From IMG/VR virus record IMGVR_UViG_3300025900_000203: DNA of 64,000 nucleotides; one strand, written 5' to 3'. The stretch is from an uncultured virus (IMG/VR IMGVR_UViG_3300025900_000203). Its lineage: Duplodnaviria; Heunggongvirae; Uroviricota; Caudoviricetes. How positions within the stretch are numbered: position 1 is the stretch's first letter; every line of letters starts with the position of its first letter. Below the pieces are notes generated by a model. The model worked only from the letters and a program-made list of their open reading frames with translations, did no database searches and was not told the origin of the DNA. Made by a program: the position numbers and the translations under genes. Positions 1 through 64,000 of this stretch are shown here, piece by piece.

Positions 1-191
1 ATGGACGTTGTCTGCGAAGCGTGCACTGCCGGGCTACCGCTGGTCTGGTGCAATCAGCAGGGCAAGCGGATGCACCTGCGAGGGCTCGATACGATCATGT
101 GTGAGCGTATCGAGGCTCGAGATCGTGAGCATCGTGAACGTGCGAATGCGATCGCAAACGATCGCAGCAATGCAAATTTTCGAGGTCGCTG

Positions 192-989
192 ATGAAGCCA
201 AAGACGAAGTCTCCTGCGGGCTCTGGCGCTTTGCACAGCGCGAACTCCCCGAATTGGGGAACGCCACCCATCCTTCGGCGGTTCTCCGCACACGTGCTCG
301 CGCCTGCGGCGATGGGACGATCGATCGATCTCGACTACGCCAGCTCCGCGTATTGGCAGAAGTGGTGGGAAGACGCGGATCGGCCGCATAACTTCTTAGA
401 CGGATCCAAAGGGCGCGACGTGCTCAAGGAAGCGGATCGCCGTGCTGTGGGTCGTCTTGGCTCGGGATTCATGAATCCGCCAGGTCTCGGTGGCGGCGGC
501 ATGGTCCAGCAATGCTGGGAGATCTTCGAGACGGACCATCGCGAAGCGAAGCTTGGCTCTGGCGTCTATCAAGGGTTCTCCGTCGAGCAGTTTGGTAGCT
601 TGCAGAACGTTGGCGAGCGCAATCCGCTGACGACATCGCCGGACGACCTCATCACGACGATTGTGCCGAGCCGTCGCACGCACTACGTCGTACCGCCAGA
701 TGATCTCGTTGCGATCGTTCGGCGCAAGCTGAAGAAGCGCGAACGTGGATCCAAGCAGTGGAAGGCGGAGAAGGCGCTGATCAAGAAATTATTGGAGCGG
801 AAGGAAGACACTCCGGTCGATGCCGGGGCTCCAAGCCATCTTTCGTTCACCACGATCCTGTGGCACCGCGATCGGGCCGTGCGCCGTACGCAGATGAAGC
901 TGTGCCGCCAATTCTTGGAAGAGCAGAATCAGAACCCGAAGGCGCTGCTCTACAAGTTCGAAGCGATCGGACCTCTGGAGCTCACATGA
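192..989 (+). CDS. Phage DNA N6-adenine methyltransferase-like protein (divergent)
   Basis: Motif order W-G-T-P ... IDLDYASS ... FMNPPG resembles phage Dam-type (W.TP / DLDPA / NPP) amino-methyltransferases. Confidence 0.55.
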   Translation: MKPKTKSPAGSGALHSANSPNWGTPPILRRFSAHVLAPAAMGRSIDLDYASSAYWQKWWEDADRPHNFLDGSKGRDVLKEADRRAVGRLGSGFMNPPGLGGGGMVQQCWEIFETDHREAKLGSGVYQGFSVEQFGSLQNVGERNPLTTSPDDLITTIVPSRRTHYVVPPDDLVAIVRRKLKKRERGSKQWKAEKALIKKLLERKEDTPVDAGAPSHLSFTTILWHRDRAVRRTQMKLCRQFLEEQNQNPKALLYKFEAIGPLELT

Positions 990-1408
990 CTCCGGTGCAG
1001 CGAGCGAAGCTCCGCAACGTGGCTCTTTCGGCAGCGGACGCTGTCCGCAAGTATCGTCGAGAGGCGATGCCGGTCTTCATCCGGCGGGCAGGTTCCGAGA
1101 TCTGCGGAGGGTGCGGAAAGCACATCCGTGATCACTACGGTGGGACGGAGTACCGCTGCTCATCGAGGCCTCTCGATCTCGACATCGGAGATTGGGAGCT
1201 TCAAACGTCGAACTCGTTCCGGCGTCTTGGCACAAAGCGCGGGGATGGCGATGTCCTCTGTGCAGTGACACATCCGAGCGATGGGCATCCCGATCTCCTG
1301 GCTCACCCTGAAGTGCTCGACTACATCGTGGCGACGCAGCCGCGTGTGGTGCTCATGTTTCTTGACGCGTTGGATCAACTTGAAAGCGAGCTGGCACAAA
1401 AGCTATGA
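986..1408 (+). CDS. Ead/Ea22-like phage protein, paralog 1 (N-terminal Cys/His motif)
   Basis: ATGA-coupled start at 986; C-terminal YIVATQPRVVLMFLDALDQLE resembles Ead/Ea22 (IAAANP..VLALLDE). Confidence 0.5.
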   Translation: MTPVQRAKLRNVALSAADAVRKYRREAMPVFIRRAGSEICGGCGKHIRDHYGGTEYRCSSRPLDLDIGDWELQTSNSFRRLGTKRGDGDVLCAVTHPSDGHPDLLAHPEVLDYIVATQPRVVLMFLDALDQLESELAQKL

Positions 1409-1776
1409 GGTTGACCAAGAAAGATCGCCAGGAACTTCGCCGGATCGCGCTCGTGGCGTTAAAAACGTCACTGGGACGGTTTTACGGGTTGGATGCCCCG
1501 CAGGAATGGGAGCTTCAAACCTCGAACTCGTTCCGGCGCATCGGTAACCGCGGCTTTGGAGATGGCGATGTGCTCAGTGGAGTGAGCCATCCAGTGGACG
1601 GCCATCCCGATCTTCGAGCTGCTCCAGGCGTGCTCGATTACATCATCGCCGCGCAGCCAAGCGTTGTTCTTGAGTTGCTCGACGAGCTTGATGACCTTCG
1701 CGATTGTGAAGAATGTGGACAGCTCTTCCGCAACAACAACGCGTACCAGCTCCATCACTGCAAAGGGACCCTGTGA
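1405..1776 (+). CDS. Ead/Ea22-like phage protein, paralog 2 (C-terminal zinc-finger-like motif)
   Basis: Shares WELQTSNSFRR.G...GDGDVL..V.HP.DGHPDL...VLDYI.A.QP with the upstream gene; CEEC...HHC tail. Confidence 0.55.
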   Translation: MRLTKKDRQELRRIALVALKTSLGRFYGLDAPQEWELQTSNSFRRIGNRGFGDGDVLSGVSHPVDGHPDLRAAPGVLDYIIAAQPSVVLELLDELDDLRDCEECGQLFRNNNAYQLHHCKGTL

Positions 1777-2366
1777 AGAAAATCCCCTCCTTGTTCTCTC
1801 GGGACGTCTCCGATCCCAGCATCTTGACGCGTGTGCCGCACCCATTTTCGGCATGGGTCTTCGCGGGAGAAGGGGTGGCTACACGCAAGTATGACGGTAC
1901 CGCCGTGCGCTGGGCGGACGGCAAGCTCTGGGCGCGCTACGACGCCAAGCGTGGCAAGCCGCTGCCACCGGAGTTCGTACCGTGTCAGGATCCCGATCCG
2001 ATCACCGGCCACCATCCCGGTTGGGTGCCGGCGACACGGCCCGAGGACAAGTGGATCCGGGAAGCCGCGTCCTATGGGACGCGTTTTGATGACAAATTCA
2101 TCCCGGTGTCGGATGGAACCTACGAAGCGTGCGGGCCGCGGATCGGTGGGAATCCTGAAGGCTTCCCATCGCATGTGCTCGTCAAGCACGGGATCGACGT
2201 GCTCGTCGACGCTCCTCGCGACTGGGATGGTCTCGTCGGCTACTTCACCACCTTCAACATCGAGGGCATCGTCTGGTGGCGTGATCTAAACGACGTTGAT
2301 TGCGACAAGGTCAAGATCACGGGGGCGGCGCTCGGGATCCGCCGTCGCGGAGCCAGCAAGTCGTGA
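1773..2366 (+). CDS. RNA ligase-like nucleotidyltransferase (DUF5565-like)
   Basis: KKIPSLF start, ATRKYDGT (KxDG motif I), TYEACGPRIGGNP, IEGIVW, KVK. Confidence 0.6.
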   Translation: MKKIPSLFSRDVSDPSILTRVPHPFSAWVFAGEGVATRKYDGTAVRWADGKLWARYDAKRGKPLPPEFVPCQDPDPITGHHPGWVPATRPEDKWIREAASYGTRFDDKFIPVSDGTYEACGPRIGGNPEGFPSHVLVKHGIDVLVDAPRDWDGLVGYFTTFNIEGIVWWRDLNDVDCDKVKITGAALGIRRRGASKS

Positions 2367-2596
2367 GGCAGCGTGTCGTCTACGTTGCGGGCCGCGGTGT
2401 GGCCGTGACGCTCACGGCGTTCGAAGAGCGTCGGGCGAGCGTGGAGGCAGGCCGTCGTGGGATCTCGATCGAGGCTCTGATCGCCAACGCGATCCAACTC
2501 AGTCTCCCTGAGAAAGGAACCATCACTTCGGAGATGTTCGCTACCGCTGTCCGTCAAGCTCTCGACTCCGCGCCTTTCAAGGACACCGCGAAGTGA
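2363..2596 (+). CDS. Hypothetical protein
   Basis: GTGA-coupled at both ends within the operon. Confidence 0.45.
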   Translation: MRQRVVYVAGRGVAVTLTAFEERRASVEAGRRGISIEALIANAIQLSLPEKGTITSEMFATAVRQALDSAPFKDTAK

Positions 2597-4362
2597 AGTT
2601 CCGCGAAGTGAAGTTCCGCATCGCTGATGATCTCGTGCTCGATGCCGATCTCGTCGTTGCGACCGACGGCATCTTCGCGACAAAGGGCATGGGCAAGTCC
2701 CACCTTGCCCAGGTCATGGCCGAGGAGATGCTCGCGAATGGGCAAGTGATCGTCGCGATCGATCCGACCGATGCCTGGTGGGGACTCCGCTCAAGCGCAG
2801 ACGGTCGGAACGATGGCTACCCGGTCGTCGTAATCGGTGGCGATCACGGTGATCTGAAACTCGAGCCAGCCGCCGCGGTCCAGCTCGCGGAGGCCGTCGT
2901 CGATGAGCGCTTCTCCTGTGTGATCTGCACCGACGGGATGTCGGACATGGCGGAGACGAAGTTCGTCCGCGAGTTCCTCGACACCATCTATCGCAAGAAC
3001 CGCGTCCCGATCCACCTCTTCATCGACGAGGCCGATGTGTTCGCCCCGCAGAAGCCGTTCGACGTCGAAGACGCACGCTGCATCCGCGCGATGTCGCACA
3101 TCGTCCGTCGCGGCCGCAAGAAGGGCATCGGATCAACGCTCATCACGCAACGCCCCGCCGAGCTGAGCGCGAGCGTGCGCACGATGGTCGAGATGCTGTT
3201 CGTGCTCGGTATGTCGCACAACCTCGACATTGATGCTGTCGAGAAGTGGATGCGGCTGCGGAAGAAGAAGAGCGGCAACAACTCCGCCTTCGTGCTCCAG
3301 GAGGAGATGATCGCGTCGCTCGATTCACTCCAGCGTGGTGATGCTTGGGTGTGGAGCCCGCGGCTCGGGATCCATCAACGCTTCCGCGCCCGGGCGAAGC
3401 GTACGTTCGACTCTGGTGCCACGCCCCGTCCGGGCCAGAAGGTCAAGGCGCCGAAGAAGCTCGCGGCGGTTGATCTTCAGCGGCTCGGTGCCGCGATGGC
3501 AGCGGCAGTGCAACGGCAGAAGGACGATGATCCGACGGAGTTACGGAAGCAGCTCGCCGCACTTCGTCAAGAGATTGCCTTGAAGAGCAAGATCGTCCAT
3601 GAGTTGCCGCCGCGCATCGACGCTCAGCAGATCCAGCGTATCGAGAGGCTCACGACGCGACTCACGGATCGTTTCGCAAAGGCGGCTGAATATCTCGACA
3701 AGACACGCGACCGCATTGCTCAGGATCTACAGACGATTGCCTCGGAGATCGTTGACCTTCGCCGTGAGATTCGTGGGCAGTCGGATAGTGTGACCGTGGC
3801 GTCTCCGAATGTCGTCGTCCCGTCTCACCCAGCCGTTATTGTGGCTCCACAGCCGCCAGAGGATCTTAAGCCCGCGCACCTGCGTCTTCTGTCCGCGATC
3901 GCGTGGTGGGAGAGCGTGGGCGTCATCCCGGTGGATCTCGCTGGCGTCGCCTTCCTCGCGAAAACGTCGACAAAGTCGTCGGCGTTCGACAACAATCGTT
4001 CGTACCTCAAGGCGCGAGACTACATTCAGTACCCGTTAGCTGGACAGGTTTGTCTGACTCTCAAGGGACGTGTCGTTGCTCCCCCTCCACAAACGCCGCC
4101 CACGAACGAAGCCCTACACGGCACGATCTTTTCTGTACTGACACCTGCCGTGGGTCGGATGCTTCGTGTGCTTATCGACGCGTATCCGTTGGAGGTCGCG
4201 CTCCCCGATCTTGCACGTCTCGCAGGTACGAGCGCCACGTCGAGTGCCTTCGACAACAATCGTGCATGGTTGCATGCTCGTAATCTCACCCGCTATCCCC
4301 GTGCAGGCTTCGCTTGTGCGGCGAGTCTTTTGTTCCCGAAACCTCTACAACGAAAAGGATGA
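2593..4362 (+). CDS. HerA/FtsK-family (DUF87-like) ATPase with coiled coil and two C-terminal winged-helix-like repeats
   Basis: Walker A ATKGMGKS, AIDPT, Walker B LFIDEAD, RRGRKKGIG, ITQRPA; duplicated SSAFDNNR..L.AR....YP at the C-terminus. Confidence 0.8.
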   Translation: MKFREVKFRIADDLVLDADLVVATDGIFATKGMGKSHLAQVMAEEMLANGQVIVAIDPTDAWWGLRSSADGRNDGYPVVVIGGDHGDLKLEPAAAVQLAEAVVDERFSCVICTDGMSDMAETKFVREFLDTIYRKNRVPIHLFIDEADVFAPQKPFDVEDARCIRAMSHIVRRGRKKGIGSTLITQRPAELSASVRTMVEMLFVLGMSHNLDIDAVEKWMRLRKKKSGNNSAFVLQEEMIASLDSLQRGDAWVWSPRLGIHQRFRARAKRTFDSGATPRPGQKVKAPKKLAAVDLQRLGAAMAAAVQRQKDDDPTELRKQLAALRQEIALKSKIVHELPPRIDAQQIQRIERLTTRLTDRFAKAAEYLDKTRDRIAQDLQTIASEIVDLRREIRGQSDSVTVASPNVVVPSHPAVIVAPQPPEDLKPAHLRLLSAIAWWESVGVIPVDLAGVAFLAKTSTKSSAFDNNRSYLKARDYIQYPLAGQVCLTLKGRVVAPPPQTPPTNEALHGTIFSVLTPAVGRMLRVLIDAYPLEVALPDLARLAGTSATSSAFDNNRAWLHARNLTRYPRAGFACAASLLFPKPLQRKG

Positions 4363-4541
4363 TCATGACTGCGACTGGGACGACAACGAACAATGACACC
4401 CATGGTACCAACGGCAGCCCGCAGCCCAAGGCCCCACCGACCGCACTTGAGGCCATCACGAGGATCGCCAAGATCCTCAAGCCTCTCTCGCCTGCGGATC
4501 GCAAGCGCGTGCTCGCGTTCCTCGACGAGAGTGCCGAATGA
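4359..4541 (+). CDS. Small hypothetical protein
   Basis: ATGA-coupled; amphipathic KILKPLSPADRKRVLAFL. Confidence 0.5.
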   Translation: MIMTATGTTTNNDTHGTNGSPQPKAPPTALEAITRIAKILKPLSPADRKRVLAFLDESAE

Positions 4542-4729
4542 AGATCCTCAGCCTCGAAGTGAACACGGACCTCGGTCGTCGCGTCATTCAACTTGGCGCT
4601 CCGATCGACGTCGATCCGCAAGGTGAGATGTCGCCGATCTTCCGTGGGCTCACAGAGCTCGCCTGGAAGGTGATCTGCGAGGTTGCTGCGGATCCGCAAG
4701 CGTACAGCCCTCCGAAGACGGAAGCGTAG
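4538..4729 (+). CDS. Hypothetical protein
   Basis: ATGA-coupled ORF in the operon. Confidence 0.5.
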   Translation: MKILSLEVNTDLGRRVIQLGAPIDVDPQGEMSPIFRGLTELAWKVICEVAADPQAYSPPKTEA

Positions 4730-4731
4730 TC

Positions 4732-5190
4732 GTGACGAACGCGGACAAGCTTCTGGAGACAATCGAGATCGCGAAGCACTGGCTCCGGGGTGGTAATCCA
4801 CGTGCCGCAGCCTCGCAGTTCGCGCAGCGCTTCGCAGAAGCACTTGTGCAGCTCGCGGAAGCTTGTCCGACTGGATTTCCTTGCGCAAAGCACGGCGGTG
4901 CTGTGCATGGCCAAGAAGCTGAAGAGCTTCGGTCCGGTATCGAGCAGATCGTTGGTAACATCGCAGACGTGAAACGATCGGACGCAGTGGCCACGCTTGC
5001 CTCGACGCGAAAGTCGCTGCAGTTTCTGACCGATCGGATCGATGCCAGAGATAGTCTTGTCTACCTGGACAAGCTAGAGGCTTCCAACGTGCTCCTCACC
5101 GTTGTACTCAATGCAGACATCCATGCTTTGCCTGCGGAAGTGCAAGCGGCACGGCGAACGTATCAGCTTCCGGCGGCTGGAATCGAATGA
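4732..5190 (+). CDS. Hypothetical protein
   Basis: Contiguous ORF; stop overlaps next start. Confidence 0.5.
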   Translation: MTNADKLLETIEIAKHWLRGGNPRAAASQFAQRFAEALVQLAEACPTGFPCAKHGGAVHGQEAEELRSGIEQIVGNIADVKRSDAVATLASTRKSLQFLTDRIDARDSLVYLDKLEASNVLLTVVLNADIHALPAEVQAARRTYQLPAAGIE

Positions 5191-5777
5191 AGGTCGTCTT
5201 CCTCGATATTGATGGTGTGCTCAACAGCGAGCACTTCATGCTTACATTGGAGGAGCAGCATGAGCAACGCTGCCATCCAGAACCCCCTCGTCCCAAGCGT
5301 GCGACGACCTGCACGTGCTTCCAGCTGGATCGTCAGATCGATCCAGCCGCGCTCGCCCGCCTAAACGTGCTGGTTTCTGAGACAGGATCTCAGGTCGTTG
5401 TCTCCAGCTCGTGGCGGACGATCTTTGATCTTCCGACACTCCAACGCATTCTTGATGGCCACGGCCTACGCTTCCAACTCTTGGACGTGACGCCAGATGG
5501 TCCAAACGACCCGCGCATGCGCGTGCTCTTCCCAGAGACCGACATGATCTCTCGCGGCCAAGAGATCGACTTCTGGCTCCGGGATCATCCCGAGGTCGAA
5601 TGCTTCGTGATTCTCGATGATAGCGGGGACATGGCAATGCATAAACCGCGGCTCGTGCAGACGGATTTTCATGAAGGTCTTCTCGACGAGCATGTCGCTC
5701 TTGCGACGTTGATGCTCACGCGAGGCTGTGATCTCGTCGCTGCAGCCACGCTCCTTTCGCAGGAAGATGCGTCTTGA
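5187..5777 (+). CDS. HAD-family phosphatase (Swiss Army Knife RNA-repair-like HAD)
   Basis: FLDIDGVLN, VVSSSWR, RGQEI..WL, FVILDD motifs. Confidence 0.8.
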   Translation: MKVVFLDIDGVLNSEHFMLTLEEQHEQRCHPEPPRPKRATTCTCFQLDRQIDPAALARLNVLVSETGSQVVVSSSWRTIFDLPTLQRILDGHGLRFQLLDVTPDGPNDPRMRVLFPETDMISRGQEIDFWLRDHPEVECFVILDDSGDMAMHKPRLVQTDFHEGLLDEHVALATLMLTRGCDLVAAATLLSQEDAS

Positions 5778-5998
5778 GCGCTACGACGCACGAACAGGCG
5801 CTCTTCGCAGCCCAGGCTTTCGCAGCCCGTCTTGCGCGCGAGATGGGGATCACCATGTCGCCAGCTGTCAAGGATCAGGTGCTGTTCGCGTACGAGATGG
5901 GGTATCTGCGCGGCTGTAGTGACACACTGCAGACCACCACCAAGATGTTCGAGACGACTACCAAGGAAGGAAAGGACAACGATGGCAAATCCAGCTGA
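5774..5998 (+). CDS. Hypothetical protein
   Basis: Overlap-coupled ORF. Confidence 0.45.
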   Translation: MSATTHEQALFAAQAFAARLAREMGITMSPAVKDQVLFAYEMGYLRGCSDTLQTTTKMFETTTKEGKDNDGKSS

Positions 5999-6227
5999 TC
6001 CTACGCAAATGTTGACCCCTGAGGCACTCGCGAACCAACTCTTCGACGCGGCACTCGGGCAGTACAGCGGAGATCCACGCGAGGGCGCCCGCCAGGTGAT
6101 CGTGTTCTTGACGGAAGCGATCGTCTACGCTGCGGCCTCGACGGCGAGCGACGAGAACGCACGCAAGGCGCTGCTCAAGAGCATCGGAGATACGATCGCA
6201 ACCGCCCCGCCACTCAAGTCGAAGTGA
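5982..6227 (+). CDS. Hypothetical protein
   Basis: Strong RBS (AAGGA) before ATG 5982; GTGA overlap with the helicase gene. Confidence 0.55.
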   Translation: MANPADPTQMLTPEALANQLFDAALGQYSGDPREGARQVIVFLTEAIVYAAASTASDENARKALLKSIGDTIATAPPLKSK

Positions 6228-7855
6228 CGGATCCAGTCAATCCGCCAGCGCTGTTCACGCACCAACGAGAGTTGTTGGACAGCACGTGGGAGATGCCCGC
6301 TTACGCGGTCTTCTATCAAACAGGCTGTGGAAAAACGGCTCCGACGATTCACACAGTGTCACAGCTGTTCGCGGATCGTCGTATCGATGGAGCTATCGTC
6401 GTCGCTCCGAACATGGTGCATCGGAATTGGATCTCGGATGAGATCCCGATGCATTCTCCGATCGCATGGCAAGGGCTCGACTGGCATGCCTCGCGCGGCA
6501 AAGCTCAAGATCGTGCGGTTGCTCAACTTCTTACGACACCTCGCGGTGCCGATCTTCCGTGGCTCTCGATCACCTACGATGGGCTCCTCACGCCACGTGG
6601 CCGGCAAGTCGTCATCGACTTCATGCAGAAGTTCCCGCGCATCTTCTTCGTGGTTGATGAATCGATCCGCGTGAAGAATCCAGAGGCAAAGCGGACGAAG
6701 AAAGTGGCGGCTCTTCGCAAGCTGTCGAGATACGTCCGGCTTCTGAATGGGACGCCGACCGAGCGGCCACTCGATCTGTATGCGCAGATGAAGATCCTGG
6801 ACGATCAGTTCTGGATCCGTCACGGGATCGGATCGTGGACCGCGTTCAAAGCCCGTTTCTGCATCATGCGGAAACTTGTGATCGGTGGGGATGACGATCG
6901 CGAGGGCCGCGAGCGGCCTACGTGGGGACCCATTACGCCGCACGACGCCTCGCCGGAGGGGATCGCGGCGTACGAGCAACTCGATCTTTCCGAGGTGATC
7001 ACGCCGAAGTTCGAGTCCAAGGTATCGAAGGCGGTGCTCGCGGAAGCCAAGGCCGTGACGGGTAGAACCATCGATATTGTTGCCGGCTATCGCGAGCTCG
7101 ACACACTTCACGCGATGATCCAGCCACTCTCGAAGCGACTTACGAAGGAGCAGGCCGGTCTCAATCTTCCGCCGAAGCTCTACCAGAAGCTCGTGTTCGA
7201 GATGTCGGCCGAGCAGCGCAGCGTCTACGAGCGACTTCGTAAGGAGTACATGGTGGAGCTGGATGGTGGGATGCTCATCACCGCACCCATGGCGATGGTT
7301 CGGATCTTACGACTCCAGCAAGTGGCGTGTGGGTATCTGCCCAACCCAGATGATCCGGAAGCCGACCCGATCCTCGTACCTCGGGGTGAGAACCCTCGAC
7401 TCGCGGCCTTTCTCGACTGGCTCGAGGATATCGACGGCCAGCAACTGATCGTGTGGTGCCGCTTCACGCACGACGTGGACATCATCTGCCGCGAGCTGGG
7501 ACCGGCACGTTGTGTCCGTTTCGACGGCAAGGTAGGGGAACGCGAGCGAGCGATCGCTCTCGATCTTTTCCGGTCGGGCAAGCGTCAAGCCTGCGTGGCG
7601 AAAGCCTCCTCGATGGGGATGGGGCTCACCCTCGTCAACAGCTCACTCTCGTTCTACTACTCGAACAATTTCTCGATGATCGAGCGACTCCAGAGTGAAG
7701 ATCGACAGCATCGGCCTGGGCAGCACAACCCGGTGACATACGTCGATCTCGTCGCTGATCGCACGGTCGACGGCAAGATCTTGAAAGGTCTCAAGGCGAA
7801 GAAGGAAATCGCAGACCAAGTCATCGGCGATGAGTATCGACAGTGGCTAGCCTGA
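6224..7855 (+). CDS. SNF2-like DEAD/H superfamily 2 helicase
   Basis: Q motif LFTHQ, QTGCGKT, VVDES, LLNGTP, LRLQQ, GMGLTL, QSEDRQHRPGQ. Confidence 0.9.
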   Translation: MTDPVNPPALFTHQRELLDSTWEMPAYAVFYQTGCGKTAPTIHTVSQLFADRRIDGAIVVAPNMVHRNWISDEIPMHSPIAWQGLDWHASRGKAQDRAVAQLLTTPRGADLPWLSITYDGLLTPRGRQVVIDFMQKFPRIFFVVDESIRVKNPEAKRTKKVAALRKLSRYVRLLNGTPTERPLDLYAQMKILDDQFWIRHGIGSWTAFKARFCIMRKLVIGGDDDREGRERPTWGPITPHDASPEGIAAYEQLDLSEVITPKFESKVSKAVLAEAKAVTGRTIDIVAGYRELDTLHAMIQPLSKRLTKEQAGLNLPPKLYQKLVFEMSAEQRSVYERLRKEYMVELDGGMLITAPMAMVRILRLQQVACGYLPNPDDPEADPILVPRGENPRLAAFLDWLEDIDGQQLIVWCRFTHDVDIICRELGPARCVRFDGKVGERERAIALDLFRSGKRQACVAKASSMGMGLTLVNSSLSFYYSNNFSMIERLQSEDRQHRPGQHNPVTYVDLVADRTVDGKILKGLKAKKEIADQVIGDEYRQWLA

Positions 7856-8337
7856 AGCGTCAGCGAAAGGCGGCACGTCGAGCGGCTGTGCAAGCACGGA
7901 TGACGTCCGAAGAGACTCCAGCCCCTCGGCCTCCGACGAATTCGATGGAGGCCCTTCGAGCCCGACTCCGCGCGCAACCTCCGTGTGCGCATTGTGGATT
8001 CGTTCACCAAGGGAACTCGGAAGAGTTCATGATGGATCTCGATCCAGTTGCCGTCGTCATGCTCGATCGTGATGTCGCGACAAACGCTATCGTTGCTGGT
8101 TTATGCGGCCCACGTTTTCGCAAATCTAACAGTCGTCAACTCGCTTGCTACGGTTTCGCAGGGCATCCCGGTAGTTTCGTCGTGTTCCAGTGGGACGCGG
8201 TCCTTCCGCAGTGGGAACAGGTGATCCCCAAACCTCCACCCGTGCCGTTTGCAAAAACGAGTCATGAGTTGCAGCGTGCTGCTCGCCGAGATCTCGTTCA
8301 ACTGCTGGCTCGTCGATCCGTCATAGTGCGTAGGTAG
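7843..8337 (+). CDS. Hypothetical protein
   Basis: ORF in operon with CAHC motif. Confidence 0.45.
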   Translation: MASLKRQRKAARRAAVQARMTSEETPAPRPPTNSMEALRARLRAQPPCAHCGFVHQGNSEEFMMDLDPVAVVMLDRDVATNAIVAGLCGPRFRKSNSRQLACYGFAGHPGSFVVFQWDAVLPQWEQVIPKPPPVPFAKTSHELQRAARRDLVQLLARRSVIVRR

Positions 8338-8346
8338 CCTCTTGGC

Positions 8347-8685
8347 ATGCTGATCGATTTGCTGAAGGAAGAGCCAGCCCATTTTCGCACAGCCCTGCGG
8401 GATGCCTTCCACGCAGCACACTCTTCGGCGACACGCACTGCACGGTGGGATGCTTCGGATCCTGGGGCTCCCCCCGATACGTGCCGTTACTGTGGGAAGC
8501 ATTGGCGCAAATGGGCAGGCAGCAAGCTTGACGGTCACGCAGCGTGCATCGTGCCCGAGGATTTCAAGCAAGAGCTGACCGCGCTGCTGCGCAGCTCGAC
8601 TGTCACGTTTCAAGTCGTGGCGGATGCGATCGGCGTGTCGACATCGATCGTGCGGTCGTGGACTTTTCCGATTCGGAGGTCGTGA
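8347..8685 (+). CDS. Putative zinc-finger/HTH DNA-binding protein
   Basis: CRYC...H..C and C-terminal TFQVVADAIGVSTSIVRSW HTH. Confidence 0.55.
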   Translation: MLIDLLKEEPAHFRTALRDAFHAAHSSATRTARWDASDPGAPPDTCRYCGKHWRKWAGSKLDGHAACIVPEDFKQELTALLRSSTVTFQVVADAIGVSTSIVRSWTFPIRRS

Positions 8686-9068
8686 TGCGAACGTATGCCG
8701 AGCGGGTGTGCTTCCCAGATTTCTATGTGGAGACGCTCTCTCGCACCCAGGGGTACGTTGCACGCGTGGCGGATACGTGGGGCAACGAGCTTCGCTGCCA
8801 TGAGCTTGCACGAGCGGTACAGCGTGTGCTGGATCCGCCGAGACTCATCGTGGTGGATGGCCTTTGTGGGCCTGTCGAACACAGCTGGCTGATCTTTGGC
8901 GATGGCACGATCTTGGATCCGTACGTTCCAGGTCGCCTACCTGCAGTACAGCTCATCGACAAGTTGCTCGGCAGCCATTACACCAGGCACAGCGCGCGCA
9001 GGGACATTCGTGAGACGATCGTCGATCGTCTCGTGCGAGAGATGCTCGAAGGAGGAGAACTAGGATGA
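8685..9068 (+). CDS. Hypothetical protein (possible C-H-D transglutaminase-like fold)
   Basis: RCHELAR...EHSWL...ILDP spacing; RBS GGAGG. Confidence 0.45.
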   Translation: MRTYAERVCFPDFYVETLSRTQGYVARVADTWGNELRCHELARAVQRVLDPPRLIVVDGLCGPVEHSWLIFGDGTILDPYVPGRLPAVQLIDKLLGSHYTRHSARRDIRETIVDRLVREMLEGGELG

Positions 9069-9289
9069 CGCTCAAGATGCTATTCGAAATGTTGAAGCAG
9101 TTCGTCGCCGATCACCCTGATCATGAGGCACTCGATCAGCATGTCGTGGTGCGGGTGCAGACCAACGAAGACAACGGTGACGACCTTCACGTAGGAGGTC
9201 TTCGAAGCGTTACGGTTGACGCGGGATGCACGGATACGTTTTCGTTAGTGCTCGACGCGGACCAAGAACCGGACGAAGCGGATGCGTAG
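9065..9289 (+). CDS. Hypothetical protein
   Basis: RBS GGAGGAG, ATGA coupling. Confidence 0.55.
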   Translation: MTLKMLFEMLKQFVADHPDHEALDQHVVVRVQTNEDNGDDLHVGGLRSVTVDAGCTDTFSLVLDADQEPDEADA

Positions 9290-9530
9290 TCTCATCGTCG
9301 ATGGTGAGAACTTCGGCGTCGTGCACGACAAGAAGACGCGAGGTGGGGCAAGGATCTATCTAACCGAGCAGGCAGAGGGCGCGTGGTGGGTCATTCTGGC
9401 TGGGCCTGATCGAAAGACGCGACACGTTGGATTCTTACGGCCTCCGCAAGAGATGCGGGCTCGCGAGGTGTATGCGGACTTCGATACGCCAGCTGTGTTG
9501 GAAGCCTTCCTCGAAGGTCACGATTCTTAG
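9282..9530 (+). CDS. Hypothetical protein
   Basis: Overlap-coupled ORF. Confidence 0.5.
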   Translation: MRSLIVDGENFGVVHDKKTRGGARIYLTEQAEGAWWVILAGPDRKTRHVGFLRPPQEMRAREVYADFDTPAVLEAFLEGHDS

Positions 9531-9540
9531 GGAGAGATCC

Positions 9541-9585
9541 CGGGATCACTCCCGCTTGACGAAGTGATCCCGCCTTCGCTACACC
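9541..9585 (+). promoter_or_regulatory. Putative sigma70-type promoter with an inverted-repeat operator around the -35
   Basis: CGGGATCACT (9541-9550) and AGTGATCCCG (9563-9572) form a perfect inverted repeat flanking TTGACG (9556-9561); weak -10 TACACC at 9580. Confidence 0.45.
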
Positions 9586-9591
9586 AGCGTC

Positions 9592-10206
9592 GTGATCGAT
9601 CCAAACGTCACACCTGGGAGGGATACTTCTCCCGCGATGGACGATGATTTCGATTACGGCTCCGATGCGGATCCGGACAACGAAGCGATCGCCAGGGCCT
9701 TTGCCGAGCTAGATCGTCTAACCCTGCAGGCCGAGCGAATCTCCGCGCAGCGCAAGATCGCGGAGGAGCAGCTCCATCGATTGAAGCAAGCCGAGGACAA
9801 GCTCCTGAACAAGGACATCCCGGAGCTCCTCGGGCAGATGCGTCTCGACGAGTGCATGACATCCTCAGGCATCGAAGTCAAAGTCAAGAAGGACATCCGT
9901 GCTTCGCTGCCTGGGCATGATCGGTACGAAGCACGTCGCGCGGCGCTGAGTTGGCTCGTCGATCATGGGCATGGCGGTGTGATCAAAAACCTTGTCTCGA
10001 TCTCGTTGGATCGTGGCGAAGACGCTTGCGCGAACGATCTCGTGGTTGATCTGCGCGCGCGTGGCTTCGAGGTCGAGACTAAGAAAGACGTGCATGCCGG
10101 CACGCTTGGTGCTCTCGTACGTGAGCTGATTGCGGAAGGGAAGATTGTTCCACGCGACATCTTCAACCTGTTTGATCAACGCGTGGCCAAGCTCACCCGT
10201 AAGTAA
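9592..10206 (+). CDS. Conserved phage replication-module protein (coiled coil)
   Basis: IPELL...A..WL..HGHGG.IK...VHAGTL.ALVRE pattern, typically found upstream of SSB in PolA-type phage modules. Confidence 0.65.
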   Translation: MIDPNVTPGRDTSPAMDDDFDYGSDADPDNEAIARAFAELDRLTLQAERISAQRKIAEEQLHRLKQAEDKLLNKDIPELLGQMRLDECMTSSGIEVKVKKDIRASLPGHDRYEARRAALSWLVDHGHGGVIKNLVSISLDRGEDACANDLVVDLRARGFEVETKKDVHAGTLGALVRELIAEGKIVPRDIFNLFDQRVAKLTRK

Positions 10207-10273
10207 CGAAGGTTCTCAGCACTGCCTCGGCAGCGCTCCGAAACAACAACCAAGAACGAAGGAACGAACGAAC

Positions 10274-11200
10274 ATGGCGCAAGATACACAGACGAAGGAA
10301 GAGAAGAATGGAAAGGGCAAGGCAGCTGCGGCGGCAGCTGCTGCGGCACCGGCAGCGATGACAGCACCGGCACCTACGACGTCGACCGCGATCGAGGTCT
10401 TCGACTACGGTGACGATGCCGGTCAGGGCTTCGAGAACCAGGACATGTCGGATCGGAAGCTTCCGATCATCGAGCTGCTTCAAGCGAACTCGCCCGAGGT
10501 CGTCGAGGGCAAGGGCAAGGTGTGGGCGGGCCAGTTCCGCAACTCCGTGACCGGCGAGATCTACGATGAGGTGCTGGTGGTCCCTGCGATCACCGATCAC
10601 TGCTGGACCGAGTGGATCGGGCGAGACGATGGTGGTGGATTCCGCGGTCGCCATGCCAAGAACGCCAAGATCGTCGGCGATGCGATCGCTCGCAACGATG
10701 GCCGCGCGATCGGCAAGCTCAAGGTGCCGCAATCCAAGGACGACAAGGGCAAGCCGCAACCCGATCACGAGCTGGTCGAGACCTTCGAGATCTACGCGAT
10801 CCTCTACGATGCGAAGACGGGCGAAGTTCTCGGCTTCGGGATGATTCCGTTCACCTCGACGAAGATCAAGGTGTACCGCGCGTGGAACTCGATGGTCGGT
10901 AACTTCGCACCGACGCTCAACGGCAAGAAGCTCGCTCCGGGCCAGGTTCCGATCTTCGCGCATCGCGTGAAGATGACGTCGGAGTCTGAGACCAAGGGCC
11001 AGAACACGTACATGATCCCGGTGCTCAGCCCGGCTGAAGGCGGCGACGATCTCAAGAACTCGCTCCTATCGAAGAGCGATCCCCGCTACGTCGCGGCGAA
11101 GAAGCTACACGACGACGTGCTCGCAGGTCTCGCGAAGGCGTCCTACGAGTCGACGAAACAGGAGCCTGGGGCCAATCCCGAGGCCGACGTTCCGTTCTGA
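10274..11200 (+). CDS. Single-stranded DNA-binding protein-like
   Basis: GFENQD..D..LP.I.LLQANSPEV N-terminus, acidic EADVPF tail, position between helicases and polymerase. Confidence 0.65.
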   Translation: MAQDTQTKEEKNGKGKAAAAAAAAAPAAMTAPAPTTSTAIEVFDYGDDAGQGFENQDMSDRKLPIIELLQANSPEVVEGKGKVWAGQFRNSVTGEIYDEVLVVPAITDHCWTEWIGRDDGGGFRGRHAKNAKIVGDAIARNDGRAIGKLKVPQSKDDKGKPQPDHELVETFEIYAILYDAKTGEVLGFGMIPFTSTKIKVYRAWNSMVGNFAPTLNGKKLAPGQVPIFAHRVKMTSESETKGQNTYMIPVLSPAEGGDDLKNSLLSKSDPRYVAAKKLHDDVLAGLAKASYESTKQEPGANPEADVPF

Positions 11201-11297
11201 TCGCAGGCTGATCTAACCGAGCAAAAAGTTGCCCGGTGTATTGAAGTCACGCATCGTACGTGACAGGTAAGAATCTCGTTTTTTGAGGAACGGACCC

Positions 11298-11510
11298 ATG
11301 AACACGTCCAAGTACGACACCGCACCACGCGAGATCATCAAGCGCGAACAGCGCACCGACGCGTACCGCCAGCTCCAGCAGCGCACGGCTGCGGAGCGGA
11401 CGAAGCTCGAGACCACATTGCGGCAACGCAATGAAGTGATCGACCGTCTCAAGAAGAAGCTCATCGAGGCCGGAGTCCACGTGGACGAGGTCGCGAAGCT
11501 CGCCGCGTAG
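11298..11510 (+). CDS. Small coiled-coil protein
   Basis: RBS GAGGA before ATG 11298. Confidence 0.55.
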   Translation: MNTSKYDTAPREIIKREQRTDAYRQLQQRTAAERTKLETTLRQRNEVIDRLKKKLIEAGVHVDEVAKLAA

Positions 11511-11600
11511 CTCGATCGTTTCAGCGTAGCTGCTGTCTCGATCTTTTGGCTGTGGATCTGCCTGTCGCCAGACAGGACGGCAGGTTCGTTTGGTCTGTCT

Positions 11601-11822
11601 GTGATCACTCACGCTTCGAGGTTTGTTTTGAAGGTTTCTCAGAACTCGGATACGCGTCGTCTCCATCCAGCCGTTTGCGTCGTGTGTCGCTGTTGCGGCG
11701 CGCGTGTCGGTCGTCCGTGTGTGTCGACGGTCCCGCTGTGCGGTTGCGGTGTCGTTGGGACGCCGATCGAGGGTGTGCATGCCGAGCGGATCGCCACCGC
11801 TCTTGAGGAAAGCGTCGCGTGA
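11601..11822 (+). CDS. Small Cys-rich zinc-finger protein
   Basis: C..C.A..G.PC...H..R motif; GTGA overlap. Confidence 0.4.
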   Translation: MITHASRFVLKVSQNSDTRRLHPAVCVVCRCCGARVGRPCVSTVPLCGCGVVGTPIEGVHAERIATALEESVA

Positions 11823-13060
11823 AGGTCCTCACGCCGAAGCAAGCGCGTGCAAAGGATGCGGTTCTTCGGTGGCTTGCCGATCCGAACGGCAAGCAAACGT
11901 TTTACTTCGCCGGCCTCGGGGGCACTGGGAAGAGCACCTGCGTCGAGCAGATCGTCGCCGAGATCCAAGGCCATGTTTGCTTTGCCGCGTTCACCGGCAA
12001 GGCGGCGAGCGTGATGCGCAAGAAGGGTTGTCCGACCGCGACGACGATCCATCGACTCGCCTACAACATGACGGGGGAGGCCGAGACACCAGAGCAGCGG
12101 CAGAAGCTGCTCACGGAGATCCAACGGCTGCGATCGGTGAATGATCCAGGGGCTCAAGCCACCGCGGACAAGATCGTGAAGGAGTTGAAGCGCGCGGAGG
12201 AGGAAGAAGGCCGAAAAGGTCCCCGCTTCGCACTCAACCCGTTGAGCGAGATCCGACATGCGCGGCTTCTTGTCATCGACGAGTGCAGTTTCATCGATAA
12301 GCGCGTGGGTCAGGATCTCGAGTCCTTCGGCACACGGCTGCTCGTGCTCGGGGATCCAGCGCAGCTTCCGCCTGTATACGGGGAAGGCTATTTCACGAGC
12401 CGTGACCCGGACTTTTTCCTCGACGAGATTCTTCGGCAAGAGATGGACAACCCGATCCGGAAGCTCTGCGAGATGGCGCGGAAAGGACAGCGCATCCCAT
12501 TCGGTAAGTACGGTGATAGCGAGGTGTTGCCGCGTGGCGATGCCAGAGTGCAAGATCGCGTGCTGACCGCAGACATCGTGATCGTAGGCCGCAACAAGAC
12601 CCGTCACGCGAGCAACGCGAAGATCCGTCGACTCCTTGGTCGCGGCGATTCTCCAGCTCCCATCGCGGGAGATCGCGTGATCTGTCTAAAGAACGATCAT
12701 GATCGGGGGATGCTCAACGGGACGCAGTGGAAAGTGGATCGTTGTCTACCGGATCTTGACGCTCTCACGGCGAAGATCGAGATCACGAGTGTCGATGAGG
12801 AAGGCCAGCGTGACTCCGTGGAGTGCGAAACCTGGCTTCATCACTTCATGGCACGGGAGGACGAGCTGGCGATTGTGGAGGGTCGACGCAAGCGGGCCGA
12901 GCTTGACTTCGGCAACGTGATCACCGCGCATAAGAGTCAGGGATCGGAATGGCCGAACGTCGTCGTGATCGACGAGTCTTCCGCGTTCCCAGCGAACCCG
13001 GCTAGATGGCGTTACACCGCGTTTTCTCGGGCTTCTAAGCGACTCACGATCGTTCAATGA
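11819..13060 (+). CDS. Dda/RecD-like superfamily 1B helicase
   Basis: GLGGTGKS, AFTGKAA, TIH, VIDECS, LGDPAQLPPV, ITAHKSQGSEW, YTAFSRA. Confidence 0.9.
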   Translation: MKVLTPKQARAKDAVLRWLADPNGKQTFYFAGLGGTGKSTCVEQIVAEIQGHVCFAAFTGKAASVMRKKGCPTATTIHRLAYNMTGEAETPEQRQKLLTEIQRLRSVNDPGAQATADKIVKELKRAEEEEGRKGPRFALNPLSEIRHARLLVIDECSFIDKRVGQDLESFGTRLLVLGDPAQLPPVYGEGYFTSRDPDFFLDEILRQEMDNPIRKLCEMARKGQRIPFGKYGDSEVLPRGDARVQDRVLTADIVIVGRNKTRHASNAKIRRLLGRGDSPAPIAGDRVICLKNDHDRGMLNGTQWKVDRCLPDLDALTAKIEITSVDEEGQRDSVECETWLHHFMAREDELAIVEGRRKRAELDFGNVITAHKSQGSEWPNVVVIDESSAFPANPARWRYTAFSRASKRLTIVQ

Positions 13061-13227
13061 TCCTCCATCCGACAGAACCAACGGAGAAGATTGCGCGCGC
13101 TGCGTGGACCTCGGCGGCAGAGGCGGCCATGATCGCGTTTCACATCCGCGCACTCATGGCACGCGCTGAGTATGCGCGCGAGCGCGAGCTGTTCCGTCCC
13201 TGGATCGATCTTGGAGGCGAGGCGTAG

Positions 13228-15222
13228 ATGGCGCAGACGTGGCTCCAGACACCGCTCTTCGCGCCACCTGCGACGTGGCAAGCGACGCCCGTGTCGAAGC
13301 TGCCCGCGTGGACGGACGCGAAGCGGATCTGTCTCGACGTTGAATGTCGCGATGATGATCTTCACGAGCTGGGACCCGGTGTACGCCGTGACAACGCCTA
13401 TGTCTGTGGCATCGCGTTCGCGATCGAGGACGGCCCGTCGCACTATCTACCGATCCGGCATGAAGGCGGCGGCAACCTTGCTGAAGAGCATGTTTGGAAC
13501 TACATCCGCGATCAGGCTCGCAACTTCCACGGCACGTTCGTCTTTAATTCTGCTCCGTACGATCTGGATTGGCTTTGGGAGAACAAGGTCGAAACCGATC
13601 ATGTGATCTGCCGCGACGTCCAGGTAGCCGAGCCGCTGCTCGATGAGCTCCAGAAGACCTACAACCTCAATCACATCTGCGCGCGCCGAGGTCTTCCAGG
13701 CAAGGATGAGACGGAGTTGCTCGAACATGCGAAAGCGTGGGGAGTCCATCCGAAGAAAGGTCTCTGGCGGTTGCATGCCGCAGCTGTCGGCAAGTACGGA
13801 ATCGGCGACGTTCGCACACCACTTCCGCTCCTTCGAAAGCAAGAGGAGGAAATCGAAGCGCAGAATCTCCGCGAGACGTACGACGTCGAGTCACGTTTGA
13901 CGCCTGCGCTCGTGCGAATGACGCGCCGTGGAATCCGCGTCGACTGTGATGAGCTGGATCGTGTGGAGACTTGGGCGAAAGAGCGGCGAGCAAACTACAT
14001 CGATCAGATCCATCACCTGACAGGCATTCGCATCGGTTCACTCACGAAAGCGGAAGAAGTCGCGAAAGCACTTCGCCAGCGGGGCATCGACGTTCCGACG
14101 AAGGTACACGCAGGCACGGGGAAGGTGATGGCGACCGTCACCAAGCTGTGGCTTCAAGGGCTGACAGATGAAGTCGCGAAAGCGATCGTGTTCGGCCGCG
14201 AGTTCGACAAGCTGCTCGGCACGTACGTCAATGGCGTTCGCAAGCACATGGTGAAGGATCGGATCCATCCGTCCTTCAAGCAACTCGTGGGGGCGAGCGA
14301 CGAGGATGATGGCGACGGAGACGAGGATGCGGAAGGTGCACGCTTTGGCCGTGTCGCGGCAAAGCATCCAAACGTACAGGCTTCGATGAAGCGTTCGAAA
14401 GAGATCCAGAAGCGCTGGCGCAAGGTGCTCGTGCCTGATCGTGGCAAGCGTTGGTTCAAGGTGGATCTCGGACAGCAAGAGCCTCGCATCACGGTCCACT
14501 ACGCGGAAATTTGTCGATTGCCGGGATCGCGGCGCGCGGGGGACGCATTCCGTAATGACCCGTGCTTCGACCCGTATCAGCTCATGGTCGAGCTGTGCAA
14601 GACGCCGGCGGATACGGATCTCAAGCAGCTCCGCGATGACTTGAAGGAGATCTATCTCGGCCGCTGCTACGGCATGGGCGGTGGGAAAATCGCCAAAAAG
14701 CTCAAGTTGCCTACGGTGTGGAAGACGAACGAGAAGACTGGCTACTCGTGGGAAGCAGCCGGTCCTGAAGCCGAAGCGATCATTCGGCGTTTTGATCGCG
14801 GCGTGCCCTATGTGAAAGCTCTCGCCGAGATGTGCAAGGCGAGCGGCCAGGCGAAGAAGTACATCATCGCCCTCGGCAATCGACGCGTGCGCTTCGAGAT
14901 CGATGAGAATGGGAAGATCAAGGACGAGCACAAAGCAATCTCCAAGCTCGTGCAAGGATCAGCGGCCCATCAAACGAAGTCGGCCGCAGTTGCTCTCGAT
15001 GCTGCTGGATTCCCGCTCCAGATCACGGTGCATGACGAGTTCGGCTACTCGGGGGACAGCGAAGAGGAAGCTCGCGAGATGGGGCAGATCACGTGTGATG
15101 TCGTCGTGATCCGCGTTCCATTCCGCGCTGACATTGAAGTCGGCGACAGCTATGGCGATCTGAAGAAGATCTTCACGGTTTCGAGCAAGCACACGACGCT
15201 GTCGCTAGGAGCGGCGGCATGA
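13228..15222 (+). CDS. polA: Family A DNA polymerase with 3'-5' exonuclease domain
   Basis: Exo LDVE, FNSAPYDL; motif A DLGQQEPR, motif B R..LKEIYLGRCYGMG, motif C VHDE. Confidence 0.92.
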   Translation: MAQTWLQTPLFAPPATWQATPVSKLPAWTDAKRICLDVECRDDDLHELGPGVRRDNAYVCGIAFAIEDGPSHYLPIRHEGGGNLAEEHVWNYIRDQARNFHGTFVFNSAPYDLDWLWENKVETDHVICRDVQVAEPLLDELQKTYNLNHICARRGLPGKDETELLEHAKAWGVHPKKGLWRLHAAAVGKYGIGDVRTPLPLLRKQEEEIEAQNLRETYDVESRLTPALVRMTRRGIRVDCDELDRVETWAKERRANYIDQIHHLTGIRIGSLTKAEEVAKALRQRGIDVPTKVHAGTGKVMATVTKLWLQGLTDEVAKAIVFGREFDKLLGTYVNGVRKHMVKDRIHPSFKQLVGASDEDDGDGDEDAEGARFGRVAAKHPNVQASMKRSKEIQKRWRKVLVPDRGKRWFKVDLGQQEPRITVHYAEICRLPGSRRAGDAFRNDPCFDPYQLMVELCKTPADTDLKQLRDDLKEIYLGRCYGMGGGKIAKKLKLPTVWKTNEKTGYSWEAAGPEAEAIIRRFDRGVPYVKALAEMCKASGQAKKYIIALGNRRVRFEIDENGKIKDEHKAISKLVQGSAAHQTKSAAVALDAAGFPLQITVHDEFGYSGDSEEEAREMGQITCDVVVIRVPFRADIEVGDSYGDLKKIFTVSSKHTTLSLGAAA

Positions 15223-15388
15223 CAGCCAAGCACACAACGCTGTCGCTAAGGAGCGGCGGCATGACAGCCAAGCACACAACGCTGTCGCTAGGAGCGGCGG
15301 CATGACAGCCAAGCACACAACGCTGTCGCTAGGAGCGGCGGCATGACAGCCAAGCACACAACGCTGTCGCTAGGAGCGGCGGCATGAC
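15186..15388 (+). repeat. Five tandem copies of a 41-bp unit spanning the polA stop
   Basis: CAAGCACACAACGCTGTCGCTAGGAGCGGCGGCATGACAGC starting at 15186, 15227 (+1 A), 15269, 15310, 15351. Confidence 0.95.
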
Positions 15389-15866
15389 GGCTATTGCAAG
15401 AAACGACCAAACCTTCACGACTGGAGATGCCATGATCAAAGCCCCACAACTTCCCGTCATCTTTCTCCTTCATCCCGTGGGCGTCGGCGCGACACGTGCC
15501 ATGAACGTGCTCTCGACCAAGCTTTGGCTCCGCGCTCTCGTGGAGCTTCTTCCCGACGTCGTGATCTCCGCTCCGTGGCTGCCCTATGCCGAAGCGATGG
15601 TCGATCGCGAGCGTGGCATTCGAGACGCACTCGTTGCCGCGGAGAGCTGCCATGGCGCGGCAGCCGTCGGTGGAGAGTTCTCTCGCGGCATGATGACCGA
15701 ATGGGATCTGTTCAAACATCTCTCACGCCCGCGGATCGATCTGACGCGCCGGCCGCTGCCGGGGATCTTAACGTACGAGACGTTCAGCGAGACTCGCACG
15801 CAGGCGTTTCGAACGTCGGTGACTGAGAAGTTCTCGGTCCTCCAGTCTCAGAAGGCGGCAGCGTAA
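15384..15866 (+). CDS. DUF4406/nucleoside-deoxyribosyltransferase-like protein
   Basis: IFLLHP...APWLPY...GGEFSRGMMTEW pattern; alternative start at 15432. Confidence 0.5.
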   Translation: MTAIARNDQTFTTGDAMIKAPQLPVIFLLHPVGVGATRAMNVLSTKLWLRALVELLPDVVISAPWLPYAEAMVDRERGIRDALVAAESCHGAAAVGGEFSRGMMTEWDLFKHLSRPRIDLTRRPLPGILTYETFSETRTQAFRTSVTEKFSVLQSQKAAA

Positions 15867-16253
15867 ATGGCGAGCACAGCGCAGGATCTTGTCGCGGCGT
15901 ACGTGCAGCGGCTTCGTGAGAGCTCGCTCGATGCAGATGACAGCATCCTGGCGTTGGTGCTGGAGGATCTACATCGTCCCGAGCTTCGTGCGTTGACGTT
16001 GCTCGTAGAGGGTCCTCTCGTCGAAGCGTACGACGCAATGCTGGAGAGCGGCGCGAAGCTCATGTTGGAGCTGATGAATCACGGGATTGATCTCGCGTCG
16101 ATCATCACAGAGACAGCCTTCCCCGATTCGACCACGCGTTGGTATCTCCGGGACGTGCAGCAACTCTGCAGCGGCCAAATCCGTAACGCGGTCACGCTTC
16201 GCACCATGCTGGATGAGCGCTCTCGTCGGATCTCGGAGAGCAAAGCGTCGTGA
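15867..16253 (+). CDS. Hypothetical protein
   Basis: Contiguous ORF in operon. Confidence 0.5.
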   Translation: MASTAQDLVAAYVQRLRESSLDADDSILALVLEDLHRPELRALTLLVEGPLVEAYDAMLESGAKLMLELMNHGIDLASIITETAFPDSTTRWYLRDVQQLCSGQIRNAVTLRTMLDERSRRISESKAS

Positions 16254-16612
16254 CGAAGACGTGGATCGTGCAGTCGATGATGGATCCGCCCATGCCGGAG
16301 AAGATCTGCTGTGACTCGATCTTCGACGCTGCTCGCGCGTGGGCAGAGCGCATGTTCCGTCAAGGACTCCTCGTACGAAGCGAGACGTCCGTGCTCGTTC
16401 GCTGTGCCGACGATCCGCTGGTCAAGCGGCCGACACCAGCGGCATTCAACGATCGGGGTCACGCACATGCCCGAGGCATGGGCATCAAAGGACTCGGCAT
16501 GAGTGCGACGACGTACCAGATGAAGATCAAGCTCGCGAACATGCCGGCGTTCCGTGCGAGCTTGGAAGGTATCGTCTACGAGAAAGTCAGCGAGGAGCCA
16601 CACCGTGGCTAG
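16250..16612 (+). CDS. Hypothetical protein
   Basis: GTGA-coupled ORF. Confidence 0.5.
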   Translation: MTKTWIVQSMMDPPMPEKICCDSIFDAARAWAERMFRQGLLVRSETSVLVRCADDPLVKRPTPAAFNDRGHAHARGMGIKGLGMSATTYQMKIKLANMPAFRASLEGIVYEKVSEEPHRG

Positions 16613-17037
16613 TCGCTCCACGCCTCCACGTTGTACGTGCGGCATGACCTATGACGAGTTCCGTCTCGGCATGTCGTTCGCGGACGTACGCCGCATGCTG
16701 TGGGATCAGGAAGATCGTAACCGCCCAGGATGGTGGCGCCAGAAGCGCCGGAACAGCGTGCTCGGGTTCGCTCGCGAGTTGAAACTGCACGCATGGGACA
16801 TGCTGCACGGCTACTGCACGTCGGAGGTTGCCGCGTGATGCACTATTTGACCGTTCCTGCAGAGCAGCCGGCTTGCGCTCAGAAGTCGTCGATGGAGCTG
16901 ATTACCTCGATGACGCAGACGATCTACGCCATCATTGACTGCCCGGAGTGCTTGGATCGTGCGATCGCTGAAGCCGAGGCACGTCTTGTGGCGCTTCGAG
17001 CGCGGCGCTCAGAGCTGGTCGGCACAGAGGTTGATCC

Positions 17038-17247
17038 GTGGTGACCAAGCAGAAACGAACCTTGAAACCGAAGACCAAGCGCACGTTACGCGCCCTTGAA
17101 GATCGTCGTGTCGTGATTGAAGGCTTCGGCGGCAAGGCGCCAACGTTCGTCGCGATCGTCGGCGGAACGACTCCCCCGACGGGGGCGTGGCTTCAACGTG
17201 GGGAGTTGCAGCGATTCGTCGAGGCAGCCAAAAGGATTCTCAAGTGA
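17038..17247 (+). CDS. Small basic hypothetical protein
   Basis: Overlap-coupled ORF. Confidence 0.45.
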   Translation: MVTKQKRTLKPKTKRTLRALEDRRVVIEGFGGKAPTFVAIVGGTTPPTGAWLQRGELQRFVEAAKRILK

Positions 17248-17431
17248 CCGAGTGTGTCCATTGCTCGCTGCCGATCATCGGCGGCGGACATGAATGCCCC
17301 GCGTGCCGCGAGAGCGTCGCTTCGCAGTCTCGTGATGCTGCGTTCGGACAACGTATGTTGATCCTACTTGTCGGGGTTCAGCTTGTCGGGATGGTGGTAG
17401 GACTCGTCTTGCTTACGTGGAGAGGTTGTTC

Positions 17432-18391
17432 GTGACCACGCTCGCCGAAGTAACAGCTCTCGTCTCTGCCCACGTCAATCAGGACCACGTGCGCTTCCGT
17501 GCGCTCACGCTTTCGATTGCTGCGAACGTAGCGGCACGCTCTGAGCACGGCGCGTCCCAGCTTCGGAAGCTCGTCGAGCGCGTGCAGCCTAGGGCGCTCA
17601 TTCCGCTCGTGGGGGCAGACGGCGTGCTCTCCATGCCGCCGGACACCGCTTCTCTTGACGAGATGGTGGTCTCCAGCGAAGTCAGGCATCGGCTCGATCG
17701 CGCGGTACTCGAGTACAAGCAACGCGACGTGCTCAGCGTTCATGGCTTGTATCCAGCGCGGAAGCTGCTCTTCGTGGGACCTCCAGGGACCGGAAAAACG
17801 ATGGCCGCTCGCTCGCTCGCGAAAGCGCTTGAGTTGCCGCTCATTCGCGTCGAGTTGCATGCCGTGATCGCCTCTCATTTGGGTGAGACCGCTGCCAAGC
17901 TCGCGAAGGTATTCGAGCACGTTCGCATGATGCCCGGCGTGTACCTCTTCGACGAGTTCGACGCGCTTGGTGCCGATCGAAGTGCCAGCGATGGCTCCTC
18001 GGCCGCTGCAGAGATGCGTCGAGCAGTTAACTCGCTCCTTCAGTTCATCGAGGATGATCGTTCGGATAGCTTGATCGTGGCGGCGACCAACCTCGGGCAC
18101 ACGCTCGATACCGCGCTCTTCCGACGCTTTGACGAAGTGATCACGTTCGCGATCCCGTCCCGTAGCGAGTTGGTGTTGCTTCTCCAGCAGATGCTCACGG
18201 ACATCGATCCAGATTCGTTGGATCTTGATGCGATCTACCTGGTGGCGCTGAAAGCAAAGCTCGGGCACGCAGACATCTGCGCAGGACTGTCGCGTGTGTT
18301 GAAAGATCACGTACTGGATGATGTGACGATCGACACCCCACGAATCATTTCCGCGCTGCAGCTCCGCGCTCGTCTTGTAGGTCCATCATGA
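17432..18391 (+). CDS. AAA+ ATPase (IetA-like)
   Basis: GPPGTGKT, LFDEFDA, NSLLQ, VAATN, LDTALFRRFD. Confidence 0.85.
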   Translation: MTTLAEVTALVSAHVNQDHVRFRALTLSIAANVAARSEHGASQLRKLVERVQPRALIPLVGADGVLSMPPDTASLDEMVVSSEVRHRLDRAVLEYKQRDVLSVHGLYPARKLLFVGPPGTGKTMAARSLAKALELPLIRVELHAVIASHLGETAAKLAKVFEHVRMMPGVYLFDEFDALGADRSASDGSSAAAEMRRAVNSLLQFIEDDRSDSLIVAATNLGHTLDTALFRRFDEVITFAIPSRSELVLLLQQMLTDIDPDSLDLDAIYLVALKAKLGHADICAGLSRVLKDHVLDDVTIDTPRIISALQLRARLVGPS

Positions 18392-21129
18392 GCACGCTCG
18401 ACGTGGTGGCAGAGATTCTACGGGAGGTCGCGCCGCGCGCGATCAAGTCCCGTGAGATCGCACGTCTCGCAGGAGATAGGCTCCCTACGCAATCTCGGAC
18501 GCCTGAGACGGTGGTCTCTCGCGACCTCGCAATCGATGTGAAGCGCCATGGTGCGACGTCTCGCTTCCTCCGTGCAGATCGCGGCGCCTTCCTCCTCAAG
18601 GAAGCGTTGCCGCACGCTTTTTATAACGACGTCGAGCCGTATGTCGCGCAGTGGACGCGTAACCTGATTGCTGCGGGAGAGATCGCGGCAGGAGTTGTCG
18701 ATGAACGATCCATCCGGAATCTCAGACCCGCCGACGTTGCCAGCTATCGACAGTGTCATTTCTTCAGTGGAGTTGGAGTCTGGTCTCGAGCCCTGCGCGA
18801 CGCCGGATGGCCAGACGATGCCAACGTGTGGAGTGGGAGTTGTCCATGTTTCCCAGCAGGCACTCTTGTTCTGACACAACGTGGGAACATTCCTATCGAG
18901 GACGTTCAGGTAGGTGATGTCGTACTTACCCATCGCGCGCGATGGCGTCGCGTGCAGGCGACAGGCTCAGAGATTAGCGATTGTGTGCAATTGAAAGGGC
19001 AGGGCCATTGGGGAATGGTCTGCACGCCAGGGCATCCATTTCTTTCTGGAGATGAGGAGTGGACAGCTGCCGATCAGATGCAAGGAAAGCGCTGGTCTAC
19101 AGTTGCTCAAGTCCCAAGCTTTATGGAAATTCCGCCTTTGGAGACTAATCGCGGAACCTTCTATGACACCTATTCCAAAGGTTTTAGAGCCAAAGGTGAG
19201 AAGGCCGGAAAACTGGTTTATCTCGGCCTTTATCGAACGAAAGCTGAAGCGCAGGCTGCACGCGACGCCGCTGTTCGCGACGGCAGGGTCGACGTTCGTG
19301 GAGCTGATGCAGTTGATACAGCTTCCATCGCTTTCGCACGTTTCCTTGGTTATTGGGTTGGTGACGGCTGGACATCGCGGGGATCTGTTTTTATTTGCGG
19401 AGCCAAGGAAGATCGCGACTTTCTTGAGGCACTCATGGAAAGTGCAAGACTATCAAGCAGTCTCAGCATTGAACGTACGAGTTCAAGAGCGAGGTGCGGG
19501 TCGAAAGCACTCGTGGCATGGCTCAATCTGCATTTCGGCCAAGGGGCGGCACACAAACGCATTCCGGCTTGGCTGCATGGTGCAAGCGCTGAATATCGCC
19601 AAGCCTTCTTGAGTGGCTATTTAATGGCGGATGGCAGTCGAGAGCTAAACAGCCGTTCCAAATCGCCAATCTTAACCTTCGGAACAGTGTCCCGAGCGCT
19701 TGCCGTAGGAACACGGATCTTGCTTAACCAGGCAGGTATATCCGCGTCCATTTGTCTTTTTACTAAGCGCGGTAAGGGGATTATTGAGGGCCGCGTTGTT
19801 AATCAGCAGCCCTTTTTCAAGGTTACAGCCTATGACAAAGCTAGATCCTTTAGTTTCTGTGAATTCCACGGTCGAGGACTCGTTAGAACCGTCACTCCAG
19901 CTGGAAAATCGTGTGTCTACAATCTCGCGGTCGAAGAAGATGAGAGCTACTGCGCCGATGGAATCGTCGTCCACAACTGTACTCCGTTCTCGGCGGCAGG
20001 GCGAAAGCGCGGATTCTCTGACGAGCAGCACCTCTGGCCCGAGTGGTTCCGACTCATCAAAGCCTGTCGACCTTCTTGGATTTTTGGCGAGCAAGTATCA
20101 AGCAAGGACGGGCTCGCTTGGATCGACGCTGTTCGAATTGACTTGGAAGGTGCGGACTACACCCTCCGGGTGCTCGATCTCCCAGCTGCGAGCGTCGGGG
20201 CGCCGCACCGGCGTCAGCGCCTCTACTTCGTGGCCTACGCCCGTGAGAGAAGACTCGAAATCCTCCGCACGTCATGGCTACATGATCGCCGGCAATCCGG
20301 GGACGACGCTGCTCGACGCTGCTCGACTGACGTCGCCAGCTCCGTATCCGACGCCGAACGCATCGTGCGGGACACGGGGAGGGAGTGCGGACCATATGGA
20401 TGGGAGGCGGTCGAATCTGATCGATACGGTGAAGTTGATGGAGCCAGGACCTGTGGGACCCTCGGGATGGGCGACGCCGGCTTCGCAGGAAGCGGGTGGG
20501 ACAGCCGAGCGGTTCCTGGAGCGCAAGCGGCTCGCGAAGGAGAACGGATCCCAACTGGGAGTTTCACTAACGAGTCTCTCTCTGCAAGCGCAGATGACGG
20601 AAGCGTTGCCGTCAACGGATCCTTCGAGGATGAATTCCCCGAGGATGGAGGCGAAGCCAGGGAACTGGTACGAGGAGCAGCTGACGCTGCCGGCGCTTTC
20701 TGGAAGCCCGGAGAACGGATCCGATTCCGAGATGATCCCAGCTGGGGAGGAGCTGTTGGAGGATTCTGGGTCGCTGGAGTTGAGTGGATCTACTGCCGGC
20801 CGGAGCCGGGACACGAAGACGGGCGCTGGCGGCCAGCTCAATCCGAAGTTGAGCCGTTGGCTTATGGGCCTTCCGTCGACATGGGACGCACACGCGCCAA
20901 AAGATTGAGAGGCTTTGGCAACGCCATCGTGTTGCCGCTGGCGACCGAGTTTGTGGCGTCGGTACTAGACGTGCTCGCAGATGCAATCGATCTTGAAGAA
21001 GTCAAGAGCACTCCGGAATCCACGGTGGCCGAGATCACTTCGGATCCGGAAGCCGTGAACGTAGATCCTGTCGCCATTCCGATCGTGCGAGAGTCAGCCG
21101 ATCTCGATGCTGCGGAGCACGTCGCGTGA
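18388..21129 (+). CDS. C5-cytosine DNA methyltransferase (alpha chain) with N-terminal HARE-HTH and an intein
   Basis: N-terminal HARE-HTH-like (TPETVVSRDL...SRFLR..RG.F.L); FFSGVG, GSCP|C, FGEQV, GAPHRRQRLYFV, GFGNAIV. Confidence 0.85.
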   Translation: MSTLDVVAEILREVAPRAIKSREIARLAGDRLPTQSRTPETVVSRDLAIDVKRHGATSRFLRADRGAFLLKEALPHAFYNDVEPYVAQWTRNLIAAGEIAAGVVDERSIRNLRPADVASYRQCHFFSGVGVWSRALRDAGWPDDANVWSGSCPCFPAGTLVLTQRGNIPIEDVQVGDVVLTHRARWRRVQATGSEISDCVQLKGQGHWGMVCTPGHPFLSGDEEWTAADQMQGKRWSTVAQVPSFMEIPPLETNRGTFYDTYSKGFRAKGEKAGKLVYLGLYRTKAEAQAARDAAVRDGRVDVRGADAVDTASIAFARFLGYWVGDGWTSRGSVFICGAKEDRDFLEALMESARLSSSLSIERTSSRARCGSKALVAWLNLHFGQGAAHKRIPAWLHGASAEYRQAFLSGYLMADGSRELNSRSKSPILTFGTVSRALAVGTRILLNQAGISASICLFTKRGKGIIEGRVVNQQPFFKVTAYDKARSFSFCEFHGRGLVRTVTPAGKSCVYNLAVEEDESYCADGIVVHNCTPFSAAGRKRGFSDEQHLWPEWFRLIKACRPSWIFGEQVSSKDGLAWIDAVRIDLEGADYTLRVLDLPAASVGAPHRRQRLYFVAYARERRLEILRTSWLHDRRQSGDDAARRCSTDVASSVSDAERIVRDTGRECGPYGWEAVESDRYGEVDGARTCGTLGMGDAGFAGSGWDSRAVPGAQAAREGERIPTGSFTNESLSASADDGSVAVNGSFEDEFPEDGGEARELVRGAADAAGAFWKPGERIRFRDDPSWGGAVGGFWVAGVEWIYCRPEPGHEDGRWRPAQSEVEPLAYGPSVDMGRTRAKRLRGFGNAIVLPLATEFVASVLDVLADAIDLEEVKSTPESTVAEITSDPEAVNVDPVAIPIVRESADLDAAEHVA
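18847..19977 (+). mobile_element. Intein (377 aa) with LAGLIDADG homing endonuclease and AP2-like insert
   Basis: Starts CFPAGTLV, block B TPGHPF, GYWVGDG and GYLMADG, ends VYNLAV...IVVHN followed by C+1; visibly more AT-rich. Confidence 0.92.
19958..20908 (+). CDS. Nested alternative-frame ORF, putative C5-MTase beta subunit (start uncertain)
   Basis: GSTLFELTWK, repeated W/Y-P/A-TP motifs, GQLNPKLSRWLMGLPSTW (motif IX-like) in a frame shifted from the MTase. Confidence 0.65.
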   Translation: MESSSTTVLRSRRQGESADSLTSSTSGPSGSDSSKPVDLLGFLASKYQARTGSLGSTLFELTWKVRTTPSGCSISQLRASGRRTGVSASTSWPTPVREDSKSSARHGYMIAGNPGTTLLDAARLTSPAPYPTPNASCGTRGGSADHMDGRRSNLIDTVKLMEPGPVGPSGWATPASQEAGGTAERFLERKRLAKENGSQLGVSLTSLSLQAQMTEALPSTDPSRMNSPRMEAKPGNWYEEQLTLPALSGSPENGSDSEMIPAGEELLEDSGSLELSGSTAGRSRDTKTGAGGQLNPKLSRWLMGLPSTWDAHAPKD

Positions 21130-21575
21130 AGCGTGAAAGCGGGATGTGGAAGAAGCTCCGTCCGGTGCTTCTGGCAGCCAAGCTTGATCCGGTGCGCGTC
21201 GAGAACCCGATCCATCCGGGGACGCCGGATGTAAACCTTGCAGACGGCCGGTGGATCGAGCTGAAGTGCATCCCGTCGTGGCCCGTCCGCGCTGCCTCGA
21301 TCGTTCGGATCGATCACTTCACGGCTCAGCAACGTGTCTGGCTCTTTCGTCGCTGGAAGTACGCTCCAGGCTCGACGATGTTGCTTTTGAACGTGGAGGC
21401 TGCTCGGCAGTGGCTCCTATTCGACGGCGATATTGCTGCGAAGGTCGTGGCGCGTGCAGTAACAGCGGTGCACTACCAACAGGCTTGTGCAGTCCTCGGC
21501 GATCGTGATCTTCTAACGTTTCCTCAGGTTATTGAGGAGACGCGCAAGCGGCGCACGGAAGGGACGCGCGTGTGA
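21126..21575 (+). CDS. VRR-NUC/PD-(D/E)xK nuclease, Holliday junction resolvase-like
   Basis: E...RVEN...GTPDV...WIELK...Q..W. Confidence 0.75.
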   Translation: MKRESGMWKKLRPVLLAAKLDPVRVENPIHPGTPDVNLADGRWIELKCIPSWPVRAASIVRIDHFTAQQRVWLFRRWKYAPGSTMLLLNVEAARQWLLFDGDIAAKVVARAVTAVHYQQACAVLGDRDLLTFPQVIEETRKRRTEGTRV

Positions 21576-23809
21576 CCATCGATCGCGTCCAGCTCTCGTC
21601 CCTCAAGGACAAGCATGACTCGAGGCCCCGGCGCCAGACGGTGTCGTGGAGCAAGTTTGTCGAGGCTTTTGCGAAGCCGCGTCGAACGGTATGCCTCGTC
21701 GGGAACTGCAAGCATAATGAGTGCTCGCACAAGAACGGCCGCGCGTGGACACCCGCGATCTATCCACCAGAGGCCCCACGGCAGAAGCAGCATGTCGATG
21801 AGGTTTGGCTACTTCCGATCGACATCGATCACAAGACAGATGAAGAGCTCACACCAGCTCTTGGAAATTTGGCTGGTTACCAGCGGCTGATTCACGCGAG
21901 TCATAGCGATCGTCCCGCGGGCTGTAACGTCTGCACCTGCGGCAGTGAACCTGGGGCCCTTCACGGTCCGCACTGTCCTTCCCGCGTAGATCGGTGTGTT
22001 CGGGTCATCCTCGCGCTGTCCAGACCCGTCAAGAAAAATGAATGGCCGCGGTTCTGGCCCGCCGCGATGGCGTATCTCAAGCAGCCAGCGGATCCATCGA
22101 CTTGCGACGCGAGTCGGCTCTATTTCATGCCGAGTCGGCCCAAGGATGCCGACTCGTATTTCTTCGAGGTGCATGACGGCATTCCCCTCGACGTCGATGC
22201 CATTCTTGCGATCGCTCCACCGGAAGCGCCGTCGGTCGGCGAGACGCTTCATGTCGACTCGAGCGGCGCCGTGGAACCGGGTCAGCGCCACGCGATGCTC
22301 AAGAGCCTCGCAGGCTCGATGCGGTTCCGCGGCTGTGGTTACGAGACGATCGAGTCCGCACTGCTCGCGGCGAACAAGCAGCAGTGCAACCCGCCGAAGT
22401 CGGATGCAGAAGTTCGCGCGATCGCGCGGTGGGCAGCCGCACAGCCGATCACGACGTTGGGTCCTCGTGAGAACAACGGCGGCGGCAACAGCGGGAACAA
22501 CGGTAACGGCGGCGGTGGTGGAGGTGGAGGCGGCGGCAATGGTAGTGGGGACGAGCCTGATTTCCTCCTCGATAAACACGGGCGGCCGTTCAACAATCAA
22601 TGGAACATTGAAGTTGCGATCCGCAAACTCAATGTCCTTCTTCGCTACGATGAATTCTCCGGCGACGAAATTATCGAAGGGTTGTCCGGCTATGGTCCTC
22701 GTTTCGATGATCCTGCCACGGTCAATCTTCGTCTGAAGATCGATTCGAGTTACCACTTCCTTCCCAACAAGGAACTCTTCCGCGACGTTACGGCGAACGT
22801 GGCCCGTAACAATCGTTTCCATCCCGTACGTGATTACCTGAGCACGCTCGCATGGGATCAGGAGCCTCGGATCGAGCGGTGGCTGATCGACTACGCTGGT
22901 GCCCCAGACACGCCGTACGTACGGGCAGTCTCGCGGATCGTCCTTGTGGCCGCATGTCGTCGGATTCGAAATCCGGGCGCGAAGTACGATGAGATGTTGA
23001 TTCTTGAATCGGCCCAGGGCACTGATAAATCGAGTGGTCTCCGTGCACTCTCCGCGAACGAAGACTGGTTTACGGATGACCTTCCGCTCGGAACAGACAC
23101 GCGTCGATTCATGGAATCGACGGCAGGTAAATGGATCGTCGAGGCCGGCGAGTTGAAGGGCATGGGAAAGTCCGACGTCGCTGCTCTCAAAGCGTGCCTT
23201 TCGCGACAACGTGACGAGGCACGTATGGCATACGGTCACAAGAATACCCGCGTCGCACGGCAGTTCGTGATCATCGGAACCACGAACGAAACCGAAGGCT
23301 ATCTTCGCGATGCGACGGGAAATCGGCGGTTTTGGCCGGTACGTATCACCCGCTTCAACCTCGAGAAGCTTCGAGCGGACCGGGATCAGCTTTGGGCTGA
23401 AGCGGCCGAGGCGGAGGCGCTGGGCGAGTCGATTCGTTTGAACCCCGAGCTTTACGCAGCAGCGGCAGCCGAGCAAGAGGCACGTCTTGCCGGTGATGAT
23501 CCCCTCGTCGATGTTCTGCACCGTGCCCTCGGTACTCGAACCGGCAAGCTTCGTGTGTCCGACGCGTATCTCATCTGCGGGATCGAGGCGGGCAAGGCGA
23601 ACCAAGATCAAATCGCCCGCTTCGGCAAGGCGATTCGCGAGCTGGGATGGGAGCGGCAACGTCGTCGCTTCGAAGGCCAACTCCAGTACGCCTATGTGAA
23701 GGGCACCGCAGATCAGCGTGAGGTCGAGCTCCTGGTCGAGTACGACCCGCACATGCGCCAAGTCAAGATCGAGATCGACAAGCAACCCGAAGCTCCGGCG
23801 ACGAACTAG
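21572..23809 (+). CDS. Primase (PriCT-1-like) fused to VirE/VapE helicase-like ATPase
   Basis: DID, HASHS, R.IL.LSRP, D.SRLYF; GQRH...LAG...N...C.PP..D.EV; Gly/Asn linker; HPVRDYL, SAQGTDKS, GTTN, DATGNRRFWPV, RDQLWAEA. Confidence 0.88.
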   Translation: MTIDRVQLSSLKDKHDSRPRRQTVSWSKFVEAFAKPRRTVCLVGNCKHNECSHKNGRAWTPAIYPPEAPRQKQHVDEVWLLPIDIDHKTDEELTPALGNLAGYQRLIHASHSDRPAGCNVCTCGSEPGALHGPHCPSRVDRCVRVILALSRPVKKNEWPRFWPAAMAYLKQPADPSTCDASRLYFMPSRPKDADSYFFEVHDGIPLDVDAILAIAPPEAPSVGETLHVDSSGAVEPGQRHAMLKSLAGSMRFRGCGYETIESALLAANKQQCNPPKSDAEVRAIARWAAAQPITTLGPRENNGGGNSGNNGNGGGGGGGGGGNGSGDEPDFLLDKHGRPFNNQWNIEVAIRKLNVLLRYDEFSGDEIIEGLSGYGPRFDDPATVNLRLKIDSSYHFLPNKELFRDVTANVARNNRFHPVRDYLSTLAWDQEPRIERWLIDYAGAPDTPYVRAVSRIVLVAACRRIRNPGAKYDEMLILESAQGTDKSSGLRALSANEDWFTDDLPLGTDTRRFMESTAGKWIVEAGELKGMGKSDVAALKACLSRQRDEARMAYGHKNTRVARQFVIIGTTNETEGYLRDATGNRRFWPVRITRFNLEKLRADRDQLWAEAAEAEALGESIRLNPELYAAAAAEQEARLAGDDPLVDVLHRALGTRTGKLRVSDAYLICGIEAGKANQDQIARFGKAIRELGWERQRRRFEGQLQYAYVKGTADQREVELLVEYDPHMRQVKIEIDKQPEAPATN

Positions 23810-23821
23810 GAAAATAAAACA

Positions 23822-24025
23822 ATGGCGAAGCAACCCAGGAGTCGATATTCCATTAGCGTGTCGGGACCGTTCTATGCACGCCTCCGAGAGGCCGTGCCGG
23901 ACACCGTGACGGGATTCGTCGAGGCGGCTGTCGTGACCGCGCTCGATGATCCAGAGATTCGTGCCCGGCTCGTCCACCAGTGCCGTTACGAGGAGGGGGC
24001 ACCGCTGTGTCCACACTCGAGGTGA
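23822..24025 (+). CDS. Small ribbon-helix-helix-like protein
   Basis: RYSISVSGPFYARLREA beta-alpha pattern; RBS AGGA. Confidence 0.45.
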   Translation: MAKQPRSRYSISVSGPFYARLREAVPDTVTGFVEAAVVTALDDPEIRARLVHQCRYEEGAPLCPHSR

Positions 24026-24086
24026 ACGCGCTCGTCGTCGTGGTAAGCGGCGGTCTTGTGCTGCTCTTGGGTGTCGAGGTGGTTCG

Positions 24087-24308
24087 ATGGATGTTCCGGC
24101 CAGCGGCGCGGAGGCTGCGGACGATTCGGAAGATTGGACGGCGGTCGTGACAAACGCTCCTCTGCCGCCACCTGCACAACAGCGTTGGCGCGTGATCATC
24201 GGAACGAGCGGGTCGCTGGACTTCTTGAACGATGCAACGAGTACCCGTCGCTTTTGGCCTGGATACCTGCCTAGGCCGCTGCGCGGCACTCGCGAGGAGA
24301 TCCGATAG
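24087..24308 (+). CDS. Small protein containing a VapE-motif copy
   Basis: RBS GAGGTGG; VIIGTSGSLDFLNDATSTRRFWP. Confidence 0.5.
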   Translation: MDVPASGAEAADDSEDWTAVVTNAPLPPPAQQRWRVIIGTSGSLDFLNDATSTRRFWPGYLPRPLRGTREEIR

Positions 24309-24718
24309 AATGCCGTCGTTCATGATGGAGATTGACGCTGCTCGTCCACCTCCGCTTGAGCAACTTGCGGCGGACTACATGCTTCTGCAACGGCCTTTGC
24401 AGCCATCCCTCGAGTTCTGTCGTTGCGCCGCAGGTGTCCCTGAAAATGACGCCGCGGTCGCCAAGCGGCTCTGTGTCTCGGTGGTGATGATTCGTGGATG
24501 GCGCGACGTGGGCCGCCGCGCTTCAACCTGGAGTTCTCGATGAGCAGCCGAAAAGACGTGAAGATCACCAACCGCACTCCCGCCGCAGCCGATGCCACGA
24601 TGCGCTCTTCGGAGCGCCAACGCACGACGTCGCCCCGCACCCGAGGGCCGTCCGATCTGCGTCCGATGCTCGGCACTCCGAATACAGGTGCTACGCCGCG
24701 TAGGAAGCGCAGCAAGCG

Positions 24719-25003
24719 ATGACGTCCGAAGAGTCTCTTAGACGTGCCGCTGATCTGTTCTACGAGATCGGCGGATCGGTATCAGCGGCGAAACTTCTCG
24801 AGAATCCGCGCAACGTGGATCATGTGGTCATGGGACCCAAACTTCGAGAAGGTTTGCGAACCCCCGAACAACTTCAACAGATCGCCGCGAATGGCTTCGA
24901 GCTATGCGTGCGCGCGCTTCAAGCGCTTGGCACCACGGATGTGATGATCCATGAGTGCGGCAAGCGTGATCTCGAACCTTGGGAACCCGACGATGGCCAG
25001 TAA
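24719..25003 (+). CDS. Hypothetical protein
   Basis: ATGA-coupled ORF. Confidence 0.5.
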   Translation: MTSEESLRRAADLFYEIGGSVSAAKLLENPRNVDHVVMGPKLREGLRTPEQLQQIAANGFELCVRALQALGTTDVMIHECGKRDLEPWEPDDGQ

Positions 25004-25186
25004 CTTCAAAGGAGGAGGCCTCTATCCGATCTTCCTGCACGCTCCTGCGATTGTTGCTCGCGGGATCACCGTGGCATGTCCGACGTGTCGCGAGCAGCCC
25101 GGGATTGCGTGCAAGATCGTCGACGGTAAGCCTGCCGTGCACGATGCACGAGAGTCCCTCGCCTACCACGGGAAGAAGATCTGGAC

Positions 25187-25981
25187 GTGACCCGTCACGA
25201 TTGTCAGCATGAGTGCCTGACAGTGCTCTCACGATCGACGGATGGCGATCCACCCCATCCCATCGTGACTTGCCCACACTGCGGGACGCGCTGGATCGGA
25301 CACCTCGAGCAACCGCGTGAAGTTCCCACGAACGAGAAACCGTTGTTCTCGGACGCGGCTCGTGACGCTCTGCTGTCGGGACAAGATCGCCGCGCTCTTC
25401 GGCTGATTCTCATGGAACTGGATTTGGTTCCGGCCGTCATGCGTCCGAACGTCTGTTTGCCTGTCACGGTGGATGCTTACATCGATCCTGGACAGACGGC
25501 CCAGATCGCAGCACGCCCGCAAGTAGGGAAGTTCCGTGGCACGCACCTCTTGATACATCCGCAAGAGGCCGCTCGATTCGTCATCGAGGATCTGTTGGTA
25601 AGGAATCGTTCTCAGCTTCCAACCGCCGGATCGATTCCTGCCCTTCAGTACGCGTGTAATTTGAGCGGTGAGATCGTGATGTCCCCGGGCGAGCGATCTT
25701 CCGGCGCTTCGTTCTCCGTGAACACTGAACGGCATCATGTGGATCTTTCGCCGTTTGCCTGGGATATGGAGCCTGTCTCGGAAGGTTCTCCGATCATGCT
25801 TTTGGTGACGAATCGCTCAGAAGAAACATCCCAGTTTCATGCTTGGATCCTTGGCCGACAAACACGCTGGATCCGGAAAATCGACGGCTTGGAAGTCGAG
25901 CCATCACTGACCCCCGAGGAACTGCGCATCGAGCGGATCCTCGCAGCCCGAGATTACGGTTCTGACGAGGAGGCTCCATGA
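25187..25981 (+). CDS. Hypothetical beta-rich protein with N-terminal zinc ribbon
   Basis: CPHC; GTGA and ATGA coupling at both ends. Confidence 0.55.
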   Translation: MTRHDCQHECLTVLSRSTDGDPPHPIVTCPHCGTRWIGHLEQPREVPTNEKPLFSDAARDALLSGQDRRALRLILMELDLVPAVMRPNVCLPVTVDAYIDPGQTAQIAARPQVGKFRGTHLLIHPQEAARFVIEDLLVRNRSQLPTAGSIPALQYACNLSGEIVMSPGERSSGASFSVNTERHHVDLSPFAWDMEPVSEGSPIMLLVTNRSEETSQFHAWILGRQTRWIRKIDGLEVEPSLTPEELRIERILAARDYGSDEEAP

Positions 25982-26223
25982 AGCGGTTCTTTTGTGGCAA
26001 CGTAGGCGGTGCTCGATACTACGTGGTTGCCGAGGATCTTTCCCAAGCGAAACAGACACTACACCGCGAAGTCGGATTCGACGAAGGGGATGTCTTTACG
26101 TGGAGTGAGATGCGCGAGGAGGCCGCACAGCGATTTCCTGTGTGGCTTGGCGATGCCGGCACGCCTCCGCGCGTGATGCTCGCGACGTGCGAGCTTGGTG
26201 ACTGGTTCTCGACGGAGTATTGA
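25978..26223 (+). CDS. Hypothetical protein
   Basis: RBS GAGGAGG, ATGA coupling. Confidence 0.55.
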   Translation: MKRFFCGNVGGARYYVVAEDLSQAKQTLHREVGFDEGDVFTWSEMREEAAQRFPVWLGDAGTPPRVMLATCELGDWFSTEY

Positions 26224-26304
26224 TCAAGATGAGCGATCCGTTCCCTCAAGAGGAGGGATCTCAACGTATCGACTGCTTCTGCACAGATTGAGTATAGTCT
26301 GCCG

Positions 26305-26577
26305 ATGTCCAAAGCACCTGCCGAGAAGCGTCCGAGGTCCCCTGCCGAGAAGCGTCCGAGGTCCCTTGCGATCGATGGTTCCCACCCCAGCATCGACCCC
26401 TACAAGAAGCTCTTGTGCCGTGTCGCCGGCAATGTCGTCGTGGGCCTGCTCGGCTCTCCATCACCGGCCTTGAAGTCGGGTGATGACTACGCAGCGGTAG
26501 CGCTCGACCTCGCACGGGATATCTTGCGCGGCGCGGGCGTGACTGATCCTGATGTCGCGGGATCTGCCGAAGAGTAG
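26305..26577 (+). CDS. Hypothetical protein (duplicated PAEKRPRS N-terminus)
   Basis: ORF with a 24-bp direct duplication near the start. Confidence 0.45.
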   Translation: MSKAPAEKRPRSPAEKRPRSLAIDGSHPSIDPYKKLLCRVAGNVVVGLLGSPSPALKSGDDYAAVALDLARDILRGAGVTDPDVAGSAEE

Positions 26578-26644
26578 CGGAAGATCCCTGCCCTTGCGTC
26601 AGAGCCTGTTCGACGGGAACGTACAGGCTCGTGCTCCTTCGCGC

Positions 26645-27396
26645 ATGAAGCTGTCTGATTTGAATCGTCGCGAGTTCTGTAGCCTTCATGGCTGGGTGGG
26701 ACGCCGCGCCTTCCAAGAAGGTCGTCACGATCTTTGTGAAGGTCCCTGCGAGGATGACCTCGATGAGGCAGGCGCAGTGGATGGTGACGAGGAAGACGAT
26801 GACGACGACGATGCGAAGCCACAACGGCGCAGTCGTGCCTCCTTGCGCCTCGCTGGCGTCCCTCCGAAGAAGACCCTTGCGGTCCGTCGGATCACGCAGC
26901 TCGAGTTAGCGGCGGGACGTGCGGCGCTCGCCGCGATCGGCGCTGATGGTCCATACGAACGGCCCAAATGTCGCTCCGAGTGCGCCGAGATTCCTCGACC
27001 GTGCCCGTACGTGGCCTGCAAGTATTCGCTCTATCTCGACGTCAGCGAGACCGGCTCGATCATCCTGAACTTTCCGCATCTCGAGCCGTGGGAGATGCCT
27101 GCCGAGAGTAGTTGCGCCCTCGATTTGGCCGAGCGCGGGGCGATGACGCTGGAAGAGATTGCAGTCGTCACGAACCTGACGCGCGAGCGTATCCGGCAGA
27201 TCGAGCTGAAGGCCCTCGCCCGTCGCGCGCGGCCGGCAGCTCTTGAGCTGGGGCTCGGTCCCGAGGATGCTGCCGCGCTTGGTCTGCGTCATCAGGTCGG
27301 CCCAGGCGCAGACTTGGAAGAGTCTGGGATCGAGGGTGCAGTGCCGAGTGATGTGGCCACGCTCCTGGCTGGCGGAAGCGGTGGCGATGATGAGCC

Positions 27397-27400
<4 letters not shown>
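26645..27400 (+). CDS. Cys-rich sigma70 region 4-like DNA-binding protein
   Basis: RP.CR.EC...[16 protein letters not shown]...SCALD.A...MTLEEIA...[14 protein letters not shown]. Confidence 0.75.
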
Positions 27401-28092
<692 letters not shown>

Positions 28093-28132
28093 GGCTGCCT
28101 CGAGCCTACTCCATCGAGAAGATTGGCGCGAT

Positions 28133-28483
28133 TTACGGACCGAGACGCCGTGTGGCGGACCATGGGGGCGGCAGCCGGAACGTAGTTTCCTGCGGTGGTC
28201 GAGCTGCGGAGCGATCCGTGAGTGGTCGTACTTCGACGATCTGTCCGCTGCCACGGAAGATACCCCCTCGCGGAGAGGCAACACGAGGTAGTGGCGGTGG
28301 AGGTAGCAAGGGTTCGTCGTCCAGCCGTCGTTCTCGCCGCGGTGGCTGCTGCGTCATCGCATCTACTCCGAGAGCGATCGCCGCTGCAGTGATCGCGCGC
28401 GTGCGATCTTCAAGCGGCAACTCGCAGAGCGCGTCGCAGATGACACTCACGACGGTTTGTAACGGTGTTTTCTCTGCTCCCAT
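28133..28483 (-). CDS. Hypothetical protein
   Basis: ORF in minus-strand block. Confidence 0.4.
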
Positions 28484-28498
28484 GTTGAGAGGGTACCT

Positions 28499-29074
28499 CT
28501 AGCGGCACCGAAGCGCGGCGAGCGTTGCTTCCAGCTTTGCAAGCTTCACGGCATGCTCTGCAGCATCCTTGGCGAGTAACTCCGCCCGTTTTTCCGCAGA
28601 AACGAAGGTGTTCTCTCGAGGTCTCCATCCACTTTCTTTCTCGATGTCCTTCACAAGGAGATCAGCCACGATCTCGCATCCCGTGGGCGTTAGCTTCGCG
28701 GAGGGCCCTGTCACTTCGATGACCCCGGCTTGTACTGCGCGCTTCAAATGTGGAGCGTCAACCGCAGGCACCCGGCTTGAGAATGTGGGGCCGCCGTGCT
28801 GGAGGACCATTGCTTTGAGGGCGAAGAGATTGGTGTCCGTCAAGAATGTGGGCTTGTGTGCTGCGGCGGCTTGCGCTGCCCGGAGTCCGTCAGAGGCGGC
28901 TGTAAGCTGGAGCTGGAGGGCCTTTCGGGTCTCCAGGTCTCCGGTCTTCCGCGCTTCGCTTTGAATGTTCGCAATCCGCTTCTTCCAATCCGTTACCGTG
29001 GCCTGCGGATGGGGCGTTCCAGCCGCGAGTGCCGCGGTGACTTCTTCTTGGAGTTGCTTGGGCCGACGAGTCAT
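28499..29074 (-). CDS. Hypothetical protein with PKQLQEEV..AL leader
   Basis: ATG at 29074; helical protein. Confidence 0.55.
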   Translation of the reverse strand: MTRRPKQLQEEVTAALAAGTPHPQATVTDWKKRIANIQSEARKTGDLETRKALQLQLTAASDGLRAAQAAAAHKPTFLTDTNLFALKAMVLQHGGPTFSSRVPAVDAPHLKRAVQAGVIEVTGPSAKLTPTGCEIVADLLVKDIEKESGWRPRENTFVSAEKRAELLAKDAAEHAVKLAKLEATLAALRCR

Positions 29075-29090
29075 ACGTAGCCCGACTCTA

Positions 29091-29381
29091 TCAGTTTCCG
29101 CGACGTCGCAAGATTGCGGTCTCGGCAGCCCCGAGGACACGGAGTCTGCTTCGTCGGCTCTTCGCTTTGGCTTTGTGCGCCTTTGCCCAGTGGAAGCACC
29201 AGACGCCAACCGTATGCTCACGCTCGCGCTCGCTATGCTCTCGGAGGATGCGTGCCGCGTCGAGATGATCTCCACGGGTCCAACCGGAGAGCGATCGCAC
29301 ATCTGGATCGCCGTCGGTCGGCACACGTACCTCGATGCCGGTACGCGTGTAGCCGAGGATCATGGACTTCTTGCTGCTCAT
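29091..29381 (-). CDS. Hypothetical protein
   Basis: ORF in minus-strand block. Confidence 0.45.
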   Translation of the reverse strand: MSSKKSMILGYTRTGIEVRVPTDGDPDVRSLSGWTRGDHLDAARILREHSEREREHTVGVWCFHWAKAHKAKAKSRRSRLRVLGAAETAILRRRGN

Positions 29382-29400
29382 GAGATCGATCCTGCCAAGG

Positions 29401-29808
29401 CTACGTTAGTCGTGACTTCTTTGGTAGAACGCTAGGCTCGATCGGAACGACGTTAGCCCAGGTGCCGGTGATCGGTGACGGCACGCTGTCGGGCGTGACT
29501 TCAGGATCCAACTCGGTCACGAACTTGAATTTTCCTTTGGGCTCAATCCATGCCGCGCGCGGAGTCTTGTCTTCGTTCGCCCAGCGCACGATATCTGCGG
29601 CCAATCGTTCGAGCATCGTCGGCGCGTAGCCATACCCATCAAGACGAAGTGCAAGCACGTGGACATCTTCGGGTCCGAGCCGCACCGATAGATCGGATCC
29701 TCCGGGAAACGCCGCGAAGGCCATCCCCCATTGACGGTGATTACCCAGCGCGTACCAAGCTTCGTCTTCTCGGTGCAGGTAACAGGTTAGTTCATTCGCT
29801 GTCAGCAT
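29401..29808 (-). CDS. Hypothetical protein
   Basis: ORF in minus-strand block. Confidence 0.5.
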   Translation of the reverse strand: MLTANELTCYLHREDEAWYALGNHRQWGMAFAAFPGGSDLSVRLGPEDVHVLALRLDGYGYAPTMLERLAADIVRWANEDKTPRAAWIEPKGKFKFVTELDPEVTPDSVPSPITGTWANVVPIEPSVLPKKSRLT

Positions 29809-29971
29809 TCTTGTTGTCTACCGCTCTGGCAATCGTGATGGCACACTCATCACAGGACCTCTAGCGGATCATCGCCGCAGTGCATGCCGCAGAGTTGACA
29901 CTCTGCGACACCGCGAAACAGTTTCTGCGTACACCTTCGCCTGATCTCGACCTTTTCTATGCAGGTCATGA

Positions 29972-30292
29972 CTAGTTCCCACCTTGAAGTGTAATCGTCC
30001 AATCGCTTTGCCGAAGTGGACAATCCTCTGGGACCGCGTGTTTGTCCTTGACCACCCGACGATCTCGTCCCGTCAAGATCCGCTGCGCCTCAACATCACG
30101 ATCGGGGCCTGGAGGAAGGCCTATTTTCAGATCGTTCGTCGGAAAGACGGCGCCGTTTGGCAAGAGGTTGCAGAGGCCGTACTCCGAGTCTGCGAGGAGC
30201 GCTGCGGTGAAGACCCCGCCGATACGCTTGATCGGACTGTCTTCGAAAAAAGGACAGAGGGAGCAGCGCGTGACGACATGCAGTTTGATCAT
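29972..30292 (-). CDS. Cys-containing hypothetical protein
   Basis: CSLCPF...C...PEDCPL phage motif. Confidence 0.55.
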   Translation of the reverse strand: MIKLHVVTRCSLCPFFEDSPIKRIGGVFTAALLADSEYGLCNLLPNGAVFPTNDLKIGLPPGPDRDVEAQRILTGRDRRVVKDKHAVPEDCPLRQSDWTITLQGGN

Positions 30293-30309
30293 CTCGTTAG
30301 AACTCTTCG

Positions 30310-30684
30310 TCAGAACAGGATGGTTACTCGACAGTCATCGTGAATAATTCCTTTGACTGTATTGTACAGATCTGAACCGTCAGGGACATGACTGTTCTCG
30401 ATCTTTCGAAGACGCCGCTCTAGTGCCTTGACGATGGGCGCCGTCGTGCGCGAGTAGTCCTCACTGATTTTCTCGTGCTCTTGCTCGGTCAGCTCTGGGT
30501 AGTCCGGCGCTGATTCTTCGATGTCCTCAAGTGCTTTTTCTGCAACGTCCGCCTCGTGTCTGACTGCTGTAGACAAGGCGTCGCATGCCTTTTTGAGGTT
30601 CGCTGCCGCTGCAACAACGTTTCGCTTTGCAACTTCGACAGCTTCTACGAGCTCTGGGCTGAATGTGCTACCGCGCTTCGCCAT
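30310..30684 (-). CDS. Hypothetical coiled-coil protein
   Basis: Clean ORF. Confidence 0.5.
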   Translation of the reverse strand: MAKRGSTFSPELVEAVEVAKRNVVAAAANLKKACDALSTAVRHEADVAEKALEDIEESAPDYPELTEQEHEKISEDYSRTTAPIVKALERRLRKIENSHVPDGSDLYNTVKGIIHDDCRVTILF

Positions 30685-30721
30685 GGCTAACGTTACTACG
30701 TGGAGGTGATCTACCGCGGTC

Positions 30722-31684
30722 TTACAAGGACGTTTGATAGCTGACGATCACAATGCCGCTGCTTCCGTGGCCGCCTAGCATGAAGGCACCGCCACCACCG
30801 CCACCGCTGCCCGTACTCGGAACTCCGTCCTTTCCGCGATCGTTCAGGCCGCCAGCTCCACCGCCACCCATACCACCCATACCTGTTTTCAGGTTGTGGT
30901 TGCCAAGATCTTGAACTCCGCCGCCACCTCCACCGGCATAGACGACGGATTCACCGGAGATGCTGAAGTCTTTTCCAGACCCTCCATTCCCTTCTCCACT
31001 CATATAGCCGCCTGCCCCATACCCAAGAGATCCACCACCACCCGCTCCTGCGAATACCTCACTGCCGGAGTTATATCCAGTACCTCCTCCATCCATGCCT
31101 TGGTCGACGGTGCCTTTTCCGCCGAGGCCGTCGTTGGTGTCGTGACTGGCCCCCCCTCCGCAACCTCCGTTGACCATCGCGCTCGGCCTCCCGCCACCTC
31201 CGCCGATGGCGGTGATGTTTCCGAAAGTGGAATTTTCGCCTGCGCGCGCAGGCAGCCCGCCGTCGCCTACGACCACGCTATAGCTTGATTGGTTGTTTGC
31301 GTAGCTGCTTATGTGTACGACACCGCCACCACCGCCGCCGCCACCGCCGCGACTAGATCCTCCGCCACCACCACCACCGACGATGAGCACTTCGAATGTC
31401 TGTGTAGCTGCAGGCGCTATGAAGTTGGTAGATCCGACAGCCGTGAAACTGTGAATCGTCCTGCCGTCGACATGGGTGATTGTTCCACCCATTCCATCGT
31501 TTGGCAACTGGCACGTGACCACTTCATTTGGGGAGTGGCAAAGTCCCTCCTCCCCGCACGTGAGCCCTTCGGGACATTCAGAATCCGTAGCACATCGCAC
31601 CGTGCAGTCTTCGAAGCGTACGTCGTAGGTGCAGGCAGATAGTGCCGTGCTCCAAAGAAATAACAAGTGGATTGCTTTTGTCAT
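30722..31684 (-). CDS. Lipoprotein with Cys-rich region and glycine-rich domain
   Basis: Lipobox LSAC; C..DSECPEGL.C; EVLIVGGGGGG ... GSSGIVIVSY. Confidence 0.75.
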   Translation of the reverse strand: MTKAIHLLFLWSTALSACTYDVRFEDCTVRCATDSECPEGLTCGEEGLCHSPNEVVTCQLPNDGMGGTITHVDGRTIHSFTAVGSTNFIAPAATQTFEVLIVGGGGGGGSSRGGGGGGGGGVVHISSYANNQSSYSVVVGDGGLPARAGENSTFGNITAIGGGGGRPSAMVNGGCGGGASHDTNDGLGGKGTVDQGMDGGGTGYNSGSEVFAGAGGGGSLGYGAGGYMSGEGNGGSGKDFSISGESVVYAGGGGGGVQDLGNHNLKTGMGGMGGGGAGGLNDRGKDGVPSTGSGGGGGGAFMLGGHGSSGIVIVSYQTSL

Positions 31685-32334
31685 GGTAGCCGCGCACGGC
31701 AGTGACCACACAGACCGTCCAGACCGTCGACGATCTCACCGCATGAACAGCGTGCCCATTCGCTGTGTGTCCAGCAACGTCCGTGTGTTTCACAAGCGTC
31801 TACTGGATCGCAGGGCGCAGGAGGATTTGATTTCTGGAGATCCTCTCGCAACTCCATCCACAGACATCCGAGCCAGTTTCGCCCGAGCCATCCACGATCG
31901 GTTTGTCGCGCTCCCCAAAACATGGCGGATCCCTTGTTCCAGCGACGGCTCACATCTTCGATTAGCCGCACGCTCTCGGTGGCCAGGAGCTGCTTCTTTA
32001 GCGTGGGGTGTTGTGTGATCTTGAGCCGGATCACACGACGCATGAGATCGAGATCCTCCGTCGATTGAGGCTTCACAGCCATCTCACTCTCGCGATGCTT
32101 GGCCACCATCTTGGCAGCCATCGGACTGCGTTCTGCTCGAATGAGATCGCGTGCCGGATGGCTCGGCGCAAAGCGCAAGGCTTGGAACAAGGCCTCGGCG
32201 GTGCTCCAGATCGCATCCTCCGCGCTGATCGGATGCGGGGACATGTTGCCCAGCCACCCGTAGGGTGCACGTACACTCGTGAAGCTGATCACGTGCTCGA
32301 TGAGATGTGGATCGCTCACCAGCGTGCACTCCAT
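31681..32334 (-). CDS. NADAR (YbiA-like) protein with Cys-rich tail
   Basis: PYGWLGNMSPHPI, TAEALFQA.RF, K..QHP.L...LLAT, LIE, FWG, G.NWLG..WMELRE. Confidence 0.85.
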   Translation of the reverse strand: MECTLVSDPHLIEHVISFTSVRAPYGWLGNMSPHPISAEDAIWSTAEALFQALRFAPSHPARDLIRAERSPMAAKMVAKHRESEMAVKPQSTEDLDLMRRVIRLKITQHPTLKKQLLATESVRLIEDVSRRWNKGSAMFWGARQTDRGWLGRNWLGCLWMELREDLQKSNPPAPCDPVDACETHGRCWTHSEWARCSCGEIVDGLDGLCGHCRARLP

Positions 32335-33188
32335 GTCAGGCCCACGCTTCCGTTGTGCGATGTCACCGCGAAATGCTCTGCACGATCACCGAAGTAGTAC
32401 AACGCTGCTCCGGCGAGTAGACCGATGCTGCCCATGGCATCGAGTCCGATCCCGATCGCGACATCCCGTCGACCTGCAGCATCCTGAGATCGTAGCGTCG
32501 ACCAGTCGCAGCCGTTGCGGCATGCCACGGTCACTGCATCCCCAATCGCTCTCCCGTGATGCCCGAGGTAGAGCCCTGTCGCGATGAGCACGCTACCGGC
32601 GACGCCGGTGACAACACCTGCACGACGCAGCGCGCGACCTTCTTCAGGAAGTGCCGTTACTACATCGGGTGACGTCCGCGTGACCACGTGAATGGGCAAT
32701 GGTGTAGGAGGTTCTGGTGGTGTCCCACAGCGTACTTCCAACTCCAAAGTGAGGTCTTTCGCCAGCCGTTGTTGGTCAGACGGCTGCGTGGCTGCGAGGA
32801 AGCGACGGTATGTGATGAGGGCCCCTTCACAATCGCCGGCAAGACGCTGGGCCTGCGCGATGTTGAAGAGGAGTCCGATCTCGCCTGAGAGTTGGAGAGA
32901 CGTTCGCCATTTCGCGATCGCGGTCGCGTAGTCGTTGCGATCGTAGGCGGCTTGCCCCTCTAGGTAGAGGTGCTCCGCGTCAATGATTTCTTCGGCACGT
33001 GCCACATCTGCGAGTGCAAGAAGGGTGAGGAGCACGAGTGCGAGGATCACCCACGGTCTACGCCGCCGACGAGTTTCGTCTTCTTGAAGCTGTCGACGAA
33101 ACTCAAGTAGCATGGCACCTTGCTCGGCTGTGATGCGGTTGGAGCGCACGAGATCGTGAACTTGGGAAATTGGCGTTCCGTGCATCAT
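32316..33188 (-). CDS. Secreted/membrane TPR protein
   Basis: Hydrophobic signal then GQAAYD..DY..AI..W...LLFNIAQA.R..G.C..A...YRRFL; C-terminal Gly-rich hydrophobic segments. Confidence 0.75.
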   Translation of the reverse strand: MMHGTPISQVHDLVRSNRITAEQGAMLLEFRRQLQEDETRRRRRPWVILALVLLTLLALADVARAEEIIDAEHLYLEGQAAYDRNDYATAIAKWRTSLQLSGEIGLLFNIAQAQRLAGDCEGALITYRRFLAATQPSDQQRLAKDLTLELEVRCGTPPEPPTPLPIHVVTRTSPDVVTALPEEGRALRRAGVVTGVAGSVLIATGLYLGHHGRAIGDAVTVACRNGCDWSTLRSQDAAGRRDVAIGIGLDAMGSIGLLAGAALYYFGDRAEHFAVTSHNGSVGLTWSARW

Positions 33189-33198
33189 CGGAGGCTCC

Positions 33199-34593
33199 TC
33201 AGGGCGTCTTATGCGAAAAGGGGTTAACGATCTGATCGCGACCTTGCCGAACTTTCACCCTCGGTACGCTCGGTACGCTCGGTACGCTCGGTACGCTCGG
33301 TACGCTCGGTACGCTCGGTACGCTCGGCTTGGGTGTAGGCTTCGCGTTGGGGGCCGGAACGCTTTTGTGTGGAGGTAGCGGTGGCATCGCGTCGACCTGC
33401 ACGGATGCGGCGACTGGAACGGTCGACACGGTTGGTACGACGAGGGGTACCGTAGGGGCACTCTTCTCGCTGCGGGTGCTCAGCCGCGTGCCTGCGAGGA
33501 AGCCGAGACTCGCGCCGATCGCTACGATCCCAAGCTTCCCCCAGGGGACCCGCTGCCGTCGCCGCATCGCACGAGGTCCGATCAACTCCGTGATCGCGCG
33601 TTGTGAAGGCGTGGATACCCGAAGGTTCGTGAGGACGGAACGGATCTGCGCCAGCGTGGGGCGATGATCGGGATCTTTGGCGAGCATCGCGAAGAGCACG
33701 AGATCAAGTTGTGGATGGATCTCTGGCCAGATCGATCGTGGCAAGGGCGGGTCGGCATGGAGATGCGCGGCGTAGAGCTCCGGCGCGGTGCGCGCATGGG
33801 TGAACGGCCCGACCCCGAGAAGCAGTTCATACGCGATGCAACCGAGCGCATAGATGTCGGTGCGATGATCGACACCCACACCTCGAGCTTGCTCCGGGGA
33901 CATGTACATCGGCGTGCCGAGCGCGACACCACTCTGCGTGCGCTGCGCGCGGTAGTCGTCGTTGACGCGATCCGCAGCAAGTTTGGCGAGGCCGAAGTCG
34001 ACGAGCTTCACGATCGGTGGCTCATCCGGCAAGTGTACAAGGAACGTGTTCTCCGGTTTGAGATCCCGATGGATGACGCCTTGGCCGTGCGCGGCTTCCA
34101 ACCCACGCGCCATTTGATCGATCACACGCAGTGCCTCCAGCAGAGGAAGCCGCCCTCGTGTCATGCGCTCGAACAAACTTTCCCCTTTCAGGTACTCCAT
34201 GACGAAAAAGGCGCGGCCGTCGCTCAGCTCGCCGATGTGATCGACCGCCACGATTGCAGGGTGCTGAACCTGGGCGAGGGTTCGTGCCTCCATCGCGAAG
34301 CGCTCGATCGCATCGGTGTCTTCGGAGAGTCGCTTGCGAATCACCTTGATCGCGACACGCTTGCCGAGTTTCACGTGGTGGGCCGCGTACACTTCGCCCA
34401 TCGAGCCAGCGCCGAGGCGGGCATCGATCTCGTAAGTGTCCCCCACCATCGATCCGGGTGGTAGATCGCGGAAGTTGTCGTGGCGCACGATAGAGGTCGG
34501 AGGATCCGACGCTACGGTACCGCGGGACAGTGGAGCTTGGTCGTTGAATCTAGGCATCGGCATCAGCATCGAGAGGAGATCTCCCACCCTCAC
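33199..34593 (-). CDS. Eukaryotic-like (Hanks) Ser/Thr protein kinase with transmembrane helix
   Basis: LGAGSMGEVY, VAIKV, HRDLKPEN, DFGLAK, GTPMYMSPEQ, DIYALG; TM segment and Pro-rich tail. Confidence 0.95.
   Translation of the reverse strand: MRVGDLLSMLMPMPRFNDQAPLSRGTVASDPPTSIVRHDNFRDLPPGSMVGDTYEIDARLGAGSMGEVYAAHHVKLGKRVAIKVIRKRLSEDTDAIERFAMEARTLAQVQHPAIVAVDHIGELSDGRAFFVMEYLKGESLFERMTRGRLPLLEALRVIDQMARGLEAAHGQGVIHRDLKPENTFLVHLPDEPPIVKLVDFGLAKLAADRVNDDYRAQRTQSGVALGTPMYMSPEQARGVGVDHRTDIYALGCIAYELLLGVGPFTHARTAPELYAAHLHADPPLPRSIWPEIHPQLDLVLFAMLAKDPDHRPTLAQIRSVLTNLRVSTPSQRAITELIGPRAMRRRQRVPWGKLGIVAIGASLGFLAGTRLSTRSEKSAPTVPLVVPTVSTVPVAASVQVDAMPPLPPHKSVPAPNAKPTPKPSVPSVPSVPSVPSVPSVPSVPRVKVRQGRDQIVNPFSHKTP
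33260..33327. repeat. 9-bp tandem repeat (CTCGGTACG)x7 encoding (PSV)n in the kinase tail
   Basis: Seen directly. Confidence 0.95.
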
Positions 34594-34619
34594 GCACCTA
34601 CTCGAAAGAGAGGTACCGT

Positions 34620-34838
34620 TTGGACATGTTCGGAATGAAGAAACGTGTAGAGCGTGTGCGCCAGGCGTTGGTACAAGCCCTCAAGAAGAAGGGCTTCGAG
34701 ATCATGAAGCCCTACGAGCGACTTCCGCCGGATCAAATTCCTAAGCACGATCTCGCCCGCGGGTTGGTCTTGTTCGATCTGGCCGAGATCCTCGAGAAGC
34801 TTTCGGTCGAGGAGCACCCGGACGACGAGAAGGAGTAG
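34620..34838 (+). CDS. Small hypothetical protein
   Basis: RBS AGAGG; charged helical ORF divergent from the kinase. Confidence 0.45.
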   Translation: MDMFGMKKRVERVRQALVQALKKKGFEIMKPYERLPPDQIPKHDLARGLVLFDLAEILEKLSVEEHPDDEKE

Positions 34839-35097
34839 CGGCTCGTCGAGATTCACGCTTCTTTGCATCGGCGGCCATCACAGATAACCGTGTGCGCAGG
34901 AAGGCGAGCAGCATCATCGCGTTGTCATCGCCGAGCTTGGAAAGGAATGTCCCAAGCTCATCGAGGAACGTGCAGGACTTTTCCAATGCGTAGGCGTCCG
35001 AGCCCCGCGCCTTCTCGATCATCGCTTCGATGTTCCGGCTGCGCTGAGCCGGCCATTTGTGATCTAGCTCCGGCCATTTGCGATCTAGCTTTGTCAT
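34741..35097 (-). CDS. Hypothetical protein
   Basis: ORF with duplicated LD.KWP N-terminus. Confidence 0.4.
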   Translation of the reverse strand: MTKLDRKWPELDHKWPAQRSRNIEAMIEKARGSDAYALEKSCTFLDELGTFLSKLGDDNAMMLLAFLRTRLSVMAADAKKRESRRAATPSRRPGAPRPKASRGSRPDRTRPTRGRDRA

Positions 35098-36413
35098 GCG
35101 TTGTTCTCGACTTCCCGTGAAGCTTCTCGCAGTCGTTGGCAGTATTCGTCCAGCTCGCGCTGTTCGATGACCGTTCCCGGGGGTTTGTTCTGGAAGAAGG
35201 TGCGAATCACGCGAAGAACGCGCTGCCGCCGCAATTCATCCAGCATGTTGTGCCTCTTTGATGAGCGCTGCGATCCGCGCGGGCGTTAGCGGAAAGCCGT
35301 AACCCTTCCTCGCGCCCCGCTCTAAGTCATCCCAGGTGATGCCGAGGATGTCGGTAATCTCGCGGCGTAGGATCAACGCGCGTCCGCAACGGATCTCTAC
35401 CCAGCTTCCGTATTTCCAGGTGTACGTCACCCCATCGACGATGATCTTCCGCCCTCGTGACTTTCGTTCACTTGTGGTCAAGTGTCCTCCTCCTCAGACT
35501 TACAACCGCAGCTGATCGCTTGGGCTTCGCAGCAGGGGCATCGTTCGATGTCACAACCAGGAAGATGGAACTCGCCGACCTCGACATCACAGTCTGCACA
35601 GCGATGGTCGGTGCGAATCTCCTCGGTGGCGAGTCGGCTTTTGATCCGCTCTACGACTTCGTCCGTCGCTCTAGCGACGAGCCGCTCTTCGTAGGTCGCG
35701 TATGTGGAACTCCATCGGCAAAGTCATCGTACGTGCCCACAGTTTGAGCGTGAGCATGAGTGTTGGGATAGTGGTCCGCCACGAGGCGACCTCGAAACAT
35801 GACTCATGAAGGCTCCGCGGCAGCGGTTACCGCAGCGACGTGCACAGCGTACTCGGTATCCGTGTCTTGGCTGGTGAACTTCACCCCGCAAGAGCATTTG
35901 ACGATGCGCAAGGGCATTCCTTGAAGCATCGAAAAATATGCCCGGTGATCAGGATGCAGGACAGTATCGCTGTTCTTGGAGGTCTCTGCTTGAATGAAAG
36001 TGCAGAGCACATGAAGGACACGTGTGGCGCGAAGAGAGTCGAGGGTGAGCGTGCCGTACATCGTGCCCGTCGCGACACGAACGATGCCTTGTTTGTCGAC
36101 GCGCCCCAGCACCGCACACCGTGTACAGACGCGCAGGTGCGGCGCGATCGCGACGGCCTCCGACGGCAACTCCGTCCGGGTCACTTCCCGCCAGGAATGG
36201 CCGCGGCGCGAGGGTGGGCATTGGCTGTGGGACATGGTTACTTCGTGTCCTCGATGTGAAGGAGTTGGAAGCGATCCGCTTTCATGGCGGCTCTCACGGC
36301 TTTGTGCCGAAGGATGAACCAGAAGAGACTGAGCTGTCCCTTGAACTCCTTGGTAGCGGTGTTGCTCGGATGCGGAGGAACTCGGACATCCTTGGCGTAC
36401 ATGAGCACGTACA

Positions 36414-36857
36414 TCACACGGCTCCCTTGTAATCGAGGCTCCAAGTACGTTCGCCGGTGAACGGGTTGCAATGCTCGACCACCCGCAAGAGCTCCAGCGT
36501 GGGATCGTCGAACCAGTCACGAAGGAACGCTTCGATCAGGTGTCCTTTACAGCTCTGCGAGTTGAAGGGCTGCATGTAAGAGCTGCCTCCGCTGTGGTAG
36601 TGCTTGCGTGCGAGCCGCTCGTACTTCGCACGATCCCACTGGATGAGCCGATCGACATAGGTCGATCCGTTTCGCTTCGGGTTGGGGCTCGGCTGTCCCC
36701 AGATCGTGAACGGATCGTACGCGTATGGATGCGTTTGTTTGGTACGCCGCGGATGGTGACGGGGGAGGTCCACGTCACGGTTTGAGTCTTTCCGTTCACG
36801 CACGTCGTCGGCTGCGAACTTCCAGTAGAGCGGCGAGCTTTCGCGATCGAAGGTCAT
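36414..36857 (-). CDS. Hypothetical phage protein
   Basis: ATGA-coupled ORF in minus-strand operon. Confidence 0.55.
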   Translation of the reverse strand: MTFDRESSPLYWKFAADDVRERKDSNRDVDLPRHHPRRTKQTHPYAYDPFTIWGQPSPNPKRNGSTYVDRLIQWDRAKYERLARKHYHSGGSSYMQPFNSQSCKGHLIEAFLRDWFDDPTLELLRVVEHCNPFTGERTWSLDYKGAV

Positions 36858-37328
36858 GGCGTGTGCAGCTCCTCTTCCGTCGCGGTTACCGGCGTCACCT
36901 TCGACGGGTGATAGGTCTTCAGCAGAATACCGTAGTGATCGAGCCGGACGACAGCGAGCGTGTCGCCCTGTTCATCGAGCAGCAAACCAACCAACACACC
37001 AAATTGTGGGAAGCCTGGGCGGTCCTCTGTCTTGACACGCATGACATTGGACTCGTCCGTCATAGCCATCCCCCTTTCCGTCGCCGTTCCGCTTGCTCGC
37101 GGTACGCCTTCGGCGGCTTGGTGTAGAGACGTTCCAAGCGATGTGCTTCCCATGTTTGTTCAGCGTTGCTGTTCCAGGAAACCACAGCAGTCCGTTTTTC
37201 AGGGTCCACAGAGATCACGTTGACCTTCCAGAGGCCCCATTCATGCATCGTGGTGTTGCCTAGCGGTTGACGGTGCACATCGAGCAACACCATGCCAGGA
37301 GTGATCTTTTCGAATTTGATCGCCATGT

Positions 37329-37664
37329 CTAGCGCATACCTTCCTGGCTCGTGGCCCATGCAATCGCACGGTCGGCTTCGGCACGCTTCCGATCGAGCGA
37401 CTCGATCTCAAACCGTTTCACCGTCAGAAAGTGCCGGATCGCTTGCAGTGGTGTTTCGAAGAAGAGTCGCCCGTAGGCGTCGGGCTTGAACACCGTGCCG
37501 CCGCTACCAGGCAACGGCTTCTTGAGCTTGATCTGCTTGGGCGTCGCGTACTCAACGGGGATTGCCACCACCTTCCAGGTGTGTAGGCCTGGACCGACAG
37601 GATCGTCTTCTGCCACACGGTAGACGATGACCGTGAGCGTGTGGTTGGCTCTGAGAAGACTCAC
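37329..37664 (-). CDS. Hypothetical protein
   Basis: GTGA-coupled ORF. Confidence 0.5.
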   Translation of the reverse strand: MSLLRANHTLTVIVYRVAEDDPVGPGLHTWKVVAIPVEYATPKQIKLKKPLPGSGGTVFKPDAYGRLFFETPLQAIRHFLTVKRFEIESLDRKRAEADRAIAWATSQEGMR

Positions 37665-37894
37665 GGCGTGATCTCTCGCAGGCAGAAGCGTAGATAGACA
37701 CCTGGATGAGGCGTGGCGCGGAACACAGCTTCGACCGAGTGAACATCTGTGTGCTTATGCAGGTAGAGCATCGTCTCGGCAGCGATGCATCCTTGTGGAG
37801 GCTCCAGCACGATCGCAGTGCCTTCGCAGAACCAACGCCAACGCACGGCGAACGCTTCCAGGATCGCGTGCACGCGTTCCTCGACGGTTTTCAC
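37661..37894 (-). CDS. Hypothetical protein
   Basis: GTGA-coupled to ruvB. Confidence 0.5.
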   Translation of the reverse strand: MKTVEERVHAILEAFAVRWRWFCEGTAIVLEPPQGCIAAETMLYLHKHTDVHSVEAVFRATPHPGVYLRFCLREITP

Positions 37895-38901
37895 GCGGCC
37901 ACTTCCGCGAGATGTACACGGCCCGCCTCTGTGGCGCGGCGTCCCTTGCCGCCGCGCTGGATGAGCGCGGCCTGCAAAAGGAAGGGCTCGACCACATCCT
38001 CGATCGTGCTGCGATCCTCTCCCAGCTCGGCGCAGATCGCTTCGATTCCAACGGCCCGCAACGCGACGACAGTGAGATAGCGACGGTCCAATGGATCGAG
38101 GCCACGATGATCGATCCCGAGTTGCGCGAGCGCGGCCGCCGCGAGTGGGCCATTGATCGCACCATGCTTGCCAACTCGCTCACCGTGCCGCACCAGGGCA
38201 CCCGTCACGACCGCGTTCATGGCCGCGTCTCGCACGCGCCGCAAGAGGCGATGCGCGATGCGCGGTGTCCCACGCGACGCCTGCGCGATCGTTGCGGCTC
38301 CTTCGAGATCGATCGTGACGCCGAGCTTCTGCGCGGAGCGCGTGATGATCGTGGTCATCTCCGGCAGCGTGTATGGCTTCAGCTGCCAGACGAATCCGAA
38401 GCGATCGAGCAGTGGCTTGGGGAGCTTCCCGGCATGCGTGGTCGCGGCGAGCAGCGTGAACTTCGGCAGTGGAATGCGGATGACCCGTTTGCCGGCCGGC
38501 ATGTCGATCACGCGATCTTCCATGGCGAGGTAGAGCATCTCCGCGATCGAGCGATCGAGCGCGTGGATCTCATCGATGAAGAGAACATCCCCTTCACCGA
38601 GGGCGGTGAGCAGCGACGCGAGCGCTCCCTTGTGCTCGATCGCCGGGGCGCTCGTCACGTGAAGCCTTCCACCAAGCTCTGTCGCGATGACGCCGGCGAG
38701 CGATGTTTTTCCAAGGCCTGCAGGACCAGCGAACAATTGGTGATCGAGTTGCCAGCCTCCTCGCTTCGCCGCGGTCACCGATTGCCGCAGGTTCGCGATC
38801 ACGTCGGTCTGGCCAATGTAATCGGCGAACCCTGTGGGGCGCAGTGCCGGATCCTCCGCGACGGAAGCGGTGTCGCTGACGAGATGAAGATGAGCGGGCA
38901 T
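37891..38901 (-). CDS. ruvB: Holliday junction branch migration ATPase RuvB
   Basis: LRP..F.DYIGQ, GPAGLGKTSLA, LFIDEIH, LYLAMED, FTL.AATT, PL.DRFG, SRGTPRIA.RLLRRVRD, TIEDVVEPFL. Confidence 0.95.
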   Translation of the reverse strand: MPAHLHLVSDTASVAEDPALRPTGFADYIGQTDVIANLRQSVTAAKRGGWQLDHQLFAGPAGLGKTSLAGVIATELGGRLHVTSAPAIEHKGALASLLTALGEGDVLFIDEIHALDRSIAEMLYLAMEDRVIDMPAGKRVIRIPLPKFTLLAATTHAGKLPKPLLDRFGFVWQLKPYTLPEMTTIITRSAQKLGVTIDLEGAATIAQASRGTPRIAHRLLRRVRDAAMNAVVTGALVRHGERVGKHGAINGPLAAAALAQLGIDHRGLDPLDRRYLTVVALRAVGIEAICAELGEDRSTIEDVVEPFLLQAALIQRGGKGRRATEAGRVHLAEVAA

Positions 38902-39007
38902 GTGAGCTACTGTTGCGATCCGCGTGCCTGCTTTCAGCACGTGTAACTTGTTGTCCTTCAATGGAGATACCTGTGCCGTACAGTGTCGGGTGAGGCTTCG
39001 TGAATCC

Positions 39008-39023
39008 GGGTAGCTGGATACCC
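39008..39023. promoter_or_regulatory. GGGTA-N6-TACCC palindrome upstream of ruvB
   Basis: GGGTAgctggaTACCC. Confidence 0.7.
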
Positions 39024-39025
39024 AG

Positions 39026-39325
39026 TCAGATTCGCTTTGGCAGGTTTGCTTGAAGCCATGCCCCTGGAATGTTGGAGAGGTCGATGTTGCGGGGTCCAGG
39101 TTGTAACCAGTGCGCGTCATACCCCTTGACGATACGGCGACGCGGACACGCGCCGTGGCGGTCACGTACGATGACCGTATAGACGATTGGGGTGTCAATG
39201 AGGGTCTTGTGGTGTTTTTCGCGGCGCGGAAGCACCTGGATGACGATACCAATCCAGGGAGCCCGATAATTCGAGCGCACGATGTCACCGACCTTTAGCT
39301 GCCGACACCATTCATGCAAGGTCAC
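39026..39325 (-). CDS. Hypothetical SH3/KOW-like protein
   Basis: LKVGDIV...GIVI; GTGA-coupled. Confidence 0.5.
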   Translation of the reverse strand: MTLHEWCRQLKVGDIVRSNYRAPWIGIVIQVLPRREKHHKTLIDTPIVYTVIVRDRHGACPRRRIVKGYDAHWLQPGPRNIDLSNIPGAWLQANLPKRI

Positions 39326-39831
39326 GAGATACCACGGGCCGCGTTACGGAGTGCCGCCGCAATCCAACGCTCGATCGTGTCGCGATCCGCCGCCGTACAG
39401 GCGCGAGCGGCGCTCGCGGCAATCGGCTTCTTGTACCCCGCGCTGACGAGCGCGGAGACTACGAGATCCTCATCGGTGTCAGCCATGACAGGCACCTTCA
39501 CCTTGGCCGGCTTTGACGTGGTCACCTTCGTCGCCGCAATCTTCGGCACCGCGATGCACCAGGGCGAGGCAACTCCACACTGCGGGCACGTTGCGATGCC
39601 TTCATGCTGCCCTGTAATGATTTCGAATTTACCGTGGGTGGGGCACTGATAGTCCTGAACGCGGAGCGCACCTCGCGTACTCCCGCGCGCCAGCAACGCG
39701 CCAGGGGCTTGTAGCGGCTTCGCCGATCGAGCGCCGCGAATCCGATCCGCCAATGCAGCAAGGAGAAACCCGCTCGCAAGGAGTACGGCACCCAAGAGCA
39801 TGAAGAGCATCGATGAAATGCTAGAGGTCAT
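39322..39831 (-). CDS. Membrane-anchored protein with zinc ribbon and RuvA C-terminal (domain III)-like domain
   Basis: N-terminal TM helix; DYQCPTHGKFE...CPQCG; DLVVSALVSAGYK...A..AA.......IERWIAAALR. Confidence 0.7.
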   Translation of the reverse strand: MTSSISSMLFMLLGAVLLASGFLLAALADRIRGARSAKPLQAPGALLARGSTRGALRVQDYQCPTHGKFEIITGQHEGIATCPQCGVASPWCIAVPKIAATKVTTSKPAKVKVPVMADTDEDLVVSALVSAGYKKPIAASAARACTAADRDTIERWIAAALRNAARGIS

Positions 39832-39910
39832 TGCAGTCCGTTGCAACTGCTCGCGCCGTACCAGCTCGTAGCGACAACGCAGGCCGCTAACGTATGGATT
39901 TGCGGAGGCT

Positions 39911-39926
39911 GGGTATGTGGCTACCC
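39911..39926. promoter_or_regulatory. GGGTA-N6-TACCC palindrome
   Basis: GGGTAtgtggcTACCC in a divergent intergenic region. Confidence 0.7.
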
Positions 39927-40020
39927 GTGTCTCGGCGGGTACACTTGTCGCGCTTGCACGTCACCCAGTTTGTTGTGCTCGTACGTCACCCAATCCCGTA
40001 ACTTCACGTAGACTCTAGGC

Positions 40021-40608
40021 ATGTGGGCGACGCAGCTTTGTGTCACGAAGGGCGCGATGGGTCCGAATGGCGAGGTCAACACCCCCACCTTTCGGGCGGT
40101 AGTTCCGGAGTCGGCGGGGGACGCGATCACCCTCGACTTCCTCTTCCATGGTCGGTCGCAGGACACGCGAGGCTTGGCGTCGGGATCGGTACGGCAACAG
40201 ATCGGGCTCAAGCTACAAGCTGCGGATGGCTGCAACCTGCTCTACCTGATGTGGCGTATGGACCTCAGTTATCTGGAAGGGTCTGTCAAGCTAAATCCTG
40301 GCGCGAGGCGCCACAGTGAATGCGGTCCCCGCGGGTACACGAAGATCGTACCGAGCCTCGTACATAGACTGTCGTTGCGACCCGGTAGCCGTCACCAACT
40401 TCGCGGACAGGTGCGCGGTGACGCGCTGCAAGGCTTCGTGGATGGAAAACTCGTGTGGCAGGGGACATTGCCCTACGTCTCGCAAACACTGGTAGGACTT
40501 GCCGGCATTCGATCAGACAACCTGGCCTATGAAATCGTTTCTGTGTGGGTGACTCCAGCAACGATGCCGATCGGCACCCCGCATTGTGCCGCAGACGGTG
40601 AAGACTAA
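40021..40608 (+). CDS. Beta-sandwich (lectin/LamG-like) hypothetical protein
   Basis: H.L...VRGD.L..FVDGKLVW...G.AGIRSDN pattern. Confidence 0.5.
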   Translation: MWATQLCVTKGAMGPNGEVNTPTFRAVVPESAGDAITLDFLFHGRSQDTRGLASGSVRQQIGLKLQAADGCNLLYLMWRMDLSYLEGSVKLNPGARRHSECGPRGYTKIVPSLVHRLSLRPGSRHQLRGQVRGDALQGFVDGKLVWQGTLPYVSQTLVGLAGIRSDNLAYEIVSVWVTPATMPIGTPHCAADGED

Positions 40609-40660
40609 GAGATCTTCAATCACTTGCTGACGTGTTGGATTCGTGGTGTGGTCAGTCGGT

Positions 40661-41020
40661 ATGAACCCTCAGATTCAAGGCATCGTCAACGACTTCGTCC
40701 AGCAACTCTCCGCAGTGTGGCATCAGTCCGTGACGGAAGCTCTCGACGGGATGTCGATCAAGAGCAATGGCAAGGGGGGCAAACGCTCCTTCGGAAAGTT
40801 CCGACCCAAGGGTGAGAAGCGCGCGCCGGAAGAGATCGCCGCGCTCAAGGACAAGTTCACCGCGTTCGTGAAGTCGCATCCGGGACTCCGCATCGAGCAA
40901 ATCAACAAGGAGCTCGGCACGTCGACCAAGGATCTGGCACTGCCGATTCGTCAGCTCATCAGTGACGGCGTGATCAAGGCGGTCGGCGCGAAGCGCAGCA
41001 CTGTCTACAAGTCTCGCTGA
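40661..41020 (+). CDS. Basic winged-helix DNA-binding protein (myxobacterial type)
   Basis: GEKRAPEEI...HPGLRIEQINKELG..TKDLALPIRQLI..G.I...GAKRST.Y. Confidence 0.7.
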   Translation: MNPQIQGIVNDFVQQLSAVWHQSVTEALDGMSIKSNGKGGKRSFGKFRPKGEKRAPEEIAALKDKFTAFVKSHPGLRIEQINKELGTSTKDLALPIRQLISDGVIKAVGAKRSTVYKSR

Positions 41021-41304
41021 GACGCGCTAACGCGTGCGAGCGCTGTGACGAGGCGCTCCTTGCACCGTTCCGCGATTTCCTCCGCGAGCGCGCGGTCGAT
41101 CCGTGTTGGATCGAAGTCGGTGTGCAGGTTCAGGAGTTGGTGTAACTCGTGGCTCTTCGCCGCGCCACTGGACGAGAGATCTCCTTTGTCCCGAAAGTTT
41201 AGGACGTGCCCTGCGAGAAGTTTTCGAACGGCGGCCAGGGCCCGAGCTTCGATCTCTGCCGCGCAGCAGGCACGTGCCAGTTCATGCAGTGAATCGTTGA
41301 TCAT
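41005..41304 (-). CDS. Hypothetical protein
   Basis: ATGA-coupled ORF. Confidence 0.5.
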   Translation of the reverse strand: MINDSLHELARACCAAEIEARALAAVRKLLAGHVLNFRDKGDLSSSGAAKSHELHQLLNLHTDFDPTRIDRALAEEIAERCKERLVTALARVSASQRDL

Positions 41305-41957
41305 TTGACTTTCAGGATAGCTTCGAGGTCACGAAGAATCTCCTGTCGTTCGATCTCGGTAGGCCCCTGAAGCTCCAGAAGAGCGATCGTGGCGACCGCG
41401 GTCGCGAGTTGTCGTCGATCTTCCCATACGCGTGCATGCGACTCAAGGACAGCTTCGCCGCTGTCAGCGGCATCGCGTGTTCGAAAGAAGCGGCGGGCGG
41501 CTTGGAGCGCATCGACCGGAATCAGGCAGCCTTGTGGAACTTCTAGCAGCCTTCGCGCGAGCTGATGAAGCTCGTCGTCGAGCTGTTCGACCTGGCGACA
41601 AGCGTGGTTAAAAGCCAGCCGTGTTTCGCGGCGATCTGGTTTCGCTTGGGAGAGTTCTGCGGAGAGATCTTCACACCTCTGATCCACCTTCGCCCACGCG
41701 ATCGCTTTCTGTCGCAACTGGTGGAGGAGTTGGATATGAGGAGAACGAGGATCCGTGGCCTCTGCGAGGTTCGGCGATCGCGCGGTTGCCGCCAGATGCC
41801 ATCCGCGCGCGTTGGTGTAGTCGAGGTTCGTCTCGACTAGCTCTTGCAAGCGATCGTCTTCGATACGGAGATCTGGGCAGTCGGTCGTTAGACTTGCGCC
41901 AGTACCCCTGCAAACCGTACAGGTATTGGCATTGTCCAGTTGATGAGCCAGTGGCAT
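41301..41957 (-). CDS. Hypothetical protein with zinc-binding N-terminus
   Basis: CTVC.G..ASLTTDCP motif. Confidence 0.55.
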   Translation of the reverse strand: MPLAHQLDNANTCTVCRGTGASLTTDCPDLRIEDDRLQELVETNLDYTNARGWHLAATARSPNLAEATDPRSPHIQLLHQLRQKAIAWAKVDQRCEDLSAELSQAKPDRRETRLAFNHACRQVEQLDDELHQLARRLLEVPQGCLIPVDALQAARRFFRTRDAADSGEAVLESHARVWEDRRQLATAVATIALLELQGPTEIERQEILRDLEAILKVK

Positions 41958-42370
41958 CAGATCGTCACCTGCGTGAAAGAGACGTTGAGTTGCACGGCGT
42001 CGGTGAGATCATTTCGGAATGTCGCGCGAACCTCCATTGTAGGAGGCACCTTGATAGAGCGCTTGCCGATAGATCCCATGCCAGGATCCAGTTGCGGCCA
42101 CGTCATGATCTTGGCGAGGCGATCGTAAAGTTTGGGATCTGTGAGATCCAAACGGTAAATGCGCCGCGCCCCCTCATGCGTGAGCGTAAAAGTAAGGGTC
42201 AAGGGCCCCAATTCGAGGTGCACGAGTGTAAGTGCCTCGACCTCAACACCCTGAAACTCGATGAAGGTCTGCGGTCGATAGCAGACCTCGACCTCACGTC
42301 CAGGAGCGACGACAGCGCCGACATGTTTGTGTAGATAGGTGATCGAGCCGGGTGGTGGGTACAAGGTCAT
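41957..42370 (-). CDS. Hypothetical protein
   Basis: Coupled ORF. Confidence 0.5.
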   Translation of the reverse strand: MTLYPPPGSITYLHKHVGAVVAPGREVEVCYRPQTFIEFQGVEVEALTLVHLELGPLTLTFTLTHEGARRIYRLDLTDPKLYDRLAKIMTWPQLDPGMGSIGKRSIKVPPTMEVRATFRNDLTDAVQLNVSFTQVTI

Positions 42371-42768
42371 GTCCTTTTTTCCAGCTTGGCAAGCTCATCC
42401 AGACATTCTTGCGTGTTGTCGAGGAGGCTGCATTGATAGGCGCGTCGCCCAAGCTCGATCGCACGGCGTAGGCTGTCTTTGAGTGCCACGATCTGGGCAC
42501 GCTGGACTCCCTGTACTTCCTTCTTAAGCATGTCGAAACTCTTGGTCATCGTCTCGCCGTAGAGATGATCGAGCCAGCTTTGCTCGACACGCAGTTGCGG
42601 CGGCGGCAGATCTCGTAAACGAGCTGCTTCTTTTCGTGAGAAGACATGGCGGTTCGCCATCTCTTCACTCGTATCAATCGCAATGAGATAAGGTCGCCCG
42701 CCGTCGGTTGCGGCCTCCCATACGATCCAGCACGGCTCCATGCCAGCTTCTCGGCGGATGTCGTTCAT
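42367..42768 (-). CDS. Hypothetical protein
   Basis: ATGA-coupled ORF. Confidence 0.5.
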   Translation of the reverse strand: MNDIRREAGMEPCWIVWEAATDGGRPYLIAIDTSEEMANRHVFSRKEAARLRDLPPPQLRVEQSWLDHLYGETMTKSFDMLKKEVQGVQRAQIVALKDSLRRAIELGRRAYQCSLLDNTQECLDELAKLEKRT

Positions 42769-43104
42769 TCTTCACTGTCCTGTGTGAGTAGGACGGCACG
42801 TTGTTCACCCTGTTGGAATTCTTCCCACGCTGGAGTGCCGTGCGCGTGCGGATTCGTGAGCCCGTGCAGCTCGCTGGTGGGCCAGGAAGCTTGCATGTAC
42901 AAGATGAAGCCTTGCTCGGACGGCGATAGTTTCAACCATGCGACGCGCGACAGCAGATACCAACCACACCTCGGCTTCGCACAGCACAGGAGTGGGGTAG
43001 CCGGATCAGCGATGAGCGGTGGAGGATCTGGATCCAAGAGGAGGTGGGCTCCGCAGCGCGGACAGCCAAGCGCTTCCGTCAATGTGGCTTTCGACTTCGG
43101 CACC

Positions 43105-43380
43105 CTAAAGATCCTTCCCAAGCATGACTCGACCTTTCGTGGACAGTCTCCATTTGGTCGATCCGGGGCTTGGTGCTTGTTCGACGAGCCCCTCTTTCTT
43201 CAAGCGACCCAGTAACATCTGCGCCGCGTAGTCGCCACCACCGTTGCTGGACACGCCACGACCGCCGCGGATCTCTCGATCCGGCCATGCTGCCGATCCA
43301 ACCTCGAAGCACGAGACGCCTTCCGATCCGACCGTACGGAGGTACGTAAGCACTCGTCGACTGATCTCACCGCGGCTCAT
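43105..43380 (-). CDS. Small winged-helix-like protein
   Basis: RBS AAGGAG; L.RLKKEGLVE...WRLS.KGR. Confidence 0.5.
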   Translation of the reverse strand: MSRGEISRRVLTYLRTVGSEGVSCFEVGSAAWPDREIRGGRGVSSNGGGDYAAQMLLGRLKKEGLVEQAPSPGSTKWRLSTKGRVMLGKDL

Positions 43381-44006
43381 GCAAACTCCTTTGGAGAATG
43401 CCCAAACGCAAGGCACGCGCCCTCCCACGCAGCTTGCCAACGCTTTGCGGTGGGGCGTGTACAACGCCCGCCAGGTGCACAACGGAAGGTGGGAACTACC
43501 ACGTCAGCGATTTGCGAACAGCGCTCTTTAATCGGGGCAGGTGTGTACTCTTGCCTCAACGTCGGAGGTCGGCCGTCGAGAATGAGCATGACGTCTTTGA
43601 GGATGTCGCGCTCATGAGTCGCCCGCGCGTCTACGAGCACCTCGAGTTGCTTGAGGTAGTCGTCCATCCAGCGCTGGAGCTCTTGCACATGGACGTCGAG
43701 GGTTCGTACGGGTTCCGCTCCTTGGATGGACAGCCCGAATAGCGCGAGTGTGCGGACAAGATCTTCGATGGAGCGCTTGCCGAAGTTTTTCCACCGCCAC
43801 ATGTCGGCCAACTTCTTGGCACACAGGTCCTGCAGCGTCAGGATCTGTTCGTTGTCGAGCGTGTTCATGATGCGAACACGATTTTGCTTGGGAAGTTTCG
43901 ACAACACGGTAGCGAGGCGCGGCGACCTCCGAGCGGCGTATACAGATCTAGAACTCCGCACCAATTTGGCTTCGGGATCATCCGGCAACTCGGACAGATC
44001 GATCAT
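43377..44006 (-). CDS. Protein with RNA polymerase alpha-subunit CTD-like domain
   Basis: VRIMNTLDNEQILTLQDL...WKNFGKRSIEDLVRTLALFGLS matches the alphaCTD pattern; RBS AAGGAG. Confidence 0.7.
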   Translation of the reverse strand: MIDLSELPDDPEAKLVRSSRSVYAARRSPRLATVLSKLPKQNRVRIMNTLDNEQILTLQDLCAKKLADMWRWKNFGKRSIEDLVRTLALFGLSIQGAEPVRTLDVHVQELQRWMDDYLKQLEVLVDARATHERDILKDVMLILDGRPPTLRQEYTPAPIKERCSQIADVVVPTFRCAPGGRCTRPTAKRWQAAWEGACLAFGHSPKEFA

Positions 44007-45589
44007 TCGTCGTTCTCCTTGCCTGCCAAAATGCGGACCAACACCTCTTTCCAATGCCGATAGGTCTCCATACGACGGCAGTACACCACACGCGCGAACT
44101 CCCCTCGCGCTCCTTCGGCAAGCTTTTCGTTCCGCGCGATCTCCTGCAAACACGTCGTGCTGTTGCTGGAGCTGTTCGCGAAGCCACACCGCACTTGAGC
44201 GACGTTGCGCAGCTGTCATGGGCTTGATCTTCGGAGCGCTCACCGTTCTCCAGCAGGCTTGCGGTTCACATGGTTACGGGAATCGTGGATTCGCGCTACA
44301 CAACGTGCCCTGGCATCTTGCCAGGCTTGAGCATCGCTTAAGAGTACGATCCCGAGGGCGATTTGCACGTCGTGTAAGATCGCGGTGTCGCAATCGTGGC
44401 AGGCGGCGTGATCGTCGCTAGACCGATCCAATTGAAGCGGCCGGCACGCGCAGTGCTGAGCGAACAGATCGCGAAGCTCGTCATCGTCGACGACCGCTCT
44501 CGGTTGCCAAGCGATTACGGGGTCCGTGGGGTTTAACCTGTGGCCCTGTTGAAGCGCTTCGGCATGCTCCCCGTTGCCTGCACCTTGCGCCCATCCGCAG
44601 GTACAGTGGACCTCGAGCTGCGTGGCGCAGGCAGGCCCCCGCCAACACTGATGCGGCTTGGTGGAGGTTACGTGTTCAGACATTCGCAACTCCGATCCAT
44701 GCTTATTCGGTTGACGTCCATCACGGCGGCTCTCCGGGCATGAACGTTCCATCGCAAACACCTTGCCCGTAGTCCGTGCGTCGCCCACGAATGATGGGTG
44801 AATGCTTACGTGGATGCCCGTTCTTGCTGGCGCGCAGAACTCGTCCACATGCGACGCACGCGGAACAGCCGTGACAGGTCATTTTACCGGCGATGCAAGC
44901 AGCTCCCCGGTGCGCATGGCGTTGGCAACCGCATGCACAGGCAGGATGCGCTGGGCAGAAGTCACCTTCTTGATCACAGACACACATCATCAACTTGTCT
45001 TGTAGCGCGTGTTGACGAATGGCGGAATGGGTGAACAGCTACCCGTGCTTCTTCGCAGCCTTCTTCGATCTCGAAGTCTTGGGTGGAGGTAGGGTCCTCA
45101 CGTCTGGAGTTTCATTGGCATCCGGCAACTCAGCGCCGCGTGCGAGGGCATGCATACCTTGGTGAAGGCGGTTGAGAACGGCACGCCATTTCAGTGGAAT
45201 GTCTCCACCGTAACTGATCCCTGTCCCGCTTCCGCTCTGACGGCAGGCGGCAATGCCACTGTCGCCAAGCACTTCGATGAACCAACGATCGATCGCGTTG
45301 GCTTGTGCAGGGTCATCATCTTCCAGCTTGGGCATTTCCGTCACGGCCACTTCGCCAGCCGTCGCCTGCGATCGCGTGAGGTTCGCGTGGAACTCGGCGA
45401 GCCCGGCCGCCTTTCGCCGATCTGCGGCGGCCTTGAGTTGTGCGGCTTCGGTCGTGTTCAACGCCTTGATCGTGGCGTTGATGACGGATAGCTCGCTCTG
45501 GCATGACGCGCGCTCTCCTGGAGACATCGGAGTAGCGAGCAGGGCGACAAGCTCGGCTCGTCGTTTGGCCAGCGTGGTCTTGTCTTCGA

Positions 45590-46228
45590 TCATCCGATCT
45601 TCCTTGGCACGTTTGAGGTTAGGTCGAGCAGCCGTTGGTGCGTATCGTCTACAAGCAGCGTGGCTTCCCGCATGGCTTCTTCTGCCCGCAACAGCTCCGC
45701 ACGTGCCTGCTCTACCGCAGCTGTACAAAGACTGGCCTGCTTCCGCGCCCGTGCGTATGCGATACCTGCTTCGGCAAGAGGATCCGATTCAGCGATCGGC
45801 TCCTTCGCCGGTGCTACGGGAATCTTCAGATTGCCCAGTGCAGAAAACGGCCTGTTCATGGAAGTTCCACCTGACGTGACCCATTGGCCGCCGAAATTGT
45901 TACGTGCCATCTGCTCGTCGAGCAGCGTGACCACTGTGTTCTCGCGCACCACGGCGTAGTAGACCGTCTGTGGGTTACCATCCGTCGTTCGATGACATGA
46001 AATCTCGCAGAGTTGTGTCGGAATGTCCGGCACGCGAGGGTCCTTCACGACATGCGTGTGGGTCGCGTGATGGACGCGATCGTCGAAGAGGTTGCCGAGA
46101 TCGTGATCATCTCGATGCTTCAGCTCTTCGTCGACGCGCTCGCGGAAGCGATCGAGGGCGTGGGAACTGATGATGAATCGGCGCTTGTAGGTGCGGGCAG
46201 GACTCTTCATGGCTGACAACGTTCTCAC
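45590..46228 (-). CDS. Hypothetical protein (S.HA.DRF.ER RelE/DUF4258-like N-terminus, coiled-coil tail)
   Basis: FIISSHALDRFRERV...YAVVR..TVVTLL. Confidence 0.5.
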   Translation of the reverse strand: MRTLSAMKSPARTYKRRFIISSHALDRFRERVDEELKHRDDHDLGNLFDDRVHHATHTHVVKDPRVPDIPTQLCEISCHRTTDGNPQTVYYAVVRENTVVTLLDEQMARNNFGGQWVTSGGTSMNRPFSALGNLKIPVAPAKEPIAESDPLAEAGIAYARARKQASLCTAAVEQARAELLRAEEAMREATLLVDDTHQRLLDLTSNVPRKIG

Positions 46229-47716
46229 TCATCCGCGCTCCCAAGCAAACAAGGCCGGACGTGCGAGTGCCAGGCGTGCAAGCCGTGCAGCGAGCTTGCA
46301 GAGCCCGTCGTGATACGCGGACGAAAGGTGGTTCTCGCCGCCCGGCATGCCGTGACCTAGCTCGTGGATGAGCAACTCGTTGAGCGCGTCGCTCGGCCCT
46401 TCCGCGCACTGGTTGAAGAAGTCGTGGCCGAGTCGGCCGAGGTTGAAGACGAGACCTTGCGCTCCGAAGCACGCCGACCAGCTCTCGGTGATATCGGACA
46501 GGATCGCCACTGCGATCGGTTGACCGAGGAGCTCTTTGCAGATCTTCGCTGCATACGAGACCACGGCGCACATTGACGCCGACCACTTTTCGGGGAGCAC
46601 CCACGTGTCCTTACCATCAGGACCGAACAGCGCCTTCTTCGTGGGACGGATCTGACCGCTCGGCCGGAGATCCTGGTCGTGACGTTTCGCGTTGGTCCAC
46701 TGATCGCCGGTGAGCTGGCCGCCCTTGATCAGCGTGTAGCCGTCGGCGACCAGGTTCATGTTCGCTTCCAGATCGCTCGGATCGAAGATCGCCCGCTTCT
46801 CGCCGTACTTGAGATCGAGAACGGCGCGCACGGTCTCCGGCGACGCGTCATCGTCCGCGAGGGCCTCGTTCACGAGCGGGGTGTTCGCGTCCGCGGGATC
46901 GAGGCGATCGTGCAGCGCGTTTACGACGAGCGTACGCACGGTGCGTAGATACGCCGGCGTGACGTTATCGCGATCCATGTTGAGGAGGCACTTCTGTTCG
47001 ATCGACAGATCCCACTTGTCGCCAGTCTCGACGACCGGGATGCCCAGCTCGTGGAGCATCGGCACGGTGCCAGGCAGCGGCTCGTAGACGCGAACGATCG
47101 TCTTTCGTGACGAACGGCGCAACACGCCGTCCTCATCGGCCAGCTCCGTGGGGAGCGTGGCTTCGAAGGAACAGATCGGCAGCCGTGCTGGGATGACCTT
47201 CCCGTTCACCGTGATCGTGACACCGGCCGGCGGGATGACACGCTTGAGATCGTGCTCGGCTTCTGCCAACTCGGCCCGTGTGATCCGCGCGATGCCTTGG
47301 AATTCACTTCCGCGCTCGCGCTTCGTGCGCGTGCTCGTGCGACCGCGATGGTCGAACAGCACTCCACCCTTGGTCGAGATGATCGAGGCCTCGTTACACA
47401 AGGCCAAGACCAATTTCTCACCGAGGTTGAAGCGCCCCCGCTTGCTTGGATACGCTTTTCGATTGGACTCGGCGAACAGCGTCCAGGCATGCGTCAAGTC
47501 CGCGAATCCATCGGGGGCGTCGTCACGGACGACGATCGTCGCCTGCGGGACACCCTCTTCGGGAATCAATTCGACTTCCACACGTGTCACGCCATCGGCG
47601 TCGAGTGCGTTGCCGACCAGCTCGTGGAGCAACGCGATCTTGCCACGGCGCTCGACGATCTTCGCGAGGCCTTTTCTATCCACCTCGAACCAACTCTTGG
47701 AGGCTGCATTGCTCAT
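46229..47716 (-). CDS. GHKL (HSP90/MORC-like) ATPase with C-terminal HExxH zincin-like domain
   Basis: ELVGNALDA, VRDDAPDG, GRFNLGEK, GSEF; LLIHELGH...H. Confidence 0.75.
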   Translation of the reverse strand: MSNAASKSWFEVDRKGLAKIVERRGKIALLHELVGNALDADGVTRVEVELIPEEGVPQATIVVRDDAPDGFADLTHAWTLFAESNRKAYPSKRGRFNLGEKLVLALCNEASIISTKGGVLFDHRGRTSTRTKRERGSEFQGIARITRAELAEAEHDLKRVIPPAGVTITVNGKVIPARLPICSFEATLPTELADEDGVLRRSSRKTIVRVYEPLPGTVPMLHELGIPVVETGDKWDLSIEQKCLLNMDRDNVTPAYLRTVRTLVVNALHDRLDPADANTPLVNEALADDDASPETVRAVLDLKYGEKRAIFDPSDLEANMNLVADGYTLIKGGQLTGDQWTNAKRHDQDLRPSGQIRPTKKALFGPDGKDTWVLPEKWSASMCAVVSYAAKICKELLGQPIAVAILSDITESWSACFGAQGLVFNLGRLGHDFFNQCAEGPSDALNELLIHELGHGMPGGENHLSSAYHDGLCKLAARLARLALARPALFAWERG

Positions 47717-48315
47717 GTGGATCTTCCTTTCGGCATAAGCCATTCGCAAGTTCCTGGGATGTGCTCGACGTGGATGACGATGTTTCGCTGCATCTCCGTC
47801 GTCCCAGAGAGACCTTCCGGATCTGGCATCTCGAATTCGGGCATGTCGCAGGGCGTGTGGTAGCCGAATCCCGCCACACCCATCGCGGCCCATCGCGAGA
47901 GCTTGTCGCGGCATGCGAGCAAGCGCTGTAAGATCTCCTGCGGCGACAAGCTCGCGGGAACGATCCAGGCCAACTCACCCGTCTTTGGAGCGCGGAATTC
48001 GACGCGTACGCGGAACACGTCGTGGATATCGACGCTGAGGGTCTCATTGACCTGCAGAGGAATCGCGGCGGCCTCACCTGCTTGATTTAAAGTATGGGTG
48101 CCAGGTTCTACGAGCGTGACTTGGTATCCGTTCAAGTTCTTGAGCCCGAACTCAGCCGCAGATCCGTTGTCCGCCCAAACGCTGTTGCCCTTCTCATTCA
48201 CGCGTAGTGTCTGACACAGGAGCAATAGATCAGGGCGATCCGGCTGGATGTGGATCGCTACCCACGCTTTGCCAGCAAGGACATCTGCACGCTGTAGCGC
48301 GTCGATTAGCCTCAT
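47713..48315 (-). CDS. Hypothetical protein
   Basis: ATGA-coupled ORF. Confidence 0.5.
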   Translation of the reverse strand: MRLIDALQRADVLAGKAWVAIHIQPDRPDLLLLCQTLRVNEKGNSVWADNGSAAEFGLKNLNGYQVTLVEPGTHTLNQAGEAAAIPLQVNETLSVDIHDVFRVRVEFRAPKTGELAWIVPASLSPQEILQRLLACRDKLSRWAAMGVAGFGYHTPCDMPEFEMPDPEGLSGTTEMQRNIVIHVEHIPGTCEWLMPKGRST

Positions 48316-48478
48316 CGGCCGCTACCTTCGGCCGTGAAATATCCGACGTCGGCAACGTCACCCTGTTCGCAGTAGAAGACGTACGCGCCTGCAACGCCGA
48401 CGTCGTGATGCACGAGTTCGCACGACCACGTTGGATCGACGAAGTGGAGTGTGAAACGCGCGATCGCGTAGAGAAGCT

Positions 48479-48943
48479 TCACAGCACCACCAACTCGTCG
48501 ATGGACCCCTTGTACTTGGCGGCGATCTCGCCGGCCGCGGTCTTCGGATCGGAGCCCGGCTGGAAGGGAAACCAGCGCCACGTGTTCCCGCTACGCATCC
48601 GTGCGGTGGCGAAGCCGTGCTTCGTGAAGTGGGCCTTCTCCTTCGCGTCGATCCGCGCGAACTTCTTTTCGTCTCGCTTCTTCATCTCCGCCTCGACGAG
48701 CTGATCGACGATCCACTCCGTGCCGTTCGTGGAGGCCGAGAACTCAGCGGGGATGCTCTTTTTACCGTAGGCCTCGACCGCGGCGCGGATCGCCGGATCG
48801 AGGTGAACCAGCGTGTTGCCCCCGTGGCCATCGTTCTCCGCGTGACCAACTTTCTTCCCGTTGACCCAGACGTCTGCGGCAAACGCGATGGTCTCCTGCG
48901 AGAGGCGGGCGTTGGTGGTGAAGCGCTTGAGTTCGATCTTCAT
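48479..48943 (-). CDS. Conserved phage hypothetical protein
   Basis: SQETIAF.A.VWVNGKKVG.AENDGHGG motif; GC3-rich codon usage. Confidence 0.65.
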   Translation of the reverse strand: MKIELKRFTTNARLSQETIAFAADVWVNGKKVGHAENDGHGGNTLVHLDPAIRAAVEAYGKKSIPAEFSASTNGTEWIVDQLVEAEMKKRDEKKFARIDAKEKAHFTKHGFATARMRSGNTWRWFPFQPGSDPKTAAGEIAAKYKGSIDELVVL

Positions 48944-49008
48944 GCTTCGTCTTCGTTGCACGCAGGGTGCCGACTATTGTCGCGAGCAACATCGTGATAT
49001 CTCAGCCT

Positions 49009-49100
49009 GGGTACGATGCTACCCGGCTCTGTATCGACACGATCGCAGGTCGCGGGGTCGCGGGTTGCGGGTCGCGGTAGAGCCGGGTATTCGAATACCC
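49009..49100. promoter_or_regulatory. Pair of GGGTA-N6-TACCC palindromes in inverted orientation
   Basis: Sites at 49009-49024 and 49085-49100; extended AGAGCCGGGTA-N6-TACCCAGG in opposite orientations. Confidence 0.75.
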
Positions 49101-49103
49101 AGG

Positions 49104-49161
49104 TCACGCCGCTTTCACGCCGCTTTCACGCCGCTTTCACGCCGCTTTCACGCCGCTTTCA
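49104..49161. repeat. 11-bp tandem repeat (TCACGCCGCTT)x5
   Basis: Seen directly. Confidence 0.95.
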
Positions 49162-49771
49162 AGATCGTGCGGTGGTTTTGCCGGAAGTAGCGCTCGCCTG
49201 CTCGATGGCGCGCGCGGTTCCGTTCGATGACGAGCGTGTCCAGCAGGCTGGAGCGATTGTCTTTCGCGAAGCGCTCGAAATACGCGTCGGCGTCGTCTTG
49301 CCAGGTGGGACGACTGCACCAGTCCCAGTCGTCCCAGTCCGAGTCGTCCATCCAATATGTACTCTCACGATCCTCGTTGTCGTCGTGAACATGCCCGGCG
49401 ATCCACAGATCGACCCAGCTGCGATCGGTCGGAAGGACGTCGTCGTAATGATGCCTGTAACGATAGTCGTCATCGTCCCAGTCGTCGTAGCTGTTGTAAC
49501 GATGCCCGTAACGATACTCGTCGTCCCCGTCGTAGTAGTGATTGTCCCAGTCCGTATCATCCGGAATGTACTCGTACGGATCGTCGTACACGGCATCGAA
49601 GCGCTCGTGGCGCTTCGAGGACTCCGCTTGGCGACGCCATTTGCACAGATCGGCAGAGGTCGTCAGTGGCGTGCCGTGCAGCCAAACGTCGGGGTCGTGT
49701 TGGGCTAGCTCCAGGTCGTACAGATCGTCCTGGATCTCGAGCTGGGCACGATGCCGTGCCGCTTTGGACAT
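49148..49771 (-). CDS. Asp/Tyr/Trp-rich low-complexity protein
   Basis: YDDWDDDDYRY-type composition. Confidence 0.55.
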   Translation of the reverse strand: MSKAARHRAQLEIQDDLYDLELAQHDPDVWLHGTPLTTSADLCKWRRQAESSKRHERFDAVYDDPYEYIPDDTDWDNHYYDGDDEYRYGHRYNSYDDWDDDDYRYRHHYDDVLPTDRSWVDLWIAGHVHDDNEDRESTYWMDDSDWDDWDWCSRPTWQDDADAYFERFAKDNRSSLLDTLVIERNRARHRAGERYFRQNHRTILKAA

Positions 49772-49939
49772 CCCGCGATCAATCGTTTGCCTGCCTTGTG
49801 TACATTTTGCTTGAACGAAGCGTCCACGCTCCTGGGCTCCTGCACGGTTACGCCCTGCGTTGCTACGGATGTAGGCAGGACGCGTGCTCGACCAAAAGCT
49901 CGCGTACAAGCTTCGTCGGGCTCCGTAGCAACGCATCGA

Positions 49940-50182
49940 TCAGACTCCCATCCGTTGCAGCTCGGCGGCGATCCGCGCGTCGAGGAACTCGCCGGCCACA
50001 CGCTCGGCCAGCGCGACAACGGGCGGAGAAGGACCTCCGCGATCCCCCCAATACTCGTACATACAGTGCTCTGCGAGCACCAGACACGCGAGCTGGATGC
50101 TCGGACCTTCGGCTGTCCGCGTATCCGCAAGCTTCTTGTAGTAGTTGGCGAGTTGCTGCCACAGCTCTTCACGGGTGCTCAC
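49940..50182 (-). CDS. Hypothetical protein
   Basis: GTGA-coupled ORF. Confidence 0.45.
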   Translation of the reverse strand: MSTREELWQQLANYYKKLADTRTAEGPSIQLACLVLAEHCMYEYWGDRGGPSPPVVALAERVAGEFLDARIAAELQRMGV

Positions 50183-50892
50183 AATGCTAGCTCTCCCTTC
50201 CAGTTCCGTGCCTTGAGTATCTGAAGCGCGTCGATCGTCGCCGAGGCTTCACGACACGACAGTTGTTCGATCCCTCGTGTCTCTAGGAGGTAGGGCCTTC
50301 CGCAACGCGCGGCTTCGTCAACGAGTCGACGAATGAAGTCTTGCTGCTTGCCCGTCGACGTGCCGCGGCGACCGGGAAGCTGGGCATGATCCCGGATCCC
50401 TCGCGCTTCGAGCGCTCGACGGCATGCTGGGCACATCTCGCCGGCCTCGCCGTTGACGATGGCACTACGTGCCCCGATCTTGTTGTAGTCCGCACCTGTT
50501 GCCTTCGCGCCGCACTCCGTGAGCGCGCGCGGGCGGTCCCAGATCTTACCTTGCGCGTGCAGCACGACCGTCTCGGTTCCGTCATGCTCGCCGGTGCGTA
50601 CGTGCCGAAGGATCGGAGCGATCCAGCGAAGCGCGTCGGCGACAGACTCTTCGATTCCGCTGACGCCCGTCGCGAGCTTGGAGGCATAGAGGCAGTCGAC
50701 GGGCGTGAAGTGCAGCCGGCCGACGAGGCGTTTCGTATCCGTCGTCTTCACGAGCCAGTTCTCAGGGACTCGCGTGGCGCGGGGATCTGCGGCCAGTTGT
50801 TGATCCCGGGCGGATACGGCTTCACGGATCAAGAGCAACCCTAGCTCGGCAGCGAGGGTGCGATCGTCGTCCGTGATCGTCAACATCGGCAT
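50179..50892 (-). CDS. Hypothetical protein with zinc-binding motif
   Basis: H...TECG...CPAC; T.KQ..FI..L tail. Confidence 0.55.
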   Translation of the reverse strand: MPMLTITDDDRTLAAELGLLLIREAVSARDQQLAADPRATRVPENWLVKTTDTKRLVGRLHFTPVDCLYASKLATGVSGIEESVADALRWIAPILRHVRTGEHDGTETVVLHAQGKIWDRPRALTECGAKATGADYNKIGARSAIVNGEAGEMCPACRRALEARGIRDHAQLPGRRGTSTGKQQDFIRRLVDEAARCGRPYLLETRGIEQLSCREASATIDALQILKARNWKGELAL

Positions 50893-50987
50893 GCCCTACA
50901 AGCATTGCGTAAAGTGTGCCGAGATCTCGCAGTCGTAAGTGGCTGTTGTGTCGCTGTCCTATACAATCTATGTGGTGCTCGAGAGCC

Positions 50988-51003
50988 GGGTACACTGTTA
51001 CCC
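50988..51003. promoter_or_regulatory. GGGTA-N6-TACCC palindrome
   Basis: agagccGGGTAcactgtTACCCa; right arm touches the 3' end of ORF 50998..51393. Confidence 0.7.
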
Positions 51004-51779
51004 ATGTGCCGCCTCGCGTAGCGCACGCCAGGCAATCGCAGGGGCAAGCCGATACACGAGCGCAGGCTCGTACACCGGAGCGTCGGGTGCCCAACAAGAG
51101 GCGGCACTTCCGGCGATCAGAAACCGCAGTCGCTCGTCGACGGCCGTAACGTCGAGTCTCGCGACCTCGGCGATGCACGCCCGAAGATCCGCGGCATCGG
51201 TCTGTAGCTTATCCCGAGCGTGAGGCGGTAGTAGCCGGGTGAAGAAGGAGTGCTTCGGTTGATACTCGGCGAGACTCGATTCGATGCGGCGGATGCGATC
51301 TCGAGTATTTGGCAAGACCCGTTCGCAGAGCTCTGGGAGCACGATGAGCCGCAGATCGCCGTCAGGAGATCGTCCGCGACATTTCGCAAACATAGACAGA
51401 TCGTGTCGATGATCGAAGTGGTTGGCATCTCCGCGTATTCTTGGATCTCTCGCGTCAAGATCCCCCGATCGGCCGCTCGTGAAAACACGGCGGCTGGAAC
51501 AAGGGCCACCGCGCTCATTCGCTGGGCGCTCCGTTTCGCGCGTCGATCAGCGCGATTGCTGCGACGAGTAGCTCGCGGACATCGTCCTGCATGTTCTCCG
51601 CAGCACAGTCCTCGGGACCTTCTACGCAGCAATCACAGCGCGCTGTCCCATCCGTCGGTGAGAAGTTGTGAATGTGGATCGCTTGTTCACATTCTGGGCA
51701 GGTCTCTCGCGCCACCGAAATATAGGGCGCGTCGCCGAGTCGTCGTAGACGGATCTCGATGCAGAGGGGCGCGGCCATG

Positions 51780-51980
51780 TTACACGCTGCCCTTCTTTTG
51801 GGAGACTTCTGTCTCTTGATCGAGCCCGCGAGAAATCATTTCGGTGGCGACGCTGGCGATCGTGTGCGGCCACCCACGTTTCTTCGCGATCTGTACGATC
51901 TTCGTGTGCTCTTCCGGGCGCACGCGCACGTAGATGGGGCGTCGCGTGTCACGCTTGGGCTTCTTCGCCTTCGGGTTCAT
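51780..51980 (-). CDS. Ribbon-helix-helix DNA-binding protein
   Basis: PIYVRVRPEEHTKIVQIAKKRG...IASVATEMISRGL. Confidence 0.65.
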   Translation of the reverse strand: MNPKAKKPKRDTRRPIYVRVRPEEHTKIVQIAKKRGWPHTIASVATEMISRGLDQETEVSQKKGSV

Positions 51981-52248
51981 CTGCGACAGATTGACAACCC
52001 TTGCGACGAATTGCAATCTCTTCAGGCCTCCGCGTCATCCTTGGTGACGATCCGAAACGAGACATCGTGCTTGCCTCGCAGCGCGGAGGTAAGAAGCGCG
52101 TCGATCTCCGCCCGCGTCAACTGCGAGACGTCGTACTCGATGATCAGCACGCGCCGTGGCTTCTTGATCGGTGTCGACACTATCGGTGTCGACGTTACCA
52201 AGAATTGTGCCGACTGAACGAAGCCGCAACCTGTTGTCTTCCATGCCT

Positions 52249-52319
52249 GGGTACAAGATCACCCAGTATCTTGATCACCGCACGATCGTTGCTTTGGAGA
52301 GCCGGGTATTCCAATACCT
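52249..52319. promoter_or_regulatory. Pair of near-perfect GGGTA-N6-TACCC palindromes at the main strand divergence
   Basis: GGGTAcaagatCACCC (52249-52264) and GGGTAttccaaTACCT (52304-52319). Confidence 0.65.
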
Positions 52320-52374
52320 AGGTTCACATGTCAGATGCTTACGCCAGGCACGCGAACTGCTTTAGGCTCATGTT

Positions 52375-53541
52375 GTGAACGAACTGGTCAGCATTCGCAG
52401 TAAGTCGTCATGTGCCCGCGTAGATCGCGGCGTCGAGCTGGATGGCAACGTCACCGCGCTGATCGCCGCGAATGCACCTTGCGCGATCGGTGTTTCGGGC
52501 GGAAAAGACTCTTGCGCGGCAGCGATTGCGGTCGTTGATCATCTCCGCGCTGTTCAGCATCGCGGCCCGATCGTACTCGTGCATGCCGACCTCGGCGATG
52601 CGGATCCAGCTCTCAACGTCGAGTGGGAGGACTCGCTACCGACCTGCGAGCGGCTCGCGGCTTTTCTGGGCGTCGAGCTGATCGTCACGCGTCGTCCTGC
52701 GGGCGGCATGATGAAGCGTTGGCTCAAGCGGTGGGAGAACAACGTCGGGCGGTACGCAGATCTATCCTGCGTCAAGATCATCTTGCCGTGGTCAACGCCT
52801 TCGATGCGGTTCTGTACTTCGGAGCTCAAGAGCGCGCCGATCGCATCTGCGCTGGTAAAGCGCTTCCCTGGGAAGCAGATCATTAGCGCCTGCGGCATTC
52901 GTCGCGAAGAAGGCAACGGTAAGGAAAATTCCCCACGCACCCATGCTCCGACGTCGAAGCCGAATCCGCGGCTCAAGCGTGCCAAGACGAGTGGCGTCGA
53001 CTGGAATCCGATCGCAGCGTGGTCGACCGCGGACGTGTTCGCTTTCTGCGCGAGCCGTGGCTTCCAGATGCACGAAGGGTACGCACTGGGCATGAGCCGT
53101 ATTTCGTGCCGATTCTGCATCATGCAGGATCTTTCGGATCAGCGAACGTCCGCTTCAGTCGCTGCGAACGCGGCAGTGTTCCGCACGATTGTCAGTCTGG
53201 AGATTCGATCAACCTTCGCGTTCCAAGGCTCTCGCTGGCTCGGCGACGTTGCTCCGCAGCTCCTTGATGAGAAGACGCGGACAGCTCTCGTCGAAGCCAA
53301 GGCTCGAGCGGCTCGTCGCGTGTCGATCGAGCGGCGGATCCCAAAGCATTTGCTCTACACCAAGGGTTGGCCAACGGTGATGCCGACCTTGGAAGAGGCC
53401 GCGTTACTCTGTCAAGCACGCCGTGAGGTGGCGGAGTTGCTCGGACTCTCAATTCGCTACACGGAACCTGAAGCGTTGCTCGCGCGCTACGCGCAGCTCA
53501 TGGATCAGAAAGCACAGAAGGCTAACAAAACTGGAGTGTGA
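52375..53541 (+). CDS. Phosphoadenosine phosphosulfate reductase-family (PP-loop) protein
   Basis: GVSGGKDS, VHADLG, RFCTSELK, GIRREE, WNPI..W, RISCRFCI. Confidence 0.85.
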   Translation: MNELVSIRSKSSCARVDRGVELDGNVTALIAANAPCAIGVSGGKDSCAAAIAVVDHLRAVQHRGPIVLVHADLGDADPALNVEWEDSLPTCERLAAFLGVELIVTRRPAGGMMKRWLKRWENNVGRYADLSCVKIILPWSTPSMRFCTSELKSAPIASALVKRFPGKQIISACGIRREEGNGKENSPRTHAPTSKPNPRLKRAKTSGVDWNPIAAWSTADVFAFCASRGFQMHEGYALGMSRISCRFCIMQDLSDQRTSASVAANAAVFRTIVSLEIRSTFAFQGSRWLGDVAPQLLDEKTRTALVEAKARAARRVSIERRIPKHLLYTKGWPTVMPTLEEAALLCQARREVAELLGLSIRYTEPEALLARYAQLMDQKAQKANKTGV

Positions 53542-53906
53542 GTGTGATGGAGAATGTGATGGTGGGTCGGCGTGTTTCTTCGGTGTGGCACCAACTCGTG
53601 GACGGCGAGATCGTGCGATGGGAACCCTTTGGGAGTTCGGTGAGCGATGTGCTCGTGCGCTCGCTGGATGGGCGGCTCTGTTGGTACGCGAGCCATGGAC
53701 TCGTTCCCGTGGATGATCGAGGTCCGCTGCCGACGCGGAGCCAGGCGGTCGAGCAGCGACGGCTGGAGATGCTCGCGCAGCTGACGGCGATCCGCGCACA
53801 ACACCTCGCCACGCTCTATCGAGAGCGCTGGGTGGGTGCGGAATTCGGGAAGGTACTTGTCGGGCAGATGCTGGAGCAAGCTCTTGCGGAGCTAGCTCTG
53901 GACTAG
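53538..53906 (+). CDS. Hypothetical protein
   Basis: GTGA-coupled ORF. Confidence 0.5.
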   Translation: MSVMENVMVGRRVSSVWHQLVDGEIVRWEPFGSSVSDVLVRSLDGRLCWYASHGLVPVDDRGPLPTRSQAVEQRRLEMLAQLTAIRAQHLATLYRERWVGAEFGKVLVGQMLEQALAELALD

Positions 53907-53945
53907 GTTTCAGCAGATACTCGGAGAAATAAAAGGAGGCCAGTT

Positions 53946-54419
53946 ATGGCAACGCCGAAGCAGTTGGATCAAGACATCGACGAAGTTCTGGCAGCGCGCA
54001 AGCGTCGCGACGCGTCGACACGCTCACAGGGGACGAGCAAGATCCCGAGTCAGTCCGAGTACGAGCAACGCGAGCGAAAGGAAGCGCAGGCGAAGCTCCT
54101 TGAAGTCCGGCGAGCCCCGCTAGCGGATCGTAAGGAAGCCGAAGCGGAGTTCTTTGCGGCGATGCGGGATCATCCCGAGATCGTCGCCGAGCGTGTCGGT
54201 TGGCTTATTGCTGGGAACTACGGATACGGATCCAAGCTCCTCGCGGATCGCGTGCTGCAGTCCCCGCGCATGAACCGGCCGGCTGCGCTCACGCAGATGG
54301 TGGCGGCTTTCGAGTGGCAGTGCCCGGAGGATCACGCCCGTGCCGCGTGGAAGAAACTCTCGACGAACGAACAAGCGACGCTGGAGCGTGCGGTGCGCCG
54401 CGAGATCGCAGAAGCATGA
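53946..54419 (+). CDS. Hypothetical protein with TPKQLDQDIDEVL leader
   Basis: Strong RBS AAAGGAGG. Confidence 0.65.
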   Translation: MATPKQLDQDIDEVLAARKRRDASTRSQGTSKIPSQSEYEQRERKEAQAKLLEVRRAPLADRKEAEAEFFAAMRDHPEIVAERVGWLIAGNYGYGSKLLADRVLQSPRMNRPAALTQMVAAFEWQCPEDHARAAWKKLSTNEQATLERAVRREIAEA

Positions 54420-54874
54420 AGCTTCGTGCTCGCTGGGTCGGTCTACCTCCGCAACCGGGCGACTATCTCATGTCTGATACGCGTCCACGCTTTGCGTATC
54501 GTGTCTTGCAGGTGGTCGCTTCATCGAAGGTTGCGCTGGAGAGTGGCGGCCTCGAGAGCCGTAAACTCCAGATCGAAGTCGATCGTATCGTTGCGGCTGG
54601 AGTTCCTCCGCAAGCCCGTGTGCACCCATGGAAATGGGATCGACGAGGCACCTGATGAAGGGCTGTGTGTATCCAGTTCCGCCTCGAGCGGTGCGGCACA
54701 TCCGTCGCCCGCTATCGGATGCTACCGAGAGTTGTGGAGCGCCTGCGACGCATCGGACCGGCTATGGACTTCGCGTATGTGCGGTACATGCGATGTCCTC
54801 TGATCGCTTTTTTTCGGAGGAGGATGGTCGTTCCCAGCTCCTAAGGATCTAGAGGAGCCAAGGTCACCCTTGGG

Positions 54875-55306
54875 TCACTGCCCTTGGAAGACCCACGACG
54901 GCGCCACGTATCCGTCACGGCCGCCGCTAACGAGGAACTCGCGCTCGGCCTGCCGCACGATCTGCGCGAAGCGCTCACGAAACCCACGCAGCTCGCGAGC
55001 AGTCCCAGATCCCGGAAGTGTCTGCCAGGGGATATCGTGCTTCGTGCCACGGAAGTGAAGCCACGCTCGAAGGAACGGATCCCATGTCGATTGGAGGAAG
55101 CGGTAGCGATCGCTGGTCTCCGCGCCTGGCCGCGGACGCCACGTTCCAGGCTCGTACACGAGATCCCGCAGCGCCTGCCCGAAGGTCATGACGTTCGCAT
55201 GGAGGCGCTCCATCGAATCGTCCACCTCGTCACCGACCACGATGCGAGAATACGGTGGGTACCAGATCAAGATCGGTGCGTAGGGTGTTGGATACCAGAA
55301 CCACAT
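54875..55306 (-). CDS. Hypothetical protein
   Basis: Trp/Pro-rich N-terminus; divergent from the Cas12-like gene. Confidence 0.45.
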   Translation of the reverse strand: MWFWYPTPYAPILIWYPPYSRIVVGDEVDDSMERLHANVMTFGQALRDLVYEPGTWRPRPGAETSDRYRFLQSTWDPFLRAWLHFRGTKHDIPWQTLPGSGTARELRGFRERFAQIVRQAEREFLVSGGRDGYVAPSWVFQGQ

Positions 55307-55499
55307 GGCCGGATCGTACGACGTCAGACGTGGCCGAGGATACTTTTCGCTGCGGGATCAGAACAGGCAGTCCCTAGTGGACTCAGAACGGAAGGGCCCC
55401 CGACTTTGGCAAGCGGCAATGATCTCGCTAGGGTTGTTGACTGATTTCGACAGGATCTGCTTGCTGAAATGTCTATCGTTCTGTTAGCTCTCCACTTCG

Positions 55500-57440
55500 A
55501 TGCCGCGAGCTCCGCGTCGCAAGACCTCGGACGTTCCTACGCGGATCTATTCGTACCGTTGCTTGGCACCGATCACAGAAGCGGCGGCTGTCGAGCAACA
55601 GTTCAAGCTCGCGCACCAGTACCGTAACAAGTTGGTCGAGATCGAAGGAGCGCTTCGCGAGGCTCTTCGCAATGTGCAGATCGAGGACGACATTGTGGGG
55701 CCGGTGCTCGCCCGCTATGAAGGTGCCGAGGCGAACGTCGACGCCGCGTACGAAGATCTTCGCGCACGGAAGTCCGGAAACGCCCGAGCAGACCTCACGC
55801 AGGCGCAAGATATCCTAGAGGCGGTCAAAGAGTTGCGGGATAGCTTCGATGCTGAGCTACGCGAGGCGAAATCTTCGCGGCTTGCCTACCTGCAGGTAGG
55901 GTATGCCGCGGCACGTGAAGTCGCCCAGCGGCAACGTCGAGCAGCACGGCACGACTTCATTCAGCGCGGACTACGCACGGCCACGTACGACCGCGTCGAG
56001 AACGCTGTGAAGCAGGCGGTGGCTTCCACGCAACGACCGTTGCACTTCGAACGCTATGACGGTACGGGATCGATCGGGACGCAGTTGATCGGGGCGCGGG
56101 ATGCCTCGGCGGTGCGTGGGATGCCTGTCACCGCGTTGCTGTCGGGGAAAGACTCACGACTCCGTTTGGGCTCTCCTGGAGAAGCGGACGCGCATCCTCG
56201 AGTCGAGGTGGTTGGAACCTCGTGGGCCGATTATGAAACACTGCCTCGGAATGTGCGCCGCCACGCAGCGCGCACGTTTGTGGATCTTCGTGTTGGGAGC
56301 AACCCGGATCAATCTCCCGTCTTCGCACGCTTTCCTGTGACGTTTCATCGGCCGCTTCCAGCGGATGCTGTGATCAAGTGGGCCTACGTCGTCCGACGGC
56401 GCATCGGACATCAGTACGAGTGGCGATTCCAAGTCACGATCGAGAGCACAACGTTTCGATCACCTGCAACGCCTGTCGGCATCGGCACGTGTGCGATCGA
56501 TTTGGGCTGGCGCCGCATCTTCAACGGCCAAGGGGACGTGGTTGGTCTTCGCGTGGGATACGTCGTCGATGAATTCGGCGTCGAGAGAGAGATCCTCGCG
56601 CCGGCGAATCTCGTGCCTGGGATGGCCAAGGTTGAGGATCTTTCTTCGATTCGTGACAAGGCGTTCGATGGCGCGCGCAAGTGCTTTGTGGAATGGCTTC
56701 GCACACAGGTGGAGCTGCCAGCCTGGATGCAGGCGCGCATCACGGGGCTCGCGCAGTGGCGATCCCCCCCGAGGCTTCAAGCCCTCATCGACCTATGGAC
56801 TGGGATCGATTGGGATGCGTGGCGGGCGGCCCGAGCGATTGGTCGGAAGTGCAACCCTTCCGATTTTGCCGTGGCCACCCATCGGATCGAAGGTGATGGT
56901 CCAGTGCTCGCAGTGTTACAAGCATGGGCACGGCAAGATCGTCATCTTCAAAGCTGTCAGGAGCACCAGCGTGCACACTTGATCGCCGCACGCACCGAGA
57001 CGTGGCGCGTGGTAGCTGCCGAACTCTCCAAACGGTACGCGACGATCTTGCTCGAGAGTGGTACGCGGAAGGATGATTTACTGGATCTCACTGAGATCGA
57101 GGGCTGGGAGCAACCTGCCCCGGAAGATGGCAATCCATCGGAGGGTCGAGATCAACGAAAGATATCCCGACTCGCAGCTCCTGGTGAGTTGCGAGCCGAG
57201 ATCTTAAAGGCTGCCGGCAAGCACGGCACACGCGTGGAGGTGAAAGAGGCCGCGTATTCGACGAATGAATGTGCGTGGTGCGGATCGCGAGAGACGTTCG
57301 ATGCACGTGCCAGCATCCAGCATCGATGTGCAGCGTGCGCTCGCACGTGGGATCAAGATGCGAACGCCTGTCGTAATCTGTTGCACCGTCATGGGGTGCC
57401 AAGTGGCCCCGTACCCATGGGTACTTGCACGATCAGTTGA
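55500..57440 (+). CDS. Cas12m (type V-U1/V-M)-like / TnpB-derived RuvC protein, 646 aa
   Basis: QQF.LAH.YRN.LVEIE, FERYDGTGSIG.QL, HRPLP.DA.I, RuvC-I AIDLGWR, QWRSP.R, RuvC-II ILLES, AAPGELR, CAWC/CAAC zinc finger, RuvC-III WDQDANA. Confidence 0.85.
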   Translation: MPRAPRRKTSDVPTRIYSYRCLAPITEAAAVEQQFKLAHQYRNKLVEIEGALREALRNVQIEDDIVGPVLARYEGAEANVDAAYEDLRARKSGNARADLTQAQDILEAVKELRDSFDAELREAKSSRLAYLQVGYAAAREVAQRQRRAARHDFIQRGLRTATYDRVENAVKQAVASTQRPLHFERYDGTGSIGTQLIGARDASAVRGMPVTALLSGKDSRLRLGSPGEADAHPRVEVVGTSWADYETLPRNVRRHAARTFVDLRVGSNPDQSPVFARFPVTFHRPLPADAVIKWAYVVRRRIGHQYEWRFQVTIESTTFRSPATPVGIGTCAIDLGWRRIFNGQGDVVGLRVGYVVDEFGVEREILAPANLVPGMAKVEDLSSIRDKAFDGARKCFVEWLRTQVELPAWMQARITGLAQWRSPPRLQALIDLWTGIDWDAWRAARAIGRKCNPSDFAVATHRIEGDGPVLAVLQAWARQDRHLQSCQEHQRAHLIAARTETWRVVAAELSKRYATILLESGTRKDDLLDLTEIEGWEQPAPEDGNPSEGRDQRKISRLAAPGELRAEILKAAGKHGTRVEVKEAAYSTNECAWCGSRETFDARASIQHRCAACARTWDQDANACRNLLHRHGVPSGPVPMGTCTIS

Positions 57441-57510
57441 CGATCGTGCTCTCATCTACCGGCTACTGGCTTCAGACGATCTCGAGAGACCTGGAAGGTC
57501 CTTCGCTACA
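57411..57510 (+). ncRNA. Putative structured RNA overlapping the 3' end of the Cas12-like gene (omegaRNA/tracr-like)
   Basis: GTACCCATGGGTAC palindrome, GCACGATC-N7-GATCGTGC hairpin over the stop codon, GACC-TGGAA-GGTC hairpin ending in GCTAC. Confidence 0.35.
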
Positions 57511-57872
57511 ACACCCTCGCTATAGAGTGCGGCGTGTCGACGTTTCCACGTGGGCAGCACGCGATCGAGGAGTGTGTAGAACGCCGCGTCGTGTCCCGAG
57601 CCCTGAGGTTTCTGCTTCAACGCAAGGTGCGCGAGCTCATGCACGATGACGTACTCGAGCGCAGCGTCCGACATGTTCGAGAGCTTCAAACTGATCCAGA
57701 GACGCCGAGCCTGCGGGTTCGTCGATCCCCACGCACGCATCTTCTTGATGTGAAATTCTTGGAGCTGCACGCCGAGGCGCGGCAGCCAGAGGTCGAGGAG
57801 TCGCTGAACCCGTCGCTCAAGCCGCGCTCTTGCGAGATGATCTTCGATCTCTTGTCTGATGTTTCGTGACAC
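57456..57872 (-). CDS. YgjP/DUF45-like M48 metallopeptidase domain protein
   Basis: IKKMRAWGS, LEYVIVHELAHL, H...FY.LL...LPTW. Confidence 0.8.
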   Translation of the reverse strand: MSRNIRQEIEDHLARARLERRVQRLLDLWLPRLGVQLQEFHIKKMRAWGSTNPQARRLWISLKLSNMSDAALEYVIVHELAHLALKQKPQGSGHDAAFYTLLDRVLPTWKRRHAALYSEGVVAKDLPGLSRSSEASSR

Positions 57873-57880
57873 GTTCGAAT

Positions 57881-57951
57881 GTAGCTTGCGGCATCAACTG
57901 CCGCAGGACACGCTCGATGTTCGATGTAGCTTTCGGCATCCACTGCCGCAG
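57881..57951 (-). CRISPR. Putative minimal CRISPR array: two 26-bp hairpin repeats with a 19-bp spacer
   Basis: Minus strand CTGCGGCAGTGGATGCCGAAAGCTAC / ATCGAACATCGAGCGTGTC / CTGCGGCAGTTGATGCCGCAAGCTAC (24/26 identical, CGGCA..TGCCG stem); about 440 bp from the Cas12-like gene; orientation inferred. Confidence 0.45.
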
Positions 57952-58083
57952 CCTTCGCGCTGTGGCCGCAGTCGCGATCGTCGACCGATCGCGCAAGCAA
58001 GCCAAGCGTCGTAGCGATCGAAGCGTCCGGCGAATTTCTCGGGATTTTGGGAAAAAACTTGCAGACGTCGTAAAGTCGATCCT

Positions 58084-59382
58084 GTGGCGGATATCAAGAA
58101 GATCGGTAGCCTTGTCCCTGAGGAAGGCGAGGGAATCATCACCGAGCGAGGCCCTCGTGGACCACGTGGACATGACGGCCACGAGGGACCGACAGGTCCT
58201 ACAGGTCCTGGCGGTGGTGGAGCTGGTTCGACGGGACCGACCGGATCAACCGGATCGACTGGACCGAGTGGAGTTGGACCGACGGGTGCGACGGGTGCTC
58301 CTTCGGCAGTGACAGGTCCCACGGGCTCGACAGGTTCCACAGGGCCGACAGGTTTCACAGGGCCGACAGGTGCTCCTTCGACGGTGACGGGACCTACTGG
58401 GAGCACCGGCGCGACGGGTAACACAGGACCGACGTCGACGGTTACGCAGTACACCTTCATCCTCAATCAGGACGCTGCGCCGTCTCCTTCACCGCCGCTG
58501 TATCAGGATTGGGCCACGTGCTTCGCCGCGATGTCGCTCGTTCCAGGCCCCAAGCTCCTCGTGCTGGCTGCGACGGGTCACACGACGACCGTGCCCCTCG
58601 GGACGTGGGACTTCACAGAAGTCACGGTGCTGGGTGATGAAGATCAAGACATCCAACAGGTGCTCGATTTCCCACTCGCCTCGGATGGGGTGGTGGCCAC
58701 GAACCTCGGCACGATTGGTCCTGGTGTGACCATCACCGTGCACACCAACACGCCGCCCGTGCAGGACTTCTTAGGTCCGATTCGTCTCGCGCGAAACAGC
58801 ACTGTCGCTCCGATCGTTCCGCTGTGGGCCTATACCGCAGCTTCTGTCGGGAAGACTGTACAGATTGACGTCTACGGCAATCTCGGTAACGGAAGCCAGA
58901 ACGCCTTCGACACGTCTGGATCGGGCGGCATGATCGTTCACCTGCTCGCCGCGGATGGGGCTGTCATTCTCGACAGTGCCCTCAGCGGTGACGGCGGCGC
59001 TGGATCATTGCTGATTCAAACAGGCGAAAACGGCAATGCGGGAGCGATTCAAGACAGCTGGGGGACGGTGGACTTTGTCAACTTCTTCCCAGGCGCGAAT
59101 GTCGTCGGGCTTGGAGATGGCAATACAATCACCACGGGACATCTGTCCGTCGGCGACTCTACAGGCGGCAATCTCAACTGTCCGTTAATCCCTGTCAATC
59201 AAACGGCTGGCGGTATTGCCATCGTGAAGAATGTCGGTACCGCGAATACGATCACCATCACGGCCGCGGCCTTTGACTTTATCGACGCCGCGCCGACCAA
59301 CACGTTCGTTGTGGCGGCAGGCAAGGCAGTGTGGCTCATGAATGACAACAGCCACCTCTGGTACGTCGTCGCGCAGGCCTAG
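58084..59382 (+). CDS. Collagen-like (GxT repeat) fibre protein with beta-rich C-terminal domain
   Basis: [10 protein letters not shown] then GPTGSTG repeats. Confidence 0.8.
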
Positions 59383-59729
59383 ATGAGTCTTGTGCGTACG
59401 GTGACGGATGGATGTTCGTCGCTCTCTTCTGCCTGGACTTCCACCTCGCTTGCGAGATAGCCGATCTCGTCCTTGGTGAATCCAGTGACATCAAACGTGA
59501 GGACGCGCAACGTAGCTCCCCCGCGTTTGGTTTCCCCGCGTTTGACGATCTTCGAGTCCAGCGGGCTGGCATCCGGGTGCCCAGGCTTCCCTTTGTAATA
59601 GCGCTTTCCACCCTGTCCATCGGAGGCTTCCCCTTGCGCCACGGCTTCTCCTTCGAGCGCTCCGATTTCAGTTTTCGACAGCGACGTGACATCGAACGAG
59701 ACCTCGAGTTTCGTGCAGCGCTTGCTCAT
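59379..59729 (-). CDS. Hypothetical protein with internal duplication
   Basis: FDVT..SK.EIG.L..E...Q.E.SD occurs twice. Confidence 0.6.
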
Positions 59730-60179
59730 TGACTGCAGGATACCAGGTGGGATGCCAGCCCGCGATCATGCACGGCCACGCTCCTTTGACCTCGCGCGTG
59801 AAGCTGCTACTGTTCAAATCAGCGAGTTGTGACGGCATGAGCACCGTGGCGCGCGGCATCCGGGTGGACGGAAGGATGGTGATCGGTTGCACGCTCCACC
59901 AGGCTCTCCGCATCGTCGATACGCCAGAGGAGGGGATTGTCGCGTGGGACGAGAGCGGCTTCTCGCTGCCCACTGGCCGTCGCATCGAGATCACTAGCGG
60001 CGATTGCTTCACCACCATCTGGTGGGCGCGCTGTCGCACACCGTGGTGCAAAGGGAAGATCCCAGACGATCTGCCGCTGGAGGATCGTGCCCGTGGCGCG
60101 CGCTGGATCCATCCACCGCCTTGGCTGCTCGTCCCTGTGTCTCGGACGTGGGACCTGGTGCCGTGAGCGTCCCGGCAGC

Positions 60180-60704
60180 TCAACGTACTATCGACACCAG
60201 CACGAGTTGATAGGTGACGTCGATGATCTCTTGCGTATTCGCAATCCCCTTTCCGAAGATTGGAACAAGCATGGAGGCGTCCGAGCTGCCGGTTTGGAGT
60301 GGGATTGGAGGCACGTACAGGAATACGGTCTCACCGACGGGACCCGGAGGTAGTTGTGGTAGATGAATCCCCGGGATCGGCAGTTTGTCGACATCGGGGA
60401 CTGGGATCGGCGCGGTGAGCGTCAAGATCACTTTGAGGTAGCCAGGTGCTACCACAGCATCTAGTCCGCCGAACGTGATGCCACCCGTCAGGTTGAGCAC
60501 ATCGGCCGTGTACGTGATGGAGAGGTCATTCGCGACTGTCGCGGTGATGCGGATTTGCGCGGAGATCGCAACAGCGAATCCGAGTGGATCTTGCTTGGTA
60601 CCACTCCCCTGGAGGCTCGCATCATGGAACACACGCGAGAGCCCCTTATGTTGTTGCTTCGGAGCGCACGCGCTCGTCGCGCTTGCCAGTTTGGAGTCAG
60701 CCAT
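60180..60704 (-). CDS. Possible virion/tail-fibre-associated protein
   Basis: VFHDASLQGSGT..DPLG motif resembling fibre proteins. Confidence 0.5.
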   Translation of the reverse strand: MADSKLASATSACAPKQQHKGLSRVFHDASLQGSGTKQDPLGFAVAISAQIRITATVANDLSITYTADVLNLTGGITFGGLDAVVAPGYLKVILTLTAPIPVPDVDKLPIPGIHLPQLPPGPVGETVFLYVPPIPLQTGSSDASMLVPIFGKGIANTQEIIDVTYQLVLVSIVR

Positions 60705-60848
60705 GCGGCATTCTAGGTGAATCCCCGTAGACGTGCGAATTACTTACCCTCGTGCCCGCGTCGCGGATCTGTCTCAGCCATGCCCTACGTTATGACAGCC
60801 TTGCGCGCGGGCGTATTCGTACTGCCACATGCTGTGAAAGCCCAACCC

Positions 60849-60864
60849 GGGTACTTGAATACCC
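60849..60864. promoter_or_regulatory. GGGTA-N6-TACCC palindrome
   Basis: GGGTActtgaaTACCC in a divergent intergenic region. Confidence 0.7.
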
Positions 60865-60950
60865 AACAGCGCTAGCAACGTGCTGCAAGAGGTCTTGGCA
60901 GTTCCTGCGGTTCCTGGCAGGATGGCCCTGCGGTTGCTTTAACGAAGCGC

Positions 60951-61289
60951 ATGAAGGATCTCGCGAAGAAGAAACTCGGGCAGTTCTCCAAGCGTTTGGA
61001 AGCGGCCCAGGCCGCTTTTGGTCTTCAGATCGCGAAGCTTGCCGAGCAGGCACGTGCCGAGATCCTGCCGTACTTCAAGGAGCACAACCTCGACTACATG
61101 GCAGGTAATGGCACTTGGATCATCACCAAGCCTTCCGCGGACTCGTCGCCATTCTATCGACCCGAAGACTGCGTGGAGGATGAAGAGTTGCCGGAGAACA
61201 TCCGAGCACTTCTCAACCTCGAAGTTGGCGTGAACGACTACCTCGGCTTTTACATCGAAGACATCCGCCGCGTGAAGTCTGCGGCGTGA
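60951..61289 (+). CDS. Hypothetical protein
   Basis: Clean ORF. Confidence 0.55.
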   Translation: MKDLAKKKLGQFSKRLEAAQAAFGLQIAKLAEQARAEILPYFKEHNLDYMAGNGTWIITKPSADSSPFYRPEDCVEDEELPENIRALLNLEVGVNDYLGFYIEDIRRVKSAA

Positions 61290-62095
61290 GTGGCATCGCA
61301 ATTGCTTTCTACGGACAGCATGACGAATTACCAGAGCATCTCCACATGCGCATGCATCGGCGAAAACTTGGCCGTGCGTTTGCCGGCCGATTGGCTTTCC
61401 GGCCGTGTGGATATGCCGTTGCTCTCGACGGCCGAGGTGGATCATCACCTCGGAGGTAACTCCTCATGGGAACAGCGCCGTGCCTTTGAATGGGGGCTTC
61501 TCGCGCGTGTCTTCCAGCGCAATGGTGATCCGAACACCGCCCGCTACTGTTTCGAGCGGATCGAACTCCTCAAGAAGGGCCCTCCTCTTTGAGCAACCGC
61601 AAAGCGCATCGCCGCGCTCGCAGCTTCCGGCGCCCTGAGAAGTCCGTCCCAGAGCGGTGCCGCCGTCCTAATAAGAGCGAGAGGTACTGGCAAAAACTCG
61701 AGACCCGTCGCTTCCGACGGCGTTCCCGCGTTGAGATCTCCAAGGAGCGATCTTGAAGTACGTGGTCGTGCAGCGTACCGGCTTTATGCCGTACTTTCTG
61801 TGTACGTGGAGTTTCGAGGGAGACGATGAATGGAGCCCTCTAGCGATGCGCGCTCTTCGATTCGAGGGCAAGCGCGCTCGCGCAATCGCCGCCCGCCTCA
61901 ACGCGAGGAATCCAGGATCTCCGCTCCCCGTCCGTGTCGAGACGCTTGGATGACCTGGTTGGATCGGGTGTGGGAAATGATTGTGGGACTGGCCTCATGG
62001 CCCCTGGCGGTTGTCGCGCTGGGACTATTGGCGCTCGAAGCGTTCACTCGTCGTGGGCGACTTGCGCTTGAGTCGTTTACGCGTCGGAGGCGGCC

Positions 62096-62332
62096 ATGAT
62101 CTTCCTCCTGACGATTCACGACAAGATGCTCTACGGAGAGCCTGACATCGCCCTTGGTGTGGTCGAGGCTGATGATGAAGAGGCAGCTCTTCGAGCCGCG
62201 AGGCCGACCATCGAGGCACTCGCAAACCAAGGTCGGGGACGCTGCGTGGTTCAAGCGCGGGCACTGAAACTGGGCAAGCTCTATCGACTGGGTGCGGTGG
62301 TTCGTCTGCCGCCCGCGGATCGAGCGCTGTGA
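62096..62332 (+). CDS. Hypothetical protein
   Basis: RBS GGAGG, ATGA coupling. Confidence 0.5.
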   Translation: MIFLLTIHDKMLYGEPDIALGVVEADDEEAALRAARPTIEALANQGRGRCVVQARALKLGKLYRLGAVVRLPPADRAL

Positions 62333-62337
62333 AGCCT

Positions 62338-62407
62338 GGGTATTCGGTTACCCGTATCCCATTAGCTCTCCTTCGTGACGTGCAAGAGCCTGGGTATCTG
62401 CATACCC
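62338..62407. promoter_or_regulatory. Pair of GGGTA-N6-TACCC palindromes upstream of the ParB-like gene
   Basis: 62338-62353 (ttcggt spacer) and 62392-62407 (tctgca spacer). Confidence 0.75.
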
Positions 62408-62500
62408 AGATAGTTACATCAAGCACTTGCACGACATCTCCAACGGCACGCTGCGTGCTTTACATCTAAGAAGAAACGCGAACTGAACCCCTGAGGATTT

Positions 62501-63376
62501 ATGAGCAACAACCGCGCTGATTCCGCCCCTCGCCAAGAAGTCAAGATGTACGCCCCGGAAGACGTCGTCATCATCGGTCTCGACACCGAGGACGGTCCGT
62601 CGCACCCGTTGTATGACGGCGAAAGCAACGCCGCGCCGCTGATCGAAGCCGACGTGGAGTTCACGAAGGAGCACGGCATCCTTCAGGCCGTTTGCTGCAA
62701 GCGCGACGGTGACAGGCTCTTGGTCGTGTACGGCCGCGGTCGTACGCGTCAGCTCCGCGAGGCCAACAAGCGTCGCAAGGCAGAAGGGCAGGAGCCGTGG
62801 TTCTTGCCCGTGAAGATCATCCGTGGAGACGAGAGCAAGTTGCTCGCGCTCAAGCACGGCGAGAACTCGCATCGTCGTGCGATCAACCCGCTCGCGCGGG
62901 CACGTGAAGCCTACGATCTCGCGCAGCAGATGCCCGAAGCCAAGGCCGCCGTCATCTTGGGACTCGGCATCAACCAGTTCCGCAACGTGGTAAAGTTGCT
63001 CGATCTTGCACCGGCGGTCGCGAAGGCTGTCTCGAAGGGCGAGATCTCCGCGACGGCGGCCGTTGATCTGACCGGCCTGTCCGAGGTCGAGCAGACCGAG
63101 AAGCTTGCCGAGCTGATGAAGGCAAGCGGTGGTGAGAAGCCGACGATCCGCGACGTCAAGGCGGTGGTGCGCGAGGCGAACGGCAAGGCCCCGCTGTTGT
63201 CGCCGGCGCAGCGGATCACGAAGGTGTCGGAGGTGATCACCAAGCTCGACGATTCCGCGACCAAGGACGAGCTCTGGTCGACGATCCGGAAGATCAAGAG
63301 TCTCCTCGAAGATAAGGCGAAGAAGGAGAAGGCGGACAAGGCGAAGAAGGGTACTTCGCGGGCGAGCGCGTCGTGA
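62501..63376 (+). CDS. ParB/Srx-like protein with HTH
   Basis: HGILQAV...LVVYGRGR..., EN..R...NPL..A, HTH-like AAVILGLGINQFRNVVKLLDL...G.IS..AA. Confidence 0.75.
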   Translation: MSNNRADSAPRQEVKMYAPEDVVIIGLDTEDGPSHPLYDGESNAAPLIEADVEFTKEHGILQAVCCKRDGDRLLVVYGRGRTRQLREANKRRKAEGQEPWFLPVKIIRGDESKLLALKHGENSHRRAINPLARAREAYDLAQQMPEAKAAVILGLGINQFRNVVKLLDLAPAVAKAVSKGEISATAAVDLTGLSEVEQTEKLAELMKASGGEKPTIRDVKAVVREANGKAPLLSPAQRITKVSEVITKLDDSATKDELWSTIRKIKSLLEDKAKKEKADKAKKGTSRASAS

Positions 63377-63597
63377 AGATCACATCCGCCACGACCATCG
63401 TCGAGCTGGAGATTCTCAAAGGCGAGCTTGGCGTCGCATCGGTGCGCACGGAGCTACTGGGACTTCGCCGACTCGCCGCGATCCGCCATCCTCAGTACGG
63501 CCACTTCGTGTGCACCGCGGACACCGAGGCAGAAGCGCTCGACGGCGCGTTCGCGAAGCTGATCACGGCGATCAGCGCCGCGCTCGCGGCATCCTGA
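63373..63597 (+). CDS. Hypothetical protein
   Basis: GTGA-coupled ORF. Confidence 0.5.
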   Translation: MKITSATTIVELEILKGELGVASVRTELLGLRRLAAIRHPQYGHFVCTADTEAEALDGAFAKLITAISAALAAS

Positions 63598-63624
63598 GTT
63601 GCTGTCCTCGCAGCGAAGTAACAA

Positions 63625-63900
63625 ATGAAGCTCATACTTCAAACGCTCGACGGCAGGAACACCTTTCACGTGGATGCCCAACTCACGGGGTACACCATGG
63701 CTCTGAAAGCCGGTCAACCCGAGATCCATGCTGACACGGTCGTGTTCGAAGTAAGTGTTCCCTCTCTTGGGGAGTGCTTTTTCGTCGAGCCGAAAGCGCT
63801 GTGGGATGACCTGATCGGCTGCGGTTACCACATCCGTGAGTTGACGGAACAAGCCGCAGAGGCCCGCCGGAAGAGTTGTGATGTTGACCGACCCTTCTGA
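63625..63900 (+). CDS. Hypothetical protein
   Basis: Clean ORF. Confidence 0.5.
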   Translation: MKLILQTLDGRNTFHVDAQLTGYTMALKAGQPEIHADTVVFEVSVPSLGECFFVEPKALWDDLIGCGYHIRELTEQAAEARRKSCDVDRPF

Positions 63901-63949
63901 ACCACCTGCGAACGTGGAGGTCTGTGATGTCGACCGACCCTTCTGAACC
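63877..63949 (+). repeat. 27-bp direct repeat of a gene junction (period 46)
   Basis: TGTGATGTYGACCGACCCTTCTGAACC at 63877 and 63923. Confidence 0.9.
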
Positions 63950-64000
63950 GCTCGTGTTGTCCTACGGCATGGGCGTTGACTCGACCGCGGTGCTCGTGGG
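63927..64000 (+). CDS. PP-loop (PAPS reductase/adenine nucleotide alpha-hydrolase-like) protein, truncated by window end
   Basis: RBS GGAGG; MSTDPSEPLVLSYGMGVDSTAVLV. Confidence 0.7.
   Translation, partial: MSTDPSEPLVLSYGMGVDSTAVLV

Follow-up and report, generated by a model that had tools for sequence, protein, structure and literature searches.

Described Cas12m systems

Cas12m proteins differ in the residues of their RuvC site. Clades 3 and 4 have DED, NED, or DND at the three positions (Wu 2022, as given in the available text of Omura 2023). The accessible portions of Bigelyte 2024 cover eight Cas12m orthologs, four of which are D-E-D. None of the eight cleaved double-stranded DNA, whether their triad was D-E-D, H-D-D, or N-D-D, and the D-E-D orthologs did bind. 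Also, converting the HDD of Cas12m2 to DED did not restore cutting, and DNA hydrolysis by the DED clades is raised as a speculation (both from the available text of Omura 2023). An initial annotation of the locus that we describe here assumed that characterised Cas12m proteins have a non-canonical RuvC site with a histidine. This was wrong, as descriptions of D-E-D clades date back to 2022 and D-E-D orthologs have been tested.

Our locus lies in a 64,000-nucleotide stretch of DNA from an uncultured virus ("the window"), which is part of a genome of roughly 200 kb. The D-E-D Cas12m proteins (clades 3 and 4, the orthologs of Bigelyte 2024, and the solved chain 23vw_A) share with the window's protein the domain order, the motifs AIDLGWR / xLEx / WDQDxNA, the C4 finger, the fold, and a profile match over the full length. 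Their repeats have a 36-nt design with a 3' hairpin that ends in GAC, like a repeat in the window (unit A, below). However, they are about 30% identical to the window's protein or less, and they are shorter (about 540-600 amino acids, versus 646 for this protein and 625-824 for its clade). The window also differs in having a phage-like genome and one canonical repeat in place of an array.

MmCas12m2 and GoCas12m (H-D-D; 8hhl, 8hio, and 8pm4) are the best structural matches to our model of the protein (TM of 0.65-0.75), and their RNA-guided binding and silencing provides a working model for what it might do. They are just 21-23% identical to it, though, and their RuvC-III lacks the NA residues. 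Their systems are on plasmids or chromosomes and have arrays, while ours is phage-like and has one repeat.

Two described systems are in phages. MvCas12m, from myxophage MV-1, is phage-encoded, is D-E-D, and lacks cas1, cas2, and cas4, like the window's protein; the likeness rests on the published description, in the accessible part of a September 2026 preprint (bioRxiv 10.64898/2026.09.14.751636). It has 610 amino acids and an adjacent eight-spacer array, while the window has a protein of 646 amino acids and, on the opposite strand, a locus with one repeat. Virus Rctr197k (KX853510.1, a 197-kb caudovirus) has a Cas12m-like gene followed by a CRISPR region in a large phage genome. Its protein is a distant relative (28.5% identity over 95% of the window's protein), and the gene is annotated merely as "similar to transposase". 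Our covariance model recognises its repeats, which form a 1.5-kb array, unlike in the window. Finally, regulators of the TldR or CreR type, which are nuclease-independent binders derived from TnpB or Cas12 and use one fixed guide, resemble a one-repeat Cas12m in concept. In contrast to TldR, the window's protein is a genuine Cas12m whose triad is intact, and the likeness is a functional speculation.

The effector is a Cas12m

The gene and its key residues are:

55500..57440, + strand: cas12m gene, type V-M effector, 646 amino acids (ATG-started open reading frame)
56499..56501, + strand: codon for D334, RuvC-I, in AIDLGWR, which starts at residue 332 (scripted residue count)
57054..57056, + strand: codon for E519, RuvC-II, in ILLES, which starts at residue 516 (scripted residue count)
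57357..57359, + strand: codon for D620, RuvC-III, in WDQDANACRN, whose WDQD starts at residue 617 (scripted residue count)
57270..57338, + strand: C4 zinc finger of the TNB domain, with C591, C594, C610, and C613 (Pfam PF07282)

The initial annotation reported this open reading frame and described it as a Cas12m-type effector. The frame is in the ORF list, and the quoted signatures (KLAHQYRNKLV, ERYDGTGSIGTQL, HRPLPADAVI, LGWR, QWRSPPR, AAPGELR, and WDQD) can all be read in its translation. The proposed profile search and structure comparison bore out the assignment. The Cas12u1 profile (PADLOC) matches from end to end (positions 3-529 of 533, E = 7.5e-88). When compared to solved chains with phmmer, the protein matches Cas12m chains with E values from 2.4e-56 (23vw_A, the best) through 2e-24 (Cas12m2, 8hio/8hhl) to 1e-15 (23vu_A), versus 0.3 or above for TnpB and Cas12f. 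In the AF2 model (mean pLDDT of 87.3), residues 28-62, 66-91, 100-126, and 128-155 form long coiled-coil REC helices, which are specific to Cas12m. The four best fold matches from Foldseek are all Cas12m (TM of 0.65-0.75), versus a TMq of at most 0.39 for Cas12f and TnpB. The protein has the features that define the Cas12m fold (WED, a coiled-coil insertion in REC, a split RuvC, and a TNB zinc finger). Going by profile and modelled fold, it is a true type V-M (formerly V-U1) Cas12m.

It had also been proposed that the protein is intermediate between TnpB and Cas12m. The Cas12m-specific REC helices, the far better fit to Cas12m, and the low TnpB scores argue otherwise. Its NCBIfam scores are far below the cut-offs (30.4 bits versus 100 for guided_TnpB, 19 versus 350 for IS607_TnpB, and 16.7 versus 425 for IS200_TnpB), and these matches are confined to the C-terminal part of the protein. 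The initial annotation had noted no cas1, cas2, or TnpA nearby. In the 64-kb window, 87 candidate ORFs with a length of 70 amino acids or more were scanned with PADLOC (9 + 78), and subsets of 52-53 ORFs were scanned with Pfam and PHROGs; no Cas1, Cas2, Cas4, or TnpA-type match was found, nor any other transposase.

The RuvC triad and the zinc finger

A script confirmed the residue numbers reported for the triad and located the cysteines of the C4 finger. Pfam's Cas12f1-like_TNB domain (PF07282) spans residues 564-627 (E = 1.2e-7), and each of the zinc-finger columns has cysteine in 80-81 of the 84 family rows. The initial annotation would have been undermined if E519 and D620 did not lie in the active site; both align to the RuvC positions of solved Cas12m chains. 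The residues that align with D334, E519, and D620 are in AIDLGWR / LEE / WDQD in 23vw_A and in HLGWR / VDD / YDQD in Cas12m2 (8hio/8hhl). 23vw_A, which has the same D/E/D motifs as our protein, was deposited as "DNA-binding protein Cas12m".

Across the 84 family rows, the RuvC-I column is D in 54, N in 29, and H in 1; RuvC-II is E in 61, G in 19, W in 1, D in 1, and a gap in 2; and RuvC-III is D in 81, P in 1, and a gap in 2. The full D-E-D triad is present in 54 of the 84 rows and is invariant in the well-supported clade of 20 rows that includes the window's Cas12m. In a FastTree tree of 80 rows, sister clades lack the triad (18 rows with N-G-D, 7 with N-E-D, and 1 with N-W-D) and keep the rest of the protein; D and E were lost at least twice in related clades. 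The window's RuvC-III matches the canonical DxNAxxN. Together, the invariant triad in the clade and the canonical RuvC-III suggest that the site is still under selection, for a catalytic or a metal-binding role.

A phage-like genome and its relatives

The carrier is probably a large soil phage (a jumbo phage). The claim that the effector is phage-borne is supported by the gene content of the window: PHROG and Pfam matches include PolA, Dda-like and SNF2 helicases, an RNA ligase, collagen-like tail fibres, and a Pam3 gp34-like protein. The window's PolA matches 523 phage records (at best 43%), and the contig that encodes a protein 98% identical to the window's Cas12m is 201,725 bp long. We identified neither a capsid nor a portal gene in the window, which does have a ParB-like gene, so a phage-plasmid or another large element is possible. 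Searching reference phages with positions 52001-60000 (blastn) gave no match.

Most of the homologs we considered (76 of 83) are in the same metagenomic clade, with 41-98% identity; the full-length ones have 625-824 amino acids, and the contigs are up to 461 kb long. The clade is about 23-30% identical to the characterised Cas12m proteins. In relatives at 66, 62, 54, 48, and 43% identity, the gene is followed by an array of 22 to about 100 repeats. These arrays contain duplicated spacers, so the arrays recombine. No adaptation genes were found in the 6-kb flanks of the array-bearing relatives (43-66% identity).

The cas12m open reading frame is intact in the window and in a second strain (L007), as it is in contigs from 3-4 studies. 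Of the codons that differ between the window and L007, 18 are synonymous and 14 nonsynonymous. The gene is a local hotspot of divergence, with 36 differences in 1.9 kb, versus 0-3 per 500 nt for most of the flanks. The window's protein keeps all 18 invariant columns of a 45-sequence alignment; it departs from the family at 10 of 149 conserved positions, while the family median is 4.

One canonical repeat on the opposite strand

Downstream of cas12m, we found:

57456..57872, - strand: YgjP-like metallopeptidase ORF, 138 amino acids (Pfam PF01863, E = 5.4e-23, HELAH motif)
57884..57919, - strand: unit C, degenerate and repeat-like (direct repeat, hairpin in the MFE fold)
57929..57964, - strand: unit B, degenerate and repeat-like (direct-repeat pair, hairpin in the MFE fold)
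57951..57970, - strand: putative guide after unit A, TGCGGCCACAGCGCGAAGGC (from the type V crRNA layout)
57971..58006, - strand: unit A, canonical Cas12m-family CRISPR repeat (best covariance-model match in the window)

Unit A has the sequence CTTGGCTTGCTTGC-GCGATC-GGTCGAC-GATCGC-GAC and lies 531 nt past the stop codon of cas12m. (This repeat was absent from the earlier reading of the locus.) Two covariance models, both built solely from the relatives' repeats, ranked it first in a search of 128 kb (23.6 bits, E of about 0.004). On 12 loci that were outside the training set, true array repeats scored 23.6-32 bits. A 31-nt pair right after the L011 gene might instead encode a C-terminal extension; removing it from the model did not change the result. 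The hairpin of the relatives' repeats covaries, with 96.7% of cells paired and compensatory changes in all 6 of the 6 pairs. Unit A is the sole instance in the window of the strict pattern TGC-stem-loop-stem-GAC, for which 0.63 instances per window are expected by chance. By eye, it agrees with the array repeat of L001 at 24 of 28 3' positions, a comparison that includes one compensatory G-C to C-G swap.

Units B and C are 26/28 identical in a 28-nt core, and both lack the conserved TGC and GAC flanks. Unit B has a 6-bp stem, a 7-nt loop (AGTGGAT), and the flanks GGC and AGC. Unit C has the stem TGCGGC/GCCGCA and the loop AGTTGAT, which is close to the GGTTGAC of the L008-L010 repeats. Both were below detection by the covariance models (at E <= 10 and E <= 5 for unit B). 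In the MFE fold, the minus-strand RNA of the three units forms three hairpins (z = -3.66). The units are separated by unique stretches of 6-17 nt, according to how the boundaries are placed, versus medians of 34-38 nt for the relatives' spacers. We had considered a plus-strand mini-array based on a 45-nt repeat pair (57879-57968), but we dropped it because the covariance model places the canonical repeat on the minus strand.

No multi-spacer array was found in the 64-kb window, and no exact copy of unit A was found in viral contigs. The window covers about a third of the genome, and a larger array might lie in the other 137 kb or so. Neither the scan for promoter and terminator consensus sequences (55200-58200) nor the Rfam and tRNA scans of the window gave a match. 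Contigs from 3-4 studies carry the unit A locus without any change. We rejected the identity of the intergenic repeat region between the window and L007 as evidence of constraint, because most flanks are equally similar. Three other array-less loci (L011, L006, and L028) each have one isolated repeat of the family's type, according to the covariance model, which suggests that a solo repeat is a recurrent and possibly functional state.

The YgjP-like ORF is directly downstream of units A, B, and C and on the same strand. No Pfam-annotated counterpart was found in the relatives' flanks, and it is uncertain whether this ORF is part of the Cas12m system.

Candidate guides

In a type V crRNA, the repeat handle is 5' and the guide is 3', which places a putative guide just after unit A. 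When compared to the entire window, including the region upstream of cas12m (55307-55499), none of the three candidate guide stretches had a match of at least 15/18 or an 11-nt seed. The effective guide length for Cas12m is 17-18 nt, in the available published text. Across viral contigs, the stretch after unit A has one exact 18-mer match, in a YqaJ-like exonuclease gene (in L034), with GTAA as the 5' flank. The match ends at 18 nt with no extension, and we judged it to be at about chance level. The other two stretches had no exact 18-mer match in viral contigs. Similarly, the solo repeats of L011, L006, and L028 had no self-target within their loci, and 167 spacers from seven of the relatives' arrays had just 15-16-nt matches to the window and to all loci.

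What the system might do

Most likely, the window's Cas12m would be an RNA-guided DNA binder and silencer with a minimal, fixed guide locus. We give somewhat better than even chances to the full account, in which a large phage maintains a type V-M effector that binds without cutting and that is served by a minimal guide locus on the opposite strand. As part of this explanation, the full-length cas12m is, from its sequence, most likely a selectively maintained gene. Cas12m would load a short crRNA with a repeat-derived handle of roughly 30 nt and a guide of roughly 17-20 nt. The complex would recognise matching double-stranded DNA that is flanked by a PAM, and tight binding, rather than double-strand cutting, would block transcription or replication. 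The guides may come from the mini-locus (unit A, then two degenerate hairpin units). With one canonical repeat and two degenerate units, the phage would be limited to one or two fixed guides, with no means of acquiring new ones. Probable targets are a competing mobile element or a gene of the host.

We infer binding without cutting from the tested D-E-D orthologs, and it is unlikely that this Cas12m instead uses an intact RuvC to cut or nick target DNA, as a phage weapon. The triad is invariant in the clade of 20 rows and present in 54 of the 84 family rows, and the RuvC-III motif (DANAxRN) and the C4 finger are canonical, all of which would favor a nuclease; but every D-E-D ortholog in the available reports bound without cutting, and the best solved match, 23vw_A, shares these motifs and carries the name of a DNA-binding protein in its deposition. 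Hydrolysis by DED clades has been speculated upon (Omura 2023, available text), but in the same text the swap from HDD to DED left the activity of Cas12m2 unrestored, and related clades retained the protein after losing D and E. The published assays of double-stranded cleavage or collateral activity, so far as their accessible text describes, cover a few orthologs that are about 23-30% identical to the window's protein, which leaves some room for a nuclease. Overall, the published tests of D-E-D orthologs argue against nuclease competence here. A different idea, which we consider quite improbable, is that the system is an orphan in decay: the array would have collapsed by recombination between repeats, units A-C would be the wreck, and the effector would be disappearing or else using guides from elsewhere in the genome or from co-resident elements. 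The single canonical repeat (versus 22 to about 100 in relatives), the missing flanks of units B and C, the recombining arrays of relatives, the concentration of strain differences in cas12m, and the 10 departures from conserved positions could all be explained this way. Yet both strains, and contigs from 3-4 studies, have an intact open reading frame, there are more synonymous than nonsynonymous changes (18 versus 14), the triad, the zinc finger, and all 18 invariant columns are retained, and solo repeats recur in three other array-less loci.

The units might instead produce a regulatory or decoy RNA, which could repress cas12m itself in the manner of CreR, control the YgjP-like gene, or titrate a related Cas12m. 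In a CreR-like mini-array, degenerate repeats surround a short spacer-like stretch that is partly complementary to the cas promoter. The window does have three Cas12m-type hairpins in a row, with very short unique sequence between them, immediately upstream of ORF 57456-57872 and on its strand, but the missing match or seed anywhere in the window, cas12m's upstream region included, and the similar lack of matches when the solo repeats in L011, L006, and L028 were compared to their loci make this very unlikely. We are also quite doubtful, on present evidence, of a recurrent solo-repeat Cas12m of phages, in which a D-E-D effector with a single fixed guide acts on one conserved target, as a dedicated regulator or as a conditional nuclease or nickase. 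If this were true, it would be a TldR-like domestication inside a CRISPR family, and the kept triad would mark a catalytic step that lies outside the published assays with double-stranded DNA.

Implications

D-E-D clades of Cas12m, D-E-D orthologs that bind without cutting, and a phage-borne D-E-D Cas12m were already known, from the available text of the reports above. What is new is the one-repeat locus, the relatives' arrays without adaptation genes, and the variation of the triad across the family. If the binding-only effector that we favor is active, it would add to the compact DNA binders for CRISPRi or for base-editor scaffolds. The D-E-D triad is ordinary for Cas12m, and so far it has not meant that a Cas12m cuts DNA. 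The clade offers a natural series: some lineages have about 100 spacers, some have a single repeat, and some have lost RuvC residues. This series could reveal the role of the conserved triad and the way in which phages employ non-cutting CRISPR effectors in the absence of adaptation genes.

The effector is a Cas12m with an intact RuvC triad

The gene that we call cas12m encodes a protein of 646 amino acids:

55500..57440 (+), cas12m ORF, ATG start

All of the signatures quoted in the initial annotation, which proposed a nuclease-competent effector intermediate between TnpB and Cas12m, are present in its translation. A script confirmed the residue numbering (D334 in AIDLGWR, E519 in ILLES, and D620 in WDQD) and placed the zinc-finger cysteines at C591, C594, C610, and C613. 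In Pfam, the protein matches only the C-terminal Cas12f1-like TNB zinc ribbon, and its best NCBIfam score for TnpB is 30.4 bits, versus a cut-off of 100. PADLOC's Cas12u1 profile matches end to end (E = 7.5e-88); V-U1, the type of this profile, is the older name for V-M. When we searched all PDB chains with phmmer, the significant matches were solely to Cas12m (four distinct sequences in five entries): 23vw_A (the top match, E = 2.4e-56), Cas12m2 in 8hio and 8hhl (E about 2e-24; the 8hhl sequence is also in 8hhm), and 23vu_A (E = 1e-15). Chains of TnpB and Cas12f had E = 0.3 or worse. The AlphaFold2 model, which rests on a 45-sequence family alignment, has a mean pLDDT of 87.3 and the long REC helices that are typical of Cas12m. 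Foldseek's top four hits for this model are Cas12m structures (8hhl, 8hio, 8pm4, and 8hhm; TM 0.56-0.75), and Cas12f and TnpB rank after them, with a much lower query TM. Because of these profile and structural matches and the TnpB scores far below cut-off, we ruled out a TnpB and did not uphold the intermediate status: the protein is a Cas12m.

In the phmmer alignments, D334, E519, and D620 align with the RuvC-I, II, and III positions of the solved Cas12m chains. The motifs of Cas12m2 differ (HLGWR, VDD, and YDQD), while 23vw_A, which was deposited under the title "CRISPR-associated DNA-binding protein Cas12m," has AIDLGWR, LEE, and WDQD and is D-E-D like our protein. The premise that characterized Cas12m proteins have non-canonical RuvC sites is contradicted by the literature: Wu 2022, as relayed by Omura 2023 (PMC10442227), describes four clades, with DED, NED, or DND in clades 3 and 4; Bigelyte 2024 (PMC11013384) gathered 134 variants and tested eight, of which four were D-E-D; and a September 2026 preprint (10.64898/2026.09.14.751636) describes a myxophage Cas12m with D305/E463/D555 and an adjoining eight-spacer array, which it presents as the first from a phage. 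An intact triad is less surprising here than was initially supposed.

Triads across the family

A word-indexed search found 83 homologs (E ≤ 1e-5), which are metagenomic, on contigs of up to 461 kb. One is 98% identical to our protein, eighteen are 62-68% identical, most others are 41-58% identical, and five are distant (24-34%). In a MAFFT alignment of these and the query (84 rows), the RuvC-I column has D in 54 rows, N in 29, and H in 1; RuvC-II has E in 61, G in 19, W in 1, D in 1, and gaps in 2; and RuvC-III has D in 81, P in 1, and gaps in 2. Every zinc-finger column has Cys in 80-81 of the 84 rows. For the tree (80 rows), we left out three fragments (P0076, P0077, and P0079) and a near-duplicate (P0001). 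The triads were DED (53), NGD (18), NED (7), NWD (1), and HDD (1). The query lies on a long branch (0.47) within a well-supported clade of 20 rows, all D-E-D, and NGD requires at least two origins on this tree. From the alignment and tree, we conclude that the triad is conserved wherever it is present, and that related lineages do without it yet keep the protein. Since the tree is midpoint-rooted and from FastTree alone, the direction of change is something we infer.

N-G-D (18-19 rows of the alignment) and N-W-D (one row) are absent from the triad types named in the published text that we saw (HEK, HQK, HDD, DED, NED, DND, and NDD). Separately, four D-E-D relatives (P0063, P0065, P0067, and P0068; 807-819 amino acids, 41-48% identity) have an insert of about 100 amino acids at residues about 235-335, which matches positions 150-255 of an IS66 DDE transposase model (E down to 1e-19).

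Arrays in relatives

In relatives, conventional arrays lie directly past the cas12m gene.

Arrays at homolog loci (identity of the homolog to the query; array)
L008: 66%; about 70 repeats of one type upstream, about 30 of another downstream
L010: 62%; array starts at the contig end
L009: 54%; 45-47 repeats
L001: 48%; 22 repeats
L012: 43%; 21-26 repeats
L002: 27%; 10 repeats
L003: 26%; 13 repeats

The repeats are 36 nt and share a design, with a 6-bp hairpin whose covariation is strong: 96.7% of cells are paired, and all six pairs have compensatory changes. At L008:1-13917, on a 461-kb contig, one cas12m gene has a long array on each side, and the 36-nt repeats of the two arrays belong to different families; none of the 5 downstream flank ORFs that we scanned matched an adaptation gene. 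Some spacers recur within an array as identical or near-identical copies (L009:11232-11339, L009:8473/9920, and L001), so these arrays change by internal recombination or duplication.

A single canonical repeat in the window

We built one covariance model from ten repeats found in relatives and a second (R2) from nine, without a doubtful sequence from L011. For both models, the top match in the whole window, on either strand, is unit A (23.6 bits, E about 0.004, although these E-values are rough). On 12 loci outside its training set, R2 gives true array repeats 23.6-32 bits. Unit A is also the sole match in the window to a strict structural pattern, although 0.63 such matches are expected by chance. 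Two degenerate units lie 3' of it:

57971-58006 (-), unit A, canonical repeat
57964-57929 (-), unit B, directly 3' of unit A, 6-bp stem and 7-nt loop
57919-57884 (-), unit C, 3' of unit B, 6-bp stem and 7-nt loop

By eye, 24 of the 3' 28 nt of unit A are identical to the L001 repeat, with one compensatory swap. The loops of units B and C resemble GGTTGAC of the L008-L010 repeats. Neither unit has the conserved TGC and GAC flanks, and neither covariance model detected them. Folding the minus-strand RNA of the locus gives three hairpins (z = -3.66). L007, the locus of the 98% homolog, has an identical repeat region. Contigs of runs X1-X4 (3-4 studies of soil or rhizosphere; the window may itself come from X1) also have it unchanged, with neither indels nor joints.

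The locus offers no more than one or two guide-like stretches (6-20 nt), versus median spacer lengths of 34-38 nt in relatives' arrays. Within the window, none of the three candidate stretches has a match of 15/18 or better or an 11-nt seed, and relatives' spacers do not match the window either. In viral contigs, the stretch after unit A has one exact 18-mer match, in a YqaJ-like exonuclease gene of another locus (L034); it does not continue past 18 nt, and we took this single match as chance. The other two stretches have no exact 18-mer match there.

Among the 12 further homolog loci, R2 found arrays or mini-arrays in four (L016, 11 matches; Rctr197k, 9; L031, 5; L023, 2), nothing in five (L013, L019, L020, L024, and L027), and a single family-type repeat (23.6-29.2 bits) with no adjacent array in three:

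L011:2758-2793 (+), solo repeat
L006:13202-13237 (-), solo repeat
L028:11075-11110 (-), solo repeat

The stretches after these have no self-targets within their own loci. The three isolated repeats suggest that a solo repeat may be a recurrent state of Cas12m homolog loci. Rctr197k (197 kb) is the sole GenBank phage record with a homolog; in this caudovirus (L035 = KX853510.1 108507-118168), the Cas12m-like gene is annotated "similar to transposase" and adjoins an annotated 1.5-kb CRISPR region.

Genome context

The window encodes PolA, Dda-like and SNF2 helicases, an RNA ligase, a HAD RNA-repair domain, collagen-like tail fibers, a Pam3 gp34-like protein, sigma-like and RuvA/B-like proteins, an intein-containing C5 methyltransferase, and a Ser/Thr kinase. 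PolA matched 523 reference phage records (best identity 43%), and L007 is on a contig of 201,725 bp. The window is very likely part of a large phage, although we recognized no capsid or portal gene in it and it has a ParB-like gene. There is no match to Cas1, Cas2, Cas4, or transposase among the 87 ORFs scanned.

Other features of the window:

18388-21129, 913-aa ORF, C5 cytosine methyltransferase, Hint, and LAGLIDADG domains (an intein-interrupted methylase)
33199-34593 (-), Ser/Thr kinase, matches PADLOC PD-T4-6 models (E = 3e-81)
17417-18391 (+), AAA ATPase, matches IetA (E = 7e-56)
52375-53541 (+), PAPS-reductase-fold protein 2 kb upstream of cas12m, weakly similar to BrxP, DndC, and SspD
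15186-15388, tandem repeat just past PolA, 41-nt period, 4.9 copies, 98% identity; not CRISPR-like, as it lacks variable spacers
58084-58122, first 39 nt of a collagen-like tail-fiber gene

The kinase and the ATPase are putative defense-like genes on a phage. In runs X1 and X2, the 39 nt recur on another long contig, suggesting that a paralogous gene begins in another part of this genome or in a related phage.

A proposed minimal crRNA locus

In the best-supported reading, which we favor somewhat, RNA from a minimal, fixed crRNA locus would guide Cas12m to bind or silence DNA. The effective guide length of Cas12m is 17-18 nt, according to a preprint (10.64898/2026.03.26.714355), so a single repeat and about 18 nt would suffice for one crRNA. 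A nuclease-competent effector, as the triad had suggested, is unlikely: none of the eight variants of Bigelyte 2024 cleaved dsDNA while six showed PAM-dependent binding, and converting Cas12m2 from HDD to DED did not restore cleavage (Omura 2023).

It is less probable still that the system is an orphan or decaying, or that its array is elsewhere in the genome. The query deviates at 10 of 149 family-conserved positions (median 4), and divergence between two otherwise nearly identical strains, those of the window and L007, peaks locally at cas12m. In the 14 kb aligned with L007, no segment other than two larger variable blocks (60500-60999 and 63000-63499) has diverged more than cas12m: it has 36 differences in 1.9 kb, of which 19 fall in 56500-56999, while most flanks have 0-3 per 500 nt. 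Random changes are mostly nonsynonymous, and of the 32 codons that differ, 18 are synonymous and 14 nonsynonymous, which indicates purifying selection, though not strong. Least probable is that units A-C are a regulatory or decoy RNA.

Overall, the finding is real and largely already explained. The modest novelty sits in the one-repeat locus of this Cas12m and in the large uncharacterized clade around it.

Follow-up and report, generated by a model that had tools for sequence, protein, structure and literature searches.

Probable solo type V-M CRISPR repeats around a peptidase gene beside a phage-borne Cas12m

The window, by which we mean the whole 64-kb stretch of viral DNA that was analysed, contains a gene for a Cas12-like effector, a convergent gene for a small peptidase, and several hairpins that lie on both sides of the latter. 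An earlier note on this DNA had read the hairpins as parts of two guide-RNA units serving one effector. The features on which the discussion turns are the following.

55500..57440, + strand: cas12m, type V-M effector of 646 aa (homology to solved Cas12m)
57417..57449, + strand: repeat A, classed as a degraded V-M CRISPR repeat (R1 in cmsearch, 17.2 bits, E 0.016)
57450..57469, + strand: would-be guide of a repeat A RNA (from position only)
57456..57872, - strand: short YgjP-like zinc metallopeptidase, 138 aa, HELAH motif, intact (Pfam PF01863, E 5.4e-23)
57470..57509, + strand: the “40-nt hairpin element” of the earlier note, the reverse complement of peptidase codons 122-134 (VAKDLPGLSRSSE; codon map)
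57879..57968, - strand: 45-nt tandem duplication, two copies with a small hairpin in each (repeat search, 76% identity)
57952..57970, - strand: would-be guide of a repeat B crRNA, the first 19 nt past the repeat (from position and the published 17-bp heteroduplex and 20-nt guide)
57971..58006, - strand: repeat B, classed as a complete 36-nt solo V-M CRISPR repeat (R1, 30.4 bits, E 5.9e-6)
58007..58083, no strand assigned: A+T-richer intergenic stretch from repeat B to a divergent collagen-like tail-fibre gene (sequence)

The description of the effector gene as Cas12-like was borne out by full-length homology, across the WED, REC, RuvC and TNB domains, to solved Cas12m chains. In a phmmer search of the PDB, the product matched Cas12m 23vw_A at E 2.4e-56, the match spanning residues 17-628 in two stretches, and it also matched Cas12m2 8hio (E 2e-24) and 23vu (E 1e-15). 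The three motifs with the RuvC D/E/D positions, IDLGW, LLES and DQDAN, have their counterparts in the alignment with 23vw_A, and the Zn-ribbon/TNB domain aligns with that of solved Cas12m as well (Pfam PF07282, E 1.2e-7, 32.2 bits against a cutoff of 26.3). Judged by this homology, the gene, which ends in the TGA at 57438-57440, is a Cas12m (type V-M) effector encoded on a large phage. The search for relatives returned 83 homologues of the product, and close relatives are at 62-68% identity; none was found among 185,579 species genomes. The characterised members of the family are described as binding DNA without cleaving it and as processing their own pre-crRNA, with a guide RNA made of a 36-nt repeat and a 20-nt guide, without tracrRNA, so that a 56-nt crRNA alone is sufficient for function (PMC11013384, PMC10442227); the heteroduplex formed by the 20-nt guide is given as 17 bp (PMC10442227).

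The related loci provide the frame in which the hairpins can be read. A canonical CRISPR array of 36-nt repeats starts 100-450 nt 3' of cas12m in 12 of the 15 closer loci. The three loci without one are L020, which is the twin of the window, L029, whose contig ends there, and L024, in which there is none within 3 kb. Of 16 loci scanned, 12 have a leader motif, TGACAACTGAATAG, as a single copy directly before the array; it is missing from L020 and L024 and also from L029 and L033, which are both incomplete. The same motif was not found in the window with up to 3 mismatches allowed. No CRISPR array was found there either, a result that applies to these 64 kb of a phage genome of about 200 kb (the L020 contig measures 201,725 bp).

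As a check, the earlier note had proposed a covariance model drawn from the loci of homologous effectors. Such a model, R1, was derived from 12 loci with 18 repeats between them; the window and L020 contributed none. Pairing in its 7-bp stem holds for 100% of cells, double changes occur at five of the seven pairs, and its covariation score was reached by none of 500 shuffles. When the whole window was searched with R1 on both strands with filters off (cmsearch), repeats B and A came first and second and were the only matches below E 0.05. The third match (42371-42402, E 0.077) was considered as a further solo repeat and rejected as chance; it is in frame on the - strand up to a stop codon and thus coding-like, with no gene call at that place. 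The fourth (36594-36634, E 0.31) has an over-long loop and was treated as chance too.

Repeat B aligns to R1 positions 1-36 free of gaps and is the best match in the 64 kb on either strand; its copy in L020 has the same score. It begins with CTTG, continues with a 7-bp stem (57993-57987 with 57979-57973) around the loop GGTCGAC, and ends in AC, and its fold of -14.6 kcal/mol is more stable than expected (z = -2.6). The traits of V-M repeats are all found in it: 36 nt, a 5' TTG, a 7-bp covarying stem, a G-rich loop of 7 nt and a terminal AC. According to the cryo-EM account of Cas12m2 (PMC10442227), the protein reads the G before the stem, the continuous helix, A(-2) and C(-1), and repeat B retains each of these.

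The inverted arrangement of the two motifs had been seen correctly. One lies at 57424-57446 on the + strand, over the cas12m stop codon, and its inverted copy at 57997-57975; the arms are 23 nt each with 20 of 23 positions identical, or 87% complementary by inverted-repeat detection. The pair is commoner than chance, with 2 matches against 0.02 expected and none in 100 shuffles. There is one compensatory change in the stem, A-T in one copy and G-C in the other, and the stem also covaries across the repeats of the relatives. As far as sequence and modelled pairing can tell, repeat B is, and repeat A probably is, a single V-M CRISPR repeat of the family that belongs to the adjacent Cas12m.

Repeat A is the worse preserved of the two. 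Its stem pairs 57428-57434 with 57442-57448 and its loop AGTTGAC (57435-57441) contains the cas12m stop codon; two nucleotides are deleted from the 5' part, which is located within the cas12m ORF, and the 3' end has G-C in place of GAC. The terminal AC is missing, being replaced by CT in the window and by AT in L020 and in the sequencing runs X2 and X3, where position 57449 is A and that of the window is C. In L020 the same site scores 22 bits (E 0.0012). Repeat A occupies the 15-nt gap that separates the stop codons of cas12m and the peptidase. Its E-value in the window is marginal, and what looks like a worn family repeat could be a mere hairpin between convergent genes. It is most likely a relic, at best a weak scaffold carried on the cas12m mRNA. 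We also considered repeat A as the orthologue of a repeat-like leader hairpin of the relatives, to which its alignment is similar, but R2, a model built from 7 such hairpins, gives no match at repeat A; in the window it matches only the stem of repeat B, at E about 0.8.

The peptidase gene runs convergent with cas12m and starts with GTG. Among its 73 homologues, the 15 that were aligned (alignment A3) are 129-143 aa long and collinear over the full length. Relatives share at most 36% identity in viral_contigs and at most 47% in genome_contigs, and those at 60-75% are encoded on metagenome contigs. The gene stands next to cas12m in the window and L020 only, that is, in 1 of 36 related loci. The 40-nt element, to which the earlier note had given a part in a guide, lies inside this gene. 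Its GACC..GGTC hairpin corresponds to codons D125-L126-P127-G128, a conserved DLPG in which A3 shows no variation at L126 and P127 and at least 90% conservation at G128, and the element folds no better than shuffled sequence (z = +0.32; 116 of 200 shuffles equally stable). The conserved C-terminus of the full-length peptidase explains the element.

On the - strand, the earlier note had described a 26-nt repeat, a 19-nt spacer and a second repeat. The 26-nt units (57951-57926 and 57906-57881) are there and are above chance, at 2 occurrences against 0.00 expected, and they are found nowhere else in the window; their hairpin core, CGGCA-N5-TGCCG, also occurs twice against 0.14 expected. The array did not hold up: the “spacer” and the sequence that trails the second unit are alike because the whole stretch is a 45-nt tandem duplication, which ends 8 nt before the GTG start of the peptidase. 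The proposal that the units are guide parts fared no better. As decayed V-M repeats, both the units and the segment between them were rejected, with at most 3.2 bits against R1 for the units and a likeness to repeat B that 837 of 1000 shuffles equal or exceed. Most likely the duplicated hairpins are part of the peptidase gene's 5' region; reading A and B as solo repeats does not explain them.

The setting is known from few sequences. The window and L020 are 98%-identical twins, both without leader and array 3' of cas12m, and differ by about 0.8% overall, with no substitutions in 57873-58083. Conservation is uninformative on selection for repeat B because only these two near-identical genomes carry the layout. 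The identical order of repeat A, peptidase and repeat B is found in contigs of three rhizosphere runs, one of them perhaps the source of this DNA, and the contigs of 4 DNA runs have no rearrangement joints and no inversion of the segment from A to B. The region 55300-58100 has no match among GenBank phages.

The relatives carry leader and array at this site and the window has neither, which leads us to regard A and B as solo V-M repeats. It is probable, in our judgement strongly so, that the motifs are solo V-M CRISPR repeats of the adjacent phage Cas12m, with array and leader lost there and the other parts of the supposed cassettes unrelated. Under this reading, leader and array would have gone from the position 3' of cas12m in the lineage of the window and L020, leaving two remnants. 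Remnant A would be a damaged repeat that has merged with the 3' end of cas12m, so that its loop contains the stop codon, and whose last two scaffold bases are changed; remnant B would be a repeat preserved in full and pointing the other way, on the strand of the peptidase gene and upstream of it. A simple deletion explains neither the inverted orientation of repeat B nor the arrival of the peptidase gene.

Repeat B could yield one crRNA with a fixed guide. Transcription of the - strand from 58007-58083, the only possible place for a promoter of repeat B, would give a repeat B RNA, which Cas12m would bind and trim upstream of the scaffold. The protein would then carry the next 17-20 nt (from 57970 downwards) as its one fixed guide and, as a DNA binder, would shut down a target that matches this guide and is flanked by a PAM, whether in the host or in a rival element. 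A scan of 55200-58400 for consensus sigma-70 promoters gave no sites, and no RNA sequencing runs containing the stretch were found. In the window, would-be guide B has no target and no PAM-proximal partial match; its best non-self match there is 13 nt long, covers guide positions 11-23 and has E 0.016 in that search. The 20-mer has no exact match in viral_contigs. Would-be guide A runs antisense to the non-conserved tail and stop codon of the peptidase gene and has no match elsewhere in the window. Against GenBank phages, neither guide gave anything better than E 0.4, and in 147 genomes of one myxobacterial order, the order being a guess, 4 matches with at most 1 mismatch were found, while the reversed control gave 16, which is chance.

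Several other explanations were weighed. It is unlikely that the hairpins are only signals for transcription or RNA stability, with A as a bidirectional stop, B as a 5' stem-loop and both as relics without CRISPR function. The position of A in the gap between two stop codons and the mutation of its terminal scaffold bases fit such a role, but neither hairpin is followed by a T-run, a terminator scan of 55200-58400 gave no sites, and B retains all 36 repeat positions, well beyond a stem.

Rather unlikely is a regulator of the CreR/crlRNA type, in which B and perhaps A would supply a short guide that partly matches a phage promoter, e.g., that of cas12m or the peptidase, for Cas12m to repress. 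Standalone repeats and mini-arrays beside cas genes are described as widespread, and as regulatory in types I and V-A (PMC10120712; 10.1101/2023.03.10.532045). Repeat B lies directly upstream of a gene, and solo repeats near cas12m occur in two other loci of the family as well (L032, 2360-2395; L021, 706-872). What speaks against this regulator is that no partial target was found: in the window, the sequence preceding cas12m and the peptidase gene contains nothing more than a 6-nt match of guide B, TGCGGC, to the duplicated units.

We hold it to be quite unlikely that the phage, having lost array and leader, has hard-wired its Cas12m, with two fixed scaffolds bracketing the peptidase gene and turning the effector into a regulator that serves the phage alone and is linked to the peptidase. 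In that case, A would sit on the 3' end of the cas12m mRNA and read antisense into the peptidase gene, and B would sit in the peptidase 5' leader ahead of the two duplicated hairpins; the regulating would be done by Cas12m as it binds or trims these RNAs, or else through one fixed guide directed at a gene of the host.

The model of the earlier note had two composite guide units, each a scaffold hairpin followed by 23 nt and a GCTAC-ending hairpin, and was offered as an undescribed architecture or an intermediate between omegaRNA and CRISPR. The layout is literally present on both strands: each motif is followed by exactly 23 nt ending in GG and then by an element that runs from CT to GCTAC. 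Repeat A overlaps the 3' end of an ORF, as omegaRNAs do, and the - strand region is more stably folded than its shuffles (z = -3.2). We nevertheless consider this model very unlikely. The parallel between the 40-nt element and the - strand units does not go beyond chance, with the former coding for conserved peptidase sequence at no excess stability and with 48 copies of GCTAC on one strand of the window and 50 on the other, about 0.75 per kb. The 26-nt units fail R1 and are unrelated to repeat B, the relatives carry plain arrays at this place, and Cas12m needs neither a tracrRNA nor anything else besides its crRNA. The part of the model that stands is that both motifs are probable guide-RNA scaffolds of the adjacent effector, as they match the relatives' repeat model; they do so as ordinary V-M repeats, and the second-tier elements form no part of a guide.

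As to an omegaRNA-like unit at the 3' end of the effector gene, the scaffold of a TnpB omegaRNA does overlap the end of the nuclease ORF, just as repeat A spans the stop codon. OmegaRNAs are, however, long, structured and tied to a transposon end, whereas repeat A is a 33-nt remnant of a CRISPR repeat in a locus without IS200/IS605 ends, and the relatives carry arrays instead. A 104-nt fold starting at 57412 has z = -0.8, its sole structured part being the 21-nt repeat hairpin, and 54000-60000 has no Rfam match at E up to 1.

It is highly improbable that a small mobile peptidase cassette has inserted behind cas12m, with A and B as its terminal inverted repeats: two nearly identical inverted copies do flank one gene that is rarely found beside cas12m, but both arms match R1 from other loci, 5' CTTG and loop included and in B the 3' AC as well, and there are no extra copies in the 64 kb, no flanking direct duplication and no transposase in the sequence. 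Scarcely credible is the last alternative, that the repeats are RNA anti-CRISPRs which titrate a host type V-M effector; solitary phage repeats that mimic host repeats are described as inhibiting host Cas proteins (Racrs, PMC10651486), but this phage has a matching effector of its own next to the repeats, and the species genomes searched contain no relative of it.

The reading of A and B as solo V-M repeats places the locus close to several known systems. With the type V-M loci of MmCas12m2, GoCas12m, MsCas12m and TfCas12m it shares an effector that is homologous over its full length, the build of the repeat (36 nt, G and A closing the helix, AC at the end), and the lack of adaptation genes nearby; like MvCas12m, described from a myxophage (10.64898/2026.09.14.751636), its cas12m is phage-borne. 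It differs from these loci in having no array or leader by the gene and, in their place, one intact and one degraded repeat opposed to each other around an unrelated peptidase. With the standalone repeats, mini-arrays and CreR of Shmakov et al. 2023 (PMC10120712; 10.1101/2023.03.10.532045) it shares a repeat in the cas locus that lies outside an array beside the effector, and one degraded copy. The cases described there are of types I, III and V-A with a normal array and have spacers that partly match a cas or cargo promoter, whereas ours is V-M with no array in the window and no partial self-target found in it. Isolated repeats are also reported from other viruses, as mini-arrays or solitary repeats (Medvedeva et al. 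2019, PMC6858448) and as Racrs (PMC10651486); those are described as depending on or inhibiting host Cas, while this phage encodes the matching effector itself. In the literature searched, we found no description of V-M solo repeats or of a phage cas12m without an array.

The locus suggests that a phage-borne, cleavage-free CRISPR effector can persist after the array beside its gene has been lost, with one intact repeat kept, and V-M would be one more subtype in which standalone repeats lie next to the gene of the effector. Should repeat B be expressed, the locus would amount to a natural single-guide Cas12m, and a small, testable case of an immune system reduced to a DNA-binding regulator with a fixed target.

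A motif lying over the stop codon of the cas12m ORF recurs, inverted, beyond the peptidase gene that follows, and the sequence bears out the layout that the earlier note had described, listed here together with the genes, repeats and would-be guides assigned in this analysis:

55500-57440, + strand: 646-aa ORF (cas12m)
57417-57449, + strand: repeat A, with the motif at 57424-57446
57450-57469, + strand: would-be guide after A
57456-57872, - strand: peptidase ORF
57470-57509, + strand: 40-nt element
57906-57881 and 57951-57926, - strand: two 26-nt units
57970-57952, - strand: would-be guide after B
57971-58006, - strand: repeat B, with the inverted motif at 57997-57975
58007-58083: intergenic region

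Between the two motif copies there is one compensatory stem change. Downstream of each come 23 nt that end in GG, and the next elements, one on the + strand and two on the - strand, all run from CT to GCTAC. Within the window, both the inverted motif pair (2 matches against 0.02 expected) and the pair of 26-nt units (2 against 0.00) are far beyond chance; GCTAC itself is frequent, with 48 and 50 copies on the two strands.

The product of the 646-aa ORF can be assigned to Cas12m from its sequence. In a phmmer search of all PDB chains it matched 23vw_A, "CRISPR-associated DNA-binding protein Cas12m" (E 2.4e-56, residues 17-628), Cas12m2 (8hio, E 2e-24) and UnCas12m4a (E 1e-15); its RuvC motifs IDLGW, LLES and DQDAN align with Cas12m, and Pfam finds a TNB zinc-ribbon. 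The protein stops 6 residues past the conserved SGPVP, and its relatives extend 20-60 residues further. The window is DNA of a large tailed phage, carrying a terminase, a DNA polymerase, helicases, a clamp loader and collagen-like tail fibres, and a 98%-identical relative (L020) lies on a contig of 201,725 bp. Just past the DNA polymerase ORF, at 15186-15388, a 41-nt unit is also repeated in tandem almost perfectly (4.9 copies, 98% matches).

The protein search returned 83 homologues, of which 25 were aligned and used for locus scans that gave 18 viral and 18 metagenomic loci; there was no relative among the 185,579 species genomes scanned. We read the DNA downstream of cas12m in 15 closer loci (L001 and L019-L032). 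Twelve of them have a canonical CRISPR array starting 100-450 nt past the gene, with 36-nt repeats at a period of about 72 nt, the exceptions being L020 (window-like layout), L029 (where the contig stops) and L024 (array-free for at least 3 kb). In these 12 loci a common leader precedes the array: the cas12m stop codon is immediately followed by a repeat-like hairpin, and TGACAACTGAATAG comes about 10 nt ahead of repeat 1. This leader (for example L023:5310-5356, and the same place in the 11 other loci) is conserved among relatives at 40-66% protein identity. Its hairpin covaries; TGACAACTGAATAG occurs once per locus and is a candidate promoter or Cas12m-bound element. With up to 3 mismatches allowed, TGACAACTGAATAG was not found in the window, nor in L020 with up to 2.

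The relatives also carry repeats in less regular settings. A second array upstream of cas12m (L019:17-2897) has a different repeat sequence of the same build (TGC, 6-bp stem, 7-nt loop, GAC) and irregular spacing. In four loci (L025:2063-3012, L026:5411-8149, L028:4863-6880 and L030:5625-8259) the repeats are polymorphic, with compensatory stem changes from copy to copy; unlike in adaptation-maintained arrays, their spacers range in length from about 12 nt to several hundred. One 3.4-kb metagenome contig (L021) has 36-mers resembling V-M repeats inside the cas12m ORF (1822-1857 and 2732-2766; 34.6 and 34.2 bits), translated in frame as the insertions LARSDDDRD and LARSVDDRD, which are in neither the window protein nor the other 82 homologues; a duplicated LPEIDG segment follows the second, and the gene is preceded by two further repeats in inverted orientation (706-741 and 837-872, - strand). 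L032 has, besides its normal array, a solo V-M repeat (2360-2395, 35.7 bits) that follows an A+T-rich stretch and precedes cas12m by about 600 nt; the 20 nt following it had no target within that locus.

The earlier note had proposed a covariance model from the flanks of homologous effectors as a check. Such a model (R1) was built from 18 array repeats of 12 loci, leaving out the window and L020. All cells (100%) of its 7-bp stem are paired, and 5 of the 7 pairs change on both sides; 0 of 500 shuffles come close, nor does any slid register. Searched over all 64 kb on both strands without filters, R1 gave B and A as its top two matches. B scored 30.4 bits (E 5.9e-6), gapless over all 36 model positions, with GAC at its 3' end. 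The match to A is marginal (17.2 bits, E 0.016): 2 nt are missing from its 5' part, and GAGAC at the end is worn down to GUG-C. The third match (E 0.077) continues in frame to a stop codon on the - strand and therefore looks like coding sequence. The L020 counterparts of B and A scored 30.4 and 22 bits. A second model, R2, of the relatives' leader hairpins did not match A and touched B only at the palindromic stem (E about 0.8). R1 matching both motifs, and R2 missing one and grazing the other, argues that A and B are array-type repeats.

Published work on Cas12m crRNAs is consistent with this assignment. The Cas12m2 crRNA is reported as a 36-nt repeat scaffold with a 20-nt guide, 17 nt of it target-paired, with base-specific recognition of G(-23):A(-2) and C(-1) (PMC10442227); Cas12m is described as requiring no tracrRNA, with processing within the repeat (PMC11013384). 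B retains these scaffold positions. A ends in CT in the window, whereas L020 and contigs of two DNA sequencing runs (X2 and X3) have AT there; position 57449, C in the window and A in the others, is the only polymorphism within A or B. It corresponds to A(-2) of the scaffold, where the strains other than the window's thus retain the canonical base.

Less survives of the additional guide elements. The two guide-RNA units postulated earlier are read here as V-M repeats, B complete and A marginal, which would work like a CRISPR repeat unit, not an omegaRNA. The 26-nt units, taken in the note for a CRISPR-like mini-array of the effector, are not its repeats: they reach at most 3.2 bits against R1, and 837 of 1000 shuffles of the 98-nt stretch holding them score equally high against B. 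They sit in a 45-nt tandem duplication (76% identity) whose end is 8 nt from the GTG start codon of the peptidase, a position just upstream that suggests a 5' leader or operator of that gene; the window holds no further copy. The + strand 40-nt element, part of the note's omegaRNA-like unit, is peptidase codons 122-134 read on the opposite strand, its GACC-TGGAA-GGTC hairpin being the codons for D-L-P-G, and as RNA it folds no more stably than shuffled sequences do (z = +0.32). The ORF encodes a YgjP-like metallopeptidase (PF01863, E 5e-23) with 73 homologues; the 15 aligned (129-143 aa) are collinear over their length, starting at the first residues and reaching a V-A-x-x-L-P-G conserved at the C-terminus, with L126 and P127 invariant and G128 conserved in at least 90%, and the window's peptidase is judged from this alignment to be whole, not a fragment.

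No target was found for the would-be guides within the window or in GenBank phages (best E 0.4), nor for the 20-mer after B in IMG/VR; 147 genomes of one myxobacterial order, chosen by guess, gave 4 matches against 16 for the reversed control. A scan of 55200-58400 detected neither a sigma-70-like promoter nor an intrinsic terminator, and no RNA run was among the sequencing runs with the stretch. Contigs of four soil or rhizosphere DNA runs, one possibly the source, have the same layout without inversion or deletion joints. The mechanism given below is therefore one that we infer.

For types I, III and V-A, it is well documented that single repeats and mini-arrays can stand next to cas genes (PMC10120712). 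A 2026 preprint describes a phage-borne Cas12m, there called the first of its kind, with an adjoining array (10.64898/2026.09.14.751636), whereas the window's cas12m has none within 64 kb and so falls short of a complete V-M locus; in a genome of roughly 200 kb an array may lie elsewhere. Neither solo V-M repeats nor a phage cas12m lacking its array turned up in our literature searches. The A-peptidase-B layout is confined to two near-identical genomes, the window and L020. Most likely, A is the relic of a first repeat, left by a deletion that would have taken the C-terminal tail of cas12m along with leader and array; such a deletion does not account for why B points the other way or for where the peptidase insertion came from. 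If transcription of the - strand starts in the intergenic region 58007-58083, a single fixed-guide crRNA would arise from B for a DNA-binding, non-cutting effector.
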